DNA of 63,874 bases, the filler included, from Craspedostauros australis (taxonomy: Eukaryota), in the NCBI GenBank assembly GCA_030167865.1. It is 4 parts of 4 records of this genome, joined end to end, with 100 filler letters (N's around TTAATTAATTAA, not from the genome) between each part and the next. Parts side by side here need not be neighbours in the genome. Positions count along the whole stretch, not along the records: positions 1 to 15,441 come from JALAGF010002998.1; 3 more parts are not named here. The stretch is one strand, 5' to 3'. This document shows positions 1 to 63,874 of the stretch, one piece after another. Each line of letters begins with the position of its first letter. Position 1 is the first letter of the stretch. The translations under genes were made by a program, and so were the position numbers. The notes under the pieces were generated by a model. It was given only the letters and a program-made list of their open reading frames with translations, was not told the origin of the DNA and ran no database searches.

Positions 1-464
1 CATCAACACCAAACATAACAGTAGTAGTAGTAGTTCTCAACAACAACCAGTTTTGTGAGATCGAGACAGCTGATTTGTGTTGTGCTGCAAAACATTCGAG
101 ATTGTTCGATCCGATTCTGAGATGTCGAATCACGGGTGGAGATATGTCACGGATGTCAATTTCCCTCAACTCCCTGTCTGGATGTTGTTAAACACAAACG
201 GATCCTCGAAGTGCCGTATTCTCCACAATCAGCTCGATCGTCAGATGCCGTCGATCTTCCGAAACGCGAGTCAGGTGTCGCAGTAACAGGACAATCGTTT
301 TGTGACATGTCGAAACAGATCTCAACGCAGGACAACAAACACCCATGGATTCGTTGTTGCACTGCCGCAATCCGACTTCGTTCAATTCCGCCCGGTTCCA
401 TCGCTTCGCCGAGAACTCGTTTACGTCCATGCTGACCAACTCCTCTCTGTTCGTCTTCAGGTGG

Positions 465-541
465 AATACGAATACGAATACGAATACGATTGCGAGACCG
501 GGATCAGCGGAAGCCGAGTACTCTCTCTCTCTCTCTCTCTC
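465..541. repeat. Microsatellites (GAATAC)n and (CT)n
   Basis: Short tandem arrays read directly at about 465-488 and 520-541. Confidence 0.85.
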
Positions 542-2562
542 TGGAGAGTGGAGTGGGACGCGGCCTTGGGAGATTGAAAGGAAGTCCAACAGGAGAGAGC
601 AGATGGATTGCACAACCGACGCTCGTGGATTAGATGAAGAGTGAAGGCTGGAAAAGTCGGGTGTGGAACTACAGCAATACAGAGGCAAACCAAAAGACAG
701 GGATGCTCTCTCCACCAGTGGCTCCTCTTGGTTTTACTCCACTGTGCTCGACTCTGCGACCATTCCCTCCAAGGTGCGTTTGTGATGGGAGGAATCCGCA
801 GATCAGCTGCGATTGTGTGGTTGGGGAAACTCTATCCATATGACGTGCAGTCAGGGTGCTGGTAACTGCCGCCAATAGCATGTACTACTATTCTATCATG
901 TTACATTATATAATAGAATATTCTATTCTATTCTATATAATACATCGTAGTACATGCCGTAGCTGACTGCCGCAGAGGACCCATCCATGTGATGTGGGGT
1001 GTTGCCTCTGGCGCCAACACGAAGCACCACCCCAGAGATGCTGGTCTGACGTAAGAGTCACAGATCCCGAACCAGATGATCATGTGGACACCACACGCCC
1101 GCGACAGGCTTGACGGGAACCTCCCACGCCGGTAGCAAGAGCAGCAGTTCCTCGAACGCATTCCCTACAGCAGAGTGCTTGAGGTCTTCAAGACTCTTCA
1201 GATTCGCAGTGTGACCCAAGAGCCAGTCGTTGGATGGTACCCAAGTGGTGGATCAGAATACACTCTTTGGACATTCGAGGAATCGCGAGCACAGTGCTCT
1301 CGCTTCCCTCATGTGCCTTGTACTCATGGCTAAGCGAAGCACTGCCAGAGTACTCGAGGAAAGAAAGGAGCGCCAACATTGCATTTTCCTTCTCTCTCGC
1401 CCCCTTGATGCCGGCCGCAATGGATCAGTTGTGCTGACACCCAAGACACACACGCGGACGGTGGAAGGCGCAAGGGCAAACATACGTGGGCAGGTCTAAC
1501 GAGACTCTTCGATTGCTTTCTGACGTTTGTCCCCTTCAGAATGGTTTGGTACGTCATGAGATGTTAAGTGCGCGAAGGAGTCTGGTGCACAGAAAACTGA
1601 CAACGACGCGGCGGTGGCACGGACTGTTCGCCAAGTCGCGCGCTCGGTACTGAATTGTGCGGTACTTTGCAATGGATTTGCCGCGCGGCACTGCGGCGCC
1701 GAGCGTTCCCCTAAGTACGGACGATTCATACAATAAATGAACTGTGCCACGAACATGAGCCTTCGTTGACAACACGCACTGGATCTTTGCACATAACGAG
1801 TCCAAGGGCTCCACAGCCGAAGTACTCGCAGGGACTAACAGCGGACGGGACAAATCCTGGTGGGCTGACGTGCGCTCAGTACTGCTTCTACGTCACAACC
1901 CCACCCCCAAACAGCTTCTCTGATGGTGTGACCGAAGATACGCTCACAGCACCGCGAAAATACACAAGTTCGCAAATGTTCGTACTCTTGCTTCTATGTC
2001 CCAACTCATACCGGCACTATTCCTACGGCGCTCCACTGGGCTCTACAGGGCAGCCGACACCCGAACACACACAACGCGCATGCAGCGCGCACACGCAGTC
2101 CACAGACGGCCACGAGTGATGTTGTCCTCGTATCGATACGGTGGGTGCAGCGCCTCTATTCGTGTGCGTGCGCGTACTCGTGCTGTGTTGTGGTGCGAGA
2201 TACCCCATACCCCACGACAATGGTGGTGCTGGCAATCCCCAGCGTGATTCCCGATTTGTGCTGACAGAAAAGCGAGCCGCGAAGACATGCTGTTGACATA
2301 AAATTTGTGGTCCTCTCGTGCGATTGCGTGCTCGTGGTCTTTGGTGGTTACCAACACAAAGGGGCGACAAAAACTGCTCTGTCTTCCGCTGCTCCAGCGC
2401 CACTTTGCCGAATCAGATCAAAAAACACAAACAGGTCTACGCAACCGCATTCTCGGAACAGACACAACGAGACACAAAGAGACACAAAGAGACACAACGA
2501 GACACAACGAACTGATCAACTGGAAAGACAACAAACACAGAGAGAGCGAGAGAGTAGCCACC

Positions 2563-5541
2563 ATGGACGCCGTCGACTTCGAGATCAGCAGCCTGGCGTC
2601 CAACCCCGTTGGCATGTTCGGCAACATCGCCATGAACGGCGATGAATACGTACGATGCGCTCGTTGCGGATACGGAGGTTGTGATGTTCGGGTCGCAGGC
2701 TGTGGATGTGTTTTGCACGCTGTAAGTCCAGTACTCGTTTCTACGGAGGTGGCGGTTCACCCCCAAAATGCAAAAGAACAAACCCAAAACCGCGTCATGG
2801 TGTGAAGGAGCGTCGGATGTTACGGCATCAGGAGCGTCGAAAGCACTGATCAGATGGATGCAAGAGCGGATGCAAGAGCGGATGCATGGATGCGCGCTGC
2901 ACATGAACTGCCTTCAGGCAAACCTTGGAGATTGCTGCGGTGCTCCCAACAAGATTCAAGATGCATCTTTGGACTGGCTCAGTGTGGACCATCGCGTTCG
3001 GCTTTGCAAATGCACAAATGCGCAATCCAGAGAGCAGAGCGCAGCGGGGCTCCAGCACCAACCCACACACTGTTTGATGTGAAGTCGCAGATCCAAGGCA
3101 TCTTTTTCCATTGCCCATCGTCCACTGTCCATCGACTCTCACCCCCGCTCCCTCACTTACGCAATACGTAACACGCAATACGTAACACGCAATACGTAAC
3201 ACGCAATACCCTGCCTGCCGCTCCATGCACACCACAATGGTGCGGATTGGTCCGGCGCTCTTTTTCCCTCCGGTTTGCCTTCTTTGCTCAAACCTTGGAC
3301 CACTTCCGGTCGTGGCCATGGCGGTACGCTCTCTTGTCTCTCTCATCTCTCTCATCTCCGCTGCGTGCATTGGCACATTGCGCCTCCCACTTCGTGCATT
3401 CCATGATACAATCGCAGCGATGCATCATCCTGCCACAATCAACTCCCCTTGCACATTGCCCCGCCTGTACCCGCCCGACGACCGGGCTGAACCTCTTCCC
3501 CATGTCATTCCGCGAGATCGACGAAGCCAAGCGCGCTTCCACCAGCCTCCCCAACGCGGCGAAGGGACGAGGGCGAAAGCGCAAGTCCATCACCGAACCG
3601 GGGGCCATCGACGAGAAGGTGGGAGCTTACGTCTCCGAACGCCGCACAGGCCGCTGGACAGTCGAAGAGACCGCGATGTGCGACAAGCTCATCGCGAAGT
3701 TCATGTCCGGCGAGCTCCCCATCACTGAGGGATTGAAGCTCAACGAGTTCCTCGGCAACATGCTCAAGTCCAAGCAATCGCGATTGACGAAGAAGATGAA
3801 GAATGCCAAGCTCAGCTCCAAAACCTTTCAGAAGAAGGTGGGCGCCATCGTCGACGACGCGGAGGCCCGGGAGTTTTCGGAACTCGAGGAATGCTTCTTC
3901 CAGGCCGTGCAGTGCCATCAAGAGCGCGCGGAGATCAAATTCCACATGCAGCGCGAGTGGCGGGAGCAGTTCAGCCAGTTCTGCGTCTCCATCAACCAAC
4001 CGCTCGATGCCGACAACTGGCTCAGCAGCGTCGAAGAGATGGACCGACGCGCATCGCAGGCCAGGGACGCGGCCAGAATGGCCAAGCGAAAGCTCATGAT
4101 GGGCATCGCATTGAGAACGGACTGCAGGAACCCCGACCACGGCGTCTTCATCGAGAGGACGGCATCGGAGTCCCGCGTTGCGGAACACGCAGCGCTGGAT
4201 GGGCCCGACACCGATCACACCGAGATGCTCCAGATGCTCACGGAAGAGTCCAAGCAGGGCGTGCACGCCGACATCAACGGAAAGAGCAGCCTGCTGCACT
4301 CCGCTCCTTTCCTCGCCAAGGCCATCCTGTACCTCCAGCGCCACGGCGTTCCGTTCGAGCACATCGACCTCTGGGTCCCCTCCTTCGTCCCCGCACCTGA
4401 CAATTCCAACAACACGAGCTGCCGCCTGTGCTACGCGGGCAACGCCACGGTGGAGGAGCAGACTGGTCCGGATGGCAAGACCAAGTCCAAGCTGACGCCC
4501 GACGACGAATTCAACCTATTCGCTTTTGGGGACTACAGCGAGAAGTTCTCATTCGATGTTGGCTGCGGACTACCAGGCCGAGTTTACGAGAGCGGCCGTC
4601 CTACGTGGGAGCAGAGCGTCCATAACGCACCCCATCACCACTTCGACCGTTGCGGTGGCGCGATGCAGTGGGGAATCCGTACCGTGCTCGGAATCCCAAT
4701 CGCAAGCCCCAACGTCGGCCGCATCGTGGTGTCGCTCTATTCTCGCCACGACAGGCCGAAGGACGAAGAACTCGTCGCGCGCCTGTCCGAGGAGTTCACC
4801 CGCCTCATGCCGTCGCCCAAATGGAAGCTCGTCGTGGATCTGGGCGAACCGGATCAGGCAAGAGCGGCATCTGGCGACCCCCAGACGCAGCCCGAAGCGG
4901 GTGGCGCCAAGACTGCCACTACCGAGGTGTCCGACAGCGGATCGTCAGCAGAGAAGACCTCGGGCGGGCGTGACTCTCGTCTTGACGAGGTCGTCAGTCT
5001 CCTCGGCGAGCTCATGCCGTCCGACCCCAACTCCGCTTTTGCGCCATACCTCTCCGGTTTCATGTCACTGCGCCTTTTGCTGCTGCGTCCAAGCCGTACT
5101 CCAGATGAGGACGACCTGGCCAGGACCATGTTGGACTCATTCACTTCGTTCTCCCAGGGAGGGAGATCCCGTGACGACATCGCTGTCATGCTGGCCCGTG
5201 ACTTCATGTTCCTCAGCCAACAAAAAGGTCAACCGCAGCAACAACAACATCAGCCTGCCGGTTTTTTTAGTTTAGGGCAGGGCACGGCAGCTTCGCGGGC
5301 GCCTGCTCTGTCCGAATACGACAGCGTTGACAGCGGCAACAACAACAACAACAAGAGCACTCGCAGCAATGGCCAGAATCAGAATCACAATGATGGAGGG
5401 AATGCCAATCCCCATGCCAACTTCGGGCAGGGTGACATTGGCGTGATCAACTACTCCAACTTTGAGATGCAAGGCTCGCCGGGGTTTGGACCCATCCAGG
5501 GACTCATGGGAGACAACCTCTCCATAGTATCCAACAGCTGA
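2563..5541 (+). CDS. RING-like Zn finger + Myb/SANT-like + NLP-type GAF-like domain protein, paralogue A (exons 2563-2721, 3418-5541)
   Basis: ATG at 2563 in a GCCACCATGG context. Donor GTAAGT at 2722 and acceptor CAG ending at 3417 join in phase 0 as LHA|RC, which restores CARC..CGC..H.RC..CPAC. Also contains RTGRWTVEETAMCDKLIAKF (Myb/SANT-like) and EHIDLWVP...FSFDVGCGLPGRVY...W...GIRTVLGIPI (NLP GAF-like). Confidence 0.85.
3158..3209. repeat. 14-bp minisatellite (TACGTAACACGCAA) x3 in the intron of paralogue A
   Basis: Tandem copies read directly. Confidence 0.85.
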
Positions 5542-6412
5542 CATCATGCACCGGGAGCAGCCAAGCCAGTGGAACGAATCGGATCGATCACCCATCACCA
5601 CCAACCGAGAGATCTGCGATGATGGGTGCCGCATTCTGAAGCCTGTGTGATGAGACGATCATTGTCCGTTGCATGACCACCCCCAAAGCTTGCCCCAGGG
5701 GTTAACTTGCAATGCAGGGGATGGTCATGCAACGTCTCTCAGGTGAATGAACCGACGCGCCCAATTTTGAATCCCAGGGTGCGGATATTCTGGCTGCTCC
5801 CAAGCAACAATACCCAGTCAAGCACAGGCCTGCGTATGCATGTATGCATGCGTAGATACACACGCACGTACTCATATGAACGGGTGCACGCGCACTAGCC
5901 AAGCAGCTAGATCGCCAACCAACCAAACCTACCAAAAAGAGGAGCTTTCACGTTCATCCGAACGCGGGCTCCGCACTGTATCTAACACGGGAGAGTCATC
6001 GTGGGACTCCCCTCCCAAGAAAAATGAATGTACACACACTTAAACAATGCAAACAATGCCAGCCACCTTAGTAACACTGGAATATTATCTCCTGCCAACA
6101 TGAATGCATGCTCCGTTGCGCTGCTGCATCAGCGGAGAGCGGCGCAGATGATGCGGAGCCTGTTGATTGCACAAGTACTCGCACGCAAGTACTCTGCCAT
6201 AACCGCACAGTACGACGACGACTTGGTTCAAAATTGTGGGATGAAATTACAGTTAGCTTGGGATGGCTGAACGCCTGTCTTGTTGTGGTCTCCCATGTCC
6301 GCTTGGATGTTGTTCAGGGGTGCTTGAAATGTTTGGTATCATCGAGGAGCGGCACGGCTGGAGCATTGCGTGTTGCTGGCGGTGCGTGTCTGGTCCTCAA
6401 CGTGCGCCATGA

Positions 6413-9400
6413 TCATGGATTGCTGTTATCTGCGCCACCGGTGCTTGCTCCCTGCGGGAACGCCGACTGGTGCAACGAGAAGGTGCTGTTCGTGAGATGA
6501 TTCATTGCTGCGTGTGCCCCATGCGTATCAACGTCGTTGACATTTCGGTTGTTCCCGAGATTGCTGCTGGCGGTGCTCATCCCGCCTCCGCTGTCGATGC
6601 CGCTGTGGTTGTCGCTGCTATTCTCAATGTTATCTTCTGGGGACGGCATAATCGGAGTGAGGGCTGGCGAGTATGCTTGCTGCCGCAGCAGGTTCGACAG
6701 CTGTGCCATCCCTTGCTGCTGCTGCTGCTGTTGAGATTGAGGCGCAAAATTGACGTGCGATGGTTGCTGCTGCATGTTAGAGGTGCTGGCGTTGTCGTTG
6801 CTGCTGCTATTTGCGACGTTGCCGCTGTTAGGCATGGCCACGACGGAGTTGCTAGATGCATTCGAGTTGTTCGTGTTGTTCGTGTTGATGCTGTTCGCAT
6901 CATACGTCGCTTGTGTCGGTGCCTGCGAGACCATCTGCGGCCGTAGATTCTGCTGTGGTGGCTGCTGCTGGTGAAGATGTGGCAGGTGATGTTGCTGCGG
7001 CTGCTGCTGTCGTTGCGCTGACGCACGATACTGTTGCCGATTGCTGCCAGCCATGGTCTGCGATAGTAGCATGTAGTCGCGTGCGATCATCCAAGCGATG
7101 TCGGGAGGGTTGCGCGAGCTCTTGAGGTGCGACGAGTAAGATTCAAGGATGTTTGCCAACAGAGTCTCTTCTTGTGGTGCCTTGTTCTGCTTCATCAGCA
7201 ACAGACGGAGTGACGTGAAGCCAGGCAGGTATGGTGCGTAAGCCGAGTTCTTGTGGGTCGGAATGTTCTCCGACATGAGCTTCAGCAGGGTGGGCAGTCT
7301 TGCATCAACTGGCTTTCCTGGTGTCGCTCTGGGAGGTGCCGCCGCGACATCCACCACGAGCTTCCATTTGGGTGTCGGCATGAGCTGTAATTGCGGGTGG
7401 GGGGTTGTTGATCGAAGTCGTATGTTGGTATTTGACATCGTTGCCATTCGTTCGGCGGGTTCGTGGGCATCATCAGGTGGTGAAGGAGGCATTCGGTTGA
7501 GGATGAAATGAACGGTGAGTGCGAGTGCAATTGCAAAAGTTGGATGGCATCGCGACGCACATGCTCGTATGTAGTTTACGGCCAGGAACTGGTAGGGAGG
7601 AAAATAGAGTACGAGCAGGTGTGTAGACCCTATTCCGATCCACCAAGGACCAGGATGAATGAGCCATCCGCAACGAATCGCGAATCGAGATTGGCAACCA
7701 CGTCGCCATTTCGGCTATGCCTTCACAACGAATCATATCTGTGTAGTCTTCGTATTCGCGTTGGTGGTCACGTCACTCTAGCTCCCTTCTGCCAACACCA
7801 AGCGGGAAACAGCCACCATCCAACGGACGATGCATGCGTATGCGTATACATTGGTGCCGACAAAGACGACGGCATATGATTTCCACAGTGGCAAATTGCG
7901 CTTACCTTCGTCAACTCTTCCGTGATGCGCCGGACCATGTCGGGGTCTCGACGGCGATCAAACCTGGAATAGAACAAAATAACGATACGTCCGACATTGG
8001 GGCTTGGAATGGGCACGCCGAGCACTGTCTTGATGCCCCATTGCGATGCGCCACCGCACCGTTCAAATTGACGGCTTGGCGCATTCTCCACCCCCTGCTC
8101 CCACGAGCATATCCCGGAGCTGTACACCCTCCCCGGCAATCCGCAACCAACATCAAAGGAAAACTTTTGGCTATACTCGCCGAAGGAGAGCAGGTCGAAT
8201 TGATCCTGGCTTTCCAACGTGACGGGGCGGCTCGTGTCGGGCGATATCTGCGTGTCCGTCGTGGCGCAACCGGCAAAGCAGAGGCGGCACTTCTGCTGCT
8301 GCGCCTGGTCCTGCGGGGGTGCGGCATCCGCGCCGTCCGGGGTGTGCGGCACGAACGATGGCACCCACGCATCGATGTGCTCGAAGGGGATGGCGTGACG
8401 GTGGATGTACTGGATGACCTTGCCAACGAAGGGCGATGAGTAGTTCCGGATGATCGAGCGAGGAGGCCCCTGCTTCTTCTTCCCATCCCGTCCCGCTGCC
8501 ATGGCGACGAGCGAGTTGGTGGAGGCGTGGCTCCTGCTGAGCATGCCCTCGGCGGTGGAGTCGCTGTTGGTGTTCTTGTCGATGAACACGCCCCTCTCGG
8601 GGTTCATGGTGTCCTGGCTGAGAGCGTAGCCCATCATGACCTTTCGACGGGCCATCCTGGCAGCGTCCTTGGCTTGGGATGCGCGGCGATCCATCTCCTC
8701 GACGCTGGACAGCCAGTCGTCGGCGTCGAGCTTCTGACCGATCGCGACGCAGTAGCTGCTGAACATCTCCCGCCATTCCTTCTGCATGTGGAATCGGATC
8801 TCCGCGCGCTCCAGGTCGCACTGTATGGATTTGAAGAAGGCGACCTCGAGCTCTGAGAACAGGCGGGCGTCGTTGCGATCCCCGATGTGCCCCGAGTTGC
8901 GCTTGTACGTCTTGGCGCTGAGCCTGGCGTTCTTCATCTTCTTGGTGAGTCTGGACTGCTTGGATTTGAGCATGGAGGAGAGGAAGTCATTGAGCTTGAT
9001 GCCCTCCATGAGGGGCAGATGGCCGGCCTCGAACTTCTCGATGAGCTTGTCGCAGTACGCGGTCTCCTCTGTGGTCCATCGACCGGTGCGCAGATCGTCG
9101 CCTGAGGAGGCATCATCGACGGAGGTGGTTGGGTTGAGCCTTGCGATCGTGGCATTCTTCCTCTTCTTCCCCCTCTTCATGCTCGGTGACATGTTGGCGG
9201 CTGCTGCCTTGGCCTGGTCGATTTCGTGAAAGTTCATGGGTACGAGGAAGAGCGCCTTGGCCTGCTTGGAACAGGCTGGGCACGTCGTCAATGCGACATT
9301 CTCGACCACCGGCACGCAGCGCTGCAGCGTGAAGTGATTTGACGTTTGGGGTCGAATGCAAGTGCAGCCACAAACGCAAATGCAGACGCAAGCGCAGACG

Positions 9401-10402
9401 AAAGTACAGACGCAAGTACACACAAATGCAAATGCATGGCGCCGAGTTGAGTCGTGAGTATCGGTACAGAATGATGGCAAAAACACCGACGAATGGAAAA
9501 GTGAGAGAGCGGAAGAATGAATGAGGGACAAAGATGAGCGACACGAGACCGACATCATGACGAATTGAATGGATGATGTGATGGCTTACCGAGTGCAGGA
9601 GGCAGCCGCAGCTGTGCACCTTGACGTCGAAACCATCCATGCCACAATGCTGGCAATGATTGCCAGGAACGACGGGATGAGTCGGCGGGAAGCCCAGCAT
9701 TCCATTTGAAGCAACATGCGTCATGGAGGAAAGATGACGCAGGGTGTTTGGTGACATTACTTGTGCGGTGCCAGGCGGTGGTGCGCCTGTGACAGCCGTG
9801 GCCGCATTTGGATTCATCATGGCTGCGGCTGTGACCGCGGCTGCCGCCGCCGCCGCCGCCGCTGCTGCATTGTTGAGGAGATGGGCGGCGTTGACATTGG
9901 CATGGTGCATGTTGGAGGCAATTTGTGGCGTTGGTTGCAAATGAGGCTGATGATTTGTGGTAGAGGGAACATGCATGGACTGCCCCGTCATCTGCGCATG
10001 TGCAAGTTGCTGTTGTTGTTGCTGATGGGCATGCGAGTGAGCATGAGCATTCATTTGCGGATACATCTGTGCTGGTTGCAAGTGCTGCAAGTGTTGCTGC
10101 TGTGCCATGCGAATTTGCGATTGTGGATGAGCTTGAGCCTGCGAATGAGACTGCGAGAGTTGATTGAGTTGGTGCTGGTTGTGCTGGGAATGTGGCTGGG
10201 CCTGCTGCGGCTGGGATTGCGGTGCTGGTTGCTGCTGCTGATGGTGCATTGGCGCAAAGGCGTGCAGCATATTGAGGCCGTTGTTGGCGATTCCTGACGG
10301 CTGCATCTGTAACTGCATTTGAGGTTGTGGCTGTGTCGGCGTCTCCGCCTCCGTCTTAATTTGTGTCATGAAGTTGGGCTGGGTGTGGTGGGGCGGAAGC
10401 AT
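6413..10402 (-). CDS. RING-like + Myb/SANT-like + NLP-type GAF-like protein, paralogue B (exons 10402-9590, 9321-7906, 7384-6413; start codon uncertain)
   Basis: Three long minus-strand ORFs are joined by GTAAG..CAG introns at 9589-9322 (LHS|RC) and 7905-7385 (ELTK|LMPTPKW). The spliced product is collinear with paralogue A and shares LKSKQSRLTKKMKNA, WLSSVEEMDRRASQA and FSFDVGCGLPGRVY. N- and C-termini are Q/H-rich. Confidence 0.83.
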
Positions 10403-12949
10403 CGTCTCGAAGCGCAAGATCTTGCCGATGGTGGGTTGGAGGTCGGAGTGTTCAGTCGAGATCGACGTCTCTATTGGCTGAATGCCGACTTCCACTTATC
10501 CTGCTGTGCTTCGACCGTACTTCGACCGTGCCTCGAACTGTATCTTAACGAGTAGGAGTGATGGCGTTCGTGGCTGTGATTGCGGCTGTGAGTGTTGGTA
10601 TCCTGCACGTTCTATCCATTGCCCAAGTTTGTTTCCTGTTGGAGCGCGAGTGCTAAGTGACTGGAGACCTGTTGGATGGTAGGATGGTTAGGTGAATGGA
10701 TGGATGCAATGATGGAATGATCGATTGAGGGACTGAATGAGGCCAATTGCTAGTCGGATCCTGAGGATTGTCTGACCAGGTGGGTATTTGCGCAGCTGTT
10801 GTTGTGCTCTTTTGCTGTTGTGCTGGAATGCCGATGAATGAACTGATGAAGGGCTGGCCGTTTGCTGCTTGGTACTCCAGAGTTCCGCAGAGTGCCAACA
10901 GTGTATCAATAGTGTATCAACAGAGTATCAATAGTCGTCCAGTATCTGGCAATCGAAGATGACGATGGCGATCCGTCTGTTGAAGCAGATGAGCTGCTCG
11001 ATGCGCAATGAGTCGGTCGGTTGATCGATCGCGTTGATTGGAATGCGCTGATGGATCTTTCTCTGATCGGAGGAGGAGTAGGAAGCGCGAGAGCGTGCCG
11101 CCCTGTGTCTTTGTCTTTCTGTTTGTGTTGTATTGCAGCGTATTGTGCTCGGAAGGTGTGATGCCGCCAACTATAACACCGACTGCAACACTGACTATAA
11201 CACCGACTGTTTCACTGGGAACCTCTGCCGCTGCAGCTTGACTGGATTGGCAGTGAGCGCCTGGGGCCGTACTGGTCTTCGTCTTCGTATTCGTACTGGT
11301 ATTCGTGTTGGTATTCGTGCTCGTACGTGAGAATCACTGTGGATGATGATCTGAGTGGAGGCCGAATCTACTGGATTGTTGCGGACGAATCGTATTCACT
11401 GCCTTCGATGCCTGCCTTGCCTTGCCTTGCCTTGCCATGTGCTGTGCGTGGTGCTTTGAAGTGCTTTGGAATGCTTTGCACTGTCTACCTTGCCTCACCA
11501 CAATGTTGCCGAGATGGTCTTACCAATGCTTTGGGTGCTTGTGCTCTATTCTTGTTTCCAATGCAGTATCGGTCTGAGCATGAGCGGAGTGTGTGCTGCG
11601 AATGCTTTATGCGATTGAAGTAATAGAATAGTTGTAGAATAGAGGGGTCTGAGTATCTGCTAACACGATACTCTATCCGCACTTGCTGCGACAACGACCT
11701 GTGGTGTGCCTGCTGGTGTGTCTTCTTGCTTGGAGTGCTCTGCTCCGGATGGGATTGAGTGGGTGGATGGGTGGATAGAACACCAACAACGATGAGCGGG
11801 ACGTGTGCAACTCTGGAGACAGCTGCAACTTCCGATCCTCAATTCGTGAGCTGACAATCTGGACCCTCCTTCAAACCCTTTCGTGGCCTTGCATTTACCG
11901 ATGCCAGCATCAGTGGTCCACGACCAGTGATGTCACTGTTTTTGGCCTCTGCTTCCGCTGGCTTTTGGCCCGGATTGTTCCACTTCTTCGCGTCCTTCGT
12001 CCTCGGTTGTGGACGCCTTTATTGGTCCTGGCTTCGTCCCATTCGTTCCTCTCCGCTCCACTGTGCAGCTACGGGTACGTGTGTGTCTACGTGCACATCT
12101 ACGTGTTCGTGGGTGTGCTGCTCCTACGATTGCGCCCACCAGTGCGAGCACTTCCCAAATGCACGCGTTGTTCCACGTAGTGGCGGCAGAGGTGGAGCGC
12201 TTGCCTCCTGCTTGCAATCTGTCCTCTGGGCGCAAACAGCCACCCACATCTGAGGAAGAATTTGCCGGATTCCGTGTTCTGATTGGTTCCTTCGTATTCT
12301 GCCAGAACTTGTCAGGCTCTGTGAATGAGTACTTGATACCTTGCCGCCGATTCCAAGATACTGCGGTACCACCGAACGGTTGTCGGGATCTCCACGCTCA
12401 GGTAATCGTGGATCGGCGCACGCCATGGTGGCAACGACGACACACAAACGCGCAAACGCACAGAAGAACACAACTCACATCAACCACGTCACCACGCCAC
12501 CACCCAACAACTCCCATTCCTCTCGTTCACGATGTCGTGTCGCAAAGAGATCTTCGACGTCCACCAAGAAAAGACCCAGACACTCCTTCATCTTCAAGGG
12601 GAGGTGATGCATCACCCATGTTCTCGTCGCCTCTCCTCGTTCGTAGAATACACAGCAGTGCATAGAGTGGGGCAGAGCAGAGCAGAGTAGAGTAGAGCAT
12701 TGTACCATACTCTGCGAGCTACATACTCCAAGGACGACAGTGTCGCCTCTGCCATGGTCACCCATGATTGTGGAGAACTTCCGTCCAACCCAACCTGTTC
12801 CAATCTGTCTTCCTTTCGCCGTCCGCCACCAACACCAACGAAAAGACCATCTGTGACATCTGTTCTGTGCCAATCCTTCCGCAGCCATTCATAGAGGAGA
12901 GAGGAGAAGAGCGTGGCGTTATCTAATATACAATGGTATAATAGTACTC

Positions 12950-15441
12950 TAATAATAATAACGCACTGATTATCCCCTCATCAGAGGGTTGCCTCGAAAG
13001 CTTTAACGTCGCCGGCTAACAGCGAACCCATACGGGCCGACTGCGCTCGAACGACCTACCTAGGTCTCTCACTCCTGGGCCTACCGCTGGTTGCCACTCC
13101 ACCGGGCCACGAAACGTACCGCACTGGGCATCCGGAATCCTCCGCTATGCTCTTCACTCTCTTTTTGTAAGGCCGAGGGGCTGCTTGTCTGCGTTCGCGT
13201 TTACCGTCGCGATCTGACTCGCCTTGCCCTTCCTGCCGCTGTTGTTGTCGAATCGGACCTCTTCCTTTTCCGTCTAACGCTGGCTGCTCGTGCCGCCTGC
13301 ACATGCTTTACCCACGTCAGCTGATTCGCTGCCGACTGTCGTCTCACCGCCGCCTCCGTTGTGAGGGTCAACAGCCGCGCGTCATCTCCCGTTAGGTTGC
13401 CTACGCCCTTCCTCCATTCTTTGCGTACTGCACGCGCTGCCTCTCGTGTCAGCTTTGCGACCGCGATCCCTGACTCGCTTTCGTGCAGTACCTTATTTCT
13501 CGCTTCCCACGCCTTCCACCGTACTTCCCACAACCCCACTATCGCTCTTGCAATCCAGTTCGCCGCCGTCCCTGGCTGTTCGTGGAGCTCCATTGTTTGC
13601 TCTTGCATTAGCCCCCACTTCTTAGACCACCGGCCCCTCACCATCATATTCCACCCTATACTTGCCTGCTCTTCAACGGCCTTGCTCAGTTGTGGCCCTT
13701 GCTCGTTCTCCAACCTCAACCCGTCGCACCATGCGCCTACCTGCCGAACTAATTCGTGTACCATCAACCCGCTTCCCCTCCCTGCCAGCATTCCTGTTTC
13801 CCACTCTTTCATAGCTGCCCGTCGCACCGCTACAGCCGTTGGGTGCTGGCACTGCATGACGTGGTCCGTCGTTTCCTCGCACTGCCCGCATATTGGGCAC
13901 AGGCTGGTCGCCCAGAATTTCCATTTGTGCATATTTCTGCCAACGGGTCCGAAACTGCATGCATGCTTTGCCACCCATTGCCTGCGCCTTGTCGTGATTC
14001 GCCCCATGGCTAATCTCGCCGCTACAATATCCACTGCTGACATCTGCTCCTTACGGATACGGCCCACTTTGCGTTGCCACCCTTTGGTCCGTTGGCCTTG
14101 TACGTAGTTGCGGAGCGTCTCCGTCAAACTCTTGCATACCTTCTCGCCGTCCAGCCACACCGACCACTCATTTGCTCCCCATTCATTGTCACTACATGCA
14201 GCTTCGCTCATTTGCGCTGCTCCGGCCTGCTTGTCGACTTCATCGTTCCAAAACGCAAATTCATCCTGTGCCACGCCGCGGTCTCGTTCCAGCTGGTGGC
14301 CATATACGTGCTTGTACCGTAGTTGTACTGGTAACCTGCGTTGTATACCCCGTATCTCCCTGAGGATGTCGAAGTGCTGAACTGCCGTACTGACGTCTTG
14401 CGTGTATTGGACTGCGTGGATGCCTGCCATTTTGTTGTCACACGCCACTACCACTGTCTTACCAGCTGTGTCATGCCGTTGGCGGTCGCGCTGCATGATG
14501 CTTTCGACTCTTCGCAGCGCCTGGAGAATCCCTCCTAGCTCTGCACGGTACGCACTCTGCACTTGTTTGCGACCTTGCACCACTGCTGCTGCTGTCACCA
14601 ACCCCTTGCGCCGTCCATGCTTGTTGAGTGAGTACGCCGCCGTGCTTCTGCCGCTTTTGAACGATCCATCTGTACTGACCACTGCATCCCCTGCTGCCAC
14701 TGCCTCCAGCCACTGCTTTTCCGCCTTGCTCAATCGTTTGTCAGACTTGGATTGACTCCGCTGGACTCTGCCGCCTGTCCCAACCACGTGTAGCTCCTGA
14801 CGCACTTCTCGCACAAACACCGCTCGCCCGCCTTCCGGTGGCCCGCTCGATGCTCGTTGCGTACGTTGGTATCGCTCCATGCCCGGAACCATTCCTTCTC
14901 TGCTGCTCCATTCAGACCACTTCCTCGGCCCATCGCGCGTCCACAGTTTTCTTCCATTCTCGGCCCGTACCGCGCCGACCTGTTCCAGTTCCCATTCCTC
15001 ACTGTGCCTTGCTTTCTTGGCTATACGCGTCATAGCTTGTTTCCATAACATCCAATCTTTCCGTGGCAGCGGTCCCTGTCTCGGCCATTGGATGTGCTCT
15101 CTTCCTCTCCACTTGCTGCCATTTTCCATTGGACTGCTCGCCACTGATCGTCGTCGCCTTGCTTCGACCACGTCTGCCACACTAACCACCTTCATCACTA
15201 TTCTGCACCTGTTCAATCGGACCCGTTGCTCTCTGCTGTATCCTTCTCTCATTAGCGCCACCATCAACCACTCGTCTCTTTCATGGACCAACCCAGCCGT
15301 GTCTGTTTTTTCTTTCAACCTTATATTGCATTCATGCGTTTCTCGCCAGACCGTCTTGACCCAACAATCTGTCGCCAGGAATGCCCACTGATTGAAATCA
15401 ATCTCGAACGCCGAGTTGCCCACGCCCACTTCGGTTTTCAT
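12950..15441 (-). mobile_element. 3' part of a non-LTR retrotransposon with RNase H and CCHC zinc knuckle (probably diatom Ambal-type), truncated by the gap
   Basis: The 746-aa ORF (13201-15441) is open up to the gap. RNase H motifs: STDGS, SAYRAELGG, VACDN, KHVYGHQ, NDEVD. Knuckle: CPICGQCEETTDHVMQC. Also QASIGW..MVRGRWS and WEARN. About 240 bp of 3' UTR ends in a (TTA)n tail at 12950-12961. Confidence 0.88.
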
Positions 15442-15541
15442 NNNNNNNNNNNNNNNNNNNNNNNNNNNNNNNNNNNNNNNNNNNNTTAATTAATTAANNN
15501 NNNNNNNNNNNNNNNNNNNNNNNNNNNNNNNNNNNNNNNNN
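15442..15541. other. Assembly gap with artificial TTAATTAATTAA linker
   Basis: 44 N + TTAATTAATTAA + 44 N, exactly 100 nt. The same structure occurs three times in the window. Confidence 0.97.
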
Positions 15542-16835
15542 AAACTAAGCTTAACATTAAATAGTATAATATCATACAATATTTTGCATACCACAGGATA
15601 AGCCACTGTGATCCATTACATTATAGAATACTGTGTTGTGTGGTATTCGCAAGTGTTGCTGTTGCTGTGAACATGGACGTGCAGGAACGCTGCCACCAAC
15701 GCTGTGCTGTTTGACACAACACACACACAAACGAGGAAGCACACAACAGAACCAAATCACCAACAACGCAAGGAATCAAGGCAACACCGAATCNGCGACA
15801 ACGTCACCATCCACAACATTGGATTCCATTGCCGTCTGATATCGACCGTCAAAGACGTCATCAATTCTGTCTATGGCGAAGACAAGTCAGCCAGGTATTT
15901 GTGTCGTAGAAGCTAGCTAAATGTATCTAACCCTAATGGACAACACGAAAAATCATGTTCTAAAAATATCACGTGTTACGATGTCAAATCCGCAAAAACG
16001 TACGATTCTATCCTGAATGGGGCCATACGTCCGCGTAGTCGTACGCATCAACGTAATCGTGAGGGTGACAGCATGATCACAAGGACATCAACAAGCATGC
16101 CTCGAAGTCTGTTTGGTCAGCCGGAGATGGGATGGCATTGATCGTATCCTGTCCTGCTTCTGTCACTGCGCTTGCAGCTTCGCGTGTATGACAACCTTTG
16201 GATACGGTTCCTGCTGCTTCGTACCATACCTTGTACTCAACGATCACCACCAATCCCTCCCCACGACGTTCAGGATGGCGTTCGCAATGGAGAGGAGAAG
16301 TCATGCATTGTTAGTTTCTGAGGAGGGGTCGTGTTCGACAGAAACCGATGCTCGAGGGGGATGAACGCATAGGGAGTGCAACATCTGCCGACGTCATCGC
16401 ATGATTGAATTGCCGGTTCTGCTCACCTTTCGTCAGCGTCAGCGCTGTCGAAAGCCCGTGCATCTCTTGCCCCTTGACTCGCTCTTCAATTCACATGCTC
16501 ATTCAATCATTCAGATTTGCCTTCCTCGCTTGTTTCCTTCTTCCTCGCACCTCGCAGAGAGCTTTGATGAACTCGGTGTGGAACCTGCAAGCTATTCTAT
16601 TCACCCACCCGCACATCCAATCCACGAGAGTATCCAAAATCCAAGTAGCCACCCAACCCAACAAGCACGCATTCTCACCTATTCTCGAAGAACAAGACTA
16701 CGACAGGGAGCAGAAACGGGCATTCTACTCTAGTATACGAATGGAGCCGAGCGGAGTACGATCCCGAGTTGAGCAGGATCATGCGCGCACGTCGTAGTGT
16801 GGTGTGGTGTGATTTGGCGCCGCTGTGATGAAGAT

Positions 16836-17879
16836 CTAAAATACGCTCGTTTCCTGATCGCCGTCTTCTTCGGGGATGTTCGGTGAGATCGACCACGTGC
16901 CGACGACATTGTACTCCTCACCACCGAACAGCTTGGTTCTTCTGACCATGGCGAAGAGCGGCTCGACTGACAGCCATTCGATCTGGCCGGGCCACGGACC
17001 TTCGTCGATGGAGAGATCGTCGGCGGACAGCTTCATGGGCGCATCCGGGTTCATCTTCTCCACCCAGCCCAGATCGTTGGGATAGACGCGCATGGCCTCG
17101 TCGAATTCATCCCGCGCCGCGTCTCTTGACATGACCAGCTGCGCGGTATCCTTCATTCCCATCAGGGTCTGGATCGGATCCACGCCATCCAACCGGCGGT
17201 CGCCCGAGACGTGTTCCAGGGCTTCCTCCAATCGCTCCTGCTTGCGCTGGTAGTTCAATGCGATCGGTTGGAACAGCTTCGCGGCACGCTCCAGCTCCTC
17301 CTCTCTCCAGCACTTCGCCGTGAGGTAGATGCGCTCGCCCTTGTTGAGAACGACATCATTCTTCTGAATCCTCGTCTTGAGATCGACGTAGCACATGAGC
17401 TTGGCCGCGTGGCCTTGCGCGGAACCGGAGGGCAGACGGATCTTCCACTCTCCCACGTTTCCGAATTGCGCCTCCTTCTCGCCTTCCGTGGTGATGTAGG
17501 TCGGCACCGGCGACGTCTGCGGCAGCAGCTGGAAGGTGTTGCGCTGCAGCATGGGATCCTGCTGTCGTGTGTCACCGAGCGGGCGGTCGGGCGACACGAT
17601 GACGTTCAGAGGCACGGCCAACCGACCTCCGGAGGCACCCCAGTCCTCGGGCATGTTCGTGCCGGCCTCTCTGCCCAAGTTCAGCGTGAATGTCCAGGTG
17701 GCCGGAGCCCATGGATCGTCCGAGGCCGTGGCGGCGTCCGATCCGGATTCCGCGGCGGAGGAGGCCAGGCTCACAGTGGACGCGATCGGTGACGCGCGGA
17801 AGCCAGGGGAGAAGGCATCGGCGATGGAGGCACCAGCCGTCAGGATGCTCAAACTCAATACTCGGACTCGTAACCGCAT
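16836..17879 (-). CDS. Plastid-targeted uncharacterised protein (347 aa)
   Basis: Hydrophobic signal peptide MRLRVRVLSLSILTAGASIADA, then F-SP (ASAFAP-type cleavage motif) and a Ser/Ala-rich transit region. Body contains LNLGREAGTNMPEDWGASGGRL. Strong GC3 bias, no intron. Confidence 0.85.
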   Translation of the reverse strand: MRLRVRVLSLSILTAGASIADAFSPGFRASPIASTVSLASSAAESGSDAATASDDPWAPATWTFTLNLGREAGTNMPEDWGASGGRLAVPLNVIVSPDRPLGDTRQQDPMLQRNTFQLLPQTSPVPTYITTEGEKEAQFGNVGEWKIRLPSGSAQGHAAKLMCYVDLKTRIQKNDVVLNKGERIYLTAKCWREEELERAAKLFQPIALNYQRKQERLEEALEHVSGDRRLDGVDPIQTLMGMKDTAQLVMSRDAARDEFDEAMRVYPNDLGWVEKMNPDAPMKLSADDLSIDEGPWPGQIEWLSVEPLFAMVRRTKLFGGEEYNVVGTWSISPNIPEEDGDQETSVF

Positions 17880-18503
17880 CTTCTTTTGGCCTTTGCTTTG
17901 CCTTTGCTTGTGCTTGGGATGATCGGTACGCACGTGATGGACTCTTGGCTCTTAACTTGGCTCTTGGTTTGACTTGGCGGAGGTTGGCTTTGATCCATTC
18001 GTTGCCTTCCTTGTCATGTTGCTTGCGCTGCTTGTCTCCACTACACACATTGAACGGCTCGTGTTGTGCCCAAAGATCTTCGTGGCCGCCGATGACGCAA
18101 CCGCAGAAAGCGACAGAACGCAATCCAAGATGTGTTCGGTGCTTTGACTCCTTGGATCCAGCAGAAGTACATGTACAGTGTTTATCGATCACGTGGAACC
18201 CATCGTGTTTCCGCTTTATCCACGACTAGAACTTTGCCCACCTTTTGGTATTTCGCCAACAACACCACAGTGGCATCCACAACGTACCCTCTCAAGAGTA
18301 GCCAGAGGAGAGGACTTGTACGATACACAATCTCGCTGTCTCCCTGCGTGTGTGCGTCTCTATGGTGTGTGGTTGCTATTTTTTAGTTTTCGATTTGATG
18401 GTGATTGATTGGATTGTTTGAAAGTCATGCATGTGCCCCATTCCCTTGCTTTTCAGATGCGTGCATGCCTGTATTGCTGTTGCCGTGACTGTTGTTGCTT
18501 GGC

Positions 18504-21424
18504 TCAAGCTGTGGTTGCCTTGCGGAGGTTCTGAAGACCAGTGATGGCGGCCAAGTGATCCTCGGCCGCAGTGGATCGCGCCTTGGATGGAGTCGCTGCA
18601 GACTTCTTGCCCTTACTCTTTGCACCGCCCCGGACGTAACGCTTTGCCTTCGTGCCCCCCTTCTGCATTGCGTACTTCTCGCGCTGGCGTTGACGGCAGC
18701 GCACGCACTTGGTGGCGGATCCCTTCTCCCCAAAGGCCGCCCAAGGACGGAAGTTCTTGCATCCCTTGCACCACTTGATCTCCAAGCCGTTCTCCGTGAT
18801 CACCCACACCGTCACATCGCACGATGTGCAGAGTCCCTTGTTCTGGCGTGGGATGATGTGTCCCGAGCAGTCGGCCTCGTCTTTACCGGCGGAAGCAGCG
18901 TTGCTGGAAGCAGCCTTCTTCGACTTGTCCGCATTCTTGCTGACAAGAGATGCAGCGGAGCACACGCGGAGCTTTCCGCACATCACACAGTGCTTCTTGC
19001 CATCCGGCGTGGCGAGGTTGTCGGGCTTTGGACCTCCGGGAGTGCGCGACGAGTTGCGCGGTCTGGCGAGGTAATCTGGGAAGTTGACGAGCCGGTGGAA
19101 ATCTGGAAGGAGCAGGTCCTTGGTCTTGTCCGCCTCACTGCTTAGCATAGCACAAGAGTAACAGTAATGAGTGAATGAATGAGTGAGTGAATGAAATATA
19201 TGTGTGAGCGGGTTGACGATGGCGATGACGATATGGTGGATAGACATGCGAGCACAAGCGACGCCATGCCAACTTACCCCCAGTACTTGGATGGAATGGG
19301 CTCCTTCAATGGCTCGCAACGATTCGTCGATGGTGCTCTGCCGCCGCTCTCGGAGGCAACACGTTGCCATTCCGACACGGAGGCGAACTGCTGCAACGGC
19401 GATGCGGCCTGCTTCTTTGCTGCTCCGGATCGCTTGCCCTGGGCTGCGGGTTGCGGCTTCGTGGTTTTGCGAGATGCCGTTGCTTCTTCCTTCTCGGCGC
19501 TGGCACGTCTCTCCAACGAGGCATCCGCAGCAACGCCAGGAGCGCTCACTGTGGGGATCGAAGGATAATAGGGATGGGCGTTGGGAACGACCGAAGGATG
19601 AGCGGCGTACGGTGGCATGTGACCGTACGGAGACCTGTATGGAGGTGGCACGGCCGCGTACTGGTAGGCGTAGACGTAATGCGAATGGTGGGCACCCGGT
19701 GGAGGCAATCCCGGGTGACCATGGGAGACCAGATGATGCATCGGTGGCGATGACTGTGGTGGCACCGCTGCGTGCATCATCGCCGCGGGCCCAGGTGCTG
19801 CGTACTGGACCATGGCATGATGCGGAAGATCAGCGTGCACGCCGCTGCGCTTTGCCTTCGAGGCCGCAAGGATGGCAGCGATCGATTCCTCTTCTGCATC
19901 ATCTCCGGAGTGCGCACCGGGTTCTTCCTGCGCGCTTGCCTCGGCCTCCCGCCGCACTCTGGCGCTGGCCTTCTCAAAGAGCTCGGCGACTGGGCTTGTG
20001 TTGGTCGTGGACGACGATGCCGATCCATCGGAGACAACGCGTGCCTTCTTGGATTGTGGAATGTCGGAACCAAGTTGGGGGGAAGGTGACGAAGGACGCT
20101 TCTTGCCCAAGGCCGGTGTTGAGGGCGTGACAGGGGATGGAGACGTGATACCACTGCCCATGGCGTAGGTCATGTGATGTGGCAAGGCGCCTGGTGTGCC
20201 TGCTGCCGGTGGCATGCGGCCGTAGTACGCCAAGGGCGTGGAGGATGGGTGATGGTACACAAGCCTGGCATGGGGATGAGAGTGTGACATCTCGGACCAG
20301 CTGGGTGCGTAGTGCAGGTGGGTTGGATGGGTCATTCTGCGGATGGATGGTGGAGCAGGAGTCTCGAGCATGACGGAAGTCTGCTGCTCGGATGCGAATG
20401 GAGGTCTGCCGCTGTGGATGGACTGCTGGTGTTGGTGTGGCTGCTGCTGATGATGATTGCGGTGCGCGTTGTTGTTGCTCTCGCTGTTGTCGGAAGCGGC
20501 GCCGGTGTACTTGGATGCTTTCTGAAGTGCCTTTTGGCTTGCCTTTGCGGATCGTTGGGCAGATGATTCCGATGCACTTGTGCGGGTGGCTGCCTTGCGA
20601 GAATTGTGAGAGGTTTGTGAAGGTTGGCTTGAGTCGTCCTGTGCGGCGCTGCCGCCATCGTCGCTGCTGGCATCTTCGGCGGCAGGAGGAGGAGGATGAG
20701 ACGCCCGAGCCTGAGCTTTTGTTGCTGCATCCTTGGTCTTCTTGATCCGTGCCTTGCCACCAGCCTTCTTCACACGAATGGGAGACGTCGTGAGCTTGGA
20801 CGTCCCGTAAATGGAAAGGTGGGGCGGGCCGGACAGTTCGCTGGTTGGCGGGGTTGGAGGTGTCGTGCGAGGTGCGCCAAAGGGATGAAGCCGCCGGGCT
20901 GTCGGAGGGGCATCCTTCTCATCGCCGTGCTTCGTTTCCTTGTTGACATCATCCACAACGCTCTCCGTTGCATCATCGCGGCGCACATCGGCAGATCTGT
21001 TCCGCTTCTGCGCCACCTTCGATGCTGGCGATGGTGTGATCATGGCCTTCACAGTGCGACCGGCATCATTCCTCTCATCCTCGGTGCTCTCCCTGAATCG
21101 CTTCCCCTCAGCCTGCGAGTTGGCGTGGATCGGAGTCTCCGACAGCGCCTCGTGCTTTCCATTGGACCGTGCGGATGGCATCGGACTTCGCTGCGTCGTC
21201 GTCGGCGATGGGGATGGGTTCCTCCCCTCCTTGCCTCGCTTGGGAGACTTGTCGCAAGCGACTGCTGCCGCGAGAGAAAGCAGTCTGCTGGCCTGCATCC
21301 TGGCCTTTGGCGACGCCGTCAAACCCACTGGGCTGGAGCGCCGAAGAGCTTCTGGCTGGGCATCGGTCGCAGATGTTTCCAGCTGCAGCGACTCGTTCGA
21401 TGTCTGATCAGGTCGGTGGGGCAT
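18504..21424 (-). CDS. Low-complexity protein with C-terminal Cys-rich Zn-binding domain (SBP-like; putative transcription factor); exons 21424-19278, 19137-18504
   Basis: GTAAGT donor at 19277 and CAG acceptor at 19138 join in phase 2 (YWG|EADK). C-terminus: CVMCG..C..HIIPRQNKGLCTSC..WCKGCKNF..F..KCVRCRQRQREKY, followed by a basic NLS-like tail. Confidence 0.8.
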
Positions 21425-21454
21425 TGTTGCTGAATGGTATTATATTATACTCTA

Positions 21455-21666
21455 TAATAGCTGTAGCTGTAGCTGTAGCTGTAGCTGTGGTTGTGAAGTG
21501 GATTAGTCTTGATAGAATATGATACCGGTGATGTTGTCTGGCTTGATGAGGTCAGGAAGTCAACAATGACACAGATGGCAATGTCCGATTATGTGTTGAG
21601 TTGGATTGGATTGAGTTGAGATGGATTGGATTGAGTTGGATCGGATGGAGTTGGATTGAGTAGAGT
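21455..21666. repeat. Microsatellite tracts (TGTAGC)n and degenerate (GATTG/GAGTT)n upstream of the Zn-finger gene
   Basis: Read directly. Confidence 0.75.
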
Positions 21667-24600
21667 TGCCAAACAGCGAGTGCAAGTACGCTTCTCTCAT
21701 GTGGTGGGAGTGCTCCCTCGAGGCATGTGCAAGGACGAGGACGAGTCCGACTATGACGGTTGATGGCAATGAATCGGGGTTGGAATTTGGTGAGAGTGCA
21801 CCCACCTCAAATCCAAACGCCCGCAACAACGAGGACCATCGCGGCGTCTGACAAACGTTGGGCGCTGCCCTTCGGTTGACCGTTTTGTGATGATCGCCAT
21901 GGCGCAGCTCTCTGCCACCGGGGTGCTCGAACTTTGAGAGAGGAATCAGCGAAGCCGCGCCTTTTTGTGACTTCTAATTTTTGGCACCGGCTCGCCGGCG
22001 ATTTCACTTAGCGTGCGGCTCCCTGTGATTGTACGCGAAGCAGTTGAATCTTCCATGTGGGTCCGTTGGACGTGCGTTGGGAATCACAAGTGCACGAAAC
22101 CAGCACTGGCATTGCCTTCGGACGTTACCGCGATGTCGCAGTGCCTATGTCACGCTGGACTTATTTGTCTACAAGGCTGATGGGATCATTGCGTCGAAAA
22201 TGCCAGGACTTGCAATCACTTTCATTCTTCGCATCGACCGGCGCTTCGCACATGCAATGATGGAGCAGCGCTGGGCGTTGGACAGCTTTTCCACACCAAT
22301 CAGAACCATGTCACTTTTTGTATTTCATCGCTGCGAAACCACATCATCTTCGTCAGGAGTATCTGTCCGAGTGTGAGAGTAGTCCCGCGTTGTGATGGCG
22401 GCTGTGCTTGTGGTCTCCGAATACTCTATTCTGCCATACCTAGACTATGTGTCGTAGCATCATGGTTGCCTCTAACTATGGTAGCTCTTGCATTATTCTC
22501 CAAGTTGATGACGGCCGAATCGCAATTGCAGGCAGGGTTGAGTCCTCTGGGGTGCTCTGCTGTGGGATGGCAACAACGTGACTGAGAGAAGAGTTGCGGT
22601 AGATCATTGTTTTACAACGTTTTTACGGAGAAAGGAACACTGGCTTTTGAAAACGTGTTTTATTGGAAAAGTCTTCATTTTGAGTGTTTTCAAGTGTTCT
22701 CTTTCTCGTGCCGCAAGAATGATAATCCGAACGTATCCTCATTCGAACCGAGGTGATGGGCATGCAGCCTTCATTGTTCCAGCATTGTCACCCCATCACT
22801 CCAACCAAGACACCATCCAAGATACGACCTTGCTTTCCGCTGCCCAACCCTCGTTTGAGCGTCACCCATCCTGCTGCTGTGCGAAATGGTGTGGGCAGCG
22901 GCAAGGAAGAATGCCAAGATCGTTGTCCCTCGACTTTCATGAGAATGCCGCTTCTCGATACGTGCTCAAGAGTAGTCGTACGCGGTTGTCGCAGCGCACT
23001 TCTCATGTCTTGTGACAACTTGTGGTGGAATGACCGGGCCCATCTACTGGCATGGAGGGATATATGGTGCCATACACGAAGCATGATGGGTGTCTGCGGC
23101 GATGTACCTATGCCTTGCAGGGTACAAGCAGGTCGCAGCGCAGATCACCGTGGCGCTGTCGGGCCACCGCTTTTCCGCATAGTGTGCTTCTTCTTTGCGT
23201 TGTGGCCCCCAAAGAGTTGCGCGACTCTTTTTCTCTGTGGGAGAAGCTGCGCTCCATTATTGCGTACAAGAATTCACCAATCCATCTTTCGTTGCGTCTC
23301 CTCGAGCCACGGACACAGGGAACTGTGCAGAAAGTGAAAACGACGATGGCGACGACAGCGGTGACGACGACGAAAGGCGGGAGAGAGAGACCAGAAAGGA
23401 ACAGGAGTCGGAGATGGATGATCGAATCTCCTGGCAGACCAACTTGCGGCACTGAGTAGTCGCTCTTATGCAATGACCAACAAGGCTTGGGCGGAGTCCC
23501 CCACCCCAGCGGCTTTCATTCCCTGAGACGGAAGGCTTCCAAAAGCGCACGCCGAACCATCCTGTTCCGGGCTTGGTTGTCCCCCAAATGGTTCTTGGTC
23601 GCCATTCACACAAGAAACAACCGAGCAACGAACAACCACCCAAGCGCTGCTGATGCTTGGGCGCTTATCTTTCGAAGGATAATGCATCATCTCCGTGCTC
23701 GTAGCCAGCATCGTGACGCTGTCGGATCGAAACGCGCCAAATGAAGGAGTGAAGGGAGCCAGGCGCTACTCCATTGGAATCCTCTCATCCCTATCCTTCT
23801 CTCTGGCATCGGAACCCTCTCTCGTCACCCCAAGAGTGACCAAAACCAAAACAAAGAAGATGATCCATGATCCGAAACATCGGTCATGCTTGCGGCTCCC
23901 AGATCCAGCTGTGGTTCATGGCACATGTTCCTATGATGCAACGAGCACCGCGGCGTAGCAGTGTGTTGGAACTTGTATTATATTGTACTCTACGAGATAG
24001 AGACAGCATGCATCGGCAGTATGAACCACGGTCAACATCCCGCACACATACATGTGTGCTTCTGTGTCCGCCTCGATGCTCCTCGCCACCTATTCTCGAG
24101 GCTGCTCGTGCTCTGCCCGCACCAATCGCAGCATCAACATCTGACACCGGACGACGAATCGATCTTTCACTCTCTTTACAATCGCAAAGTCACGGCACTG
24201 ACAGCGATACTCGCACAGTAGGTACGAGTATGGTTTGGTAGTCGTATAATACGAGTAGGAGTATGGTACATCTCGTTGGCCCTTGCGTTGGCGACCAAGC
24301 TGTCTTTCGGCAACTAAAGCCCCCTTCGGTCTCTCTCTCTCTCTTGTGGTGGTGGTGATGGTGGTGACACCATCGACAACCAACGCAAATCAACGAGCAC
24401 TGGTGGATCGAAACGGCGCAGGTGCGATGGCTTGGGCATCGTGCTCATTCTGACATCATCTTGAGCGCCACAGACGCCACGATCAGCATATTTGTTGGTT
24501 TCGCACGCACAACGGAGCAGCTCGTGCCCGGAAAATGTGGAGTGAAGGAGTTCGTTGTTGTTGGTGTGTGCTCGGGGCGATCACGGAGCTGGTTGACGTG

Positions 24601-24909
24601 GACTGATGCAGCGTTCTCCTGTGTCACATGCGTCTTCATTTCCTCTAAGACCTATTTTTGTCAGTATCATTTGTTGTCCTGTGGTCATCGTGCGTCAGTC
24701 TGACATTCACGATTCGAAGGTGCATTCGATGCAGAGGTTAATTCCAAAAACACCATCACAAACACACAAAGAATAACCAATTCTTGAGCGATGCGAAGTG
24801 GTGATGTCTTGCCCAACAAAAGTTCCTGTGGTGGTGACCGAAACGCCGAATGCCTGCGACTCTTTCACCACCATGGACTTTGTGTTGCGTGCCTGTCCTG
24901 ACCGCCGAC

Positions 24910-24985
24910 GCTTGGTCACATCTTTTGCGATCGTTTGATGTGTGGTCACATCTTTTGTGGTTGTTTGATGTGTGGCCACATTTCA
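24910..24985. repeat. About 30-bp tandem repeat (TTTGATGTGTGGTCACATCTTTTG core), about 2.5 copies
   Basis: Read directly. Confidence 0.65.
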
Positions 24986-25290
24986 TGGGCACCACAGCCG
25001 CCGTACAGATCATTCGTTCAGCCAATCGATGAATCCATCAAGCAAACATCCATCTCTGTTAGCCATCGCACATGACGCAGAACATCGCCATAAAATCAGG
25101 CCCGCTCATTTCTACATCACCCCAAGCAAGCAAGCAAACGAACGAACGACCGAAGAAGCATCACACAGAATTGCACGATACTCGACTCGTCCCATACTGC
25201 TGATAATACACGCCACTCTGCTCCAAATCAAATCACATCACATCATAAAACGCCACATCATATCGCATTGCATCGAATAGAACAAGCATC

Positions 25291-25968
25291 ATGAAACCGA
25301 ACCAAGTCGAAGCCAAGCCTTGCTCGTTGCACCGCCTCCGGCCGTTGCGCGATCACAGGAACAACTTTGATGCCATTGCCGACACCAACAACGACAACCC
25401 CCTTGGCGACTCCCACCGCAATGGCAGGAGAAGCAGCACCAACTTCAATGTCCGGTTCCGACCATTGCATTTGGAACGCTCTGACGAAAGCCGGCCCAGG
25501 CGCCAACTTCCATCCACAAGCACGCTCGCGGCCGATGTGAATACCGTGGAGGATACTAGTACATTCGAAGCTCCACACAATGGGATCAATCATGACTCCC
25601 CCCATCCAGCGGCTGACCATGACACTCGTACTGGCACAACGTGGATGCCGTCGGTTCAAGCAGCAACCCACACGGTTCGCGGAATCCATCAGTCATGGCT
25701 TCTGCAACATCGGCAACAAGCAACGCCTGGTGGAACCAACATTCACGGCGCCATCACCGCCAACAACCGCGACATCGAACGACACATCGCAAGCCGCATC
25801 GCCAACAATCCATCTTTGATGAGAGAGCCGCACTCAGCGCTCCGATTCCAGGCGATTTCGGCGACATGTTGCCATCGCGGAATCAGCAGATCCAAGATGC
25901 ACGCCATCATCACCAACGCTCTGGCGATCCTGAATGAGGAGGAGAATGAAGCTCCCGTGCAGGATTGA
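25291..25968 (+). CDS. Hypothetical protein (225 aa)
   Basis: ATG after a CA-rich leader, C-ending codon bias, amphipathic C-terminal helix (MHAIITNALAILNEEE). No recognised domain. Confidence 0.55.
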   Translation: MKPNQVEAKPCSLHRLRPLRDHRNNFDAIADTNNDNPLGDSHRNGRRSSTNFNVRFRPLHLERSDESRPRRQLPSTSTLAADVNTVEDTSTFEAPHNGINHDSPHPAADHDTRTGTTWMPSVQAATHTVRGIHQSWLLQHRQQATPGGTNIHGAITANNRDIERHIASRIANNPSLMREPHSALRFQAISATCCHRGISRSKMHAIITNALAILNEEENEAPVQD

Positions 25969-26520
25969 CGAGAAGGCGCTCCAACGGAGATCGGCACACA
26001 GCATTACACGAGCACGAGCACGAGTACGAACACGACCACGACGACACCACCTGCACTTTACAAATACGAATAGATGGATGCATGAGCGCAATCTGATCCA
26101 AACAGTCTTGATACACGGAAGAATCCCTACATAGCACGATCGCACTAGTACTATCACCGTACATAGTACTCATACTCTTACTTGTACTCTTGCATGGGAA
26201 AGGCATTTTGGCAGATGATGTCCGAACCCAAAGGGAAGCAATGGATTGTTCGGATTTCGTCCATAGGAGCATTGCCTTCCTCCTGCCCGATCTCCCCATG
26301 CCATAAATCGAAGGTAAAATAGACGTTTTCGCAACAAGAAATCGTCACACAAGTTTGACATGTGCCCAATCCAGCAGTTCGTGCGAAAAGTCTTCCATTC
26401 GATGCATCGGTGAAGTGCTCTCGCCATCAACTTCGATGCTCATCCAAGCACAAGAAGACAAGTGTGGACGAAAAGGAAGCGCCTTGTCTGGTGGCGGTTG
26501 TGTCAGGAGCCTCAAGATCC

Positions 26521-26527
26521 AAAAAAA
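26521..26527 (-). terminator. RNA polymerase III oligo-T terminator of tRNA-Val
   Basis: T7 on the minus strand, 3 nt after the discriminator base. Confidence 0.8.
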
Positions 26528-26530
26528 GAG

Positions 26531-26604
26531 TACAAAGACCGGGAATCGAACCCGGGACCTCAGCTGTGTGAAAGCCGCGTCATAACCAACTAGACCATCT
26601 CTGC
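26531..26604 (-). tRNA. trnV-CAC: tRNA-Val (anticodon CAC)
   Basis: Reverse complement folds as a cloverleaf: GCAGAGA/TCTTTGT acceptor stem, D-arm GTCTAGTTGGTTATGAC, anticodon arm CGGCT-TTCACAC-AGCTG, T-arm CCGGG-TTCGATT-CCCGG. Confidence 0.93.
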
Positions 26605-27964
26605 TGCTCTGGCCTTTCTGGATAATCTTTGGTACAAGTATGTATGTTTTTGGAAATAGTCCAACCACGTTCTGTTCCAACTTGTCCATCTCCCGCCACA
26701 GACACACGTGCTTGCGTCATTTTTCGAAACTAGACCTATCTGTCACGACTTTCATAGGCCGTCGGACATGCTGGATGATGCGTCTCAGCTCACCCTGCCG
26801 TGCACTGAACTTGAGTACGCTTCCAATTGCACAGCACGCTCGAATCACGCTTTCGTATCCTTTGGCAATGCTCTTCTTTCCATTCCCGTCGTCCTTGACT
26901 GCTCGGTTTGAATCCCTACTGCATGTGTTTTGTTGGCTTGCAGGTCCTATCAAGAGCGTGTAATGATATTGAATGTCAGAACTACTCGACGAGCTATTGT
27001 GCCATACATTCTATTATAAAACATTATATTCTATTCTACAATACAATACCATGCAATAGAGAGGAGATTGTTCCGCATCGGATGCAAGATCTCGAAGCCT
27101 CTCCGATCATTCATTCCTTGATGACGAATTGTTCGCTGTCATCGAACCTTCCCATATGTATAGTCAACAAGCGGGAGAGTCTCAGCCTCTTCCGAGTACG
27201 ATGGCAACCGGATCGAGATGTGGTGCACTTCCTGAATGATCGTGGGAGAAAGCCGGAATACATAGTATGTGTAATACTCTGAGCTACGATGATGGACAGA
27301 GCAGAAGACACGCTCTTCTTGCCAGCATCCAATCCGAAAGATCTCAACACGTCAGTGCGATCCCGGTATTTTGTCCGCCTTTTCGGTTTCATTTTATTCT
27401 CCGTCTGTGCCGAAAAAGTCATGGATGCCACCTGAACTCACACCGTTGGAACGAAGCACAACAAACGAAGGAGGCGGAGGTTGTCGGCGGCACATCTTGG
27501 GGGTCATGGCCGCTCACACATTTGCATATGTTCCGTAATGTCCAAAACATCCGCATCAGGGTCGTTGATATCCCATCCACTTTCCACTTCGCCACATCGC
27601 CACATCGCGGCCAGGCCATGTCATGCCATCGATGGCTTAGATAATAGCTGTGGTATTGCGTTTCGCAACATTCTATGCCCATGGACCGCCAGCACAACGC
27701 AATGCGACGCAATACAATGAGATGCGATGTGAGATGATGCAGCGAAGAGGAAGCCAAAGTGCTTCGTGCGCTGCGCCCTTTGGGACCGACGTCCAAGGAT
27801 CGCCAGTATGTCTCATAAAACCATAAAGAGCACCAGCTGCAACAATCACTGCAACAACCTGCGAGCCGACTGCCTCAGCAATCGCACTTCCCACCACAGC
27901 AACACCAGCAACACCAGCAACAACTCCGCAAAGCTCTCGCAACTTTCGAAAACCCGCTCACAAC

Positions 27965-30598
27965 ATGATCCGCAAGGTCGTTCGACGCATGTCCATTGGT
28001 AGCATCTCATCACTGTCCAAGTTGGCAAAGAAATCTCGCAACAAGTCGCACGGCAGCAACTCGGACATCAACTTCGACCACGAGGCATTCTCCTGCTCCT
28101 CCGACTCCTTCGGATCCATCGATTCATTTTCTTCCAATCCAGAGGGAGACGAGATAGTGCACATCATTCAAATGGACAGCGACGTTGAGGCCCAATCCGA
28201 GAACAGTGACGATGTTTCGTACTTCATCGAAGAGGTGGCCAGCCGTGGGAGCCGCAGCGATGGCAGAGACAGAGACAGCGACAGTCACAACGATAGCCAC
28301 AGTCGCAGCTACACCAACAGTCGCAGCCGTAGCTACACCGGGAGCTACAGCAGCAGCGAAAGCGGCACCGTCTTCTACAGCGACAGCAACAGCAATAGCC
28401 ACAGCCACAGCCACAGCCGTAGCTACAACCACAGCTATGGCGACAACGAAGAGATGGAGGTAGAAGTAGAGATGGAGAATGAGTCTCCCACGGCCGGTGG
28501 TGGTGAACACCCACCAGGCACTCGAAGCAGAGGCCGCATCATGGTCCAAACCGACGATCCTCGCGTCGCAGAGCAACTGCTGTTGGCGGAACAGCAGCTC
28601 GAATCCGGAAATCACAGTATGTCCTTGGAGGAGGCGCTCAACCATTCGCAACCGTCCTTCGCGGAATGCACCGTGGAGGACCTGGCCCAGTATTCGTACA
28701 ACACGGACATCATGGAGGTCGCAGATGCTGACGCCAAGGACAGCAGCAGCAGCAAACGCAAAAGCAAGAACAAGCGCCGCAGCAAGAGCAAGGACAGGTC
28801 GAAGAGCAAGCGCGGCAGCAAGGATAAGAAGACGAAGAGGAAAGACAAGAAGAAGAGCAAGCGTAGCAGCCAAGACAGGCACTCCAGGATCACCAGCGAT
28901 GACGACGACTCTTCGTACATCCTCGCAGTGAAACCCGAGGAGGAGGCATTGTTCCAGCCACACCCCCGCGCCAATGCTAACGCTAGCATGAACTTCAACG
29001 CCAACGCCACTGGCACGGGGCATGAGGGTCACAGGACAAAGGACCAGGAGAAGGAAGAGGAAGAGGAAGGGCCAGGCTACAAACGCTTCCTCAAGCCGTC
29101 GACCTGTCGCCGGGAAGAGCCCAGCGATGGCAGTGGCGACAAGACCAAGAAACCATCTCGCGATCGCTATGTCATAACGCCATCCCAGTTCTCTCCGGCC
29201 TTGCAGGCATTGATCCAGGCAGAGATCTCGGAGGGGACGGCGGCGACGGCACCGACAACCGTTTCCATCCAAGATGACCATCACGACGCTGAACCAAGAT
29301 CAAAGTCCAAGAAGAAGAGCAAGAAGTCCAAGAAATCCAAGAAAAGCAGCAAGAAGAGCAGCTCGAAAGACAAGAGCAAGCGCAGCGGCGACCATGGCAA
29401 GCCGAAGGCCTTGCAGGCACATCCCAGCTCTCATTCCACATTTTCTGCCACCTTCGGATCCAACGATGGACACTATGCCTCCGATCATCACAGCGTTGGA
29501 AACCAGAGCGGTGACATGACTGCCGTCACCATGGGAGGACCGAAGAGGGGAAAGAAGCCAAAGAGGAAGATGAAGAGGTCCTCATCAGTGAGCGATATCA
29601 ATACGACATTCGATAAGCCCACGAACAACATGATGCTCAGCGCCACCACCCACAGCCACGACCACTTCCTTGGCCACAGCCACGATCACAGTCGCAGCCG
29701 CAGCCGCAGCCGCAACTCCACCCCAAACTTCGGCATGAGCAAGAGCTGCCATTCCAAAAAGTCCATCTCCACCATGAACAAGCAAAAGCGAGGCAAGCAG
29801 AGCAGCAAGTCTGGAAGACGGGTATTGACGAAGTTCGACGTCGACAACTCCGGAGCCATTGGTGGGCATGGCAATAACAACAGCAACAAAAAGAGCCACA
29901 GCCAACACCACAGAATCAACAGTAGCAACAATAAAAACAACACCGCACACAAGCGCGGAAAGGTGGAAGCAAAAGCCCACAAACTGCCGATCAGCTCCAT
30001 CGAGTTCAAGACCGATGCGCAAGACGAAGATGACCTCAGCGACATTGAAAAGGATTTCCGCAACGACGCGAAGGCAGGATTATTCGCACCGATCTCCAAC
30101 CTTCAGCAACGCCTGTTGTCGCTCGGAGCGCCGATCGAGCACATCCAGCTCCCAGATCAGCAGGGCAACGTCATCAAGAAGCAGCACATCACCCAGAACC
30201 AGGTCCTCGTGCGCAAGGTCATGGGACGCAAGCGATCCGGTGGCAACCTGTACGATATGAACGACCTCCCACAGCGCATCGAGAAGAACTCGAGCAAGAA
30301 CAGCATGAGCAGCTTCCTGCAGGGCGGCACATCGACGGCATCCACCGGCGGTCTCAACGCATCGTGGGCCAGCCCCACACCACGCCACGCACCAAGCAAG
30401 AGTGCCATCTGGGACAATATCAATGCCGGCAAGCACAGCACGAACAAGAACGCAAAGATCCCTGGTTGGCTGTACGACGAGATGCACCGCAAGGGTCAAC
30501 TGACGACGCACAAGCATTCAAGTTCTACCGCCCATGGGATTCGCGCAGATCTGCTCGCACCAAAGCATTCCATGAAAGCAGGATATCACAACAATTAG
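27965..30598 (+). CDS. Lys/Ser/His-rich, probably disordered protein (877 aa)
   Basis: Long uninterrupted ORF with strong codon bias, poly-K/S basic tracts and SR/SH dipeptide runs. Confidence 0.8.
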   Translation: MIRKVVRRMSIGSISSLSKLAKKSRNKSHGSNSDINFDHEAFSCSSDSFGSIDSFSSNPEGDEIVHIIQMDSDVEAQSENSDDVSYFIEEVASRGSRSDGRDRDSDSHNDSHSRSYTNSRSRSYTGSYSSSESGTVFYSDSNSNSHSHSHSRSYNHSYGDNEEMEVEVEMENESPTAGGGEHPPGTRSRGRIMVQTDDPRVAEQLLLAEQQLESGNHSMSLEEALNHSQPSFAECTVEDLAQYSYNTDIMEVADADAKDSSSSKRKSKNKRRSKSKDRSKSKRGSKDKKTKRKDKKKSKRSSQDRHSRITSDDDDSSYILAVKPEEEALFQPHPRANANASMNFNANATGTGHEGHRTKDQEKEEEEEGPGYKRFLKPSTCRREEPSDGSGDKTKKPSRDRYVITPSQFSPALQALIQAEISEGTAATAPTTVSIQDDHHDAEPRSKSKKKSKKSKKSKKSSKKSSSKDKSKRSGDHGKPKALQAHPSSHSTFSATFGSNDGHYASDHHSVGNQSGDMTAVTMGGPKRGKKPKRKMKRSSSVSDINTTFDKPTNNMMLSATTHSHDHFLGHSHDHSRSRSRSRNSTPNFGMSKSCHSKKSISTMNKQKRGKQSSKSGRRVLTKFDVDNSGAIGGHGNNNSNKKSHSQHHRINSSNNKNNTAHKRGKVEAKAHKLPISSIEFKTDAQDEDDLSDIEKDFRNDAKAGLFAPISNLQQRLLSLGAPIEHIQLPDQQGNVIKKQHITQNQVLVRKVMGRKRSGGNLYDMNDLPQRIEKNSSKNSMSSFLQGGTSTASTGGLNASWASPTPRHAPSKSAIWDNINAGKHSTNKNAKIPGWLYDEMHRKGQLTTHKHSSSTAHGIRADLLAPKHSMKAGYHNN

Positions 30599-30724
30599 GT
30601 CGCCGGCACCATGCGAGTACACGCATGCGCGCACACGAACATACAGAAGCACGCATGCACGCATACACTGATGCAGAGTTCCCTCGTCGACAACCGTGCG
30701 TCGGCCTTGAGGAACAGTTCTTTA

Positions 30725-31588
30725 GACATATATATATAACACACGGATTATAACTGTTAAGTCATGCGCCGAGGGCGCTTTTATTCCGCCTCGTTGATTC
30801 AACGTGTATGCACGCAGCGGGAACGGATTGACACTAGGTGTCGGTGTGTGGAGGCGTCTGCTCTGAGGTCGGGTCAGCATCAGGCTGGGTTCGAGGGGCG
30901 AGTGGCTGGTGCTCGGTGGCGACGTCGCTGGTTTTTCATCCAGTTGGTGAGTACGGTCGGGATGTCCGGTGCCGCGAGGCCGAGTCCTTGTTGCATCGCT
31001 TGGACCCACGGGACTAGGGCGGCGATTTGGGCTGTTGCTGGTGGGTTGGACCATAGCGGTCGCAGCACTGCTGGGATCGCGTCGGTGGGTGTTGTACGGA
31101 GGCGGTGAAGCTGTTGTTGAAGGAGAGCCGTCATGCCTTGCGACGTCTGCTCCGCCTTGGTTTCGTTGCGGTCATGCCACTGTTGCAGGACGGTATGCCA
31201 CATGAGGTTTGTGATGCTCACTTGCCAGTCTCGGAGCAGCTTGGGAGCACGTCGTCTCCGGTGAGGAGCCATTGGAGGGGCCTGGTCTCGCCACGAGGTG
31301 GACCAGCCGCCCCAGATTAGAGCTACCCAACCGATGTTGGCCTGTCTCACCTGGATGTTCTGAGTGGGCGACGTCCTTATGCCTGAGGGAGGAATGCCTC
31401 CAGATGTGATGCGCTTGATTGCCGTGCAAACTAGCTGGGCGACTTCGGGTGGGGTGGTGGGCGGTCTCACGATTGACCGCACTTTGAGGATGGCTTTGGC
31501 CCAAATGGACTGGCTCGCAGCGCTGGGACACATGAGGATGTGTGTGTTGTCTTCCGGCCTGCCGCACCTGGGGCATTCTGCGGATTGC
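30725..31588 (-). mobile_element. 3' end of a second, diverged non-LTR retrotransposon (CCHC knuckle + C-terminal domain), truncated by the gap
   Basis: The frame is open from the gap to 30880. It contains CPRCGRPEDNTHILMC, QANIGWVALIWGGWS and LMW...QWHDRN, in the same motif order as the element at 13-15 kb. A (TA)n patch lies at about 30728-30738. Confidence 0.75.
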
Positions 31589-31688
31589 NNNNNNNNNNNN
31601 NNNNNNNNNNNNNNNNNNNNNNNNNNNNNNNNTTAATTAATTAANNNNNNNNNNNNNNNNNNNNNNNNNNNNNNNNNNNNNNNNNNNN
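31589..31688. other. Assembly gap with artificial linker
   Basis: N44-TTAATTAATTAA-N44. Confidence 0.97.
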
Positions 31689-32855
31689 GAGGCCGCATTG
31701 GCGTTGAGGACTACATTGAGTTCTGCGATGGACTCGTATGTGGGTACCCCGACGATGGGTTCGACGACTGCCTGTGGAAAGGTGGCGAGGATCTTCTCGT
31801 GGCTGTTGGCCATGGTGATGATTTTTGGTGATGCTGGTCTTGGTGACCGAGATTTTCAAACGTTGGCTATTAGCGAACAACTGTCAATAAGACGAGTAGT
31901 GTGTGAATCAATGTTGTTCGCTAATATTATGAGATATTACATTGCTGAGCTGAGGAGTTGCGGTCTTGGCTCCTGCTAGTGTCTTGATCTGCTCTAGGAG
32001 GAAAGTGGGCGCGAGGTGCGCACTTTGCGTACGTCGGTCAGTCGGGTCACGTGCGGGACTGGAATCAATACCGCACTTCCTCGTCGTGTCTCATTGCTTT
32101 GCAAACCTCACGTGGGGTCTCATTTCTGATCGTTGGGGAGGGTCATCATCATCGCGGTTGTCGAACGGAGTTGCGATTGAACAGAAGTGATGATGGTGCT
32201 TGTGTGTGCGTGTTCGTGTGTGTCATTGTGGGCGACTGCCCAGTTGTTCAAGAACAACGAAATTCGACTAGACCGACTTGTTTTTGGCGCGGCTTTGGCG
32301 TTCGTGTTCGCTGTTGGCACCAACAAAAAGAACAACAAGGATGGCGACAGAAGATGCAATTGTTGATGGCAAGGAACACACCATTGTCGGTGTTGGCTCC
32401 GTTGCCTTGCATCACTCCACACTCGCAGGATCCTTGGTCGTCTCCACGTTCCAAGAATGTTGGGACAATGATGACTGCCGACGCCTGCGCCCACGATCAA
32501 CTTTCTCCTTCTGTGGCTGGCCACGATCACGATCAAGGACTATGTTCAAGCTGATATTCACGTTGGTGCCAAAGTTGATCGGGTGATCACAGAGTGGTAT
32601 CGCGGCAACAATGTGAAATGACAATCATCATCAAACAGTAATCAACGCAATGCCATGCACGCTGCGTGAAACAGAACATGGGATACCACCACCAACGACC
32701 ATGAAGCAGATCATGATCGCTTCATAAAAAGCAGACAGAGATGCGATCAAGCGACCACGATCATCCAAACAATCATTCAAATCATATAAAACGCCCGTCG
32801 CATTGATCTGATCTCAGCAACAAGTCATCCCTTTTCGACACACATCAGCTCCATC

Positions 32856-34820
32856 ATGGTCTTCATCCGTCCCCCACTCGTGGCGCTCTTCGCCTCACCA
32901 ATGCGCATTCGCAACCATCAAGTCCGGACATCACTCTCCACGGTCTCACCGTCTCTCTTTCCGCTCAAGTCGACCCCTGGTGATGCACCCCCGCCAGCCA
33001 TCACTGACTATGATCTCCTGCGCGCCGCAGAACAGGGAGATGTGGACACCCTCACCGCATGGAAGATGGAATTTCCACAAACCTCCATCGACACGATCAA
33101 GGATCACCGCGACAAGACTTCACTCCACCTCGCATGCTCCAACGGCCAACTTGAAACGATCAAACAGTTGATGGAGTCATGCGGAGCGGACATCAATGCC
33201 CAATCCATGGATGGAGAGACTGCGCTACACTATGCATGCGCACAGGGCAACGTCGATGTCGTGGAATACCTGGCCGGGTCACATACTGCAGATGTCAACC
33301 TCCAGGATAACTTCGGCAAGGTGGCACTCCACGACGCATGCACCGAGGGACATGTGGCCATCGTGAAGACTCTGATCGAGTCCTATTCTGCAAGCGCTCT
33401 CGCGCAAGATGAGAAGGGTGAGAATGTTCTCCAGGCTGCGTGTCTTCATGGACACTTGGATGTCGTGGAGTACCTCGTTGGATCATGTGGAGTGGACATC
33501 AATGTGCAAGATGATTTCGGCAATACTGCGATCCACAATGCGTGTCTCAAGGGTCATCTTGATATTTTGAAGCACATCACGGAGGCTCGTTCTGTGGACA
33601 TCGACGTCCAGAACAATGATGGCGATACCGCACTTCATATTGCTTACAGAAATAGTCATTTGGATGTTGCAGAGTACCTAGTAAAGTCGTGCAAAGCAGA
33701 TGTTCATGCTGAGAATGACATTGGCGACACAGCTCTTCACTGCGCAAGTGCCGCTGATCATCTGGATGTTGTGAGATGGTTGGTGAAGTCAGGCAAGGTG
33801 AACATCAATGCCAAAGACCAGAATGGCGATACTGCCCTTCACTTCGCAAGTGCTGGAGGTCATCTGGATTTGGTGAAGCATTTGGTGGACTCAGGCAAAT
33901 CCAACATCAACCCTGAGAATCATGAGGGCGAGACTCCACTCTACAAGGCATATTGCCACAGCCACTTCGATGTTGTCAAGCATCTCATCGGAACACCAAG
34001 CATCCATCCCAACTCCCAACACAAGGATGGCAACACCGTGCTCCATCTCGCAAGTGGCGATGGCCATCTCGATGTTGTGAAGCAGCTGGTTGACTCCGGC
34101 AAGGCCAATATCAACGCTGAGAACGACAACCGTGAGACTCCAATCTTCAAGGCATATCACAACAATCACTTCGACATTGTCAAGTATCTGGCCGCAGCAC
34201 CAAATGTTGATTTGAACGTAAAAGACAAGGGTGGCGACACCATTCTCCATCTCACAAGTGGTGATGGCCGTCTCGATGTTGTGAAGCAGCTGGTTGACTC
34301 CGGCAAGGCCAATATCAACGCTGAGAACGACAACCGTGAGACTCCAATCTTCAAGGCATATCACAACAATCATTTCGACATTGTCAAGTATCTGGTCGCA
34401 GCACCTACTGTCGATTTGAACGTCAAAGACGAGGATGGCGACACCATCCTCCATCACGCAACTACCGATGGACATCTCGATGTTGTTAAGTTGTTGGTTG
34501 AACAAGGGAAGGTAGACGCCAACATCAAAACCAGCGAGTCTGGCAGCACTGCAATGCACCTTGCGAGCACAAATGGCGGACTGGAGGTCGTGAAGTATTT
34601 GGTGGAAGTCTGCAACGCAGAAATCAACATTCAAAACAACGCCGGCAGAACTCCACTTTGGCGGGCAAGTTGGAATGGTAAAATGGAGGTGGTCAAGTAC
34701 TTGGTAGAATCGTGCAACGCAGACATCAGCATCATTGGTTTCGATGGCGACACTGCACTGGATAGTGTGAAAGGAAGGGGCCTCACTGATGTTGTCGACT
34801 ACTTGGCCTCTCTTGCTTGA
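32856..34820 (+). CDS. Ankyrin-repeat protein (about 17 repeats, 654 aa)
   Basis: Repeated GxTALHxA...GHLDVVxYLV...ADIN consensus. Internal 204-nt near-identical tandem duplication at about 34024-34431. Confidence 0.93.
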   Translation: MVFIRPPLVALFASPMRIRNHQVRTSLSTVSPSLFPLKSTPGDAPPPAITDYDLLRAAEQGDVDTLTAWKMEFPQTSIDTIKDHRDKTSLHLACSNGQLETIKQLMESCGADINAQSMDGETALHYACAQGNVDVVEYLAGSHTADVNLQDNFGKVALHDACTEGHVAIVKTLIESYSASALAQDEKGENVLQAACLHGHLDVVEYLVGSCGVDINVQDDFGNTAIHNACLKGHLDILKHITEARSVDIDVQNNDGDTALHIAYRNSHLDVAEYLVKSCKADVHAENDIGDTALHCASAADHLDVVRWLVKSGKVNINAKDQNGDTALHFASAGGHLDLVKHLVDSGKSNINPENHEGETPLYKAYCHSHFDVVKHLIGTPSIHPNSQHKDGNTVLHLASGDGHLDVVKQLVDSGKANINAENDNRETPIFKAYHNNHFDIVKYLAAAPNVDLNVKDKGGDTILHLTSGDGRLDVVKQLVDSGKANINAENDNRETPIFKAYHNNHFDIVKYLVAAPTVDLNVKDEDGDTILHHATTDGHLDVVKLLVEQGKVDANIKTSESGSTAMHLASTNGGLEVVKYLVEVCNAEINIQNNAGRTPLWRASWNGKMEVVKYLVESCNADISIIGFDGDTALDSVKGRGLTDVVDYLASLA

Positions 34821-35248
34821 TGAGAGCATAGCTGTAACTTGGACAAGAACCAACCAACCACCTGTCAAAGTAGTCTCGCTTAGCAGTTGTCAAGTGCTTC
34901 ACATCCATCGTTGACGTAAGTCAGTCGTTACTATTCTATCGCTCAGTGGGCTACAATGATTGCACCATGAGAGGATGGTACACTGTTCTGTGCTTATCGT
35001 CGCTTCGTGTTGCGAGGTCATGGTACCTCTGTCCAGCCCATGCGTTGTGACGTGTTGTGGCAGATACATGTATGGCATGCGATTGCGCTTTGCCTCGTTC
35101 GGAGGCAAGCGGCGCCATGGTCTGGGGTTCACAATAAATCTCAAAGCTACCATTGGCGCCGTGATGCAGGTGATGTGTTCATCCCTATGTTGATGTGTGT
35201 TGGTGTGTTGTTGTGGCGCATTGTGGTTGCACCTCAACCCACCAAGTG

Positions 35249-36598
35249 TCAACGTGCTTTCTTCTGCACACCCATCTCCTCATCGGCGTCAGCCTCAGAA
35301 CCTTCATTCTCTTCGTCCTGGTTCAGCTTGTTCATTGCGGCAGTCTCCATGCGAAGGGCAGACTCGAAGACGGCGGCATCCTCGTCGTTGCTGCAGGCGT
35401 CAATCTCCTCGCGGAGTCCCTTGATGTTCGACAGGATGCGCTCGCGGCGGACGGAGTAAGACTCACTCTCTGTGGCGAGAGCCTTCTGGAGCTCGAGGTA
35501 TTCCTTTGGAACGGCGGTGGAACCGGCCTCATCCACAAGCACGTTGGTTCCCAAGTGCATGTTGCGGTTGCTCTGGTGGTCTGGCTTCATGCCGGCGGCG
35601 CGCTCCTCTGGGGTGCCAATGTACACCTCATCGAGCTGGAAGCCAGAGACGGCCTTGTGAATGGAGGCAAGGACCCAGGCTCCGGAGCAGATACCAGTGA
35701 CTTCCAACAACAGACAGAACTGAAGGAAGATGTAGACAATTGGGTTGGAAAGGAAGGCGATTGGGAAGACGGACGCGACCAGCTGCCATGTGATAGAGGT
35801 GCTGATGAGGGCTCCGAGAAGTCCGGTGTTGAAGAATTCCTGGGTGCTGTCGGAGACTCCGAAGATGTTCTCGCCAGTTCCGACTTCGACAGCAAGAGTG
35901 GTGACACAGGCGATGATGAAGAAGTACATGGACACGCAGATCTGACGTCCGATCATGAATCCTGGAAGGTTGCGTCCGTCACCGCGGAAGAGGAGCTCGC
36001 AGGTCTTGCGGGCCATTGGGTGGTCTCCACAATCCTCCTTTGGAAGCTTGGCGACGGCGAAGAAGGCGATCAGCATACCCTCGAGCATACCGACGATGGC
36101 CATGAAGAGGGCGACCAGGGTGACGGCCATGGCGTAGCACAGGATGGCGAGGGAGATGAGGGTGCGGCCCCAGTCGAAGAGGTTTTGGGCACCGTCGCGT
36201 GGTGGTTCCTTCGACTCGATTTCCTTGCCAGAGGCCCAGACGAAGAACATCTGGATGAGGTAGCACGAGTGCAGAAGTCCGGAGAACTCGATGGCGAGGG
36301 CGACGTAGACGGCGAAGAAGTTGTTGATGTAGTCAAGCATGCACAGGGAGGCGTTGACTTGGGAGTTGAGCTGTCCGGCTTGGGCGGTCATGAGGATCAT
36401 GGCGGCTCCGGATCCGAGGAAGATCTGGATGATGATATCTGGGAGTCCGAAGACCTCGGCATCGGCGAGTGGGGCACCGCACTGGTTGATGGTGAAGATC
36501 ATGAGGAGGACCATGGACTGATGTCCCATGAGGTAGCGGTGGACTGGTGGGAGACCGACGAGGGCACCCTGTCCTCGATGGTGTCAGCATCAGTTCAT
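35249..36598 (-). pseudogene. SIT: Silicon transporter (SIT) pseudogene with multiple internal deletions and damaged GXQ motifs
   Basis: SIT motifs GQLNSQVNAS..MLDYINN, IEFSGLLH, LEGMxIAFFAVAK, GFMIGRQ and a C-terminal coiled coil are present. The N-terminal TM region is missing: the remnant GQGALVGLPPV is fused to RYLMG behind an in-frame TGA. GRQ is changed to GHQ, GMQ to GML, and the segment before MAIVG is deleted. Confidence 0.88.
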
Positions 36599-38081
36599 CG
36601 TGTTGGGTGCCGGAGACACCAATGCCTGAATGCATGAATGGATGAAACGGCGATCATGAGGACTCCATTTTTGCCTTGATCGGTTGTTATTCATCGCCTC
36701 GTTGATGGAAGAAGGTGGTGCCTGCCAGCGCTTCAGTGCGGACAGCGGCGCGACGATCATGATTGATGCTGATGTGGACTGTTGTGCAGATTTGAGAGTT
36801 GTTGTGTTGGACGGTGTTGGATGGTGTTGCGATGGGATGTGCTCTCGTTACTGCGCTCTCACTTGATAGAGGAGGACAGCACCGCGGTTGGTGGATGTGG
36901 ATCCTTCTGTTCTTCGAGTTCGCACATCCCAACACCACTTTTTCTGTGAGAACATCACCAACGAGAATCTCCGACTAGTATGACTATGACCGTTGCAGTT
37001 GCTGAACGATCTTTCTGGCGCCAAAAGAAACACAAAGAACCTGATCGATCACATTGTTTGACACAGTTGATTCGAACTGTTCGTTCTACGTTTTCATTGG
37101 TCCAGCTTGTGTTCTCTCTTGTCTCACCTCATCACAGTGTTGTGTGTCGAGATGTGCCCAGTCCCACCAAATCTGTGTATCACGAACATCTTTAGCTTCT
37201 TTTGTGGGAACTCCGAATCCAACTCCCGCCGAAAAAAGAGATCTTTGAGAATCAACTCACACAACAAGAACAACAACAAGAACGACATCAAGAGAGAGGC
37301 CAAGTGATGGAGGGAACACCAAGATGGACGATGATCGCAATTGCAATCACAATCATTGCGAACCATGAGGCATCCCACGAGAAGCTCAATCGGCGGCATG
37401 CTTCGTTGAGTACCGAAGTGGAATGGTGCGCGATGGGTTGAACGATCGTGTTCCCAACAACTTTGGCCAGCGAGTCACCCACGCTTCTGATGATGATGAT
37501 GGAGGGATGAGGATGACTCCCACTTCCGCTTGCCAATACTCCATCACTCCAGCACTCATGTTGTGCCGATGCATCGGTCGTGGTTGAAGAACAGTGAGCA
37601 CTCCACATGACACATGACCCATGACAACGAAGAAGGAGAAGCGACAGTCTCCACACTCACATCTCTCACACCCCTCACACCAGCACGTCTGCAACTCAAT
37701 GCACACTCACAGTTATCAGACGCTTCATCATCGTCACTGCTGCTGCTGCTGACGATGGCATCCCACCCTTGCGGCCAACGATGCCATCACCGTGCTTCAC
37801 TTTTCCAAACAAGATGCATTCCGTGGGACCTCCTGTGAGAAACCTACTCCTTCCTACTCGTACGAGCACAGCCATGAATGCGCACGGTGGTGGCTATCGC
37901 GATATCTCCAACATCATCGCATTATTGCGCCATGAGGCCTGCAACAGACAGCAGACACCGAGAAGAAGCGCTGCAAATCTCCACCCTCTCTCCAACCTCT
38001 CATAAAACTAAATCAGCCACAAACTGACACTTCCAGCAACTAAAGCAGCAACTAAAACAGCAACCAAAGCAACACCCAAAC

Positions 38082-38786
38082 ATGAAACTCATCGCCACCA
38101 CCACCCTCATCTCCATGATGGCATCCGCCTTCACTCCACTCACTGACGCCGCTGGATACACCTGCGGTGTCCATGCCCACTTCGGCATCGACAGCGAAGT
38201 CGATCATGCCCACAAGCCAACCATCGAGGAGCTCAACTTCTCTCGTCGCATGTTCATGAAGACCTTCCACGATGTGCACCCAGACCTCTCCTTCGACAAG
38301 GTCGATCTCATGGACATCTTCGAAGAGAAGCGTCTGGTCGCCTCCATGAAGAAGGATGACGCCGCCGGCCTTCGTGGAGTGTCCGCTGGTGTCAAAACTG
38401 TCGGCGCTGTCGATGGTGGAGACATGAACCGCCTCACCTGGCCTCATCAGCCCATCTTGTGGGACTACAGCTTCGTGGCTGACATCATTTGTCCCTACTG
38501 CTTCTTCGATGATGACGACGATGACGACTTCTACGCCGCAAGCGCATCTTCGGTCGTGAAGTCGCTGGTGCATGGTGGCAGCGCAAAGAAGGTCAACGCC
38601 AAGGCGAAGAAGTCCGGCGCCGAGAAGTTCCAGGCGGCACTGACCGAGCACAAGGCCCACCGTTGGGAGACCGCATGGTGCGATGCGTTGAAGAATGGTC
38701 CGCACGAATACTACCGCACCGTGGACAAGTGCGTGATCGCCCATGACTCCTTCAGCTGCGTTGAGAAGGCGGGCGCCGTCGCATGA
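38082..38786 (+). CDS. Signal-peptide-bearing Cys-containing protein (234 aa) with CPYC + poly-Asp
   Basis: Leader MKLIATTTLISMMASAFTP, strong GC3 bias, DIICPYCFFDDDDDDD. Confidence 0.82.
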   Translation: MKLIATTTLISMMASAFTPLTDAAGYTCGVHAHFGIDSEVDHAHKPTIEELNFSRRMFMKTFHDVHPDLSFDKVDLMDIFEEKRLVASMKKDDAAGLRGVSAGVKTVGAVDGGDMNRLTWPHQPILWDYSFVADIICPYCFFDDDDDDDFYAASASSVVKSLVHGGSAKKVNAKAKKSGAEKFQAALTEHKAHRWETAWCDALKNGPHEYYRTVDKCVIAHDSFSCVEKAGAVA

Positions 38787-39420
38787 GAGTTGTAGATGAG
38801 TCCCTTCAATCGTATGATTGCACAGATCGCTAACTGCATGGCAGCCAATCGCCAATGCTCTAGTAACAGCACACAATCATATCCATACCCATACACATCT
38901 ACTCGACTAGTGCTCAACGTTCCACTTCGTTTCATGACTCAAGTCACACAGTGTAGAGCGGACACTTGCGAAACAAGCAGAAATCGAGCAGCAAACTAAA
39001 CAGAGCACGAAGGGGGACTTGTCCCTCTCCTGCATTGTCGATTCGCTCATTGCTGAGGAGGAAGGGTGAACAGGAGAGTCACTTGCGTGCGATATAAGCG
39101 ATGGCAACCCACGTGGGCTTACTCAGAAGGGCGGTCCTCCTTTCCGAAATTGCAGCGATGGCAAGGGTGATGAAGATGAGCAGGTAGAACTGGAGTGCAT
39201 TGGTAGAGGCAGGCTATTGTGGAATGCGCACTGTCTATTCACAACACTGAATTACCATTCTTCATCATGGCATGTACCGCCGACCTCTCTATTCGCTATC
39301 TTTGCATGCCCTTTCATTGTGGTCGATGGCGCCGACACGATTGTGCGGACCCCCGCTTGATCTTCCACCACAAAACACGACTTCGGACTGATCGCTTCGG
39401 TTGGGTATTCATGCTCTGTC

Positions 39421-41148
39421 TCAACCGCGTGCGTCGTTATGCTTGGTGTTATGTGTTGTGTGCACGTGCATGTGTCGAATCAAGCACTCCATTATCTCTT
39501 CCTCGCCATCTTCATACGCGGCATGGAGCAACGTGTATCCATCTTCATTGGACATGGTCAAATCGTGATTCTCGTTGCCGTTGGCTTCGTTCAAGCGAAG
39601 CAGACGATCCAACAGTCCTTCATTGCCGGCGCTGCAAGCTTCCTGAATTGGTGCGTAGTCTTCGTCCGGGAGCCGGGGGTTGAGATTGATCTCGACACCG
39701 TTTGCTTGGCTGAAGTCAAGGAGACAGTCGGCCACATCTGTGTCACCATGCAAGAAGGCATGCTGAAGTGCCGTACTATCGTTCATATCTCGGGTGTTGA
39801 TCATGGCATGCGCATTGCCTTGGAAGCGGCATGATCGGAGCAACAGCTGCACCACCTCCTTATAACCATATTTACAAGCGTAATGGAGCGGGGTTTGCTC
39901 GTCGCAGTCCTGGATGTTGAAATCGATAATGGGGTCGTCACTGGTACTTGTGCGACAGAATTCGATGAAACGTTCCACTACATCCGCTTCGCCGTACTCA
40001 CAGGCATGATGCAGTGGCGTGCAGCCATGGTAGCTGTTTCGGATGTTGAAATTGATTGCCGCATAGCTGTTGGCTCGACTGAAGTCAAGAAGATCGCCGG
40101 CGATATCTGCGTCACCATTGATGCAGGCGTAGTGAAGCAGTGTTTGCCCATCCTCCTTGTCTTGAACGTTGAGGTCGATGCAGACTTCGTTGGCTTGGAT
40201 GAATTCAAGCAAGCACCTCACTCCGCCCACGTCACCATGGGCGCAAGCATGATGAAGTGCCGTTTTGTTGGACGAGTCTTGGGCGTTGATGATGGCATGT
40301 GCGTTGCCGTGGATACGAGCGGATCGAAGCAAGATCTTCACTACACCATGGTGGCCTTGTGTGCAAGCATAGTGAAGGGGAGTTAGGTTGTGACAGTCTT
40401 GAACGGTGAAATCAACTTTGAGACTATCACTAACACTGTCACTGTCACCGATACGACTGAAGTCAACGAAGTGTTCCACCACATCTGAATAACCATTCTC
40501 ACATGCATAGTGGAGAGGTGTGCGGCCATGGCCTTTGTTTCGAATGTTGACATCGATGTTGACGTTGCAGTTGGTGCGACCGAAATGAAGAAGGCATTGC
40601 ACCACGTCTGCATCGCCATTAATGCAAGCGCGATGGAGAGGGGCGTGCCCATCATTCTTTTCTGGAGTATTGAGATCGATGGTTGTGTGTTTATTGGTTG
40701 AGCAGAAGCGCAGGAGGCATCGTACCACAGCTGCGTGGCCATGTATGCAAGCAACATTGAGTGGAGTGTCCCCGCGCTTGGATCGAATGTTAACATCAAT
40801 GTTGGTACTTCCGTTGACGCGTCCGAAGTCTAGCAGGCGTTGCACCACATCCGCGTGGCCATTCAGGCAGGCATAGTGAAGTGCCGTTTGCCCGATGCGC
40901 TTGTCTTGAGTGTTGAGGTAAATCTCAATGCTCTCGCTGCCATGGTTGTCAGTTTGAAAGGAGTTGAGGAGGCACTCTACCACATCTGCATGACCATTCT
41001 CACAAGCACAATGGAGCGGTGTTTGCCCTGCGGCATTCTGGGCCATCAGCTTCGTCACGTCTCCATTCTCTTGCGCCGACACCAAATAGCGGACTTTTTC
41101 CAAATCGCCGGACTTGCATGCACGATGGAGCGGCGTCTCTCTCTTCAT
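39421..41148 (-). CDS. Ankyrin-repeat protein with long (about 42-aa) repeats (575 aa; start uncertain)
   Basis: Repeated TPLHxAC..GHADVVxCLL.F.....IDxN units. Confidence 0.88.
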   Translation of the reverse strand: MKRETPLHRACKSGDLEKVRYLVSAQENGDVTKLMAQNAAGQTPLHCACENGHADVVECLLNSFQTDNHGSESIEIYLNTQDKRIGQTALHYACLNGHADVVQRLLDFGRVNGSTNIDVNIRSKRGDTPLNVACIHGHAAVVRCLLRFCSTNKHTTIDLNTPEKNDGHAPLHRACINGDADVVQCLLHFGRTNCNVNIDVNIRNKGHGRTPLHYACENGYSDVVEHFVDFSRIGDSDSVSDSLKVDFTVQDCHNLTPLHYACTQGHHGVVKILLRSARIHGNAHAIINAQDSSNKTALHHACAHGDVGGVRCLLEFIQANEVCIDLNVQDKEDGQTLLHYACINGDADIAGDLLDFSRANSYAAINFNIRNSYHGCTPLHHACEYGEADVVERFIEFCRTSTSDDPIIDFNIQDCDEQTPLHYACKYGYKEVVQLLLRSCRFQGNAHAMINTRDMNDSTALQHAFLHGDTDVADCLLDFSQANGVEINLNPRLPDEDYAPIQEACSAGNEGLLDRLLRLNEANGNENHDLTMSNEDGYTLLHAAYEDGEEEIMECLIRHMHVHTTHNTKHNDARG

Positions 41149-41387
41149 GCCTGTGCAATGTCCCCAAAGTCTTGTGCTCTGCAGCCCTTGTATTGCCCAG
41201 CGCTATTGCTATTGCTGTTGCTACTGCCATTCGCCAAGTGAACTGCGCATGACAATGGTGGAGAATGGGGCTCAGTGAGGACGTCATAGTCGTACAAGAA
41301 CGAATACCGATTCAGTTCCACTCCGTCCATCTCGGAAGCAAGCGAATCATTGAACGAATGAGCAACGTGCCATCGACTCGCGGCCAT

Positions 41388-42505
41388 GTTTCTCTGTGAG
41401 CGCGTTTGTGTGTGTCATCATCACTCACACACCAATTCCACGATCGTGACAAAATGAAGTGCGTCACCCAAACACGATCAACCACGGATGACAGGCAGAC
41501 GATTGAAGCGCGCCAAAAATTCTTGGCACCACCGAAAACAACGAACTGTTGATGTTGATTTCACACAGAACAACTACTCAACAACTATGGCAATACATGT
41601 CCTCGTTCTGTGGAAGAGATCATGGTTGTACTTGCATAGAACTATGTGCATTGATGGAGGTGTCAGCCAACGTATCAAACGTACGCAGACATGACCAGGA
41701 AAGCAAAGCATGGGTGAAACAAGCAGCCACGCACAACGTCGCATGCCGAAAAGGATGGATGAAGGCGACCATGGCAAGAGATGGAGATGGAGATGATGAT
41801 GATGATGACGAATGGGAAGTGGTGATGAAGAGCGATTGCAACCGTATCGCATCGATCGGCGACATCAGAAAGGAAGATATCAAGGCAATTGCATAGGTAA
41901 ACAATCACATGAACAATCGCGGCGCCCACGCTGGATGCGCCATCGGCAGCTGAGATTCAATACCTGCTGGACGAGTGAATTCATGAGATCGGACGCAACA
42001 ACTTCTTCGGGACCTGTAGTATCAGCTGTTCGGAGATACTCCTACCAATACGCCACCACTGCACACATCATTACCACCAACGCCCGCTCATGCTGAAGCT
42101 CAAAGCGATGCATCGCAGCCACAGCTGCAAATGATGAGATGAAGGCACTGTGTCATCGGATCCACAAATCGGAGAAATGATCTGCCAAGGCATCAGCAAC
42201 TTGTCCCATGGCTTGTCATCCTTTCCGGCCACATTGGGGCCCATGTGGCAGCTGGCGTGCGCTTGCGCCTTGCGTGATACCATGCAAGAACGGCGGAAGC
42301 AACACCAACGAGCCGACAGTCGTGATACATTCATCCCGCCCTGTCAAGTTGCAGTGGAGTACGACGATCCATGTATGACGCCAGCGGATACCACCATCCT
42401 TTTCCACACAATTCCTTCCGCACAACTCCTTCCACATCATCGAAACCAACAAACGCGGAAAACACTTGATTGGCGACGGTGACAACAGTGGTGGCCAGAC
42501 CATCG
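41388..42505 (+). repeat. Copy 1 of a 1.1-1.2 kb direct duplication (copy 2 at about 52181-53370)
   Basis: Long near-identical stretches shared, e.g. GAAGTGCGTCACCCAAACACGATCAACCACGGATGACAGGCAGACGATTGAAGCGCGCCAAAAATTCTTG. Confidence 0.92.
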
Positions 42506-42700
42506 TCGTCATGCCGCACTGCCCAACAATGCTGCATGATACACCAACGTGCTGTTCACCAACCAGGATCATCTGCAACGCAGTGGCATGACCATCAGCA
42601 ATGCATTGGCCAAAGAGCACGCCTTGCTGTCCAGCCAGTCAGGTTGTGCTGCAAATGATACGGTCGTGCGTAGAACATCACGCTGCGCGAGTCACCAAAG
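41771..42700 (+). pseudogene. SRR1-like domain pseudogene, copy 1
   Basis: Frameshifted fragments in SRR1-family order: DDEWEVV; EMICQGISN..MWQLACACAL; EYDDPCMT; TIVVMPHCP..(Y)TNVLFTN..ISNAL. Boundaries approximate. Confidence 0.62.
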
Positions 42701-42851
42701 GCGAAATCCAAGATTTGCCGGGCGCACCATTGGATGTATCACTGATAGCTTTCTTTCGAAATATGGTAGTGTAGTTATTTCTCTGATTACAGCCTATTCA
42801 TTTTCCTCTTCTTCATGACACGCTCACTTATCTGTCTACTGTTGTTGTGAT

Positions 42852-44975
42852 TCACTCCTCTTCTTCAGCAGCAGCAGCAGCAGCATCGGCCCCAGTCACC
42901 CTGGAAGGTGTGACGGACCGCACGAGGTTCACCAACGTTGCACGATCCATGTATGAATCCACTTGCGCAGGACCCTCGTTTTCATCCACGATCTTGTACA
43001 AATCCATCATGGACATGGCACTGTACTTGTCATCAACTTCATTGCTTGCTGCTCCCCCACTGCAGACGGCATGGATCTCCCCCGGCAGTTGAGGGTGTTG
43101 AAACAACTTGCTGCAATCTTCACGAGCGAGTAAAGTCTGCATGTTTCGAGCTGCCATCCTCATCGACGCATCTTTCAACAGTAAACAGCCGTGCTGATTG
43201 GCGAATATCAACGCATCTACCATGGTGTCCTCTGTGAGATGAGTGCGGGCCAACTCTGCTTCAAGAACAAGCTTGAGTCGCCAGAAGCCAAACTCGTTGG
43301 CCACAAGGATCAGCTGTTGTAGATCGTCCTGTCCATTGGCGGTGGGAGTTGGCCGGTCAGAGCCATCATCATCGTCATGAACGCCATCGCGGGTATCAGT
43401 ATCGTTGTCCGGAGCGCTGTGATCGAAGGATATCTCACCTGTGTAGATGCATTCGAGGACACGTTGAACGTATTTGGGTTGAAGGTTGGGGAGAGGGATG
43501 AGCCTGCGGGGTGGAGCAGTGACAGAATCAGTGCCGTCATCAGTGCCGTCATCGACATGCTGATGTTGGATTCCCGAGTCGATCAATGTCTGAATGGACG
43601 GAACAGTGACCATGAGGAGTCCGGAGTTTGCTTTGATTGGCTGTTGTTCGTCGCCTTGTCCGCACAGGAAGGTGATATCTGCCTTGGTCTCAGAACGAAC
43701 AGCGCTGCGACGATCTTGGCCGATGCTGATGTTGGTTGTTGTGTGGATTTTAGGATTGTCGTGCTTGGTTGGTGTTGTGATGGTGTTTGTGTGTCTTTGC
43801 TTGCGCACCTGCGTCTCTGTTTGCAGCTGTGTCTGCGGTTGCAAGTTGCGACGACTGAGATGACCGAGACGCTTCATGATTGATGTCATCATCCTGACCT
43901 GATCTTTTGCTTTGATTAGTTCGACGGGTGTTTTGTTGTCGTTGTTTTGGATGTCGATATTGACCTTGGTTGATTCGATGAGGTACTTCACACACTCCAG
44001 GCGGCCGTTGGCGCATGCTCGATGAAGTGGAGTGTCGCCATTGTTGTCTTTGCAGTTGACATCGGCGTTGGCTGATTCGATGAGGTACTTCACACACTCC
44101 AGGTGGCCCCAGACGCATGCATAGTGAAGTGGAGTGTAGCCATCGTTGTTCTTGCAGTTGACATCGGCGTTGCATGTTTCGATGAGGTACTTCACACATT
44201 CCAGGCGGCCGTTGAGGCATGCTTTATGAAGTGGAGTGTCACCATTGTTGGCTTTGCAGTTGGCATCGGCGTTGGTTGATTCGACGAGGTACTTCACACA
44301 TTCCAGCTGGCCGTTGTAGCATACCCCATGAAGTGGAGTGTCGCCATCGTTGGTTTTGCAGTTGACATCGGCGTTGGTTGATTCGATGAGGTACTTCACA
44401 CATTCCAGGCTGCCGTTGAAGCATGCACGGTGAAGCGGAGTGTAGCCACCTTTGTTCTTGCAGTTGACATCGGCGTTGCATGTTTCGATGAGGTACTTCA
44501 CACATTCCAGGTGGCCGGTGGCGCATGCTCGATGAAGTGGAGTGTCGCCATCGTTGTCTTTGCAGTTGACATCGGCGTTGGTTGATTCGACGAGGTACTT
44601 CACACATTCCAGCTGGCCGTTGTAGCATGCCCCATGAAGTGGAGTATCGCCATGGTTGTCTTTGCAGTTGACATCGGCGTTGGCTGATTCGATGAGGTAC
44701 TTCACACATTCCAGGCTGCCCAAGTAGCATGCCCTATGAAGTGGAGTGTTGCCATTGTTGTTCTTGCGGTTGACATCGGCGTTGCATGTTTCGATGAGGT
44801 ATTCGACACATTCAAAATGGCCCCAGGAGCATGCCTTATGAAGTGGAGTGTCGCCATGGTTATCTTTGACCTTGCTGACATCACGTCCTTCGTTCTGCTC
44901 CTTCCATTCCCTCAACACTGACAGATCACCTGCAATAGCAGCTTCAAGGAGTTGTTCGTCTGAGACATTCGGCAT
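42852..44975 (-). CDS. Ankyrin (9 highly similar repeats) + BTB/POZ + BACK-like protein with a short C-terminal helical module (707 aa)
   Basis: Start MPNVSDEQLLEAA. Nine repeats of the form GDTPLHxACxxGxLECVKYLIExxNADVN. BTB signature ADITFLC..IKAN..LL..; VLECIYTG; LILVANEFG..LKLVLEAEL; ALIFA..GCLLLKDA. Confidence 0.92.
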   Translation of the reverse strand: MPNVSDEQLLEAAIAGDLSVLREWKEQNEGRDVSKVKDNHGDTPLHKACSWGHFECVEYLIETCNADVNRKNNNGNTPLHRACYLGSLECVKYLIESANADVNCKDNHGDTPLHGACYNGQLECVKYLVESTNADVNCKDNDGDTPLHRACATGHLECVKYLIETCNADVNCKNKGGYTPLHRACFNGSLECVKYLIESTNADVNCKTNDGDTPLHGVCYNGQLECVKYLVESTNADANCKANNGDTPLHKACLNGRLECVKYLIETCNADVNCKNNDGYTPLHYACVWGHLECVKYLIESANADVNCKDNNGDTPLHRACANGRLECVKYLIESTKVNIDIQNNDNKTPVELIKAKDQVRMMTSIMKRLGHLSRRNLQPQTQLQTETQVRKQRHTNTITTPTKHDNPKIHTTTNISIGQDRRSAVRSETKADITFLCGQGDEQQPIKANSGLLMVTVPSIQTLIDSGIQHQHVDDGTDDGTDSVTAPPRRLIPLPNLQPKYVQRVLECIYTGEISFDHSAPDNDTDTRDGVHDDDDGSDRPTPTANGQDDLQQLILVANEFGFWRLKLVLEAELARTHLTEDTMVDALIFANQHGCLLLKDASMRMAARNMQTLLAREDCSKLFQHPQLPGEIHAVCSGGAASNEVDDKYSAMSMMDLYKIVDENEGPAQVDSYMDRATLVNLVRSVTPSRVTGADAAAAAAEEEE

Positions 44976-45435
44976 GTTGGTCGTTGGTTGTTGAGCTGTT
45001 GGTAGACAAACAATTGCTGGATGATTGCTCAATGTGTTCACGGTACGAGTCGGTCTTATGATGACGATGCTGACTGATGGTATGAGACCAAACTGCTGCA
45101 AGGAATAGCAAGGTTGTCGTTGTCTTGTTCGCACGTTCTGTTTCTCTGTTCCATGATCGCACTCTGGTTTGGCACGAGATCCTTCTTGACATCAACCACA
45201 AAACACACGCACACAAACAACACGAAAGAAACACGAAGAAGGAATTCGTGCGATCGAACTCGGTTTTCTGTAGTCCATTGAGTCATTCGACAGAACCAAC
45301 GTGTGCCAAACTGTGCCAAACTGTGCGTGCCTCCAACGGCGTGACTGTTAGCGCGAGCGAATTGGTCGCCGTGATGGCTTTTCCATCACGCTCGTTTCCC
45401 CAGTCGTACACTTCCAACAGAACACCACATGCACC

Positions 45436-46750
45436 ATGATCTCCAACTACCACAATAGCAATACCCGCCCGAGCACACTTCCTTCTGCAAACACCGTCAA
45501 GATGATGAGTGCGATCGCTGGTGCTTCAATTCCCCATCTGAACAAGTTCGAACGGAGGATGCACGCCTTGTGCGGAAACGTGAAGCTGATGGACGACAGA
45601 GCTGAGGCCAGATCATGCATCATGCTGGAGATGTGTGCGATGTCTTGGCGTTGATGCCAATGCTGCACATCTTTTATCCAATGATGCCTTTGGCCAAGTC
45701 GTCAAGCTGGAGCATTGCTCAAGACACGCACCCTGAGGCGAATTGGTCCTGAGATGCACAAAACAATGGCTTGGCACCAATGCATCATAAGGCACCAATG
45801 CATCGCACATGAAACACATTGCTTTGAACACTGGAGTATTTGCAAATCCAACCAATTGGTTGGACCAAAGCAAGCCTCACACACTCCAATGGCAACGATC
45901 CAAGACAGTGGAGGAGTAGAGCTGGGTAGGCATGGTTTCGCTGTCAGAACATGCATGATCACATCAGTGACACACTTCAATTGGCATCACATGACATCCC
46001 CTTGGTCGCTCTCCTGCTTGCACACTGTCTCTTGTTCTCTCTTATTGCTCAGCTTGATCCCAATTGTGCACCAAATCCAGATCAAGAGCCACCCACACCT
46101 GTCAAGTCAGATGTCATTGCAGCATTCACAAGCTCCATCAAGTGGTCATTCAGAGTATTGTTAGATGCAGTGATGAGAGAACAAGTGTTGAAAATCCTCT
46201 GGGTATTGCAAAGATATGCTTCGGTTGCATCAAGCATGACCAAAGTGCAATTGGCAAGGTGCATGGCTCTTTCTTTGCTTAATGGCTCACCAGCTGCCCA
46301 ATGGCTGGTCTGAACAATTGGGTGAATGCTTGCATACCGCAAGGACCCAACAATGAGATGACAATGAAAGTGCCAATAGTGACTCCGGCTGAGGTTCGAT
46401 GCTGTTGATATTCCAAGCTCCTCACCCACTCACAGTCACATGCATTCTGTCTTGCTATCCACAACTGAACCAAATCATGAAGTGCAAGCTAGCAGTTGTG
46501 TGACGAAGTGCATCCCTGCGCCACCTTCTGTACCACATGCACACTTACCATTGTCTTTTCACTGCATGTGCATGGAAGCATTGAGCCCATGAGTGACTTG
46601 GAATGTGCAACACAGCAGTGGACTGATTGCCATTTCCACTTTGCACCATCACCATCGCTCTAACGAATGCAATCCTGATCATGAGTCAATTGCTTGCCTC
46701 TAGAGCTATGGTGTGATGACTGAGCTAGTCATCTGGAGTATTCAATTCCA
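45436..46750 (+). pseudogene. Unidentified decayed coding or TE remnant, strongly CpG-depleted
   Basis: Broken protein-like frames; CG is rare and TG/CA is abundant relative to the flanks (visual estimate). Confidence 0.35.
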
Positions 46751-47454
46751 TGACACGTTGGCTTCCCATGGCCGCTACTGTTAGAACGAAATCGAAGATG
46801 GGATTCCGCACCGAAACGTAGAGTGATCAGATCGTTGTTGGGGTGAGGATGAGTGTTTGTATTAGAATGTTATTCGTATGAGTGGTAGGAATGCTTTCGA
46901 GCTCACAAGATTGTATTCTTGGAACTGTGAGCATGAGAGAGACATGACATGGTCTCATGCAATTACAAGTGAAATTAACACGGAGACAACACGACAAATG
47001 TGCGTGTTACTGCGTGAAGAAGAGTTGCAAAAGTCAATGAACAAAAACACCATGGTACCCCGTGTTGTGAATTACGTCTTCTCATGATGTTGCTAGTAGT
47101 ACGATCACACGATTGATTGTATTCACTTGAGAAGGTTGCGGTAAGATTCGCACGTGTCGCACCCAAGACCTAAGTCTGTCCTGATTGGGCAGAGAGGTTC
47201 ATCTTGGCAAGAAATCAATTTCCGCGACATTTTGGATCTGTGATTGACGGGAAAACGGTTCTTGCGACGCGAAATGTGACACAGATTTGACACAACGGAT
47301 TGTCGACCAAAATATCCGTTCGGAACGGAAAAGGTAAGAAAAGTGGAGATTTCTGATTGGTCGACGGGTGTCGCTATTGTTAGAGATTTAGCGTTGCGCT
47401 GATAGCTACTACAGTGTTCCGCTTTGCTCCTCTTTCCCTTTCTTGGCACCAGTC

Positions 47455-47900
47455 TCAGCTGTCCACAGGATGACTTGGTGGGGTGCAGAAAATCACCAAC
47501 ATGCCGTGATGAATGTACAAATCAACTTTCCCAGTGCCCTCATCTTCATCCATGACCTTGCACAACTCCATCATGGACATTGCAATGCACACATCATCAA
47601 ATCTGTTGCTCATTGTTCCACCACAAAAAGAGGGCATGAACGCCTCCCATCAGCTGAGGCTTCTGACAAAACTTGCTGGAATCTCTGTGGGTAAACAACA
47701 AATGTATGTCTTCAGCGACCATCCTCATTGTCGCTTGCCATTCACGCTTGTGGAATGAAGTGGAGTGCAACCCCAGCTGCTTTTCATCTTGTTGGCATCA
47801 CTTCTTCCATTCTCCTTCTTCCATTTCTTCACTGCTGACAGATTGCCCATGCTGGCAGCAGCAAAGATTTGCTTGTTTGCAACATCTGGAATGTTGAGAT
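47455..47900 (-). pseudogene. Collapsed pseudogene of the ankyrin-BTB gene (N-cap and C-terminal module only)
   Basis: PDVANKQIFAAASMGNLSAVKKWKKE..GCTPLH matches the N-terminus of the 42852-44975 protein. DDVCIAMSMMELCKVMDEDEG..VDLYIHHGMLV matches its C-terminus (DDKYSAMSMMDLYKIVDENEG..VDSYMDRATLV). Confidence 0.8.
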
Positions 47901-48679
47901 GATGGTCAATAGCTGTTGAGGGGTTGCTGGACGGGTGTTGGATGATTGGATGATTGTTTGAATGGTTGGATGTTGTATGGTGCCTCTTGGCATGGTACAA
48001 GCATGGACTCATACCATTCACGGCTCGTCGAGGAGAACCGTCAGTGTGGAATGCAGATCCTCGTCATGTCCAGGTCTGAGTTGTGCGAAGTGTTGGGTAC
48101 GAACGAAACGAAATGAGATGGAACGAAGTGGAATAGAGGAAGAGGTGCCGATCTGGACATGTTGAGAAAAGGGTATCCATGACTGGGAGGACCACCAAAG
48201 TTGACGGAACGTGGGTGTGACACGTGTGGAAGAACAAGGAATGCACACCATTCTTTGTTGACAACACACTAGTCGCAGTCAAGCTAGAAGTATGCGAACA
48301 AATCGGAATCCAAACACGGAAATGACCAACACGAAGATCAACCACAAACACGCACATCTCTGGCAGAACACAACATCAACATCAACAGATCCGCACACCA
48401 CAAACCATTTACATTGATTCCACCCGGACCCGTCACCAAGTCAAAACCATTCATACTGGCATAGCATCTACAATAGTTCGTATAAAACCGTACGATACAT
48501 ACATACGAAGAGAGAGGACTCGACCTTCTCGATACCCATATTTGTACATCGCACAGTCGCAGCTGTCCAAGCCTCAACTCAACAACAAAGAGCAGATCGT
48601 TGCGAGTACGGATCGCCGTCAACGCAGCATGGATCTCCCCTTCCCACGATCTTTCAACTTACCGAGCTACTCACTTCCG

Positions 48680-48725
48680 CGCATACCCAGGCGCATACCC
48701 AGGCGCATACCCAGGCGCATACCCA
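48680..48725. repeat. 12-bp tandem repeat (GCATACCCAGGC), about 3.5 copies
   Basis: Read directly. Confidence 0.85.
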
Positions 48726-49120
48726 TTCGCATGGACATGCTCATGCGCGGGCCCATGTGAGTGCACTGCTTGTACTCGCACTTGCCCTTGTGCTGGCGTC
48801 TACCGAAATGGATGCGTGCATGTGCCAACACATGAAACGTGGTAGCTGCGTGGCTGCGGGGATGGTGGTATCCTCCCTTGCATGAACGACTTGACGTCGA
48901 CCCTCCTGCCTGAAAACCAGTATTACCATTTGTTCCCCTGCCTCTTGATCGCACCTGTGTGCATTCGTACTCGTGCATGTGAACTCACAGACTGAGCGCA
49001 CATGACACTGCCATCTGCTTCTACTTGCCATACACTCATGTTGACGCAACCCACCCTCTCTTCCATCCAACTCTGCATGTATCCGCTGGGGCATATTCTC
49101 TGTTCTACGATGCAATCAAA

Positions 49121-51191
49121 ATGAATTTGGATTGGAAACAGTGATGACATCAATGACAGATGGCTTGTGCGATTGTACAAAGCATGTAATAGGAACGACT
49201 TGGCATCGGTGCAGGCCTTGGTCGAATCATGCGAGGAGGGCACACTTTGTGATATTGTGCACGAAGTTAGAGATACACCACTCCATCGTGCTTCCTATCA
49301 TGGAAACATGGCCATTGTGAAGTCCTTGGTGGAGTCTGATCGAATCAAGGTGGATGTCAACCTCCAGGATCGCTTTGGAATGACAGCAATCCATTGTGCT
49401 TGTGAAAATGGACACACGGCTATCGTGAAGTATCTGATGGAATCTGACCGCGTTCATGTGGATTTCAACATTCCAGACAGGGATGGCAATACTCCAATTC
49501 ACATTGCGTCCGAGCATGGATACAGAGATACCATTGAGTACTTCATGCAATCTGATCAAAGCAATGTGGATGTCAATGCCCGAAACAAAGAAGGGCAGAC
49601 ATTGCTCCATCTCGCTTGCAGGAGCGGAAAGAGAGATCTTGTTGAGTACTTGATGGAATCTGATCGAATCCACTTCATCATGGATGATACCGATGGCAAC
49701 AGCTTACTCCACCATGCCTGCAAAAAAGGTCGGATCGATGTGCTGAAGTACTTGGTGCAATGTCTCCAAGTTGATGCCGCTGCCAACATCAACAAGCAGA
49801 ACAACAAAGGTGACACGCCTTTGTATGCAGCATGTGAGGAGATGGAGATCAGCTGCGTTCGATACCTGGTGGAATCAGATGATATCAGTGACAATGTCAA
49901 TCTCAACATTCGCAACAGCGATGGTGATACACTTCTCCACCTGGTTTGTTACACAGGCTGGCGTGGTTCTGAGGATATGATTGCGTATCTGGTCCAGTGT
50001 GACAAAATTGACACAGACAACCACATTCGCACCCAAAACAATGACGGTGACACACCATTGCATCGCCTTTGCTATTACGGTAGCCGTCGCTTCTTACCTT
50101 GCTTGAAGCTGTTGCTGGAAGAGTACCAACCCAACAATGACAACAATGAAGACAACAGCAACAGCGAGTTGAGTATCGATGAAATATTCAAGATTCAAAA
50201 CAGCCACGGGAACACACCTCTCCATTTTGCATGCAAGCATCAGAAACGCGACGCCATTGAATACCTGCTCAAGTCGTCCAAGATCAACAGCAGTTTCAAC
50301 ATCCAGAACCATGACGGTGACACACCTCTCCATGTTGCTTGCGAGCATCAGGAACGCGACGTCATTGAGTCCATGCTCCAGTCGTCGAAGACCAACAGCA
50401 GCTCCTACATCCAGAACCATGATGGTGACACACCTGTGCACCTCGCCTTCCGCAGAGGTCGTTTCGTCCTGTTGGATGATACCACCAGACTCACCCACCT
50501 CTTCGAATTCATCCAACACCAACTCATCCCCACCACCAACCTCAGCGATCTCTCCCATCTCAACAATCGTGTAGGAGATACAGTCATCACCAAACGATTG
50601 ATAGAAGAGGCCAAACCAATTGCAAACATCCAGAATCGTGCTGGGAACACGCTTCTACATCTTGCATGCATGAACAAGGACAGTGAAATGTCCATCCTTC
50701 AGCAGTTGGTGGGACATGACTCAGTAGACGCAACGCTTCAGAATAGTGATGGTAAAACTCCGTTGCATTGCATCTGCTGCGCCGACACTGGTACCGGAAG
50801 CGATACCGGAAGTGATGTCGGAAGCGACGCCAACGACCGTGATGACTGTCTGGAGAAGATCAAGCTGCTGATTGAATCGAGCAACGTGACGGTGGATGTG
50901 AACATGATGAACAATGGCGGAGACACAGTCCTTCACTGTGCGGTCAAGAATGACCTGGTGACAGTGGTCGAGTATCTGATGATGTTGGAAGAGATCGATG
51001 TTCATGTGCAAAACAAAGCTGGCAATACGGCATTGGAGTGTGCACAGGAGGCAACCCATGATGCGAAGATCTTGGATTTGCTTGAATCGAGGCTGGCTCA
51101 CCATCCCACCGCGAAGAGGGATCGGCCGCCCTGCAGTCCCGACATGTCTATGGAAGGTGAGATAGAGACAAAGACAAAACGGCAATGGTAA
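49121..51191 (+). CDS. Ankyrin-repeat protein (about 680 aa); the ATG at 49121 is one base out of frame with the main ORF
   Basis: ORF 49167-51191 has many NIQNxxGDTPLHxAC repeats. The frame is open back to 49125 and is preceded by TGA. Confidence 0.85.
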
Positions 51192-52180
51192 GGTATAATA
51201 TATAATGTTCTATTATGTTATATGATATAAGAGTTGGTCTGAAATGCCGTGCCGTGTCTTTTGCTGCTAGTCGTTGGATACCTCCAGAGTACTCGACTCC
51301 AAACTCTACTTGGAAGTGCTCGCCCCATGTTCGCCCGCAGCACATTGAATCAGTCCGTGCGCAGAGGACCAACGCATGTCGCCAATGTGGAAAGAATGGA
51401 AGTTCCGCGACGTGCAAAATGGTGTGCCGACGTACGTAGCCTCCTACAGCAATGTCTCGTTATTCTACCAACCATCATGGTCTACGTCTGTATTTCTCTT
51501 GATGCACTTGCCGCGTTCGGCCCTTCTTCATCCCACCCGATTCCCAGCCTGGCACTGGCACTGGCATCAACTTCGTATGTGACCGATGGGCGATGATGTG
51601 CTGCGGCTTCGTTGACACCAGCTGAGTTTGTGCCGCACCTGTTGGTCCGGTGGATCAATGCAATTGATGCTATGAAGCACGGTTTCATGTGTTGTCGCCA
51701 GCATTTGTTGCAGACACCTCGCTGCCTTGCTGCCTTGCGGGGGCGACCGCGTGCAGGAGGCTGCGATTCCCAAAGCCTGTCGCTGCAGTGCGTGATGCTG
51801 ACGCGATGTGTGCTTGTGTTTGTGTGCCTTTCCATGGAAGCGCATTGACCCGGAAGTCCAGCACTGTGGTCTGACACCGTCATCTCCCATCAACTCCATT
51901 CGTTATGATCGCATCGAATGCCGATCAGAGCATCAGCCTGGACGCTTTGCTACCGCAACTGTTGGTCCTCATGGATGTTGATGCCTCATTGTATTGTCCC
52001 GCTGTACATCATAGGTATGCTCATGGTGTGAAGGGATGCGGTACGAGGAAGATGGTGAACAGATGTGGGTTCCTTGTCAGCTGTTGCATCATGGCGCTGC
52101 CGATGTCGCCTCTCATTTCTGACCATTGCGGTCGGTGGCCATCGTCGAACGGGGTTGCACAACAACAGAATGGTGACCGT

Positions 52181-53370
52181 GTTTCTCTGTGATCGTGTTT
52201 GTGTGTGTCGTCATCACTCACAAACCAATTCCACAATCGTGACAAATTGAAGTGCGTCACCCAAACACGATCAACCACGGATGACAGGCAGACGATTGAA
52301 GCGCGCCAAAAATTCTTGACATCACCGAAAACAACGAACTGCTGATGTTGATGTCACACAGAACAACTACTCAACGACTATGGCAATACATGTACTCGTT
52401 CTGTGGAAGAGATCATGGCTGTACTTGCGTACGACTACGTGAATTGATGAAGGTGTCAGCCAGCGTATCATACGTACACAGACATGACCAGTAAAGCAAT
52501 GCATGGGGGAACCAAGCAGCCACGCACAACGTCGCATGCCGAAAAGGATGGACGAAGGCGACCATGGCAATAGATGGAGATGATGATGATATTGATGATG
52601 ACGAAGAATGGGAAGTGGTGGTGAAGAGCGATCGCAAACGTATCGCATCGATCGGCGACATCAGAAAGGAAGATACCAAGGCAATTGCATAGGTAAACAA
52701 TCACATGAACAATCGCAGTACCAACAACGGTGCCAACAACAGTGGTGAGAGACGCCATGGTTCCGGGATAAGCCCTGGATTCGAGTGATCAGCAACAACG
52801 CCCACGCTGGATGCGCCGTCGGCAGCTGAGACTCAATACCTGCTAGACGAGTGCATTCATGATGAGATCGGACGCAGCAACTTCTTCGGGGCCTGTAAGC
52901 ACCAGCTGTTAGGAGATACTCCTTCTATTACGCCACCACTGCACGCATCATTGCCTCCAACGCCTGCTCATGCTGAAGCTCAAAGCGATGCATCGCAGCC
53001 ACAACTGCAAACGATGAGATGGAGGCACTGTGTCATCAGACCCACAAGTCGGGGAAATCATCTGTTACGGCATCAGCAACTTTTCCCATGGCTCGTCATC
53101 CTTGCCGGCTGCATCTGGAGCCATGTGGCAGCTGGCGTGCGCTTGCGCCTTGCGTGATACCACCCAAAAACGGCGTCATCAACAACAAGCCGACAGTCGC
53201 GATACATCCGGATCCGTCAAGTTGCAGCAGAATGCTGCAATCTATGCATGATACCCATGGAGTCCACCATCCTTTGCCGCACAACTCGTTTCACATCACC
53301 GGAATCAAACGAACGCAGAGACCATATGATTGGCGATACTGACGAGAACGACAGCGGTGGCCGGACAATC
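52181..53370 (+). repeat. Copy 2 of the 1.1-1.2 kb direct duplication
   Basis: Aligns with 41388-42505 and carries about 80 extra bp (about 52717-52800). Confidence 0.92.
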
Positions 53371-53440
53371 TTATTCTTACCACATTTGCAATACGGTCAG
53401 CACCAAGCAGTGGACAGTTTGGAGACCCTTCATCAGTGAT
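52564..53440 (+). pseudogene. SRR1-like domain pseudogene, copy 2
   Basis: Fragments DEEWEVVVK; EIICYGISNFS..AMWQLACACAL; RTILFLPH, separated by frameshifts and stops. Confidence 0.6.
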
Positions 53441-54355
53441 GGTTTTCCCGAAGAACAAATCGGCGAGCAAGAACCATACCATGGGCGAAGACTTGGACGA
53501 AGATGATAACAATCTTGGGCGGCTCGACAAGCGGCAGCTGCTGCCCAAACTTTTGGAAGACGCGGGGACCGTTGGGGCACTGGAACACAAGGCACAAGAA
53601 GAATTCTCGCAGCAGCTCTTGCCCATTGGCAAGATTGTTGGTGCGGATGATCGCAAATAGAAAGCCAAGTACTTCGGCGTCAACGGGCAGCAGTTGCAAT
53701 CTTCCTGCAACAAAGCCGCGCTTGATGATGGCATCAAGGAACATAGAAAATTGAAGAAGACTGGAGGATTATCCATGGAGGAGCTCAAGCCGAAGAAGTA
53801 ACAATGGCATACTCTCTCCAGAGCAGTAACCTTTGGATACGCGCATGTATGTAATATTGTTTAATATCTGCAGAGGAGATGGAACGAAACAGTTGCACTC
53901 TACTCTGCGGCGAGAGGAAGACCATGGTGAACATGTGTGCCAAGTGGTGTTAATTGTATGTATAATCGTTAGTGGCATCTGCCCATGTTCGATGGCTTGT
54001 TCGGGCTTCCTCTGTATTGAATGCTCTCGCACAGACGCGTCGGCGCATACTGGACGCGGTGGTTCATCTCGAATGGGATAGAGCAGGAACGGATGTGGAG
54101 TATGGTATGCCATGCATGCAATGAGGTGCATTCCATTCCACGGGCGACAACATTCCAAGACGAGGGAAATCAGATGGAGAGCAATGTTGGGGGATGTTTG
54201 TCACACGAAATAGCATTCTCCGCTCGTAATCGGTGGGGAAGACTCGTACGGAGTTGGGCGCATGCCGCTTTGCCTGCTGCAGAGATCCACAATCGAACTC
54301 GCCCGACCTGCCTCTCGAGCTTGCAATACGGGCGGACTCAACAATCGCAACCTCG

Positions 54356-55879
54356 TCAAGTGCTTCTCACGCACGGCCGTTTCCGGCTGGCATCTTCGCG
54401 GGCATGCAATTCGCAGGAGATCCCGATGGATCTCTTTGCATCGTCTGCGATTCGTTGTTGAGGGGCACTGCCAGCGAGGGCCATTTCTGCGAATCGCGCA
54501 ACGCCGAGCTCGCGCAAGACGAAGTGGATCTGATCAACAGAGTCCTTGCTGATCGTCTCGATGGCGGTGATGAGATCGAGCGGGGTGATGCTCTCGTAGC
54601 TTTTGTCCAGGACCCCCTTCATGGCGTTATTCACGGTGGGGTAGAACGCGAACTTCTTCTTGTCATGATCTGTCGGGCCGATGATGCCTATGCAGCTCGA
54701 CATCCATTCGCTCATGATCGTGCCGGTGGCTTCGTCTCTGTTGTGACCTCGCGATCTGCCGATTGCAGACCAATGGCCCACGACGATCTCCCTCGCCGGT
54801 TTGACCTTGGCCAACGATTCCAGGATGAACTTCCATGTGCACATGGACGCTCCATCGTTCATCGCGGGGTCCCACGAACAGTCCACGAAGTTCAAGTCGT
54901 TGAGGTGTATGCGCTGGAGTTTCGGCATGCGCGGCAACGTCGACCCCAGAATCTTCCACGTCTTCCAATGGACCCAATATCCGTCGCCGTCGCGGGCGTT
55001 GCGGAGTTCCAAGGACTCCAGGTGCGGCAATGTCTCCAATGCTTTGATCGTTTTGGGGAACTGGTAGAATGGATTGATGGTCAACGACCGAAAGGTCGGC
55101 TTCGGCATGGCCTCCACGAGCTGGAGCCAGCACGTGTCAACAAGACCAGGCAGCTCTGGGTGGTAGAGCGAGTCGCGTCCGCTGGAACCGACGCTCAAGA
55201 TGAGTCGTCGAATTGCGAAGGATGTCAGACCGTCGCAGAACTTGGTCCATTCGCCATTCTCCCGAAGACCGCGCGCTGCACGGATGTTATTGGACAATCG
55301 AAAGTGCACGGTAAGCGCAACAACCTTCGATGCTTCCTTGTCTGCTACATTCGGGCTTGTAGTTGTTGATGCTGGCGTCGACACAGGCGCGGGCGATGAG
55401 GTTGTTGCTGTTGCGGACGTTGCTGTGCAAGTGCGTTGCAGTTTGCTCTGGTGCTGATGCCGTTCTGCGGCAAGGGATGATGCTGGTGTGGACATCGATG
55501 CTGGTTTGTGTGTGGTTGCTGCACCGTGCGAGGACTGACGGTGGATGTATGTCACCATGTCCTCGACGCAATCAAACTCCATCCCTGGCCCCCAGCTCTT
55601 TTGCTCCGTCTGCGGACGCGTGAGGAAAGTTGCGATGAAACCGCCAGTCTCCTCGTCGCTTTCATCCTCGACCACACTTCTGGCTGCACCGGCTCCTGCA
55701 TTTGCAGCTGGTGCTTGCGCTTGTGCTGCGCTGGCCTGATTCTGCGGTGTGGCTGTGGAGACGGACGGCAGAATCGAAATTCGGATGTGTTGCACGTCTT
55801 CACGATCTTCGCCTTTGCCGATGGACGAAACGCGGGAGCCCACGGGACTCGGTGGTGTGATGTGGACTTGGAACTTCAT
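54356..55879 (-). CDS. Hypothetical protein with RNI/LRR-like C-terminal half (507 aa)
   Basis: Long ORF with LRR-like segments LPHLESLEL, MPKLQRIHL, FRSLTI and an Ala/Thr-rich linker. Confidence 0.72.
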   Translation of the reverse strand: MKFQVHITPPSPVGSRVSSIGKGEDREDVQHIRISILPSVSTATPQNQASAAQAQAPAANAGAGAARSVVEDESDEETGGFIATFLTRPQTEQKSWGPGMEFDCVEDMVTYIHRQSSHGAATTHKPASMSTPASSLAAERHQHQSKLQRTCTATSATATTSSPAPVSTPASTTTSPNVADKEASKVVALTVHFRLSNNIRAARGLRENGEWTKFCDGLTSFAIRRLILSVGSSGRDSLYHPELPGLVDTCWLQLVEAMPKPTFRSLTINPFYQFPKTIKALETLPHLESLELRNARDGDGYWVHWKTWKILGSTLPRMPKLQRIHLNDLNFVDCSWDPAMNDGASMCTWKFILESLAKVKPAREIVVGHWSAIGRSRGHNRDEATGTIMSEWMSSCIGIIGPTDHDKKKFAFYPTVNNAMKGVLDKSYESITPLDLITAIETISKDSVDQIHFVLRELGVARFAEMALAGSAPQQRIADDAKRSIGISCELHAREDASRKRPCVRST

Positions 55880-56526
55880 CGTGGCGGCTGTCGCTTGCAG
55901 AGCAGATGCGGATGGTATAATATACTTACTCTCTCTTATCTCTCTAGGGACGACAATGGAGATGTTGAAGATGTTTGTGTTGTGTTGTCAGAGGATTCCC
56001 ACCAGCATCGCCATCGCCACTGTCAGGGCCGAAGTTCTGGGAATGACGTCGTGGGTGGTGTCAACACGAAGAACAAGACAGGATTGCGCCAACGGAAGCA
56101 CAAGAACAGCAGAATCGGAGCCGAGAGAAGAACCAAACAGAACACAAGTGAGAAATCGTCACATTTTTTCACGTTCTGCGCTGTGACATAGGTACTTGCA
56201 AATACAGACAGAGCATTTTCAGCCTAATTGTGAGGGGGTATGGCCTGAATTGCTTCGCCACATCACGCAATTTAGGCTGAATCAAATAGCTCTTCAGATT
56301 TGGATCATCATCTTTCTCGTTCCGTTTCGCAGAATCCAAAATTCACGACAGGCACAAGAGAGAGGAAAGCATCGCTTTGTGCACCCACGACCAGGGAGTT
56401 GGCGAGAGAGGTGCCTATTCAACGACAGGCAACGACCAGCGATACCACCACACACTACCTTCAAGAGTATAATACTCAAGTTCCGCCATTCTGTCATTGC
56501 ATCGCCATCCCTCCCAAACCACCATC

Positions 56527-57153
56527 ATGACCTCGCCGCACGCATGCGCAGCTTCCATCGAGGCACTTTGCAAGCTGAACCGGCAGCTCCTCAAACAGAA
56601 GCTCGGTCTGATGGACGTGCTGAGATCACGATTCGGGCTTGCCGAAGCTGCTGCGCTGTACAAGACCCAATGCCCCATCGTCCATGCCTCGGTGGGGCAG
56701 CACATCCGGCATTCCATGGACCACATCCAGCTCGCCGTCGAGGCAGCGAGAGATTACGGCGTCGATGGTGTCGATCCGGTTCACTACGATCTGCGCAGAC
56801 GAGGCGGTGATGACGAGCATGATATCGACGCGGCCGAAGCAAGGATCGAAGGCGTCCTCGCTGCCATCGATGACGTAGCGGCGCGCGGCAGTGCAGATCC
56901 AACGATCCCGCAAGAGACGCTGTTGACGCCACAATCACGTCTCGACGTTCAATTCATGCTGTCGTCGGATCCAGACGAGTTTGGCATGACCACGTCGATT
57001 GGACGCGAACTTGGATTCGTGGCGCATCATGCGATTCATCACTTGGCTCTCGTCAGGATAATCTCTGTCAACACGCTGGGTTTGGCTTCCGAGGACCTGC
57101 CGGCAGGCTTCGGGCGGGCACCCAGCACGCAGGAATTCGACAACAGGCGATAG
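56527..57153 (+). CDS. DinB/YfiT-superfamily putative metalloprotein (208 aa)
   Basis: Motifs ASVGQHIRHSMDH, HYDLRRRG, SIGRELGFVAHHAIHH, FGRAPST. No intron. Confidence 0.82.
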   Translation: MTSPHACAASIEALCKLNRQLLKQKLGLMDVLRSRFGLAEAAALYKTQCPIVHASVGQHIRHSMDHIQLAVEAARDYGVDGVDPVHYDLRRRGGDDEHDIDAAEARIEGVLAAIDDVAARGSADPTIPQETLLTPQSRLDVQFMLSSDPDEFGMTTSIGRELGFVAHHAIHHLALVRIISVNTLGLASEDLPAGFGRAPSTQEFDNRR

Positions 57154-57371
57154 AAGCATTTCACTTGGGGCATACTGATACGTAATCACTACAAAAGACT
57201 ACTGCATACATGTATCCGCGCACGTATGGATAAGGAGTGCTTGGAGTCTTGGTTTGTGTTGTCCCTTCACAGGTGACACCACTTTTCTGCAAGGTCTTCG
57301 AACCACTCCAAACAAGTGTAATCAGTTCGGTTCGGTTTGCTCTTGTTCTGTTATGCGCGCCCGCCACCTCC

Positions 57372-60300
57372 TCAGCTGCTGCGCATGCGATTCATCATCT
57401 CGGTCACCTGATTGACCGTCTTCATCTTCAACGCGTACGCATCACGCTCCAATTCGAAGTAGAATTCGAACCCATTCAGCCTCTCATCTTGGTTGGCCTC
57501 CCGCCATGACTTCCCTTGCTGCACGAAGAACCGTCTGCCGCGCAGTGCGCGACGGATGGCCTTGTAGATTGGTGGGGACCATGGTGTCTTGAAGAAATCC
57601 GGCATGATTCGCTCCACAACTTCCACAAGGCTTTTCGTACCGGGGTGGTCTGGAAGAGTTCGTTGGCATCAGTGTGGTGAATGTGGTGAATGTGATCAAC
57701 GGTGGTGCATGTTGATGCGTGTTTGGGCGCAACCAACGAGGGCGAGGACGCAACGATCACGAGTTGGGTCATCAGTGCAGAGCATGGATGTTAGTACGAA
57801 CATTGCTGTCACAACAGGACTCCTGTAGAGTAGAGTGAATCGTTCAACTCGACTGCGCTTCACTTCACTGTGCTGCGCAACCCGCAGAAGCAGAGCTTTG
57901 GGAATGCCATACAAGCATGGCACAATGAGTACACCATTGCTGCACTTACCGTCACTGTGAAAACAAACATCCTTCGAATGAGGATGTTTCATGGACTTGA
58001 TGGCAGTGGTGTTTTCCGTGCGCACCAAACCATCGTCATTGTATGGTTTGTGACTGGTCTTCTTCGCTTTTTCTTTCGTCCTCTTTTTTCTTGTGCTGTT
58101 GCTACTTGCTTGGCCATCAGTGCCATTGCTCACAACCAGCGCACGGCTTTCATTATCGAACGTGCCGCCGTTGTCTTCGCTGACGACGAGTGCACGGTTA
58201 TCGTCGTCGTGAGCTTTGCCGACGCTGTGACTGACAGTGAGCGCACGGCTGTCATCATCGTATGCTCCTTCACCGTCCTCACTAACAACGAGAGCACGGC
58301 TGTCTTCATCGTATGCTCCTTCACCGTCCTCGCTAACAACGAGGGCACGGCTGTCTTCATCGTATGCTCTGTCACCGTCCTCGTTCACAACGAGGGCACG
58401 GCTGTCATCATCGTATGCTCTGTCGACGCTGTCGCTCGCCACAAGAGCGCGACTACCGTCGCCATCGTCTTCGCTGGGAACCAGGGCACGGCTATGATCG
58501 CCTCGATCGTCTGTGTCTTCGCTCAGCACGATTGCTCGAATATCATAATCATTGTCGCTGCTGCTTTCGTCGTCATCTTCGGCGAGAACGAGTGCGTTGC
58601 TGACCGTTGTGGCTGCACCCTCGCCGATGGTGCCATCGTCATGGACGGCAAGGGCGCTCTCGGTGTTGCGAGACGCGTTCTTCTTTTGCTTGAACCTTGC
58701 ACCGGCGGTACCTCTCTTGCCAACGCCATTTTTGGTGGCTCCATTCGCGACGTGGTTGGCAGCATCGCCCGCAGCAGCACTTTTTGCTGCTTTCTTCATC
58801 TTTGATGACGATGAAGGTCTTGGCCCAGGTACGTTGGATGTCGCGGATGCTTCGGCACGTCGTTTTGCCTTCTTGATTTCAAGCTTGTACGAAATGCGCT
58901 GCTCTTCGAAGAGCTTTCCGAAGTAATCCACGCGCTCTGTCTGGGTGGCGTCCCTCCACGCGCCATCGTCAATGTCCCAGATGAAGAAGCGGCGGCCTTG
59001 CAACTTCGCCTTGACAGCCCTGTACACTTTTGGTGACCATGGCGTGTCCACGTGCGTGACCAGAACCGATTTTATGGCCCGACGCAACGCCAGATTGCCT
59101 GGATGCGCTTCCTTGTGCAAGCAGATGTCGTACCTGGACGGGTCGTCATCCGACAGCATTTCATCCATGTCATCTGCAGCATCATAGGAATGCACGGACA
59201 TCGCAAGGTCCCAGTTATCGCGCGCCTTTTCGCGCAATTGTTCCCACTCATTCACATCTCCAGCGTCCCAGTCACCGCCGGCCTTCTTTGCCGACTTTCT
59301 CTTTTTCGTTGCCTGGGGCATGCGCTTCTTGTACAGTTCTTTCTCCTGATCGAAGTACTGGCCGATATTCTCGATCCGCTCCACCTTGGTGGCCTCTCTC
59401 CATGGCGAATCTTCCTTCTTGATCAGGAAACGGCGCTCTCGCGATTTCCGACGGATCGCCTTGTACACGGGCGGACAGTACGCAAAGGTTTCAAATTGCT
59501 TCAGGCATTTTTGAACGATCTCGACGAACTCCTTCGTGCCTGGATGGTACGGATCGGAGAAGCAGATGTCCTCATCTCGTGGATTGATGCCCCGGTAGGG
59601 ATCATCGGAATAGTCATTGTCGCGGTCATCTGGTGCGGCGGACGGGACGGGCAGCGGATGGCCGTCCTCCACCGGCCGCAAACCTGCCGGTTCATCGAAG
59701 GTGCGCTGTGTGATCACAACCTGCTCGAATTCGCTGAGCTGTTCACGGATCAATTCATGATTCTCCAGCAGGTCCACGCAGTACGGGAGCAACGCTTCCA
59801 CCATGTTGGGTCGGAACGGCATCGTGGTGTTTTGCACGCCCGCAACGCAATGCTCGCACGTGAATCCTTCTGCCATCTGTCGCGCCAGGAAGACGCCGAG
59901 GCGCGTTTGTGAGAATTCCAACGTGACGTTGCCGATGATGCTGCCGAAGTCATCCGGTGACAAATCACCCAAGAAGACCGCCCATTCGATGGAGTCCAGC
60001 TTGTTCGCGACCACGTCGAAGTCATTGACGGCGCCGGACATTTCATTGAGCAATCCGACCAAGGTCGGTTCGTTGCTGTCGCAGAAGACGCCGTTTCTGT
60101 ACGTCTGGTCCACGTTCTCGATCTTGTGCGCCTTGTGGCTTTGCTTCGGCTCCGACAGCGGCATTTGGACAGCGTCATCTTCGACTACCCTCGGCAGTGC
60201 TGGCATGGTGGGCAACGATGGTATCGACGACAGCGGGAGGCTGCGTTGACCGCTGACGCGTCTGGAATGCCCGATTTTGATTGGAATTTGCGTCGATGGA

Positions 60301-61851
60301 TTGCCGTCCGTGGACATGGTGATTAACGTGACGCGGAGGAAGTGCGACACCTTGACCTTGAGTCCGGTGAAGCTGTCCAACGCGACGGTTGGGACGATCA
60401 TGGAAACCCGGTTCTCCTTGGCCATCAGATCGACGTAGATGGCGTATCCTGTTGCCTCCTTGTGTTCCGTGGTGTCCAGATCGACGATCTTCCAATGCTC
60501 CACGGATTTGCGATGCAGGCCAGGTACGTTGACATCCTCGAGCACGCTGATCACCTCCTCGCCGGAGTCATCGCCCTGTTCTTGCGCGTTCCATTGCACC
60601 TCCTGAAGGAGCTTGATCTCGACACGTTCCACCGGTACAGTGGCCTCGTTCCTGCATGCTAGGTACATGTTGATGGCCTCGCCGCGCCCGACCTGCGTGT
60701 TCTCGATGCGCGCACCCACCGAGAAGAAACCGCGTCCGATGATGCCAAACTTGTCCACCTTGATGGGCTGCGGTTGGTAGAGACATGGGACCTTCGCGTC
60801 GCCAAGGTGCTTGGATCCCACGAAGAAAGTTCGTTTGTTGGCGAATTCCCGCTTGGGATCCGTCTTTAACTTGAGAGTGTATTCGATCTCATATCCGGAG
60901 CTGTTGTTTGTGTACCCGCTCGTGGATGGGAGCGATGCGGGGAGCAAGACTTCGAACGGGAAGACGTAGATGCCCTCATTGACACCGCCATCCTCCTGCA
61001 CCTTGTCGAAAGTTGGAAGCTGGATGCTTTTGCGGAAGAAGCAGATCTTGTCGGACCTATCGTATTGCATTGCGTTGAATTGCGTTGCATTGCATTTCGC
61101 GTCATCGCATAGCGTGGCGTGACGTGGTGTGTTGAGTAGTGTACGAGGTTGGATATAGAATAGAACAATAGCAAAGAGCATGAGTTGGAAGAGAAAGCGA
61201 ACGTGAGAGAGGGATCATGGGAGATGAATTGGACTTTGTTTTTGTGTTTGCGGTTGCGCTCGCACTTGGGCATACCATCGCATCTGTGACGTACCAAACG
61301 GAATCATCGTCGCTGTCGTCTGCGTTGGCTGTTGTCTTCTCCTTGCCTTCGATGACCAGAGCAACCTTCGGTGGCACGAGTGGCTTGTTGACCTTGAAGA
61401 CGACTCTGCCGCAGAGTAGGTTGCCCGCGATGATGGCTGCAATTACAAACAGAGGAGTTGAATATCGCATGCATATCGCATTCACATTTTATGTATGCAT
61501 ATCGTACGAGCATGCATGTGCGATCGCGATTGAAACATGAACAGATGATGAGTGTGAGATCGATGAGCGGAGAGCGGGGGGGGCGATGGAATGAAGCGCA
61601 AGAAGTGAAGCACAGTCGAGCATACCCATAGAGAATTGCAGAGAGGGCAGGCCGAAGTGGTGAAGCAATCTAACGCTCACGGATCAGTCCGTTGCACGGC
61701 AGCGCGTCACATCCTGTTGCTGCCAACCCAACAACCCTTCTCCCTGTCAATTCATGACAGCCTCCAAAGCACCTCTCTTTTCCTCCTCACCTTTGTAATG
61801 CCCCTCATCTTCGTGCTCCAGCACGATGTTCGGAGAGATCGAGTTCCCCAT
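57372..61851 (-). CDS. Arrestin-like protein with MGxxxS leader, three DUF6824-like domains and acidic 17-aa repeats (exons 61851-61791, 61436-61295, 61056-57950, 57649-57372)
   Basis: All three GT-AG junctions are phase-compatible (HYK|A, SV|W, HSD|D). Arrestin-N motifs G.YVFPFEVLLPASLPST..IEYTLK and arrestin-C motif SFTG..VKVSHFLRV..IPIKI. Three DxC..HPG..Y.A....RRF.....WR.A modules. Confidence 0.85.
58130..58500 (-). repeat. Coding minisatellite, 51-nt unit (YDEDSRALVVSEDGEGA), about 7 copies
   Basis: CACGGCTGTC recurs at 58244, 58295, 58346 and 58397, a period of 51. Confidence 0.9.
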
Positions 61852-62714
61852 GATTGATCAACTAATGCGACCGCGACTGCGACTGCGGCTTCGACTGAGT
61901 GTATGCTTTGCAAGATCTTCAGATGACTGATGGATCCTTGTCTTGCAGTGCTTCATAAGAAGGATGCTCCAAATGAAACCAACGCGAAGTACGAGGACAG
62001 GCAGATCTGACCGTGATCGGCTCCTGCTCCTGCTGTCACTCTTGCTTTTCTCTTCCTTGCCTTGTTATGTCCGGTCTCGACGCAAAATGCAGCTATGCTT
62101 CAGTGATGAAGAAAGGATGGGGGCGGTCCGCTGTCAACTGAAGCTGCAAATCCAAGTGGATGGGGGGAGTGACAGTGGTTGCACATACCCTGCACAGCAC
62201 CAGGATCTGTTGGCGTCTCCACCATCTTGGTGCCCTGTGCTGTTCTGTTTGTGGTGTTGTTTGGGTTGTGGGTGTGTTGTTTTGGTCTTTTGGTTCGGAA
62301 CTCCATGTGATCGGTGTCATTTTTGTTGTTGACTGTGACATGGTCTTTTAATGAATGCGACAGTTGTCAGATACGATACATGGGACTATTGTGATTCACG
62401 AACGCAAAAGAGAATCTGTTGGGACTCAACAGTCGCTTTCGGCGGTGACATTTTAGTTTGTCCTTCCGCAACATTCTCAAAACCGGGATTGGGCATAGTA
62501 TAGCTCCAAGACTAGATGACTACTTGATTAGTGCGACCACAACATCATCAATGACACTCCAGATACACGAACAATAGTATACGACCCACTTGAGTGAACG
62601 AAGGTGCAGTCGCGCCTAGTCGTGACTCAGATTTTCATAAAATTTAACATGACATATAATAACAAAATCTAGACCACCGTGCGATCTTATCCATATAAAA
62701 ATGGTCTTCATCCG

Positions 62715-62814
62715 NNNNNNNNNNNNNNNNNNNNNNNNNNNNNNNNNNNNNNNNNNNNTTAATTAATTAANNNNNNNNNNNNNNNNNNNNNNNNNNNNNN
62801 NNNNNNNNNNNNNN
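62715..62814. other. Assembly gap with artificial linker
   Basis: N44-TTAATTAATTAA-N44. Confidence 0.97.
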
Positions 62815-63034
62815 TCCAAGTGCGTATGAGAGAATAACGGGTGGACGATGCACATATACACGTACATCTCGACATATACTCACATGTACATCTCGACAAC
62901 TGTCGACTTCACTGGCACTGCTGATTATCCACCCAATCAACTGTGGAGCATCCCACACAAGATGGAGGATACAATTTGAATATAAATGGATCCTAAACAT
63001 CTATTGTGTGTATCAGACAACTTATTGTGATTCA

Positions 63035-63260
63035 TGGTATCAAGGCAAGACACTCCTCTGTGGTGATCTTCGCAGAGGTGTACTGCGCGGACTGCCTGTT
63101 TCTGTAGAAGATGCAACAGAAGTTTGTGAGAACTTCTGCAATGTAGCGCATGTGTGTTAGGGGCTCCAATAGATTTTCAAAAGGTTCTTCACACCAAGGA
63201 AGGGAAACAATTTCACAATCTCCATGAACTTAACAGAATGTGGTGATACAGATGGTGATG
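63035..63260 (-). mobile_element. Possible decayed PIF/Harbinger (DDE_Tnp_4-like) transposase C-terminal fragment
   Basis: Frameshifted translation EIVKLFPFLGVKNLLKIYWSP / YIAEVLTNFCCIFYRNRQSAQY..ITTEECL resembles the C-terminus of Harbinger-type nucleases. CpG-poor. Confidence 0.42.
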
Positions 63261-63874
63261 TTGATGGTGTAACCTAATTGAAATTATGAGCTTTTCTGCT
63301 GTTGCTCTTGTCTTTGTTCTTGTTCTTGTCGATGACAGCGGCTGACTCATTCTCATCGGTCATCCTCTGTGTTGCTTGTGCTCTCGCGCTTCCTGCGCTC
63401 AGCGTGACATCTTCGACCTGTTTGATTCGATGTCCGTTTTCGCTCACGCTCCAATACGCCCCTTTGAGGCATGTTTGGTGGGAACCTTCAGTTAGGATTC
63501 GGGCGTAGGCGGCGCGAATCGGTGGAGGATGCCTTGTGAATCTGCCGGCTTCGGGATAGCCGTGTGATGCAGTTCAAGAGAGGTGTACTGATTGAAGAGT
63601 TGTAACTGTAACGATGAGTAGTAGAGTGCTTTGTAGCTAATCCTTGTCTGTTTATTATGAGTTAGCTTAGTGGTGTTAGTAGGGTGAAGAAACGATGCCA
63701 CACAACTTGGCGAGACCCTGCACTGATGTACTTGATTCAGTGCAACAGAGTAGACAATCATTACAGTGCTTTGCTCTCTGTACATGTAGTTACACTGCAG
63801 TGTAGGTCATGACACTCAGTGGTGACGGTCATGAAGCAGTGGCTGTGGCTGAAGCTGACCCTCGGATTCCATTG

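Follow-up and report, generated by a model that had tools for sequence, protein, structure and literature searches.

Diatoms dominate nitrate-driven ocean production, and how they sense nitrogen is, to our knowledge, not known. A "RING-domain" transcription-factor family, the RGQs, has reportedly been described in Phaeodactylum tricornutum (Matthijs 2016), and RGQ1 is said to bind DNA in yeast one-hybrid assays, to localise to the nucleus and to be induced by nitrogen starvation. The acronym presumably stands for RING-GAF-Gln. Among diatom-specific regulators, only a few, this family included, have been linked to nitrogen stress. Three members, Phatr3_J50304 (RGQ1), J44641 (RGQ2) and J50305 (RGQ3), were listed as 'Transcription Factor' in the source data of Smith 2019, and all three were labelled bHLH-MYC_N in the supplement of Rastogi 2018. 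RGQ1 (J50304) carries the GO annotation 'zinc ion binding', and RGQ1 (242832-245774) and RGQ3 (245925-248601) are adjacent on chr_28, as judged from coordinates given without strands. The RGQs were described as 'broadly responsive to N-replete or N-deplete status', and no transcription factor stood out as a strong candidate for the nitrate response (Smith 2019). The source data of that study showed that RGQ1 and RGQ2 transcripts dropped within 15 min of resupply with ammonium, nitrite or nitrate. The RPKM values of RGQ1 at 15 min, 45 min and 18 h were 193, 213 and 185 without nitrogen, 35, 33 and 204 after ammonium, and 91, 101 and 209 after nitrate, and those of RGQ2 were 98, 113 and 178 without nitrogen versus 4.4, 5.2 and 136 after nitrate. 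RGQ3 transcripts were flat over the nitrogen treatments (17-29 RPKM; Smith 2019), so regulation by nitrogen at the transcript level is not common to every RGQ member.

The window analysed here is a stretch of 63,874 nucleotides from Craspedostauros australis. Positions 2563-10402 contained two spliced paralogues in convergent orientation, gene A on the plus strand and gene B on the minus strand, whose products aligned over 482 aa with 53% identity (E 2e-175). The convergent paralogue pair and the motifs named in a sequence-only reading of this DNA were thereby confirmed as real: both genes carried the Cys/His finger and the RTGRWTxEE, WVPSF and FSFDVGCGLPGRVY...W motifs. The order of the domains was the same in both genes: first an intron-split C4HC3 RING-type finger, next the RTGRWT three-helix domain and a helical linker, then a GAF-fold domain, and finally a helical domain in the C-terminal part. 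The features were located as follows.

2563-5541, plus strand: gene A, ATG at 2563 and stop at 5539-5541; 2 exons, 760 aa
2563-2721, plus strand: gene A exon 1, 53 aa; 72% identity to residues 4-56 of homologue P0005
From 2656, plus strand: first five finger ligands of gene A, in exon 1 (C32, C35, C47, C49, H52)
2722-3417, plus strand: gene A intron, 696 nt, GTAAGT...CAG; interrupts the finger
3418-5541, plus strand: gene A exon 2 including the stop (coding 3418-5538), 707 aa
3418-3468, plus strand: second half of the gene A finger (C, x11, C-x2-C)
3643-3810, plus strand: gene A RTGRWT three-helix domain, exon-2 residues 76-131; putatively SANT/Myb-like
3856-4257, plus strand: gene A conserved helical linker, exon-2 residues 147-280
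4294-4812, plus strand: gene A GAF-fold domain (MYC_N/NLP branch), exon-2 residues 293-465, with WVPSF and GLPGRVY inside
4963-5229, plus strand: gene A conserved C-terminal four-helix domain, exon-2 residues 516-604
5542-6412, no strand: convergent 3' intergenic spacer from stop A to stop B, 871 nt
10402-6413, minus strand: gene B, ATG at 10402 and stop at 6415-6413; 3 exons, 1066 aa
9590-10402, minus strand: gene B exon 1, 271 aa; first half of the finger at 9655-9590
9322-9589, minus strand: gene B intron 1, 268 nt; same finger position as the gene A intron
7906-9321, minus strand: gene B exon 2, 472 aa
Within gene B exon 2, minus strand: second half of the finger at 9321-9271, RTGRWT domain at 9090-8923, helical linker, and GAF-fold domain at 8445-7906
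7385-7905, minus strand: gene B intron 2, 521 nt; without counterpart in gene A
6413-7384, minus strand: gene B exon 3 including the stop (coding 7384-6416), 323 aa
7303-7064, minus strand: gene B conserved C-terminal helical domain, in exon 3

All three introns had the form GTAAG...CAG. The match of gene A exon 1 to the full-length homologue P0005 stopped exactly where exon 2 resumed, two gene calls from metagenomes (P0066 and P0257) ran on through an intron that sits at the corresponding place in the finger, and both exon junctions of gene B were contiguous in the transcriptome-derived homologue P0271. A short tandem repeat was present inside the gene A intron, near 3158-3210. The start codon of gene B is predicted only, because the 247-aa Gln/Ala/His-rich extension before its finger was absent from P0271, the closest homologue. 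Gln-rich regions were found in both proteins: in the extension encoded by gene B exon 1 (40% Q in residues 53-112), in the low-complexity tail after the helical domain in gene B exon 3 (28% Q in residues 99-158), and in a short stretch 3' of the four-helix domain of gene A (18% Q), each figure being that of the best 60-aa segment.

These features resemble those of the RGQ family in several respects. The Gln-rich regions fit the presumed meaning of the Q in the acronym. The bHLH-MYC_N label is shared by RGQ1-3, and the two window proteins match the same Pfam family; the zinc-binding annotation of RGQ1 parallels the eight-ligand finger of A and B; the genes A and B, convergent and with 871 nt between their stops, are neighbours, as RGQ1 and RGQ3 are; and the RGQs, like the family of A and B, are distributed in diatoms. 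Membership was thus assigned by architecture, domain label, zinc annotation and adjacency rather than by sequence alignment. We consider, with a probability of roughly 80%, that A and B are the local RGQ copies, most likely the counterparts of the RGQ1/RGQ3 pair, and that they act as nuclear transcription regulators linked to nitrogen status. The nitrogen-linked regulator proposed in the sequence-only reading is borne out by the listing of RGQ1-3 as transcription factors, two of them nitrogen-responsive; since A and B match the RGQ family, that proposal was of the correct kind, though it had been published before. The emphasis of the reading was wrong in that the architecture is not an unrecognised one. 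The gene pair is a correct rediscovery of the RGQ family and not a new system; the GAF fold, the invariant three-helix domain and the age of the neighbour pair are modest additions to what is known of the family.

The family is large. The word-indexed search yielded 923 relatives at E<=1e-3 and the exhaustive search 1097 clusters at 50% identity, showing that the sharing of motifs is far beyond chance. Only diatoms appeared among the matches carrying a name, and no P. tricornutum protein was named among the matches listed. A and B fell into separate, well-supported clades (SH-aLRT 100 and 98). Two Epithemia genes with consecutive locus tags were divided between these clades, ACA910_016313 clustering with A and ACA910_016314 with B. 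Four metagenome loci extended 2.5 kb or more downstream of an A-like gene; three of them had a convergent B-like gene there, and the fourth (L019) was without a B-like neighbour. The A/B neighbour pair is old, and the RGQ1/RGQ3-type arrangement is older than the split of several pennate lineages.

The finger, spanning the junction of exons 1 and 2, had the pattern C-x2-C-x11-C-x-C-x2-H-x2-C-x11-C-x2-C with eight Cys/His ligands in both genes, a RING-H2-like spacing with Cys at the fourth position. The RING-like character suggested earlier was upheld by the search of the full-length family profile (A2) against the PDB, where 47 of 59 matches were RING chains and the best was CBL (E 0.0048). Invariance of the finger in A2 is by construction, since its members were selected with the strict regular expression. 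This expression found the finger in 62 of the 147 relatives with room for one, the loose version added 4, and of the 81 missed by both, many were gene calls that retained introns or variants in which the ligands are spaced differently. In the homologue P0005 the finger was modelled at pLDDT 87-95. The ligand spacing and the matches to the RINGs of bona fide E3s (CBL, RNF13, BRE1 and RNF38, E 0.005-0.07) are what would be expected if the proteins were primarily RING E3 ubiquitin ligases, with the GAF-like domain recruiting substrates and DNA association being indirect. However, the RING matches in the PDB are marginal, and the Pfam models touched few of 45 relatives (zf-RING_2 2/45, at 0.0047; zf-C3HC4_3 1/45; zf-RING-like 1/45). 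In active RINGs the residue after the first Cys, at the E2 contact, is usually hydrophobic, but it varied across the 49 fingers listed (including N, A, L, S, T and V). The literature also terms the RGQ family transcription factors, and a primary ligase function is unlikely.

The RTGRWT domain was predicted by AF2, for the product of gene A exon 2, to form three helices (82-97, 108-115 and 120-130) with pLDDT >90. Residues R76, G78, W80, E84, R122, L123, K125 and K128 were invariant in 90 sequences. The isolated three-helix segments of A and B matched no Pfam family at E<=10; Myb/SANT was not among the 24 Pfam families listed for 45 relatives, and no Myb/SANT chain was among the PDB profile matches at E<=10. 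Of the Myb-SANT-like domain claimed earlier, the three helices were predicted with confidence and the assignment was not supported by Pfam or PDB sequence matches; from the model, a Myb/SANT relationship is plausible. Invariant and without a database family, this domain is the obvious candidate for the DNA-binding function.

The GAF-fold domain contained a central antiparallel sheet with flanking helices, as in solved GAF domains, and matched the fold of the MYC3/EGL3 N-terminal domain. The best Foldseek matches of exon-2 residues 293-474 were EGL3 and MYC3 (E 5e-8 to 1e-5), and the family profile matched EGL1 (E 2.2e-6) and MYC3 (E 2e-3) in the PDB. The domain proposed earlier as GAF-like has a genuine GAF fold, whose nearest relatives are the N-terminal domains of plant MYC/EGL3 and NLP proteins. 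Both window proteins matched Pfam bHLH-MYC_N (PF14215) at E 1e-5, with scores (A 26.4, B 26.0 bits) below the gathering cut-off of 30.2, and most database relatives carried a precomputed PF14215. Among 45 relatives, bHLH-MYC_N was the top family in 45 at E<=1 (best 9e-9), GAF_2 was matched by 28, and GAF_NLP (PF22922) was touched by only 2 (best 1e-4). By Pfam and by solved structures, the domain is nearer to bHLH-MYC_N than to GAF_NLP; the earlier assignment had been NLP-type. The stated absence of RWP-RK and PB1 stood: neither window protein had a Pfam match to RWP-RK, PB1 or bHLH at E<=1, and the 24 families listed for the 45 relatives included none of RWP-RK, PB1 and HLH.

Two readings of this domain were weighed. 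In plants, MYC/EGL3-type N-terminal domains dock JAZ or MYB partners, and the GAF-like domain may likewise be a protein-docking platform rather than a small-molecule sensor. The partner would be a repressor or a Myb-type protein, possibly the three-helix domain of the protein itself or of the neighbouring paralogue. The bHLH-MYC_N matches in all 45 relatives and the 605-residue model, whose pTM of 0.67 suggests fixed packing between domains, point in this direction; yet the identity to the plant domains is just 16-19%, a common fold does not show a common mode of action, and the candidate partner is hypothetical. We regard docking as possible but not the probable answer. Direct sensing of nitrate in the GAF pocket, switching the regulator on or off as in NLP7 or NreA, is consistent with the confirmed fold, the Foldseek matches to NreA mutants and NreA-derived NitrOFF1 (E 2e-5 to 5e-4; NitrOFF1, NreA and other GAFs together, 2e-5 to 6e-4), the two GAF_NLP relatives, and the nearest named language-model clusters in the Atlas, which were plant GAF_NLP (score 0.93, 168-177 shared features) and serve as a lead only. 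However, GAF_NLP matched neither window protein at E<=1, the closest solved relatives MYC3 and EGL3 dock proteins with this domain, judging from entry titles, and the transcripts of RGQ1 and RGQ2 react in the same way whether ammonium, nitrite or nitrate is supplied, a response at the level of the transcript and not of ligand binding. A nitrate sensor of this type is very improbable.

For the RGQ family, nuclear transcription regulation tied to nitrogen status is known from the literature. In A and B as RGQ proteins, the invariant three-helix RTGRWT...KQSRLTKKMKNA domain would contact DNA and the Gln-rich tails would serve activation. The MYC_N/NLP-type GAF domain would be the regulatory input, responding either to a small molecule that reports nitrogen status or to partner docking like its plant relatives, and the C4HC3 RING-type finger would mediate protein contacts or ubiquitin transfer. 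A bolder version, which we think has little chance of being correct, would make the RGQs single-chain fusions of the two partner types in the plant MYB-bHLH module, in which an unannotated, stramenopile-specific Myb/SANT-like domain binds DNA, the GAF domain reads nitrate or a nitrogen metabolite directly and gates DNA binding or RING ubiquitination, and the old, conserved convergent pair of RGQ1/RGQ3 type forms an obligate heterodimer. If this were true, diatoms would have in the RGQs their long-sought one-component nitrogen sensors.

Compared with known systems, the core F-x-F..G-x-G-[LI]-P-G...W of the A/B family is common to the N-terminal domain of plant MYC2/MYC3 and GL3/EGL3. Unlike these bHLH factors, A and B have no bHLH domain, and the similarity stays at 16-19% identity and below the Pfam gathering score. 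The fold is also like that of NreA, a bacterial nitrate-binding GAF protein (Foldseek E 2e-4 to 5e-4, TM (target) 0.60-0.64), but NreA matches less well than the plant MYC_N domains do, many unrelated GAFs match at least as well, and NreA is a single-domain protein whereas A and B are multidomain. The NIN-like proteins (NLP7 and relatives) have a domain of the GAF clan that belongs to the same sub-branch and shares the WVP-type first strand and the GLPGRV motif, and are, like the RGQs, nitrogen-linked transcription regulators. They carry RWP-RK and PB1, both of which are missing from A and B; the C terminus is a four-helix domain with a low-complexity tail in contrast to the PB1 of NLPs, and the places of the NLP DNA-binding and oligomerisation modules are taken in A and B by a RING finger together with a three-helix domain.

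Gene A on the plus strand and gene B on the minus strand formed a convergent pair in a eukaryotic, GC-rich genome (about 0.51-0.64) whose genes carried introns. The gene models were as follows.

2563-2721, plus strand: gene A exon 1, 53 aa, start codon at 2563, GTAAGT directly after
2722-3417, plus strand: gene A intron, 696 nt, GTAAGT...CAG with the CAG ending at 3417
3418 to the stop codon at 5539-5541, plus strand: gene A exon 2, whole product 760 aa
10402-9590, 9321-7906 and 7384-6416, minus strand: gene B exons, start at 10402, product 1066 aa, two introns GTAAG...CAG

Over exon 1, gene A shared 72% identity with residues 4-56 of P0005, a full-length relative, and the match stopped precisely at the onset of exon 2. 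Both exon junctions of gene B were uninterrupted in P0271, a transcriptome-derived relative. Two metagenome gene calls, P0066 and P0257, read through an unspliced intron at the equivalent position of the finger, and the intron-split finger is therefore a family trait. The sequence-only reading had described a convergent paralogue pair with RING-like, RTGRWTxEE helical and GAF-type domains, and this observation was confirmed: both genes were intact and spliced, the products shared 53% identity over 482 aa (E 2e-175), and each contained the finger and the GAF fold. Chance ORFs and pseudogenes were ruled out by the intact genes, the canonical splice sites and the hundreds of conserved relatives. 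One contig of the sequencing run X1, which was kept as contigs, was continuous from 2400 to 3188 and spanned exon 1 of gene A into the intron; X1 therefore looks like DNA and is uninformative on splicing. The X1 contigs (records 1 and 2) ended at a short tandem repeat in the gene A intron (window about 3158-3210), which by eye had a unit of ~14 nt in about 3.5 copies. Upstream of the finger, exon 1 of gene B (window 10402-9656, minus strand) encoded a Gln/Ala/His-rich extension of 247 aa, which held an Ala run and reached 40% Q in its most Gln-rich 60-aa window. This stretch was missing from the closest homologue, P0271, so the start codon is the least certain element of the gene B model; the extension may be a low-complexity N terminus specific to this lineage; alternatively, the true start codon lies farther downstream.

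The finger of both proteins spanned the exon 1/2 junction with the pattern C-x2-C-x11-C-x-C-x2-H-x2-C-x11-C-x2-C, a ligand spacing of the RING-H2 type with Cys at the fourth place (C4HC3). Among the 147 fetched relatives with at least 110 residues ahead of the RxGRW motif, 62 matched a strict regular expression for this pattern and 4 more matched a looser one; many of the 81 misses were visibly unspliced or truncated gene calls starting at the equivalent of exon 2, or were variants from centric diatoms with a different ligand spacing. In the full-length alignment A2, all eight ligands were invariant by construction, since its sequences were picked with the finger expression. Of the 59 PDB matches of the A2 profile at E<=10, 47 were chains with a RING finger, led by CBL 4a49 (E 0.0048); the others were 5 PHD fingers, 5 chains of EGL1/MYC3 and 2 unrelated chains. 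Pfam RING models matched only 2 of 45 relatives. In the predicted model of P0005, the finger reached a pLDDT of 87-95.

The three-helix domain started with RTGRWTxEE and ended with KSKQSRLTKKMKNA, and 8 of the 21 invariant columns in the 90-sequence alignment A1 fell within it. Its helices were predicted at residues 82-97, 108-115 and 120-130 with pLDDT >90. A Pfam search of the isolated segment gave no match even at E<=10, and no Myb or SANT chains were found among the PDB matches of the family profile searches. A Myb/SANT identity is plausible from the three predicted helices and the W-T-x-E-E start. The domain was not seen in other architectures among 52 matches to shorter proteins, which look like fragments of the A/B family; all of the named ones were from diatoms, and none carried a Pfam label. 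The Atlas placed the domain in unnamed clusters, the first of which was commonest in Oomycota (0.90; a lead only). No Myb gene was found across the rest of the window. Invariant and free of database matches, the three-helix domain makes a candidate for the DNA-binding role.

Three further conserved regions followed in gene A (plus strand; residues of the exon-2 product).

Residues 147-280: helical linker, conserved
Residues 293-465: GAF-fold domain, with profile, Foldseek and Pfam matches
About residues 520-604: C-terminal domain, conserved, four helices in the prediction

The C-terminal four-helix domain was trailed by Gln-rich low-complexity tails. Searched against the PDB, the A1 profile matched EGL1 (E 2.2e-6) and MYC3 (2e-3). 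Foldseek of the predicted 605-residue model placed EGL3 and MYC3 at the top (E 5e-8 to 1e-5), followed by the NreA-derived NitrOFF1 (2e-5), PDE6 GAFs, NreA (2e-4) and other GAFs; the results of both Foldseek searches were taken up by the GAF domain. Among the 45 relatives, Pfam assigned bHLH-MYC_N to all 45 (best 9e-9), GAF_2 to 28, GAF to 11 and GAF_NLP to 2, and the bHLH-MYC_N bit scores of the two window proteins were 26.4 and 26.0, below the cut-off of 30.2. The nearest named clusters by language-model features were plant GAF_NLP (score 0.93), which served as a lead only. The family domain is thus a true GAF fold, nearest to plant MYC_N/NLP. Describing it as NLP-type from the WVP and GLPGRV motifs had rightly flagged this sub-branch of the GAF clan, but the label was too narrow because the closest solved or curated relatives were the N-terminal domains of MYC/EGL3. 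The absence of RWP-RK and PB1 was borne out, as neither these nor a bHLH domain gave any Pfam match in the window proteins at E<=1 or among the 24 families listed for the relatives, and membership in the NLP family was thereby ruled out. Because its closest structural relatives, MYC/EGL3, use the domain as a docking site for JAZ or MYB partners, a protein-docking role was rated above direct binding of nitrate; by this analogy docking is a tentative possibility, and a direct nitrate binder is very improbable. NCBI and UniRef give the Seminavis robusta relatives P0006 and P0329 the name "phosphotransferase system component", presumably an automatic carry-over from the bacterial PtsP GAF domain that is misleading for the family.

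At E<=1e-3, a word-indexed search returned 923 relatives and an exhaustive search 1097 clusters; at E<=1e-30 the exhaustive search returned 292. All relatives bearing an organism name, a minority of the matches, were diatoms, including Nitzschia, Pseudo-nitzschia, Seminavis, Fistulifera, Epithemia, Fragilariopsis, Fragilaria, Odontella, Thalassiosira, Cyclotella and Skeletonema. The top match (83%) belonged to the same 90% cluster as a Stauroneis constricta transcriptome protein. In a quick IQ-TREE phylogeny of 55 rows (LG+G4), gene A fell in a clade of 11 rows (SH-aLRT 100) with Seminavis, Fistulifera, Nitzschia, Pseudo-nitzschia and Epithemia ACA910_016313, and gene B in a separate clade of 9 rows (support 98) with Epithemia ACA910_016314; a third clade was deeper than both. 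The two Epithemia genes had consecutive locus tags and were both listed with a longest contig of 239,569 bp, read as one contig. Two Fragilaria crotonensis fragments, three locus tags apart, were likewise both listed with a 47,583-bp contig. Of 27 metagenome loci with an A-like gene, 4 had at least 2.5 kb of downstream sequence, and 3 of these (L008, L014 and L016) had a B-like gene downstream on the opposite strand; no locus had a B-like gene upstream. Pairing in Epithemia, Fragilaria crotonensis and these three loci therefore shows that the convergent pair is old and maintained. The fourth informative locus, L019 (A-like gene at 1091-2563), had no B-like gene within 3.9 kb downstream; the spacer may be wider there, or the partner may have been lost.

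Other long ORFs in the window were as follows.

13204-15489, minus strand: 762 aa, no Pfam family at E<=1e-3
19277-21439, minus strand: 721 aa, no Pfam family at E<=1e-3
27827-30595, plus strand: 923 aa, no Pfam family at E<=1e-3
32790-34817, plus strand: ankyrin repeats, Ank_2
39424-41202, minus strand: ankyrin repeats, Ank_2
42855-45191, minus strand: ankyrin repeats, Ank_2, also a weak BTB match (E 9e-4)
49125-51188, plus strand: ankyrin repeats, Ank_2
57699-61214, minus strand: 1172 aa, Arrestin_C (E 4e-11) as sole Pfam match

The four large ankyrin ORFs (Ank_2 E 1e-83 to 1e-120) lay within 19 kb and look like a local ankyrin gene cluster. Nothing in the window tied them or the Arrestin_C protein to the A/B pair.

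The name of the diatom RGQ family is short for RING-GAF-Gln; its member RGQ1 was reportedly identified by yeast one-hybrid and is said to be nuclear and induced by nitrogen starvation. Smith et al. 2019 (PMC6779911) list the Phaeodactylum tricornutum genes Phatr3_J50304, J44641 and J50305 as RGQ1, RGQ2 and RGQ3 under "Transcription Factor", citing Matthijs et al. In the values given there, RGQ1 stood at 193/213/185 RPKM and RGQ2 at 98/113/178 RPKM without nitrogen at 15 min, 45 min and 18 h; 15 min after resupply, they were at 35 and 4.9 RPKM with ammonium, 82 and 8.1 RPKM with nitrite, and 91 and 4.4 RPKM with nitrate, respectively. Both transcripts were back up by 18 h after resupply, and RGQ3 was steady at 17-29 RPKM across treatments. 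The pattern of RGQ1 and RGQ2, which concerns transcript level and not ligand binding, fits regulators of general nitrogen status more than of nitrate specifically. In the proposed mechanism, the three-helix domain would contact DNA, the Gln-rich tails would provide activation, the GAF domain would receive the regulatory input, and the finger would mediate protein contacts or ubiquitin transfer.

In the supplement of Rastogi et al., RGQ1, RGQ2 and RGQ3 all bear the bHLH-MYC_N label, RGQ1 (chr_28, 242832-245774) and RGQ3 (245925-248601) lie side by side, and J50304 (B7GDM6) carries the GO term zinc ion binding in the supplement of PMC6156597. The two pairs have in common the rare domain, zinc binding, stretches rich in Gln, a distribution in diatoms and the neighbour arrangement; A and B are therefore very likely the RGQ1/RGQ3-type pair of Craspedostauros australis, an assignment based on these shared features and not on alignment with a P. 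tricornutum sequence. The interpretation of the pair as a candidate ligand sensor-regulator, perhaps for nitrate, was supported in part and had largely been anticipated by the RGQ literature; the pair is a correct rediscovery of that published family. To the known family, the analysis adds a GAF fold nearest to plant MYC_N/NLP, an orphan three-helix candidate DNA-binding module, and an ancient convergent paralogue pair.

Follow-up and report, generated by a model that had tools for sequence, protein, structure and literature searches.

The window analyzed here is a stretch of 63,874 nucleotides of DNA, filler included, from the diatom Craspedostauros australis (GenBank assembly GCA_030167865.1), in which positions 31,689 to 62,714 come from JALAGF010003002.1. 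On its minus strand, the ATG at position 44975 opens a single open reading frame (ORF) of 707 residues that contains an array of ankyrin repeats, as seen in the ORF list and the translation. The features of this gene, with the data that delimit them, are as follows.

42852..44975, minus strand: complete coding sequence (707 codons and a stop codon), in one open frame with no intron needed
44865..44975, minus strand: N-terminal capping helices, residues 1-37 (AF2 helices at 6-15 and 18-27)
43947..44864, minus strand: nine 34-residue ankyrin repeats, residues 38-343 (TRF, Pfam Ank, AF2)
43851..43946, minus strand: degenerate C-terminal capping repeat, residues 344-375, a tenth "TPVE" unit
43734..43850, minus strand: low-complexity linker, residues 376-414, with abundant Thr, Gln, and basic side chains (translation)
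43230..43733, minus strand: BTB domain, residues 415-582 (Pfam, family profile, AF2, Foldseek)
43056..43229, minus strand: 3-box/BACK helical extension, residues 583-640 (profile alignment, AF2 helices)
42855..43055, minus strand: C-terminal helical motif and Ala/Glu tail, residues 641-707 (family consensus, AF2 helices)

Two proteins, P0021 and P0122, are full-length relatives that align with the product of this gene from the first residues through the C-terminus. The N-terminal capping segment is conserved in both of them and in the neighboring ankyrin gene, and the C-terminal capping repeat, where AF2 confidence is low, is also conserved in both. The BTB domain carries two acidic loop insertions, at about residues 476-490 and 513-546, and a 12-nt micro-duplication detected by TRF at 43527-43553 falls within the first of these. 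The C-terminal motif, which is conserved in the family, is predicted by AF2 to form helices at residues 257-266, 279-289, and 297-307 of the C-terminal half, and no Pfam family matched it at E values up to 10. A SAP domain, which occupies this place in the MATH-BTB relative P0146, was considered for the motif and discarded, as it gave no Pfam match in the same range of E values. Because the 707-codon frame is intact, the repeats differ from one another by 6 to 28%, and the flanking domains are conserved in the relatives, we reject the possibility that the gene is a pseudogene or an assembly artifact.

An exhaustive protein search returned 95 proteins at E values of ≤1e-3, including 21 at ≤1e-10. 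Among 24 relatives scanned with Pfam, 7 had both Ank and BTB above the cutoffs, all of them close relatives, and 6 had MATH or MATH_2 together with BTB above the cutoffs; a BTB match with an E value of ≤0.01 was seen in all 24. A word-based search using the complete protein sequence passed 7324 of the 8000 candidates that it scored, mostly generic ankyrin proteins, and P0021 was the only full-length one among the 120 matches listed. When an alignment with full-length rows served as the query, the search was contaminated by the ankyrin columns, and a metagenome scan with the family alignment gave 119 pattern matches, none of which was confirmed by tblastn. The window contains a cluster of four ankyrin genes and two remnants of the family.

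47450..48063, minus strand: decayed paralogue, with tblastn pieces matching residues 1-46 and 603-637
36672..36869, minus strand: pseudogene fragment of the linker and the start of the BTB domain, 45% identical in tblastn to residues 384-449, with an in-frame stop

The decayed paralogue retains the N-terminal cap and the first TPLH, followed by the end of BACK and the C-terminal motif, in three different frames; its array and BTB core are deleted, and its stop-to-stop ORFs are spread over three frames.

The sequence-only reading of this locus had described nine near-identical 102-nt repeats, and all the helix-1 and turn strings that it listed are indeed found in the translation. TRF counts 8.9 copies of a 102-nt unit at positions 43966-44868, with no indels (score of 1174), pairwise nucleotide identity between repeats is 72 to 94%, and Pfam Ank recognizes nine stretches (E value of 7e-96; 309 bits versus a cutoff of 21.1), with 344 bits for Ank_2. 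The AF2 model of the array (mean pLDDT of 86.4; one of five models confident) shows regular helix pairs every 34 residues, and the scaffold is Cys-rich, with cysteines at positions 12, 19, and 33. Thus, the 102-nt repeats stand, with the amendments that the module has 34 residues rather than 33 and that the duplicated block comprises three repeats. A block of three repeats occurs three times in the array: TRF also resolves this span into 3.0 copies with a period of 306 nt (score of 1405). Because this longer period has 88% matches versus 84% for the 102-nt one, and the mean repeat identity is 72% here versus 34 to 64% in the seven Ank-BTB relatives, the three-repeat block was recently amplified to nine. 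Over its best 100 residues, the array is 86% identical to itself when shifted by 102 residues. In repeat 5, helix 2 ends in the manner of a different repeat type, and the three-repeat unit and mosaic repeat types together suggest an array diversified by recombination.

Of three public sequencing runs, only X1 contained part of the stretch (0.36 of the words sampled), and no RNA run is listed as containing it. X1 yielded 467 short contigs, of which 130 are at least 99% alike, 148 are 95 to 99% alike, and 189 are 90 to 95% alike; because X1 is possibly the source sample itself, it does not count as independent support. None of the X1 contigs spans the array, the short sides of their joints measure 22 to 30 letters, and the skipped lengths are never multiples of 102.

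Across repeats 1 to 8, 12 of the 34 codons are invariant, 6 show synonymous variation only, and 16 have amino acid changes. The eight most variable positions of the repeat are 13, 3, 10, 16, 1, 14, 27, and 5, four of which (3, 5, 13, and 14) are among the DARPin-randomized positions 2, 3, 5, 13, and 14 (hypergeometric P = 0.007), in a register derived from alignments to solved DARPins in the PDB. The proposed DARPin-like pattern therefore holds only in part. Four of the six randomized positions vary, whereas position 2 and position 34, the counterpart of DARPin position 33, hardly change; positions 1, 10, 16, and 27, constant in DARPins, are variable in this array. In the AF2 secondary structure, sites 1, 3, and 5 lie in the beta-turn and helix 1 covers repeat positions 7 to 13/14, which places sites 10, 13, and 14 on one face of that helix. 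Judged by this secondary structure, the variable sites do map to the binding face, as had been anticipated: they comprise residues of the beta-turn, of a single face of the inner helix, and of the turn that links the two helices. Published work places the ankyrin binding interface in that region (PMC4986451).

For one gene with nine repeats and five codons of interest, and with a single tree assumed though exchange between the repeats is likely, a maximum likelihood codon model gives an omega of 3.70 at positions 2, 3, 5, 13, and 14, the DARPin positions chosen a priori, versus 0.65 elsewhere. The likelihood ratio statistic against an omega of 1 at these five positions is 10.0 (P = 0.0016), a value attained in 4 of 500 replicates of a null bootstrap. 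This result is robust to changing the tree and to trimming: omega is 3.73 with the by-type tree, 4.35 (P = 0.0014) for repeats 2 to 8 only, and 2.70 (P = 0.008) when position 34 is included with the five. Counted by parsimony, nonsynonymous changes number 2.02 per site at the five positions, and synonymous changes across the entire repeat number 0.76 per site (P = 0.001); this count test loses its significance (P = 0.085) once the baseline is limited to the synonymous sites of the same five codons. As a control, the same analysis of the neighboring ankyrin gene, with seven duplicated repeats, yields an omega of 0.82 (P = 0.62). Exchange between repeats shifts several nucleotides together and can inflate the apparent nonsynonymous rate. 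The excess of nonsynonymous change at the variable sites, on which the sequence-only reading had staked its case, is thus present, with an omega of 3.7 and an omega of 1 rejected. Since nonsynonymous change outpaces synonymous change at the binding face, the recognition surface appears to be under diversifying selection.

The fusion of the array to a BTB domain is borne out by the family profile and the fold, which specify the SPOP type of BTB-BACK. With the protein alone, Pfam BTB (PF00651) scores 20.2 bits, just under the cutoff of 20.5, which the seven close Ank-BTB relatives clear with 24 to 34 bits, and BACK_BPM_SPOP scores 17.3 bits, below its cutoff of 27.4. The BTB assignment is nevertheless confirmed, because profile and fold agree. 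A 22-sequence family profile matches human SPOP over BTB plus BACK with an E value of 5.3e-27, reaching SPOP residue 354, and also matches the BTB domains of BTBD6, KEAP1, and KLHL11. The AF2 model of residues 400-707 has a mean pLDDT of 82.4, low over its first 20 residues (the linker), and a pTM of 0.78, with the BACK-region helices at residues 186-239 of the C-terminal half. [quoted passage not shown] Sequence profile and modeled structure both assign the C-terminal half to the SPOP type of BTB-BACK domain.

The predicted Cul3 contact is conserved in some of its elements. In SPOP and KLHL11, a hydrophobic residue of the alpha3-beta4 loop, Met233 and Phe130, respectively, inserts into Cul3; two positions further on, KLHL11 Glu132 forms a hydrogen bond with Cul3 helix H2, and the 3-box/BACK region confers high-affinity Cul3 binding in both proteins (PMC3597819). 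Ile469 of the present protein, in the motif DSGIQHQ, aligns with SPOP Met233. The equivalent of Glu132 is His, and this position is not conserved across the family (H, N, D, T, or P); the contact loop bears an extra acidic insertion, where model confidence is low. A complex prediction for two copies of BTB-BACK scored 0.00 versus a mark of 0.32 and was not used either way.

Near-identical repeats that vary at the binding face, joined to a SPOP-like BTB-BACK part, indicate that this protein is probably a ubiquitin-ligase adaptor whose target surface evolves fast. We place it in the SPOP/BPM group of BTB-BACK proteins, as a representative from the diatom lineage, most likely a Cul3 adaptor with a diversifying ankyrin recognition surface. 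Its N-terminal ankyrin array takes the place of the MATH substrate-binding domain that is usual in this group. By homology, the BTB-BACK part would dock on Cul3 of a Cullin-3 RING ligase, and the ankyrin groove may hold a target that would then be ubiquitinated. After the amplification from three to nine repeats, the scaffold stayed near constant, and residues of the beta-turn and inner helix (positions 3, 5, 13, and 14, along with 1, 10, and 16) changed faster than synonymous sites, a diversification of the surface that was probably aided by exchange between repeats. The architecture, the fold, the history of the repeats, and the nonsynonymous excess are observed in the data, and docking on Cul3, ubiquitination of targets, and what those targets are belong to the inferred part of the model.

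A possible, if somewhat doubtful, alternative is that the gene encodes an ordinary lineage-specific adaptor, whose array was expanded by recent tandem duplication and whose omega above 1 is an artifact of inter-repeat exchange, multinucleotide changes, or relaxed constraint on exposed positions. Tandem duplication within ankyrin arrays is common in the window, where TRF also finds a 204-nt unit in 3.4 copies at 33812-34501 and a 108-nt unit in 2.1 copies at 50212-50435. The same positions vary in ankyrin repeats generally, the foreign-type end of helix 2 in repeat 5 suggests exchange, and the within-codon count test falls short of significance in a very small data set. However, relaxed constraint would be expected to bring omega to about 1, not 3.7, and an omega of 1 is rejected in four variants of the test (P = 0.0014 to 0.008); the bootstrap and the neighboring duplicated array, with its omega below 1, weigh in the same direction. 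In addition, conserved codons with identical synonymous states are interspersed among the variable ones every one to three codons, and conversion tracts alone are therefore an unlikely source of the pattern of variation. The further proposal of the sequence-only reading, that this is an immune or allorecognition receptor whose hypervariable surface binds viral, bacterial, oomycete, or conspecific non-self and sends it to Cul3-dependent ubiquitination, we regard as unlikely. Selection at the binding-face positions is in keeping with it, as are the local birth and death of the family in the window (two decayed copies and the four-ankyrin-gene cluster) and the precedent of the F-box and MATH-BTB adaptors of Caenorhabditis elegans (PMC4334554, citing Thomas 2006). 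The comparison that it drew with fungal NLR repeats is apt in kind: high internal conservation has been defined there as >85% identity over at least 100 repeat residues (PMC4986451), a threshold that the 86% observed here just reaches. Against a dedicated receptor, Pfam detects no NOD, TIR, death-fold, or other signaling domain, and diversification of recognition surfaces is also known in reproduction or in conflict with selfish elements. No diatom study tying Ank-BTB proteins to defense was found in the literature searched.

It is quite unlikely that the BTB-BACK part is an oligomerization or scaffold module that does not recruit Cul3, as in a transcriptional coregulator resembling NPR1 or BOP, with the array binding partners. 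NPR1, a plant BTB-ankyrin immune regulator, turns up in the fold search at rank 40 (7mk3; E value of 6e-5), and the nonconserved acidic residue of the Cul3 contact and the insertion in its loop are both compatible with such a role, as is the lack of a single canonical arrangement among BTB-ankyrin proteins (PMC1257465). But it is SPOP, not NPR1, that tops the sequence and fold matches, the domain order is opposite to that of NPR1, the Cul3-inserting hydrophobic residue is kept, and the 3-box/BACK region is present; moreover, the BTB-ankyrin proteins of Schizosaccharomyces pombe bind the Cul3 homologue Pcu3p (PMC1257465). A Cul3 adaptor with a diversifying ankyrin surface is accordingly the reading that we prefer.

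The molecular basis on which diatoms recognize viruses, parasites, or one another is very poorly understood. The parts of this gene have precedents when taken singly: adaptors with a BTB domain, arrays of ankyrin repeats, and diversifying selection acting on repeats that are almost identical. The literature searched gave no example of all of them joined on a SPOP-type adaptor in a diatom. The gene turns the idea of diversifying recognition into a concrete and testable hypothesis, in terms of array polymorphism, binding targets, and induction under biotic challenge. As an ankyrin scaffold, the array is of natural origin, close to consensus, and probably very stable, and the positions at which it varies in nature go beyond the DARPin set. 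As a speculative extension, to which we assign only a slim chance, this Cul3 adaptor with its concertedly evolving hypervariable array could represent a diatom system of non-self recognition inside the cell that works by degradation and without NLRs. If so, the array would be a germline-encoded library of binders, in which repeat duplication and shuffling create new specificities, and the targets, viral, bacterial, or oomycete proteins or determinants of mating or allorecognition, would be ubiquitinated once bound; the repeat logic of fungal NLRs and the adaptor logic of nematode MATH-BTB proteins would then meet in one gene. Should the selection signal prove to be an artifact of exchange between repeats, the gene would encode a lineage-specific adaptor of the ordinary kind, whose array expanded recently.

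Each of the known systems resembles this protein in some respects only. NPR1 shares the presence of BTB and ankyrin repeats and the weak fold match but differs in its reverse domain order, in a match far weaker than that of SPOP, and in having no array of high internal identity. The ankyrin repeats of fungal NLRs, such as Podospora Pa_3_8560 (Dyrka et al. 2014, PMC4986451), are likewise near-identical, with variation and positive selection at the concave face; the array structure seen here suggests concerted evolution, as described for them, and polymorphism in repeat number has been shown in the Podospora repeats (PMC4986451). However, no NACHT or NB-ARC domain is found in the present protein by Pfam at E values up to 1, which excludes it from the NLRs: its array is joined to a BTB-BACK part in place of a nucleotide-binding domain, and the host is a diatom, not a fungus.

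Among ubiquitin-ligase adaptors, the expanded families of F-box and MATH-BTB proteins of C. elegans are described as having positively selected substrate-binding domains and a conserved cullin-binding part, and have been proposed to degrade foreign proteins (PMC4334554, citing Thomas 2006). Their diversity lies between many paralogues with MATH or F-box-associated domains, whereas here it lies between tandem repeats of one gene. Btb1p to Btb3p of S. pombe and proteins of the ABTB type (Stogios et al. 2005, PMC1257465) also combine ankyrin repeats with BTB, and those of S. pombe bind Pcu3p, but a near-identical array is described for none of them. DARPins share the consensus-like scaffold, four of the repeats matching a DARPin with an E value of 6e-155, and positions 3, 5, 13, and 14 also differ between DARPin repeats in solved structures; in contrast to DARPins, the natural array has a 34-residue module, with one extra residue at the end of helix 2, and a Cys-rich scaffold. 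MATH-BTB families are expanded in grasses (PMC4091423). The SPOP/BPM MATH-BTB adaptors have the same subtype of BTB and 3-box/BACK by profile and fold, with the substrate-binding domain N-terminal to BTB, and the distant relatives of the present family are MATH-BTB proteins. What sets the diatom protein apart from these adaptors is the presence of nine ankyrin repeats in place of MATH, two acidic insertions in the BTB domain, and an extra C-terminal helical motif.

The Ank-BTB-BACK gene of the diatom Craspedostauros australis and its repeat array are located as follows.

42852-45134, minus strand: open frame holding the gene (ORF list)
43947-44864, minus strand: nine 34-residue ankyrin repeats, residues 38-343 of the product (protein-level repeat table)

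Translation from the ATG at 44975, a start supported by the N-termini of full-length relatives, which align there, yields a protein of 707 residues (P0001). Tandem Repeats Finder reports a 102-nt unit in 8.9 copies at 43966-44868, with 84% matches and no indels, and, over the same span, a 306-nt unit in 3.0 copies with 88% matches and a higher score. The repeats, numbered along the protein, belong to three types (1/4/7, 2/5/8, and 3/6/9), and thus a three-repeat block has been amplified threefold. Repeats 3 and 6 are the most alike (94% nucleotide identity), followed by 4 and 7 (91%), and repeats 1 and 9, at the ends of the array, are the most divergent (72 to 84%). Capping helices lie N-terminal to the array, and a tenth, degenerate unit lies C-terminal to it. 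The nine near-identical 102-nt repeats described in the sequence-only reading are therefore borne out by both Tandem Repeats Finder and the repeat table, and all helix-1 and turn strings quoted there are found in the translated repeats. The scaffold at 43947-44864 (minus strand) is unusually rich in cysteine (28 of 306 residues, counted from the repeat table), with Cys at repeat positions 12, 19, and 33 and, in type-A repeats, also 27; Cys12 is common to relatives.

The C-terminal half scores marginally against the Pfam BTB domain (20.2 bits; cutoff, 20.5) and low against BACK_BPM_SPOP (17.3 bits; cutoff, 27.4) because of two acidic insertions in the BTB loops, at both of which the confidence of the structure model is also low. 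An exhaustive search with residues 400-707 retrieved 95 proteins at E≤1e-3, 21 of them at E≤1e-10; the relatives with a named source are C. australis proteins, which, together with the silicon-transporter gene in the window, marks the organism as a diatom. All 24 relatives included in a Pfam scan have a BTB match at E≤0.01; 7 of these, all close, combine Ank with BTB above the Pfam cutoffs, and 6 combine MATH or MATH_2 with BTB above the cutoffs. A 22-sequence profile matches human SPOP across BTB and BACK with an E value of 5.3e-27. The AlphaFold2 model of this half, built from the same alignment (mean pLDDT, 82.4; pTM, 0.78), has full-length SPOP chains as its top PDB matches in Foldseek (probability, 1.00; query-normalized TM, ~0.5), with a target-normalized TM of 0.81 for the SPOP BTB crystal structure, whereas NPR1 first appears at rank 40. 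The profile and the fold matches together confirm that the array is fused to a BTB domain. The protein ends in a 67-residue helical motif, which is kept across the family and matched no Pfam family.

The gene belongs to a cluster of four ankyrin genes at about 32.9-51.2 kb, interspersed with other features.

32856-34820, plus strand: ankyrin-only gene, 654 residues, 15 repeats of exactly 34 residues each in unbroken register
35249-36583, minus strand: silicon-transporter gene (Pfam match, E 6e-160)
36672-36869, minus strand: decayed Ank-BTB fragment with an in-frame stop
39421-41148, minus strand: ankyrin-only gene of the cluster
47450-48063, minus strand: decayed Ank-BTB copy, array and BTB core deleted, remnants in three frames
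49308-51191, plus strand: ankyrin-only gene of the cluster, with a 108-nt tandem unit in 2.1 copies at 50212-50435

The two decayed copies nearby indicate local gene birth and death in the Ank-BTB family, and tandemly duplicated ankyrin units are also found in two other genes of the cluster. The gene at 32856-34820, which carries a 204-nt (two-repeat) tandem unit in 3.4 copies, resembles P0001 in its N-cap and is devoid of a BTB domain. The silicon-transporter match starts at position 101 of the 513-position Pfam profile, the open frame ends at 36583, and the fragment at 36672-36869 lies directly upstream, at the expected site of the missing N-terminal part; this gene has either an intron or a 5' truncation. 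Further genes in the window include the following.

3403-5541 (plus strand), 6413-7492 (minus strand), and 7768-9558 (minus strand): two large paralogous ORFs with a third ORF between them
57696-61181, minus strand: 1,161-residue ORF with an arrestin C-terminal domain (E 4e-11)

The two paralogues, in opposite orientation, have long conserved stretches in common, each with a weak, below-cutoff Pfam match to bHLH-MYC_N, and the third ORF shares its C-terminal part with them. The arrestin-domain ORF also contains a 51/102-nt tandem repeat (58128-58436), which is translated into a repeated acidic peptide rich in Ser and Val.

Mean repeat-to-repeat identity in P0001 is 72% (maximum, 88%). Among the 7 Ank-BTB relatives with at least two scorable repeats (an eighth, P0128, had too few), it is 34 to 64%; as their repeats are fewer and dissimilar, P0001 acquired its near-identical array recently. 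Within repeats 1 to 8, 16 codons differ in the amino acid encoded, 6 show synonymous variation only, and 12 do not vary at all; variability is highest at positions 13, 3, 10, 16, 1, 14, 27, and 5, in descending order. Alignment to solved DARPins, which set the register, shows that positions 2, 3, 5, 13, and 14, as well as the residue preceding Asp1, differ between DARPin repeats. Four of these are among the eight most variable positions here (hypergeometric P = 0.007). Positions 2 (Asn) and 34 (Lys) are nearly constant, each with the same residue in 8 of 9 repeats, whereas positions 1, 10, 16, and 27 vary, unlike in DARPins, so the proposed DARPin-like variation holds for positions 3, 5, 13, and 14 and the analogy is partial. 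Residues 1-380 were modeled with AlphaFold2 from the single sequence (mean pLDDT, 86.4; only one of five models confident). Helix 1 spans repeat positions 7-13/14 and helix 2 spans 17-26/27, which places sites 1, 3, and 5 in the turn, 10, 13, and 14 on one inner-helix face, and 16 in the inter-helix turn. Mapped in this way, as the sequence-only reading had suggested, the variable sites of the modeled array fall in the turn/inner-helix region reported as the ankyrin binding interface (PMC4986451).

For repeats 1 to 8, Nei-Gojobori estimates at the five DARPin-randomized positions (2, 3, 5, 13, and 14), taken as the a priori set, are 0.38 for pN and 0.14 for pS, and at the 26 least variable positions 0.058 and 0.139, respectively. 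Parsimony on the maximum-likelihood tree counts 26 nonsynonymous changes versus 1 synonymous change at the five positions; per site, this is 2.02 nonsynonymous changes versus 0.76 synonymous changes over the whole repeat (P = 0.001), or P = 0.085 with the five codons' own synonymous sites as the baseline. A maximum-likelihood codon model, in which synonymous branch lengths are shared and these positions have an omega of their own, gave omega of 3.70 there versus 0.65 elsewhere (likelihood ratio statistic against omega = 1, 10.0; P = 0.0016). Its main caveat is inter-repeat exchange, which breaks the assumption of a single tree and shifts several nucleotides together. The estimate was 3.73 (P = 0.0014) on a tree grouping repeats by type, 4.35 (P = 0.0014) without repeats 1 and 9, and 2.70 (P = 0.008) with position 34 added; the observed statistic was reached by 4 of 500 replicates simulated under the fitted null model (parametric bootstrap). 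As a control, for seven recently duplicated repeats of the neighboring gene at 32856-34820, the same model gave omega of 0.82 (P = 0.62). The variable sites thus show the excess of nonsynonymous change that the sequence-only reading had called for. Repeat 5, whose helix-2 end is typical of a different repeat type, hints at inter-repeat exchange; however, codons conserved even synonymously interleave with the variable ones every one to three codons, which speaks against conversion alone as the source of the signal.

P0001 is therefore probably a SPOP-type BTB-BACK adaptor with a high-internal-conservation ankyrin array under diversifying selection; the earlier interpretation is partly supported, in that the BTB-BACK fusion and the selection signal stand and the likeness to DARPins is partial. 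If it works as its homologue SPOP does, its BTB-BACK part would dock onto Cullin-3 and its N-terminal domain would grip the substrate. A hydrophobic residue of the α3-β4 loop is reported to insert into Cul3 (Met233 in SPOP, Phe130 in KLHL11; PMC3597819). Its counterpart here is Ile469, in a motif conserved in the family; the acidic residue at +2 is not conserved and the loop has an insertion, so that, judging by sequence, Cul3 binding is plausible. A perfect 12-nt micro-duplication (2.2 copies at 43527-43553, minus strand) encodes DDGTDDGTD inside this loop, the Cul3-contacting one in SPOP and KLHL11.

The literature searched contained no account of this family or of diatom arrays of this kind. 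Binding to the Cul3 homologue has been reported for BTB-ankyrin proteins of Schizosaccharomyces pombe (PMC1257465), and in nematodes, adaptor families whose substrate-binding domains are under positive selection have been proposed to serve in detecting foreign proteins (PMC4334554, citing Thomas 2006); by analogy with these precedents, an immune or allorecognition role is a reasonable, though speculative, hypothesis. Among the matches listed, the highest-ranking generic ones to the array are near-identical ankyrin arrays too, with mean repeat identities of 0.80 (P0017), 0.68 (P0008), 0.76 (P0002), and 0.69 (P0005); P0017 and P0005 carry a Roc-type GTPase, P0002 carries NB-ARC, and P0008 carries neither. 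Such arrays on signaling proteins may be widespread beyond fungi. With a best 100-residue self-identity of 86%, the array of P0001 lies just above the high-internal-conservation threshold reported for fungal NLRs (>85% identity over at least 100 residues; PMC4986451). SPOP-type BTB-BACK adaptors and high-internal-conservation ankyrin arrays are each of a known kind, and no example of the two combined in a diatom came up in the literature searched.
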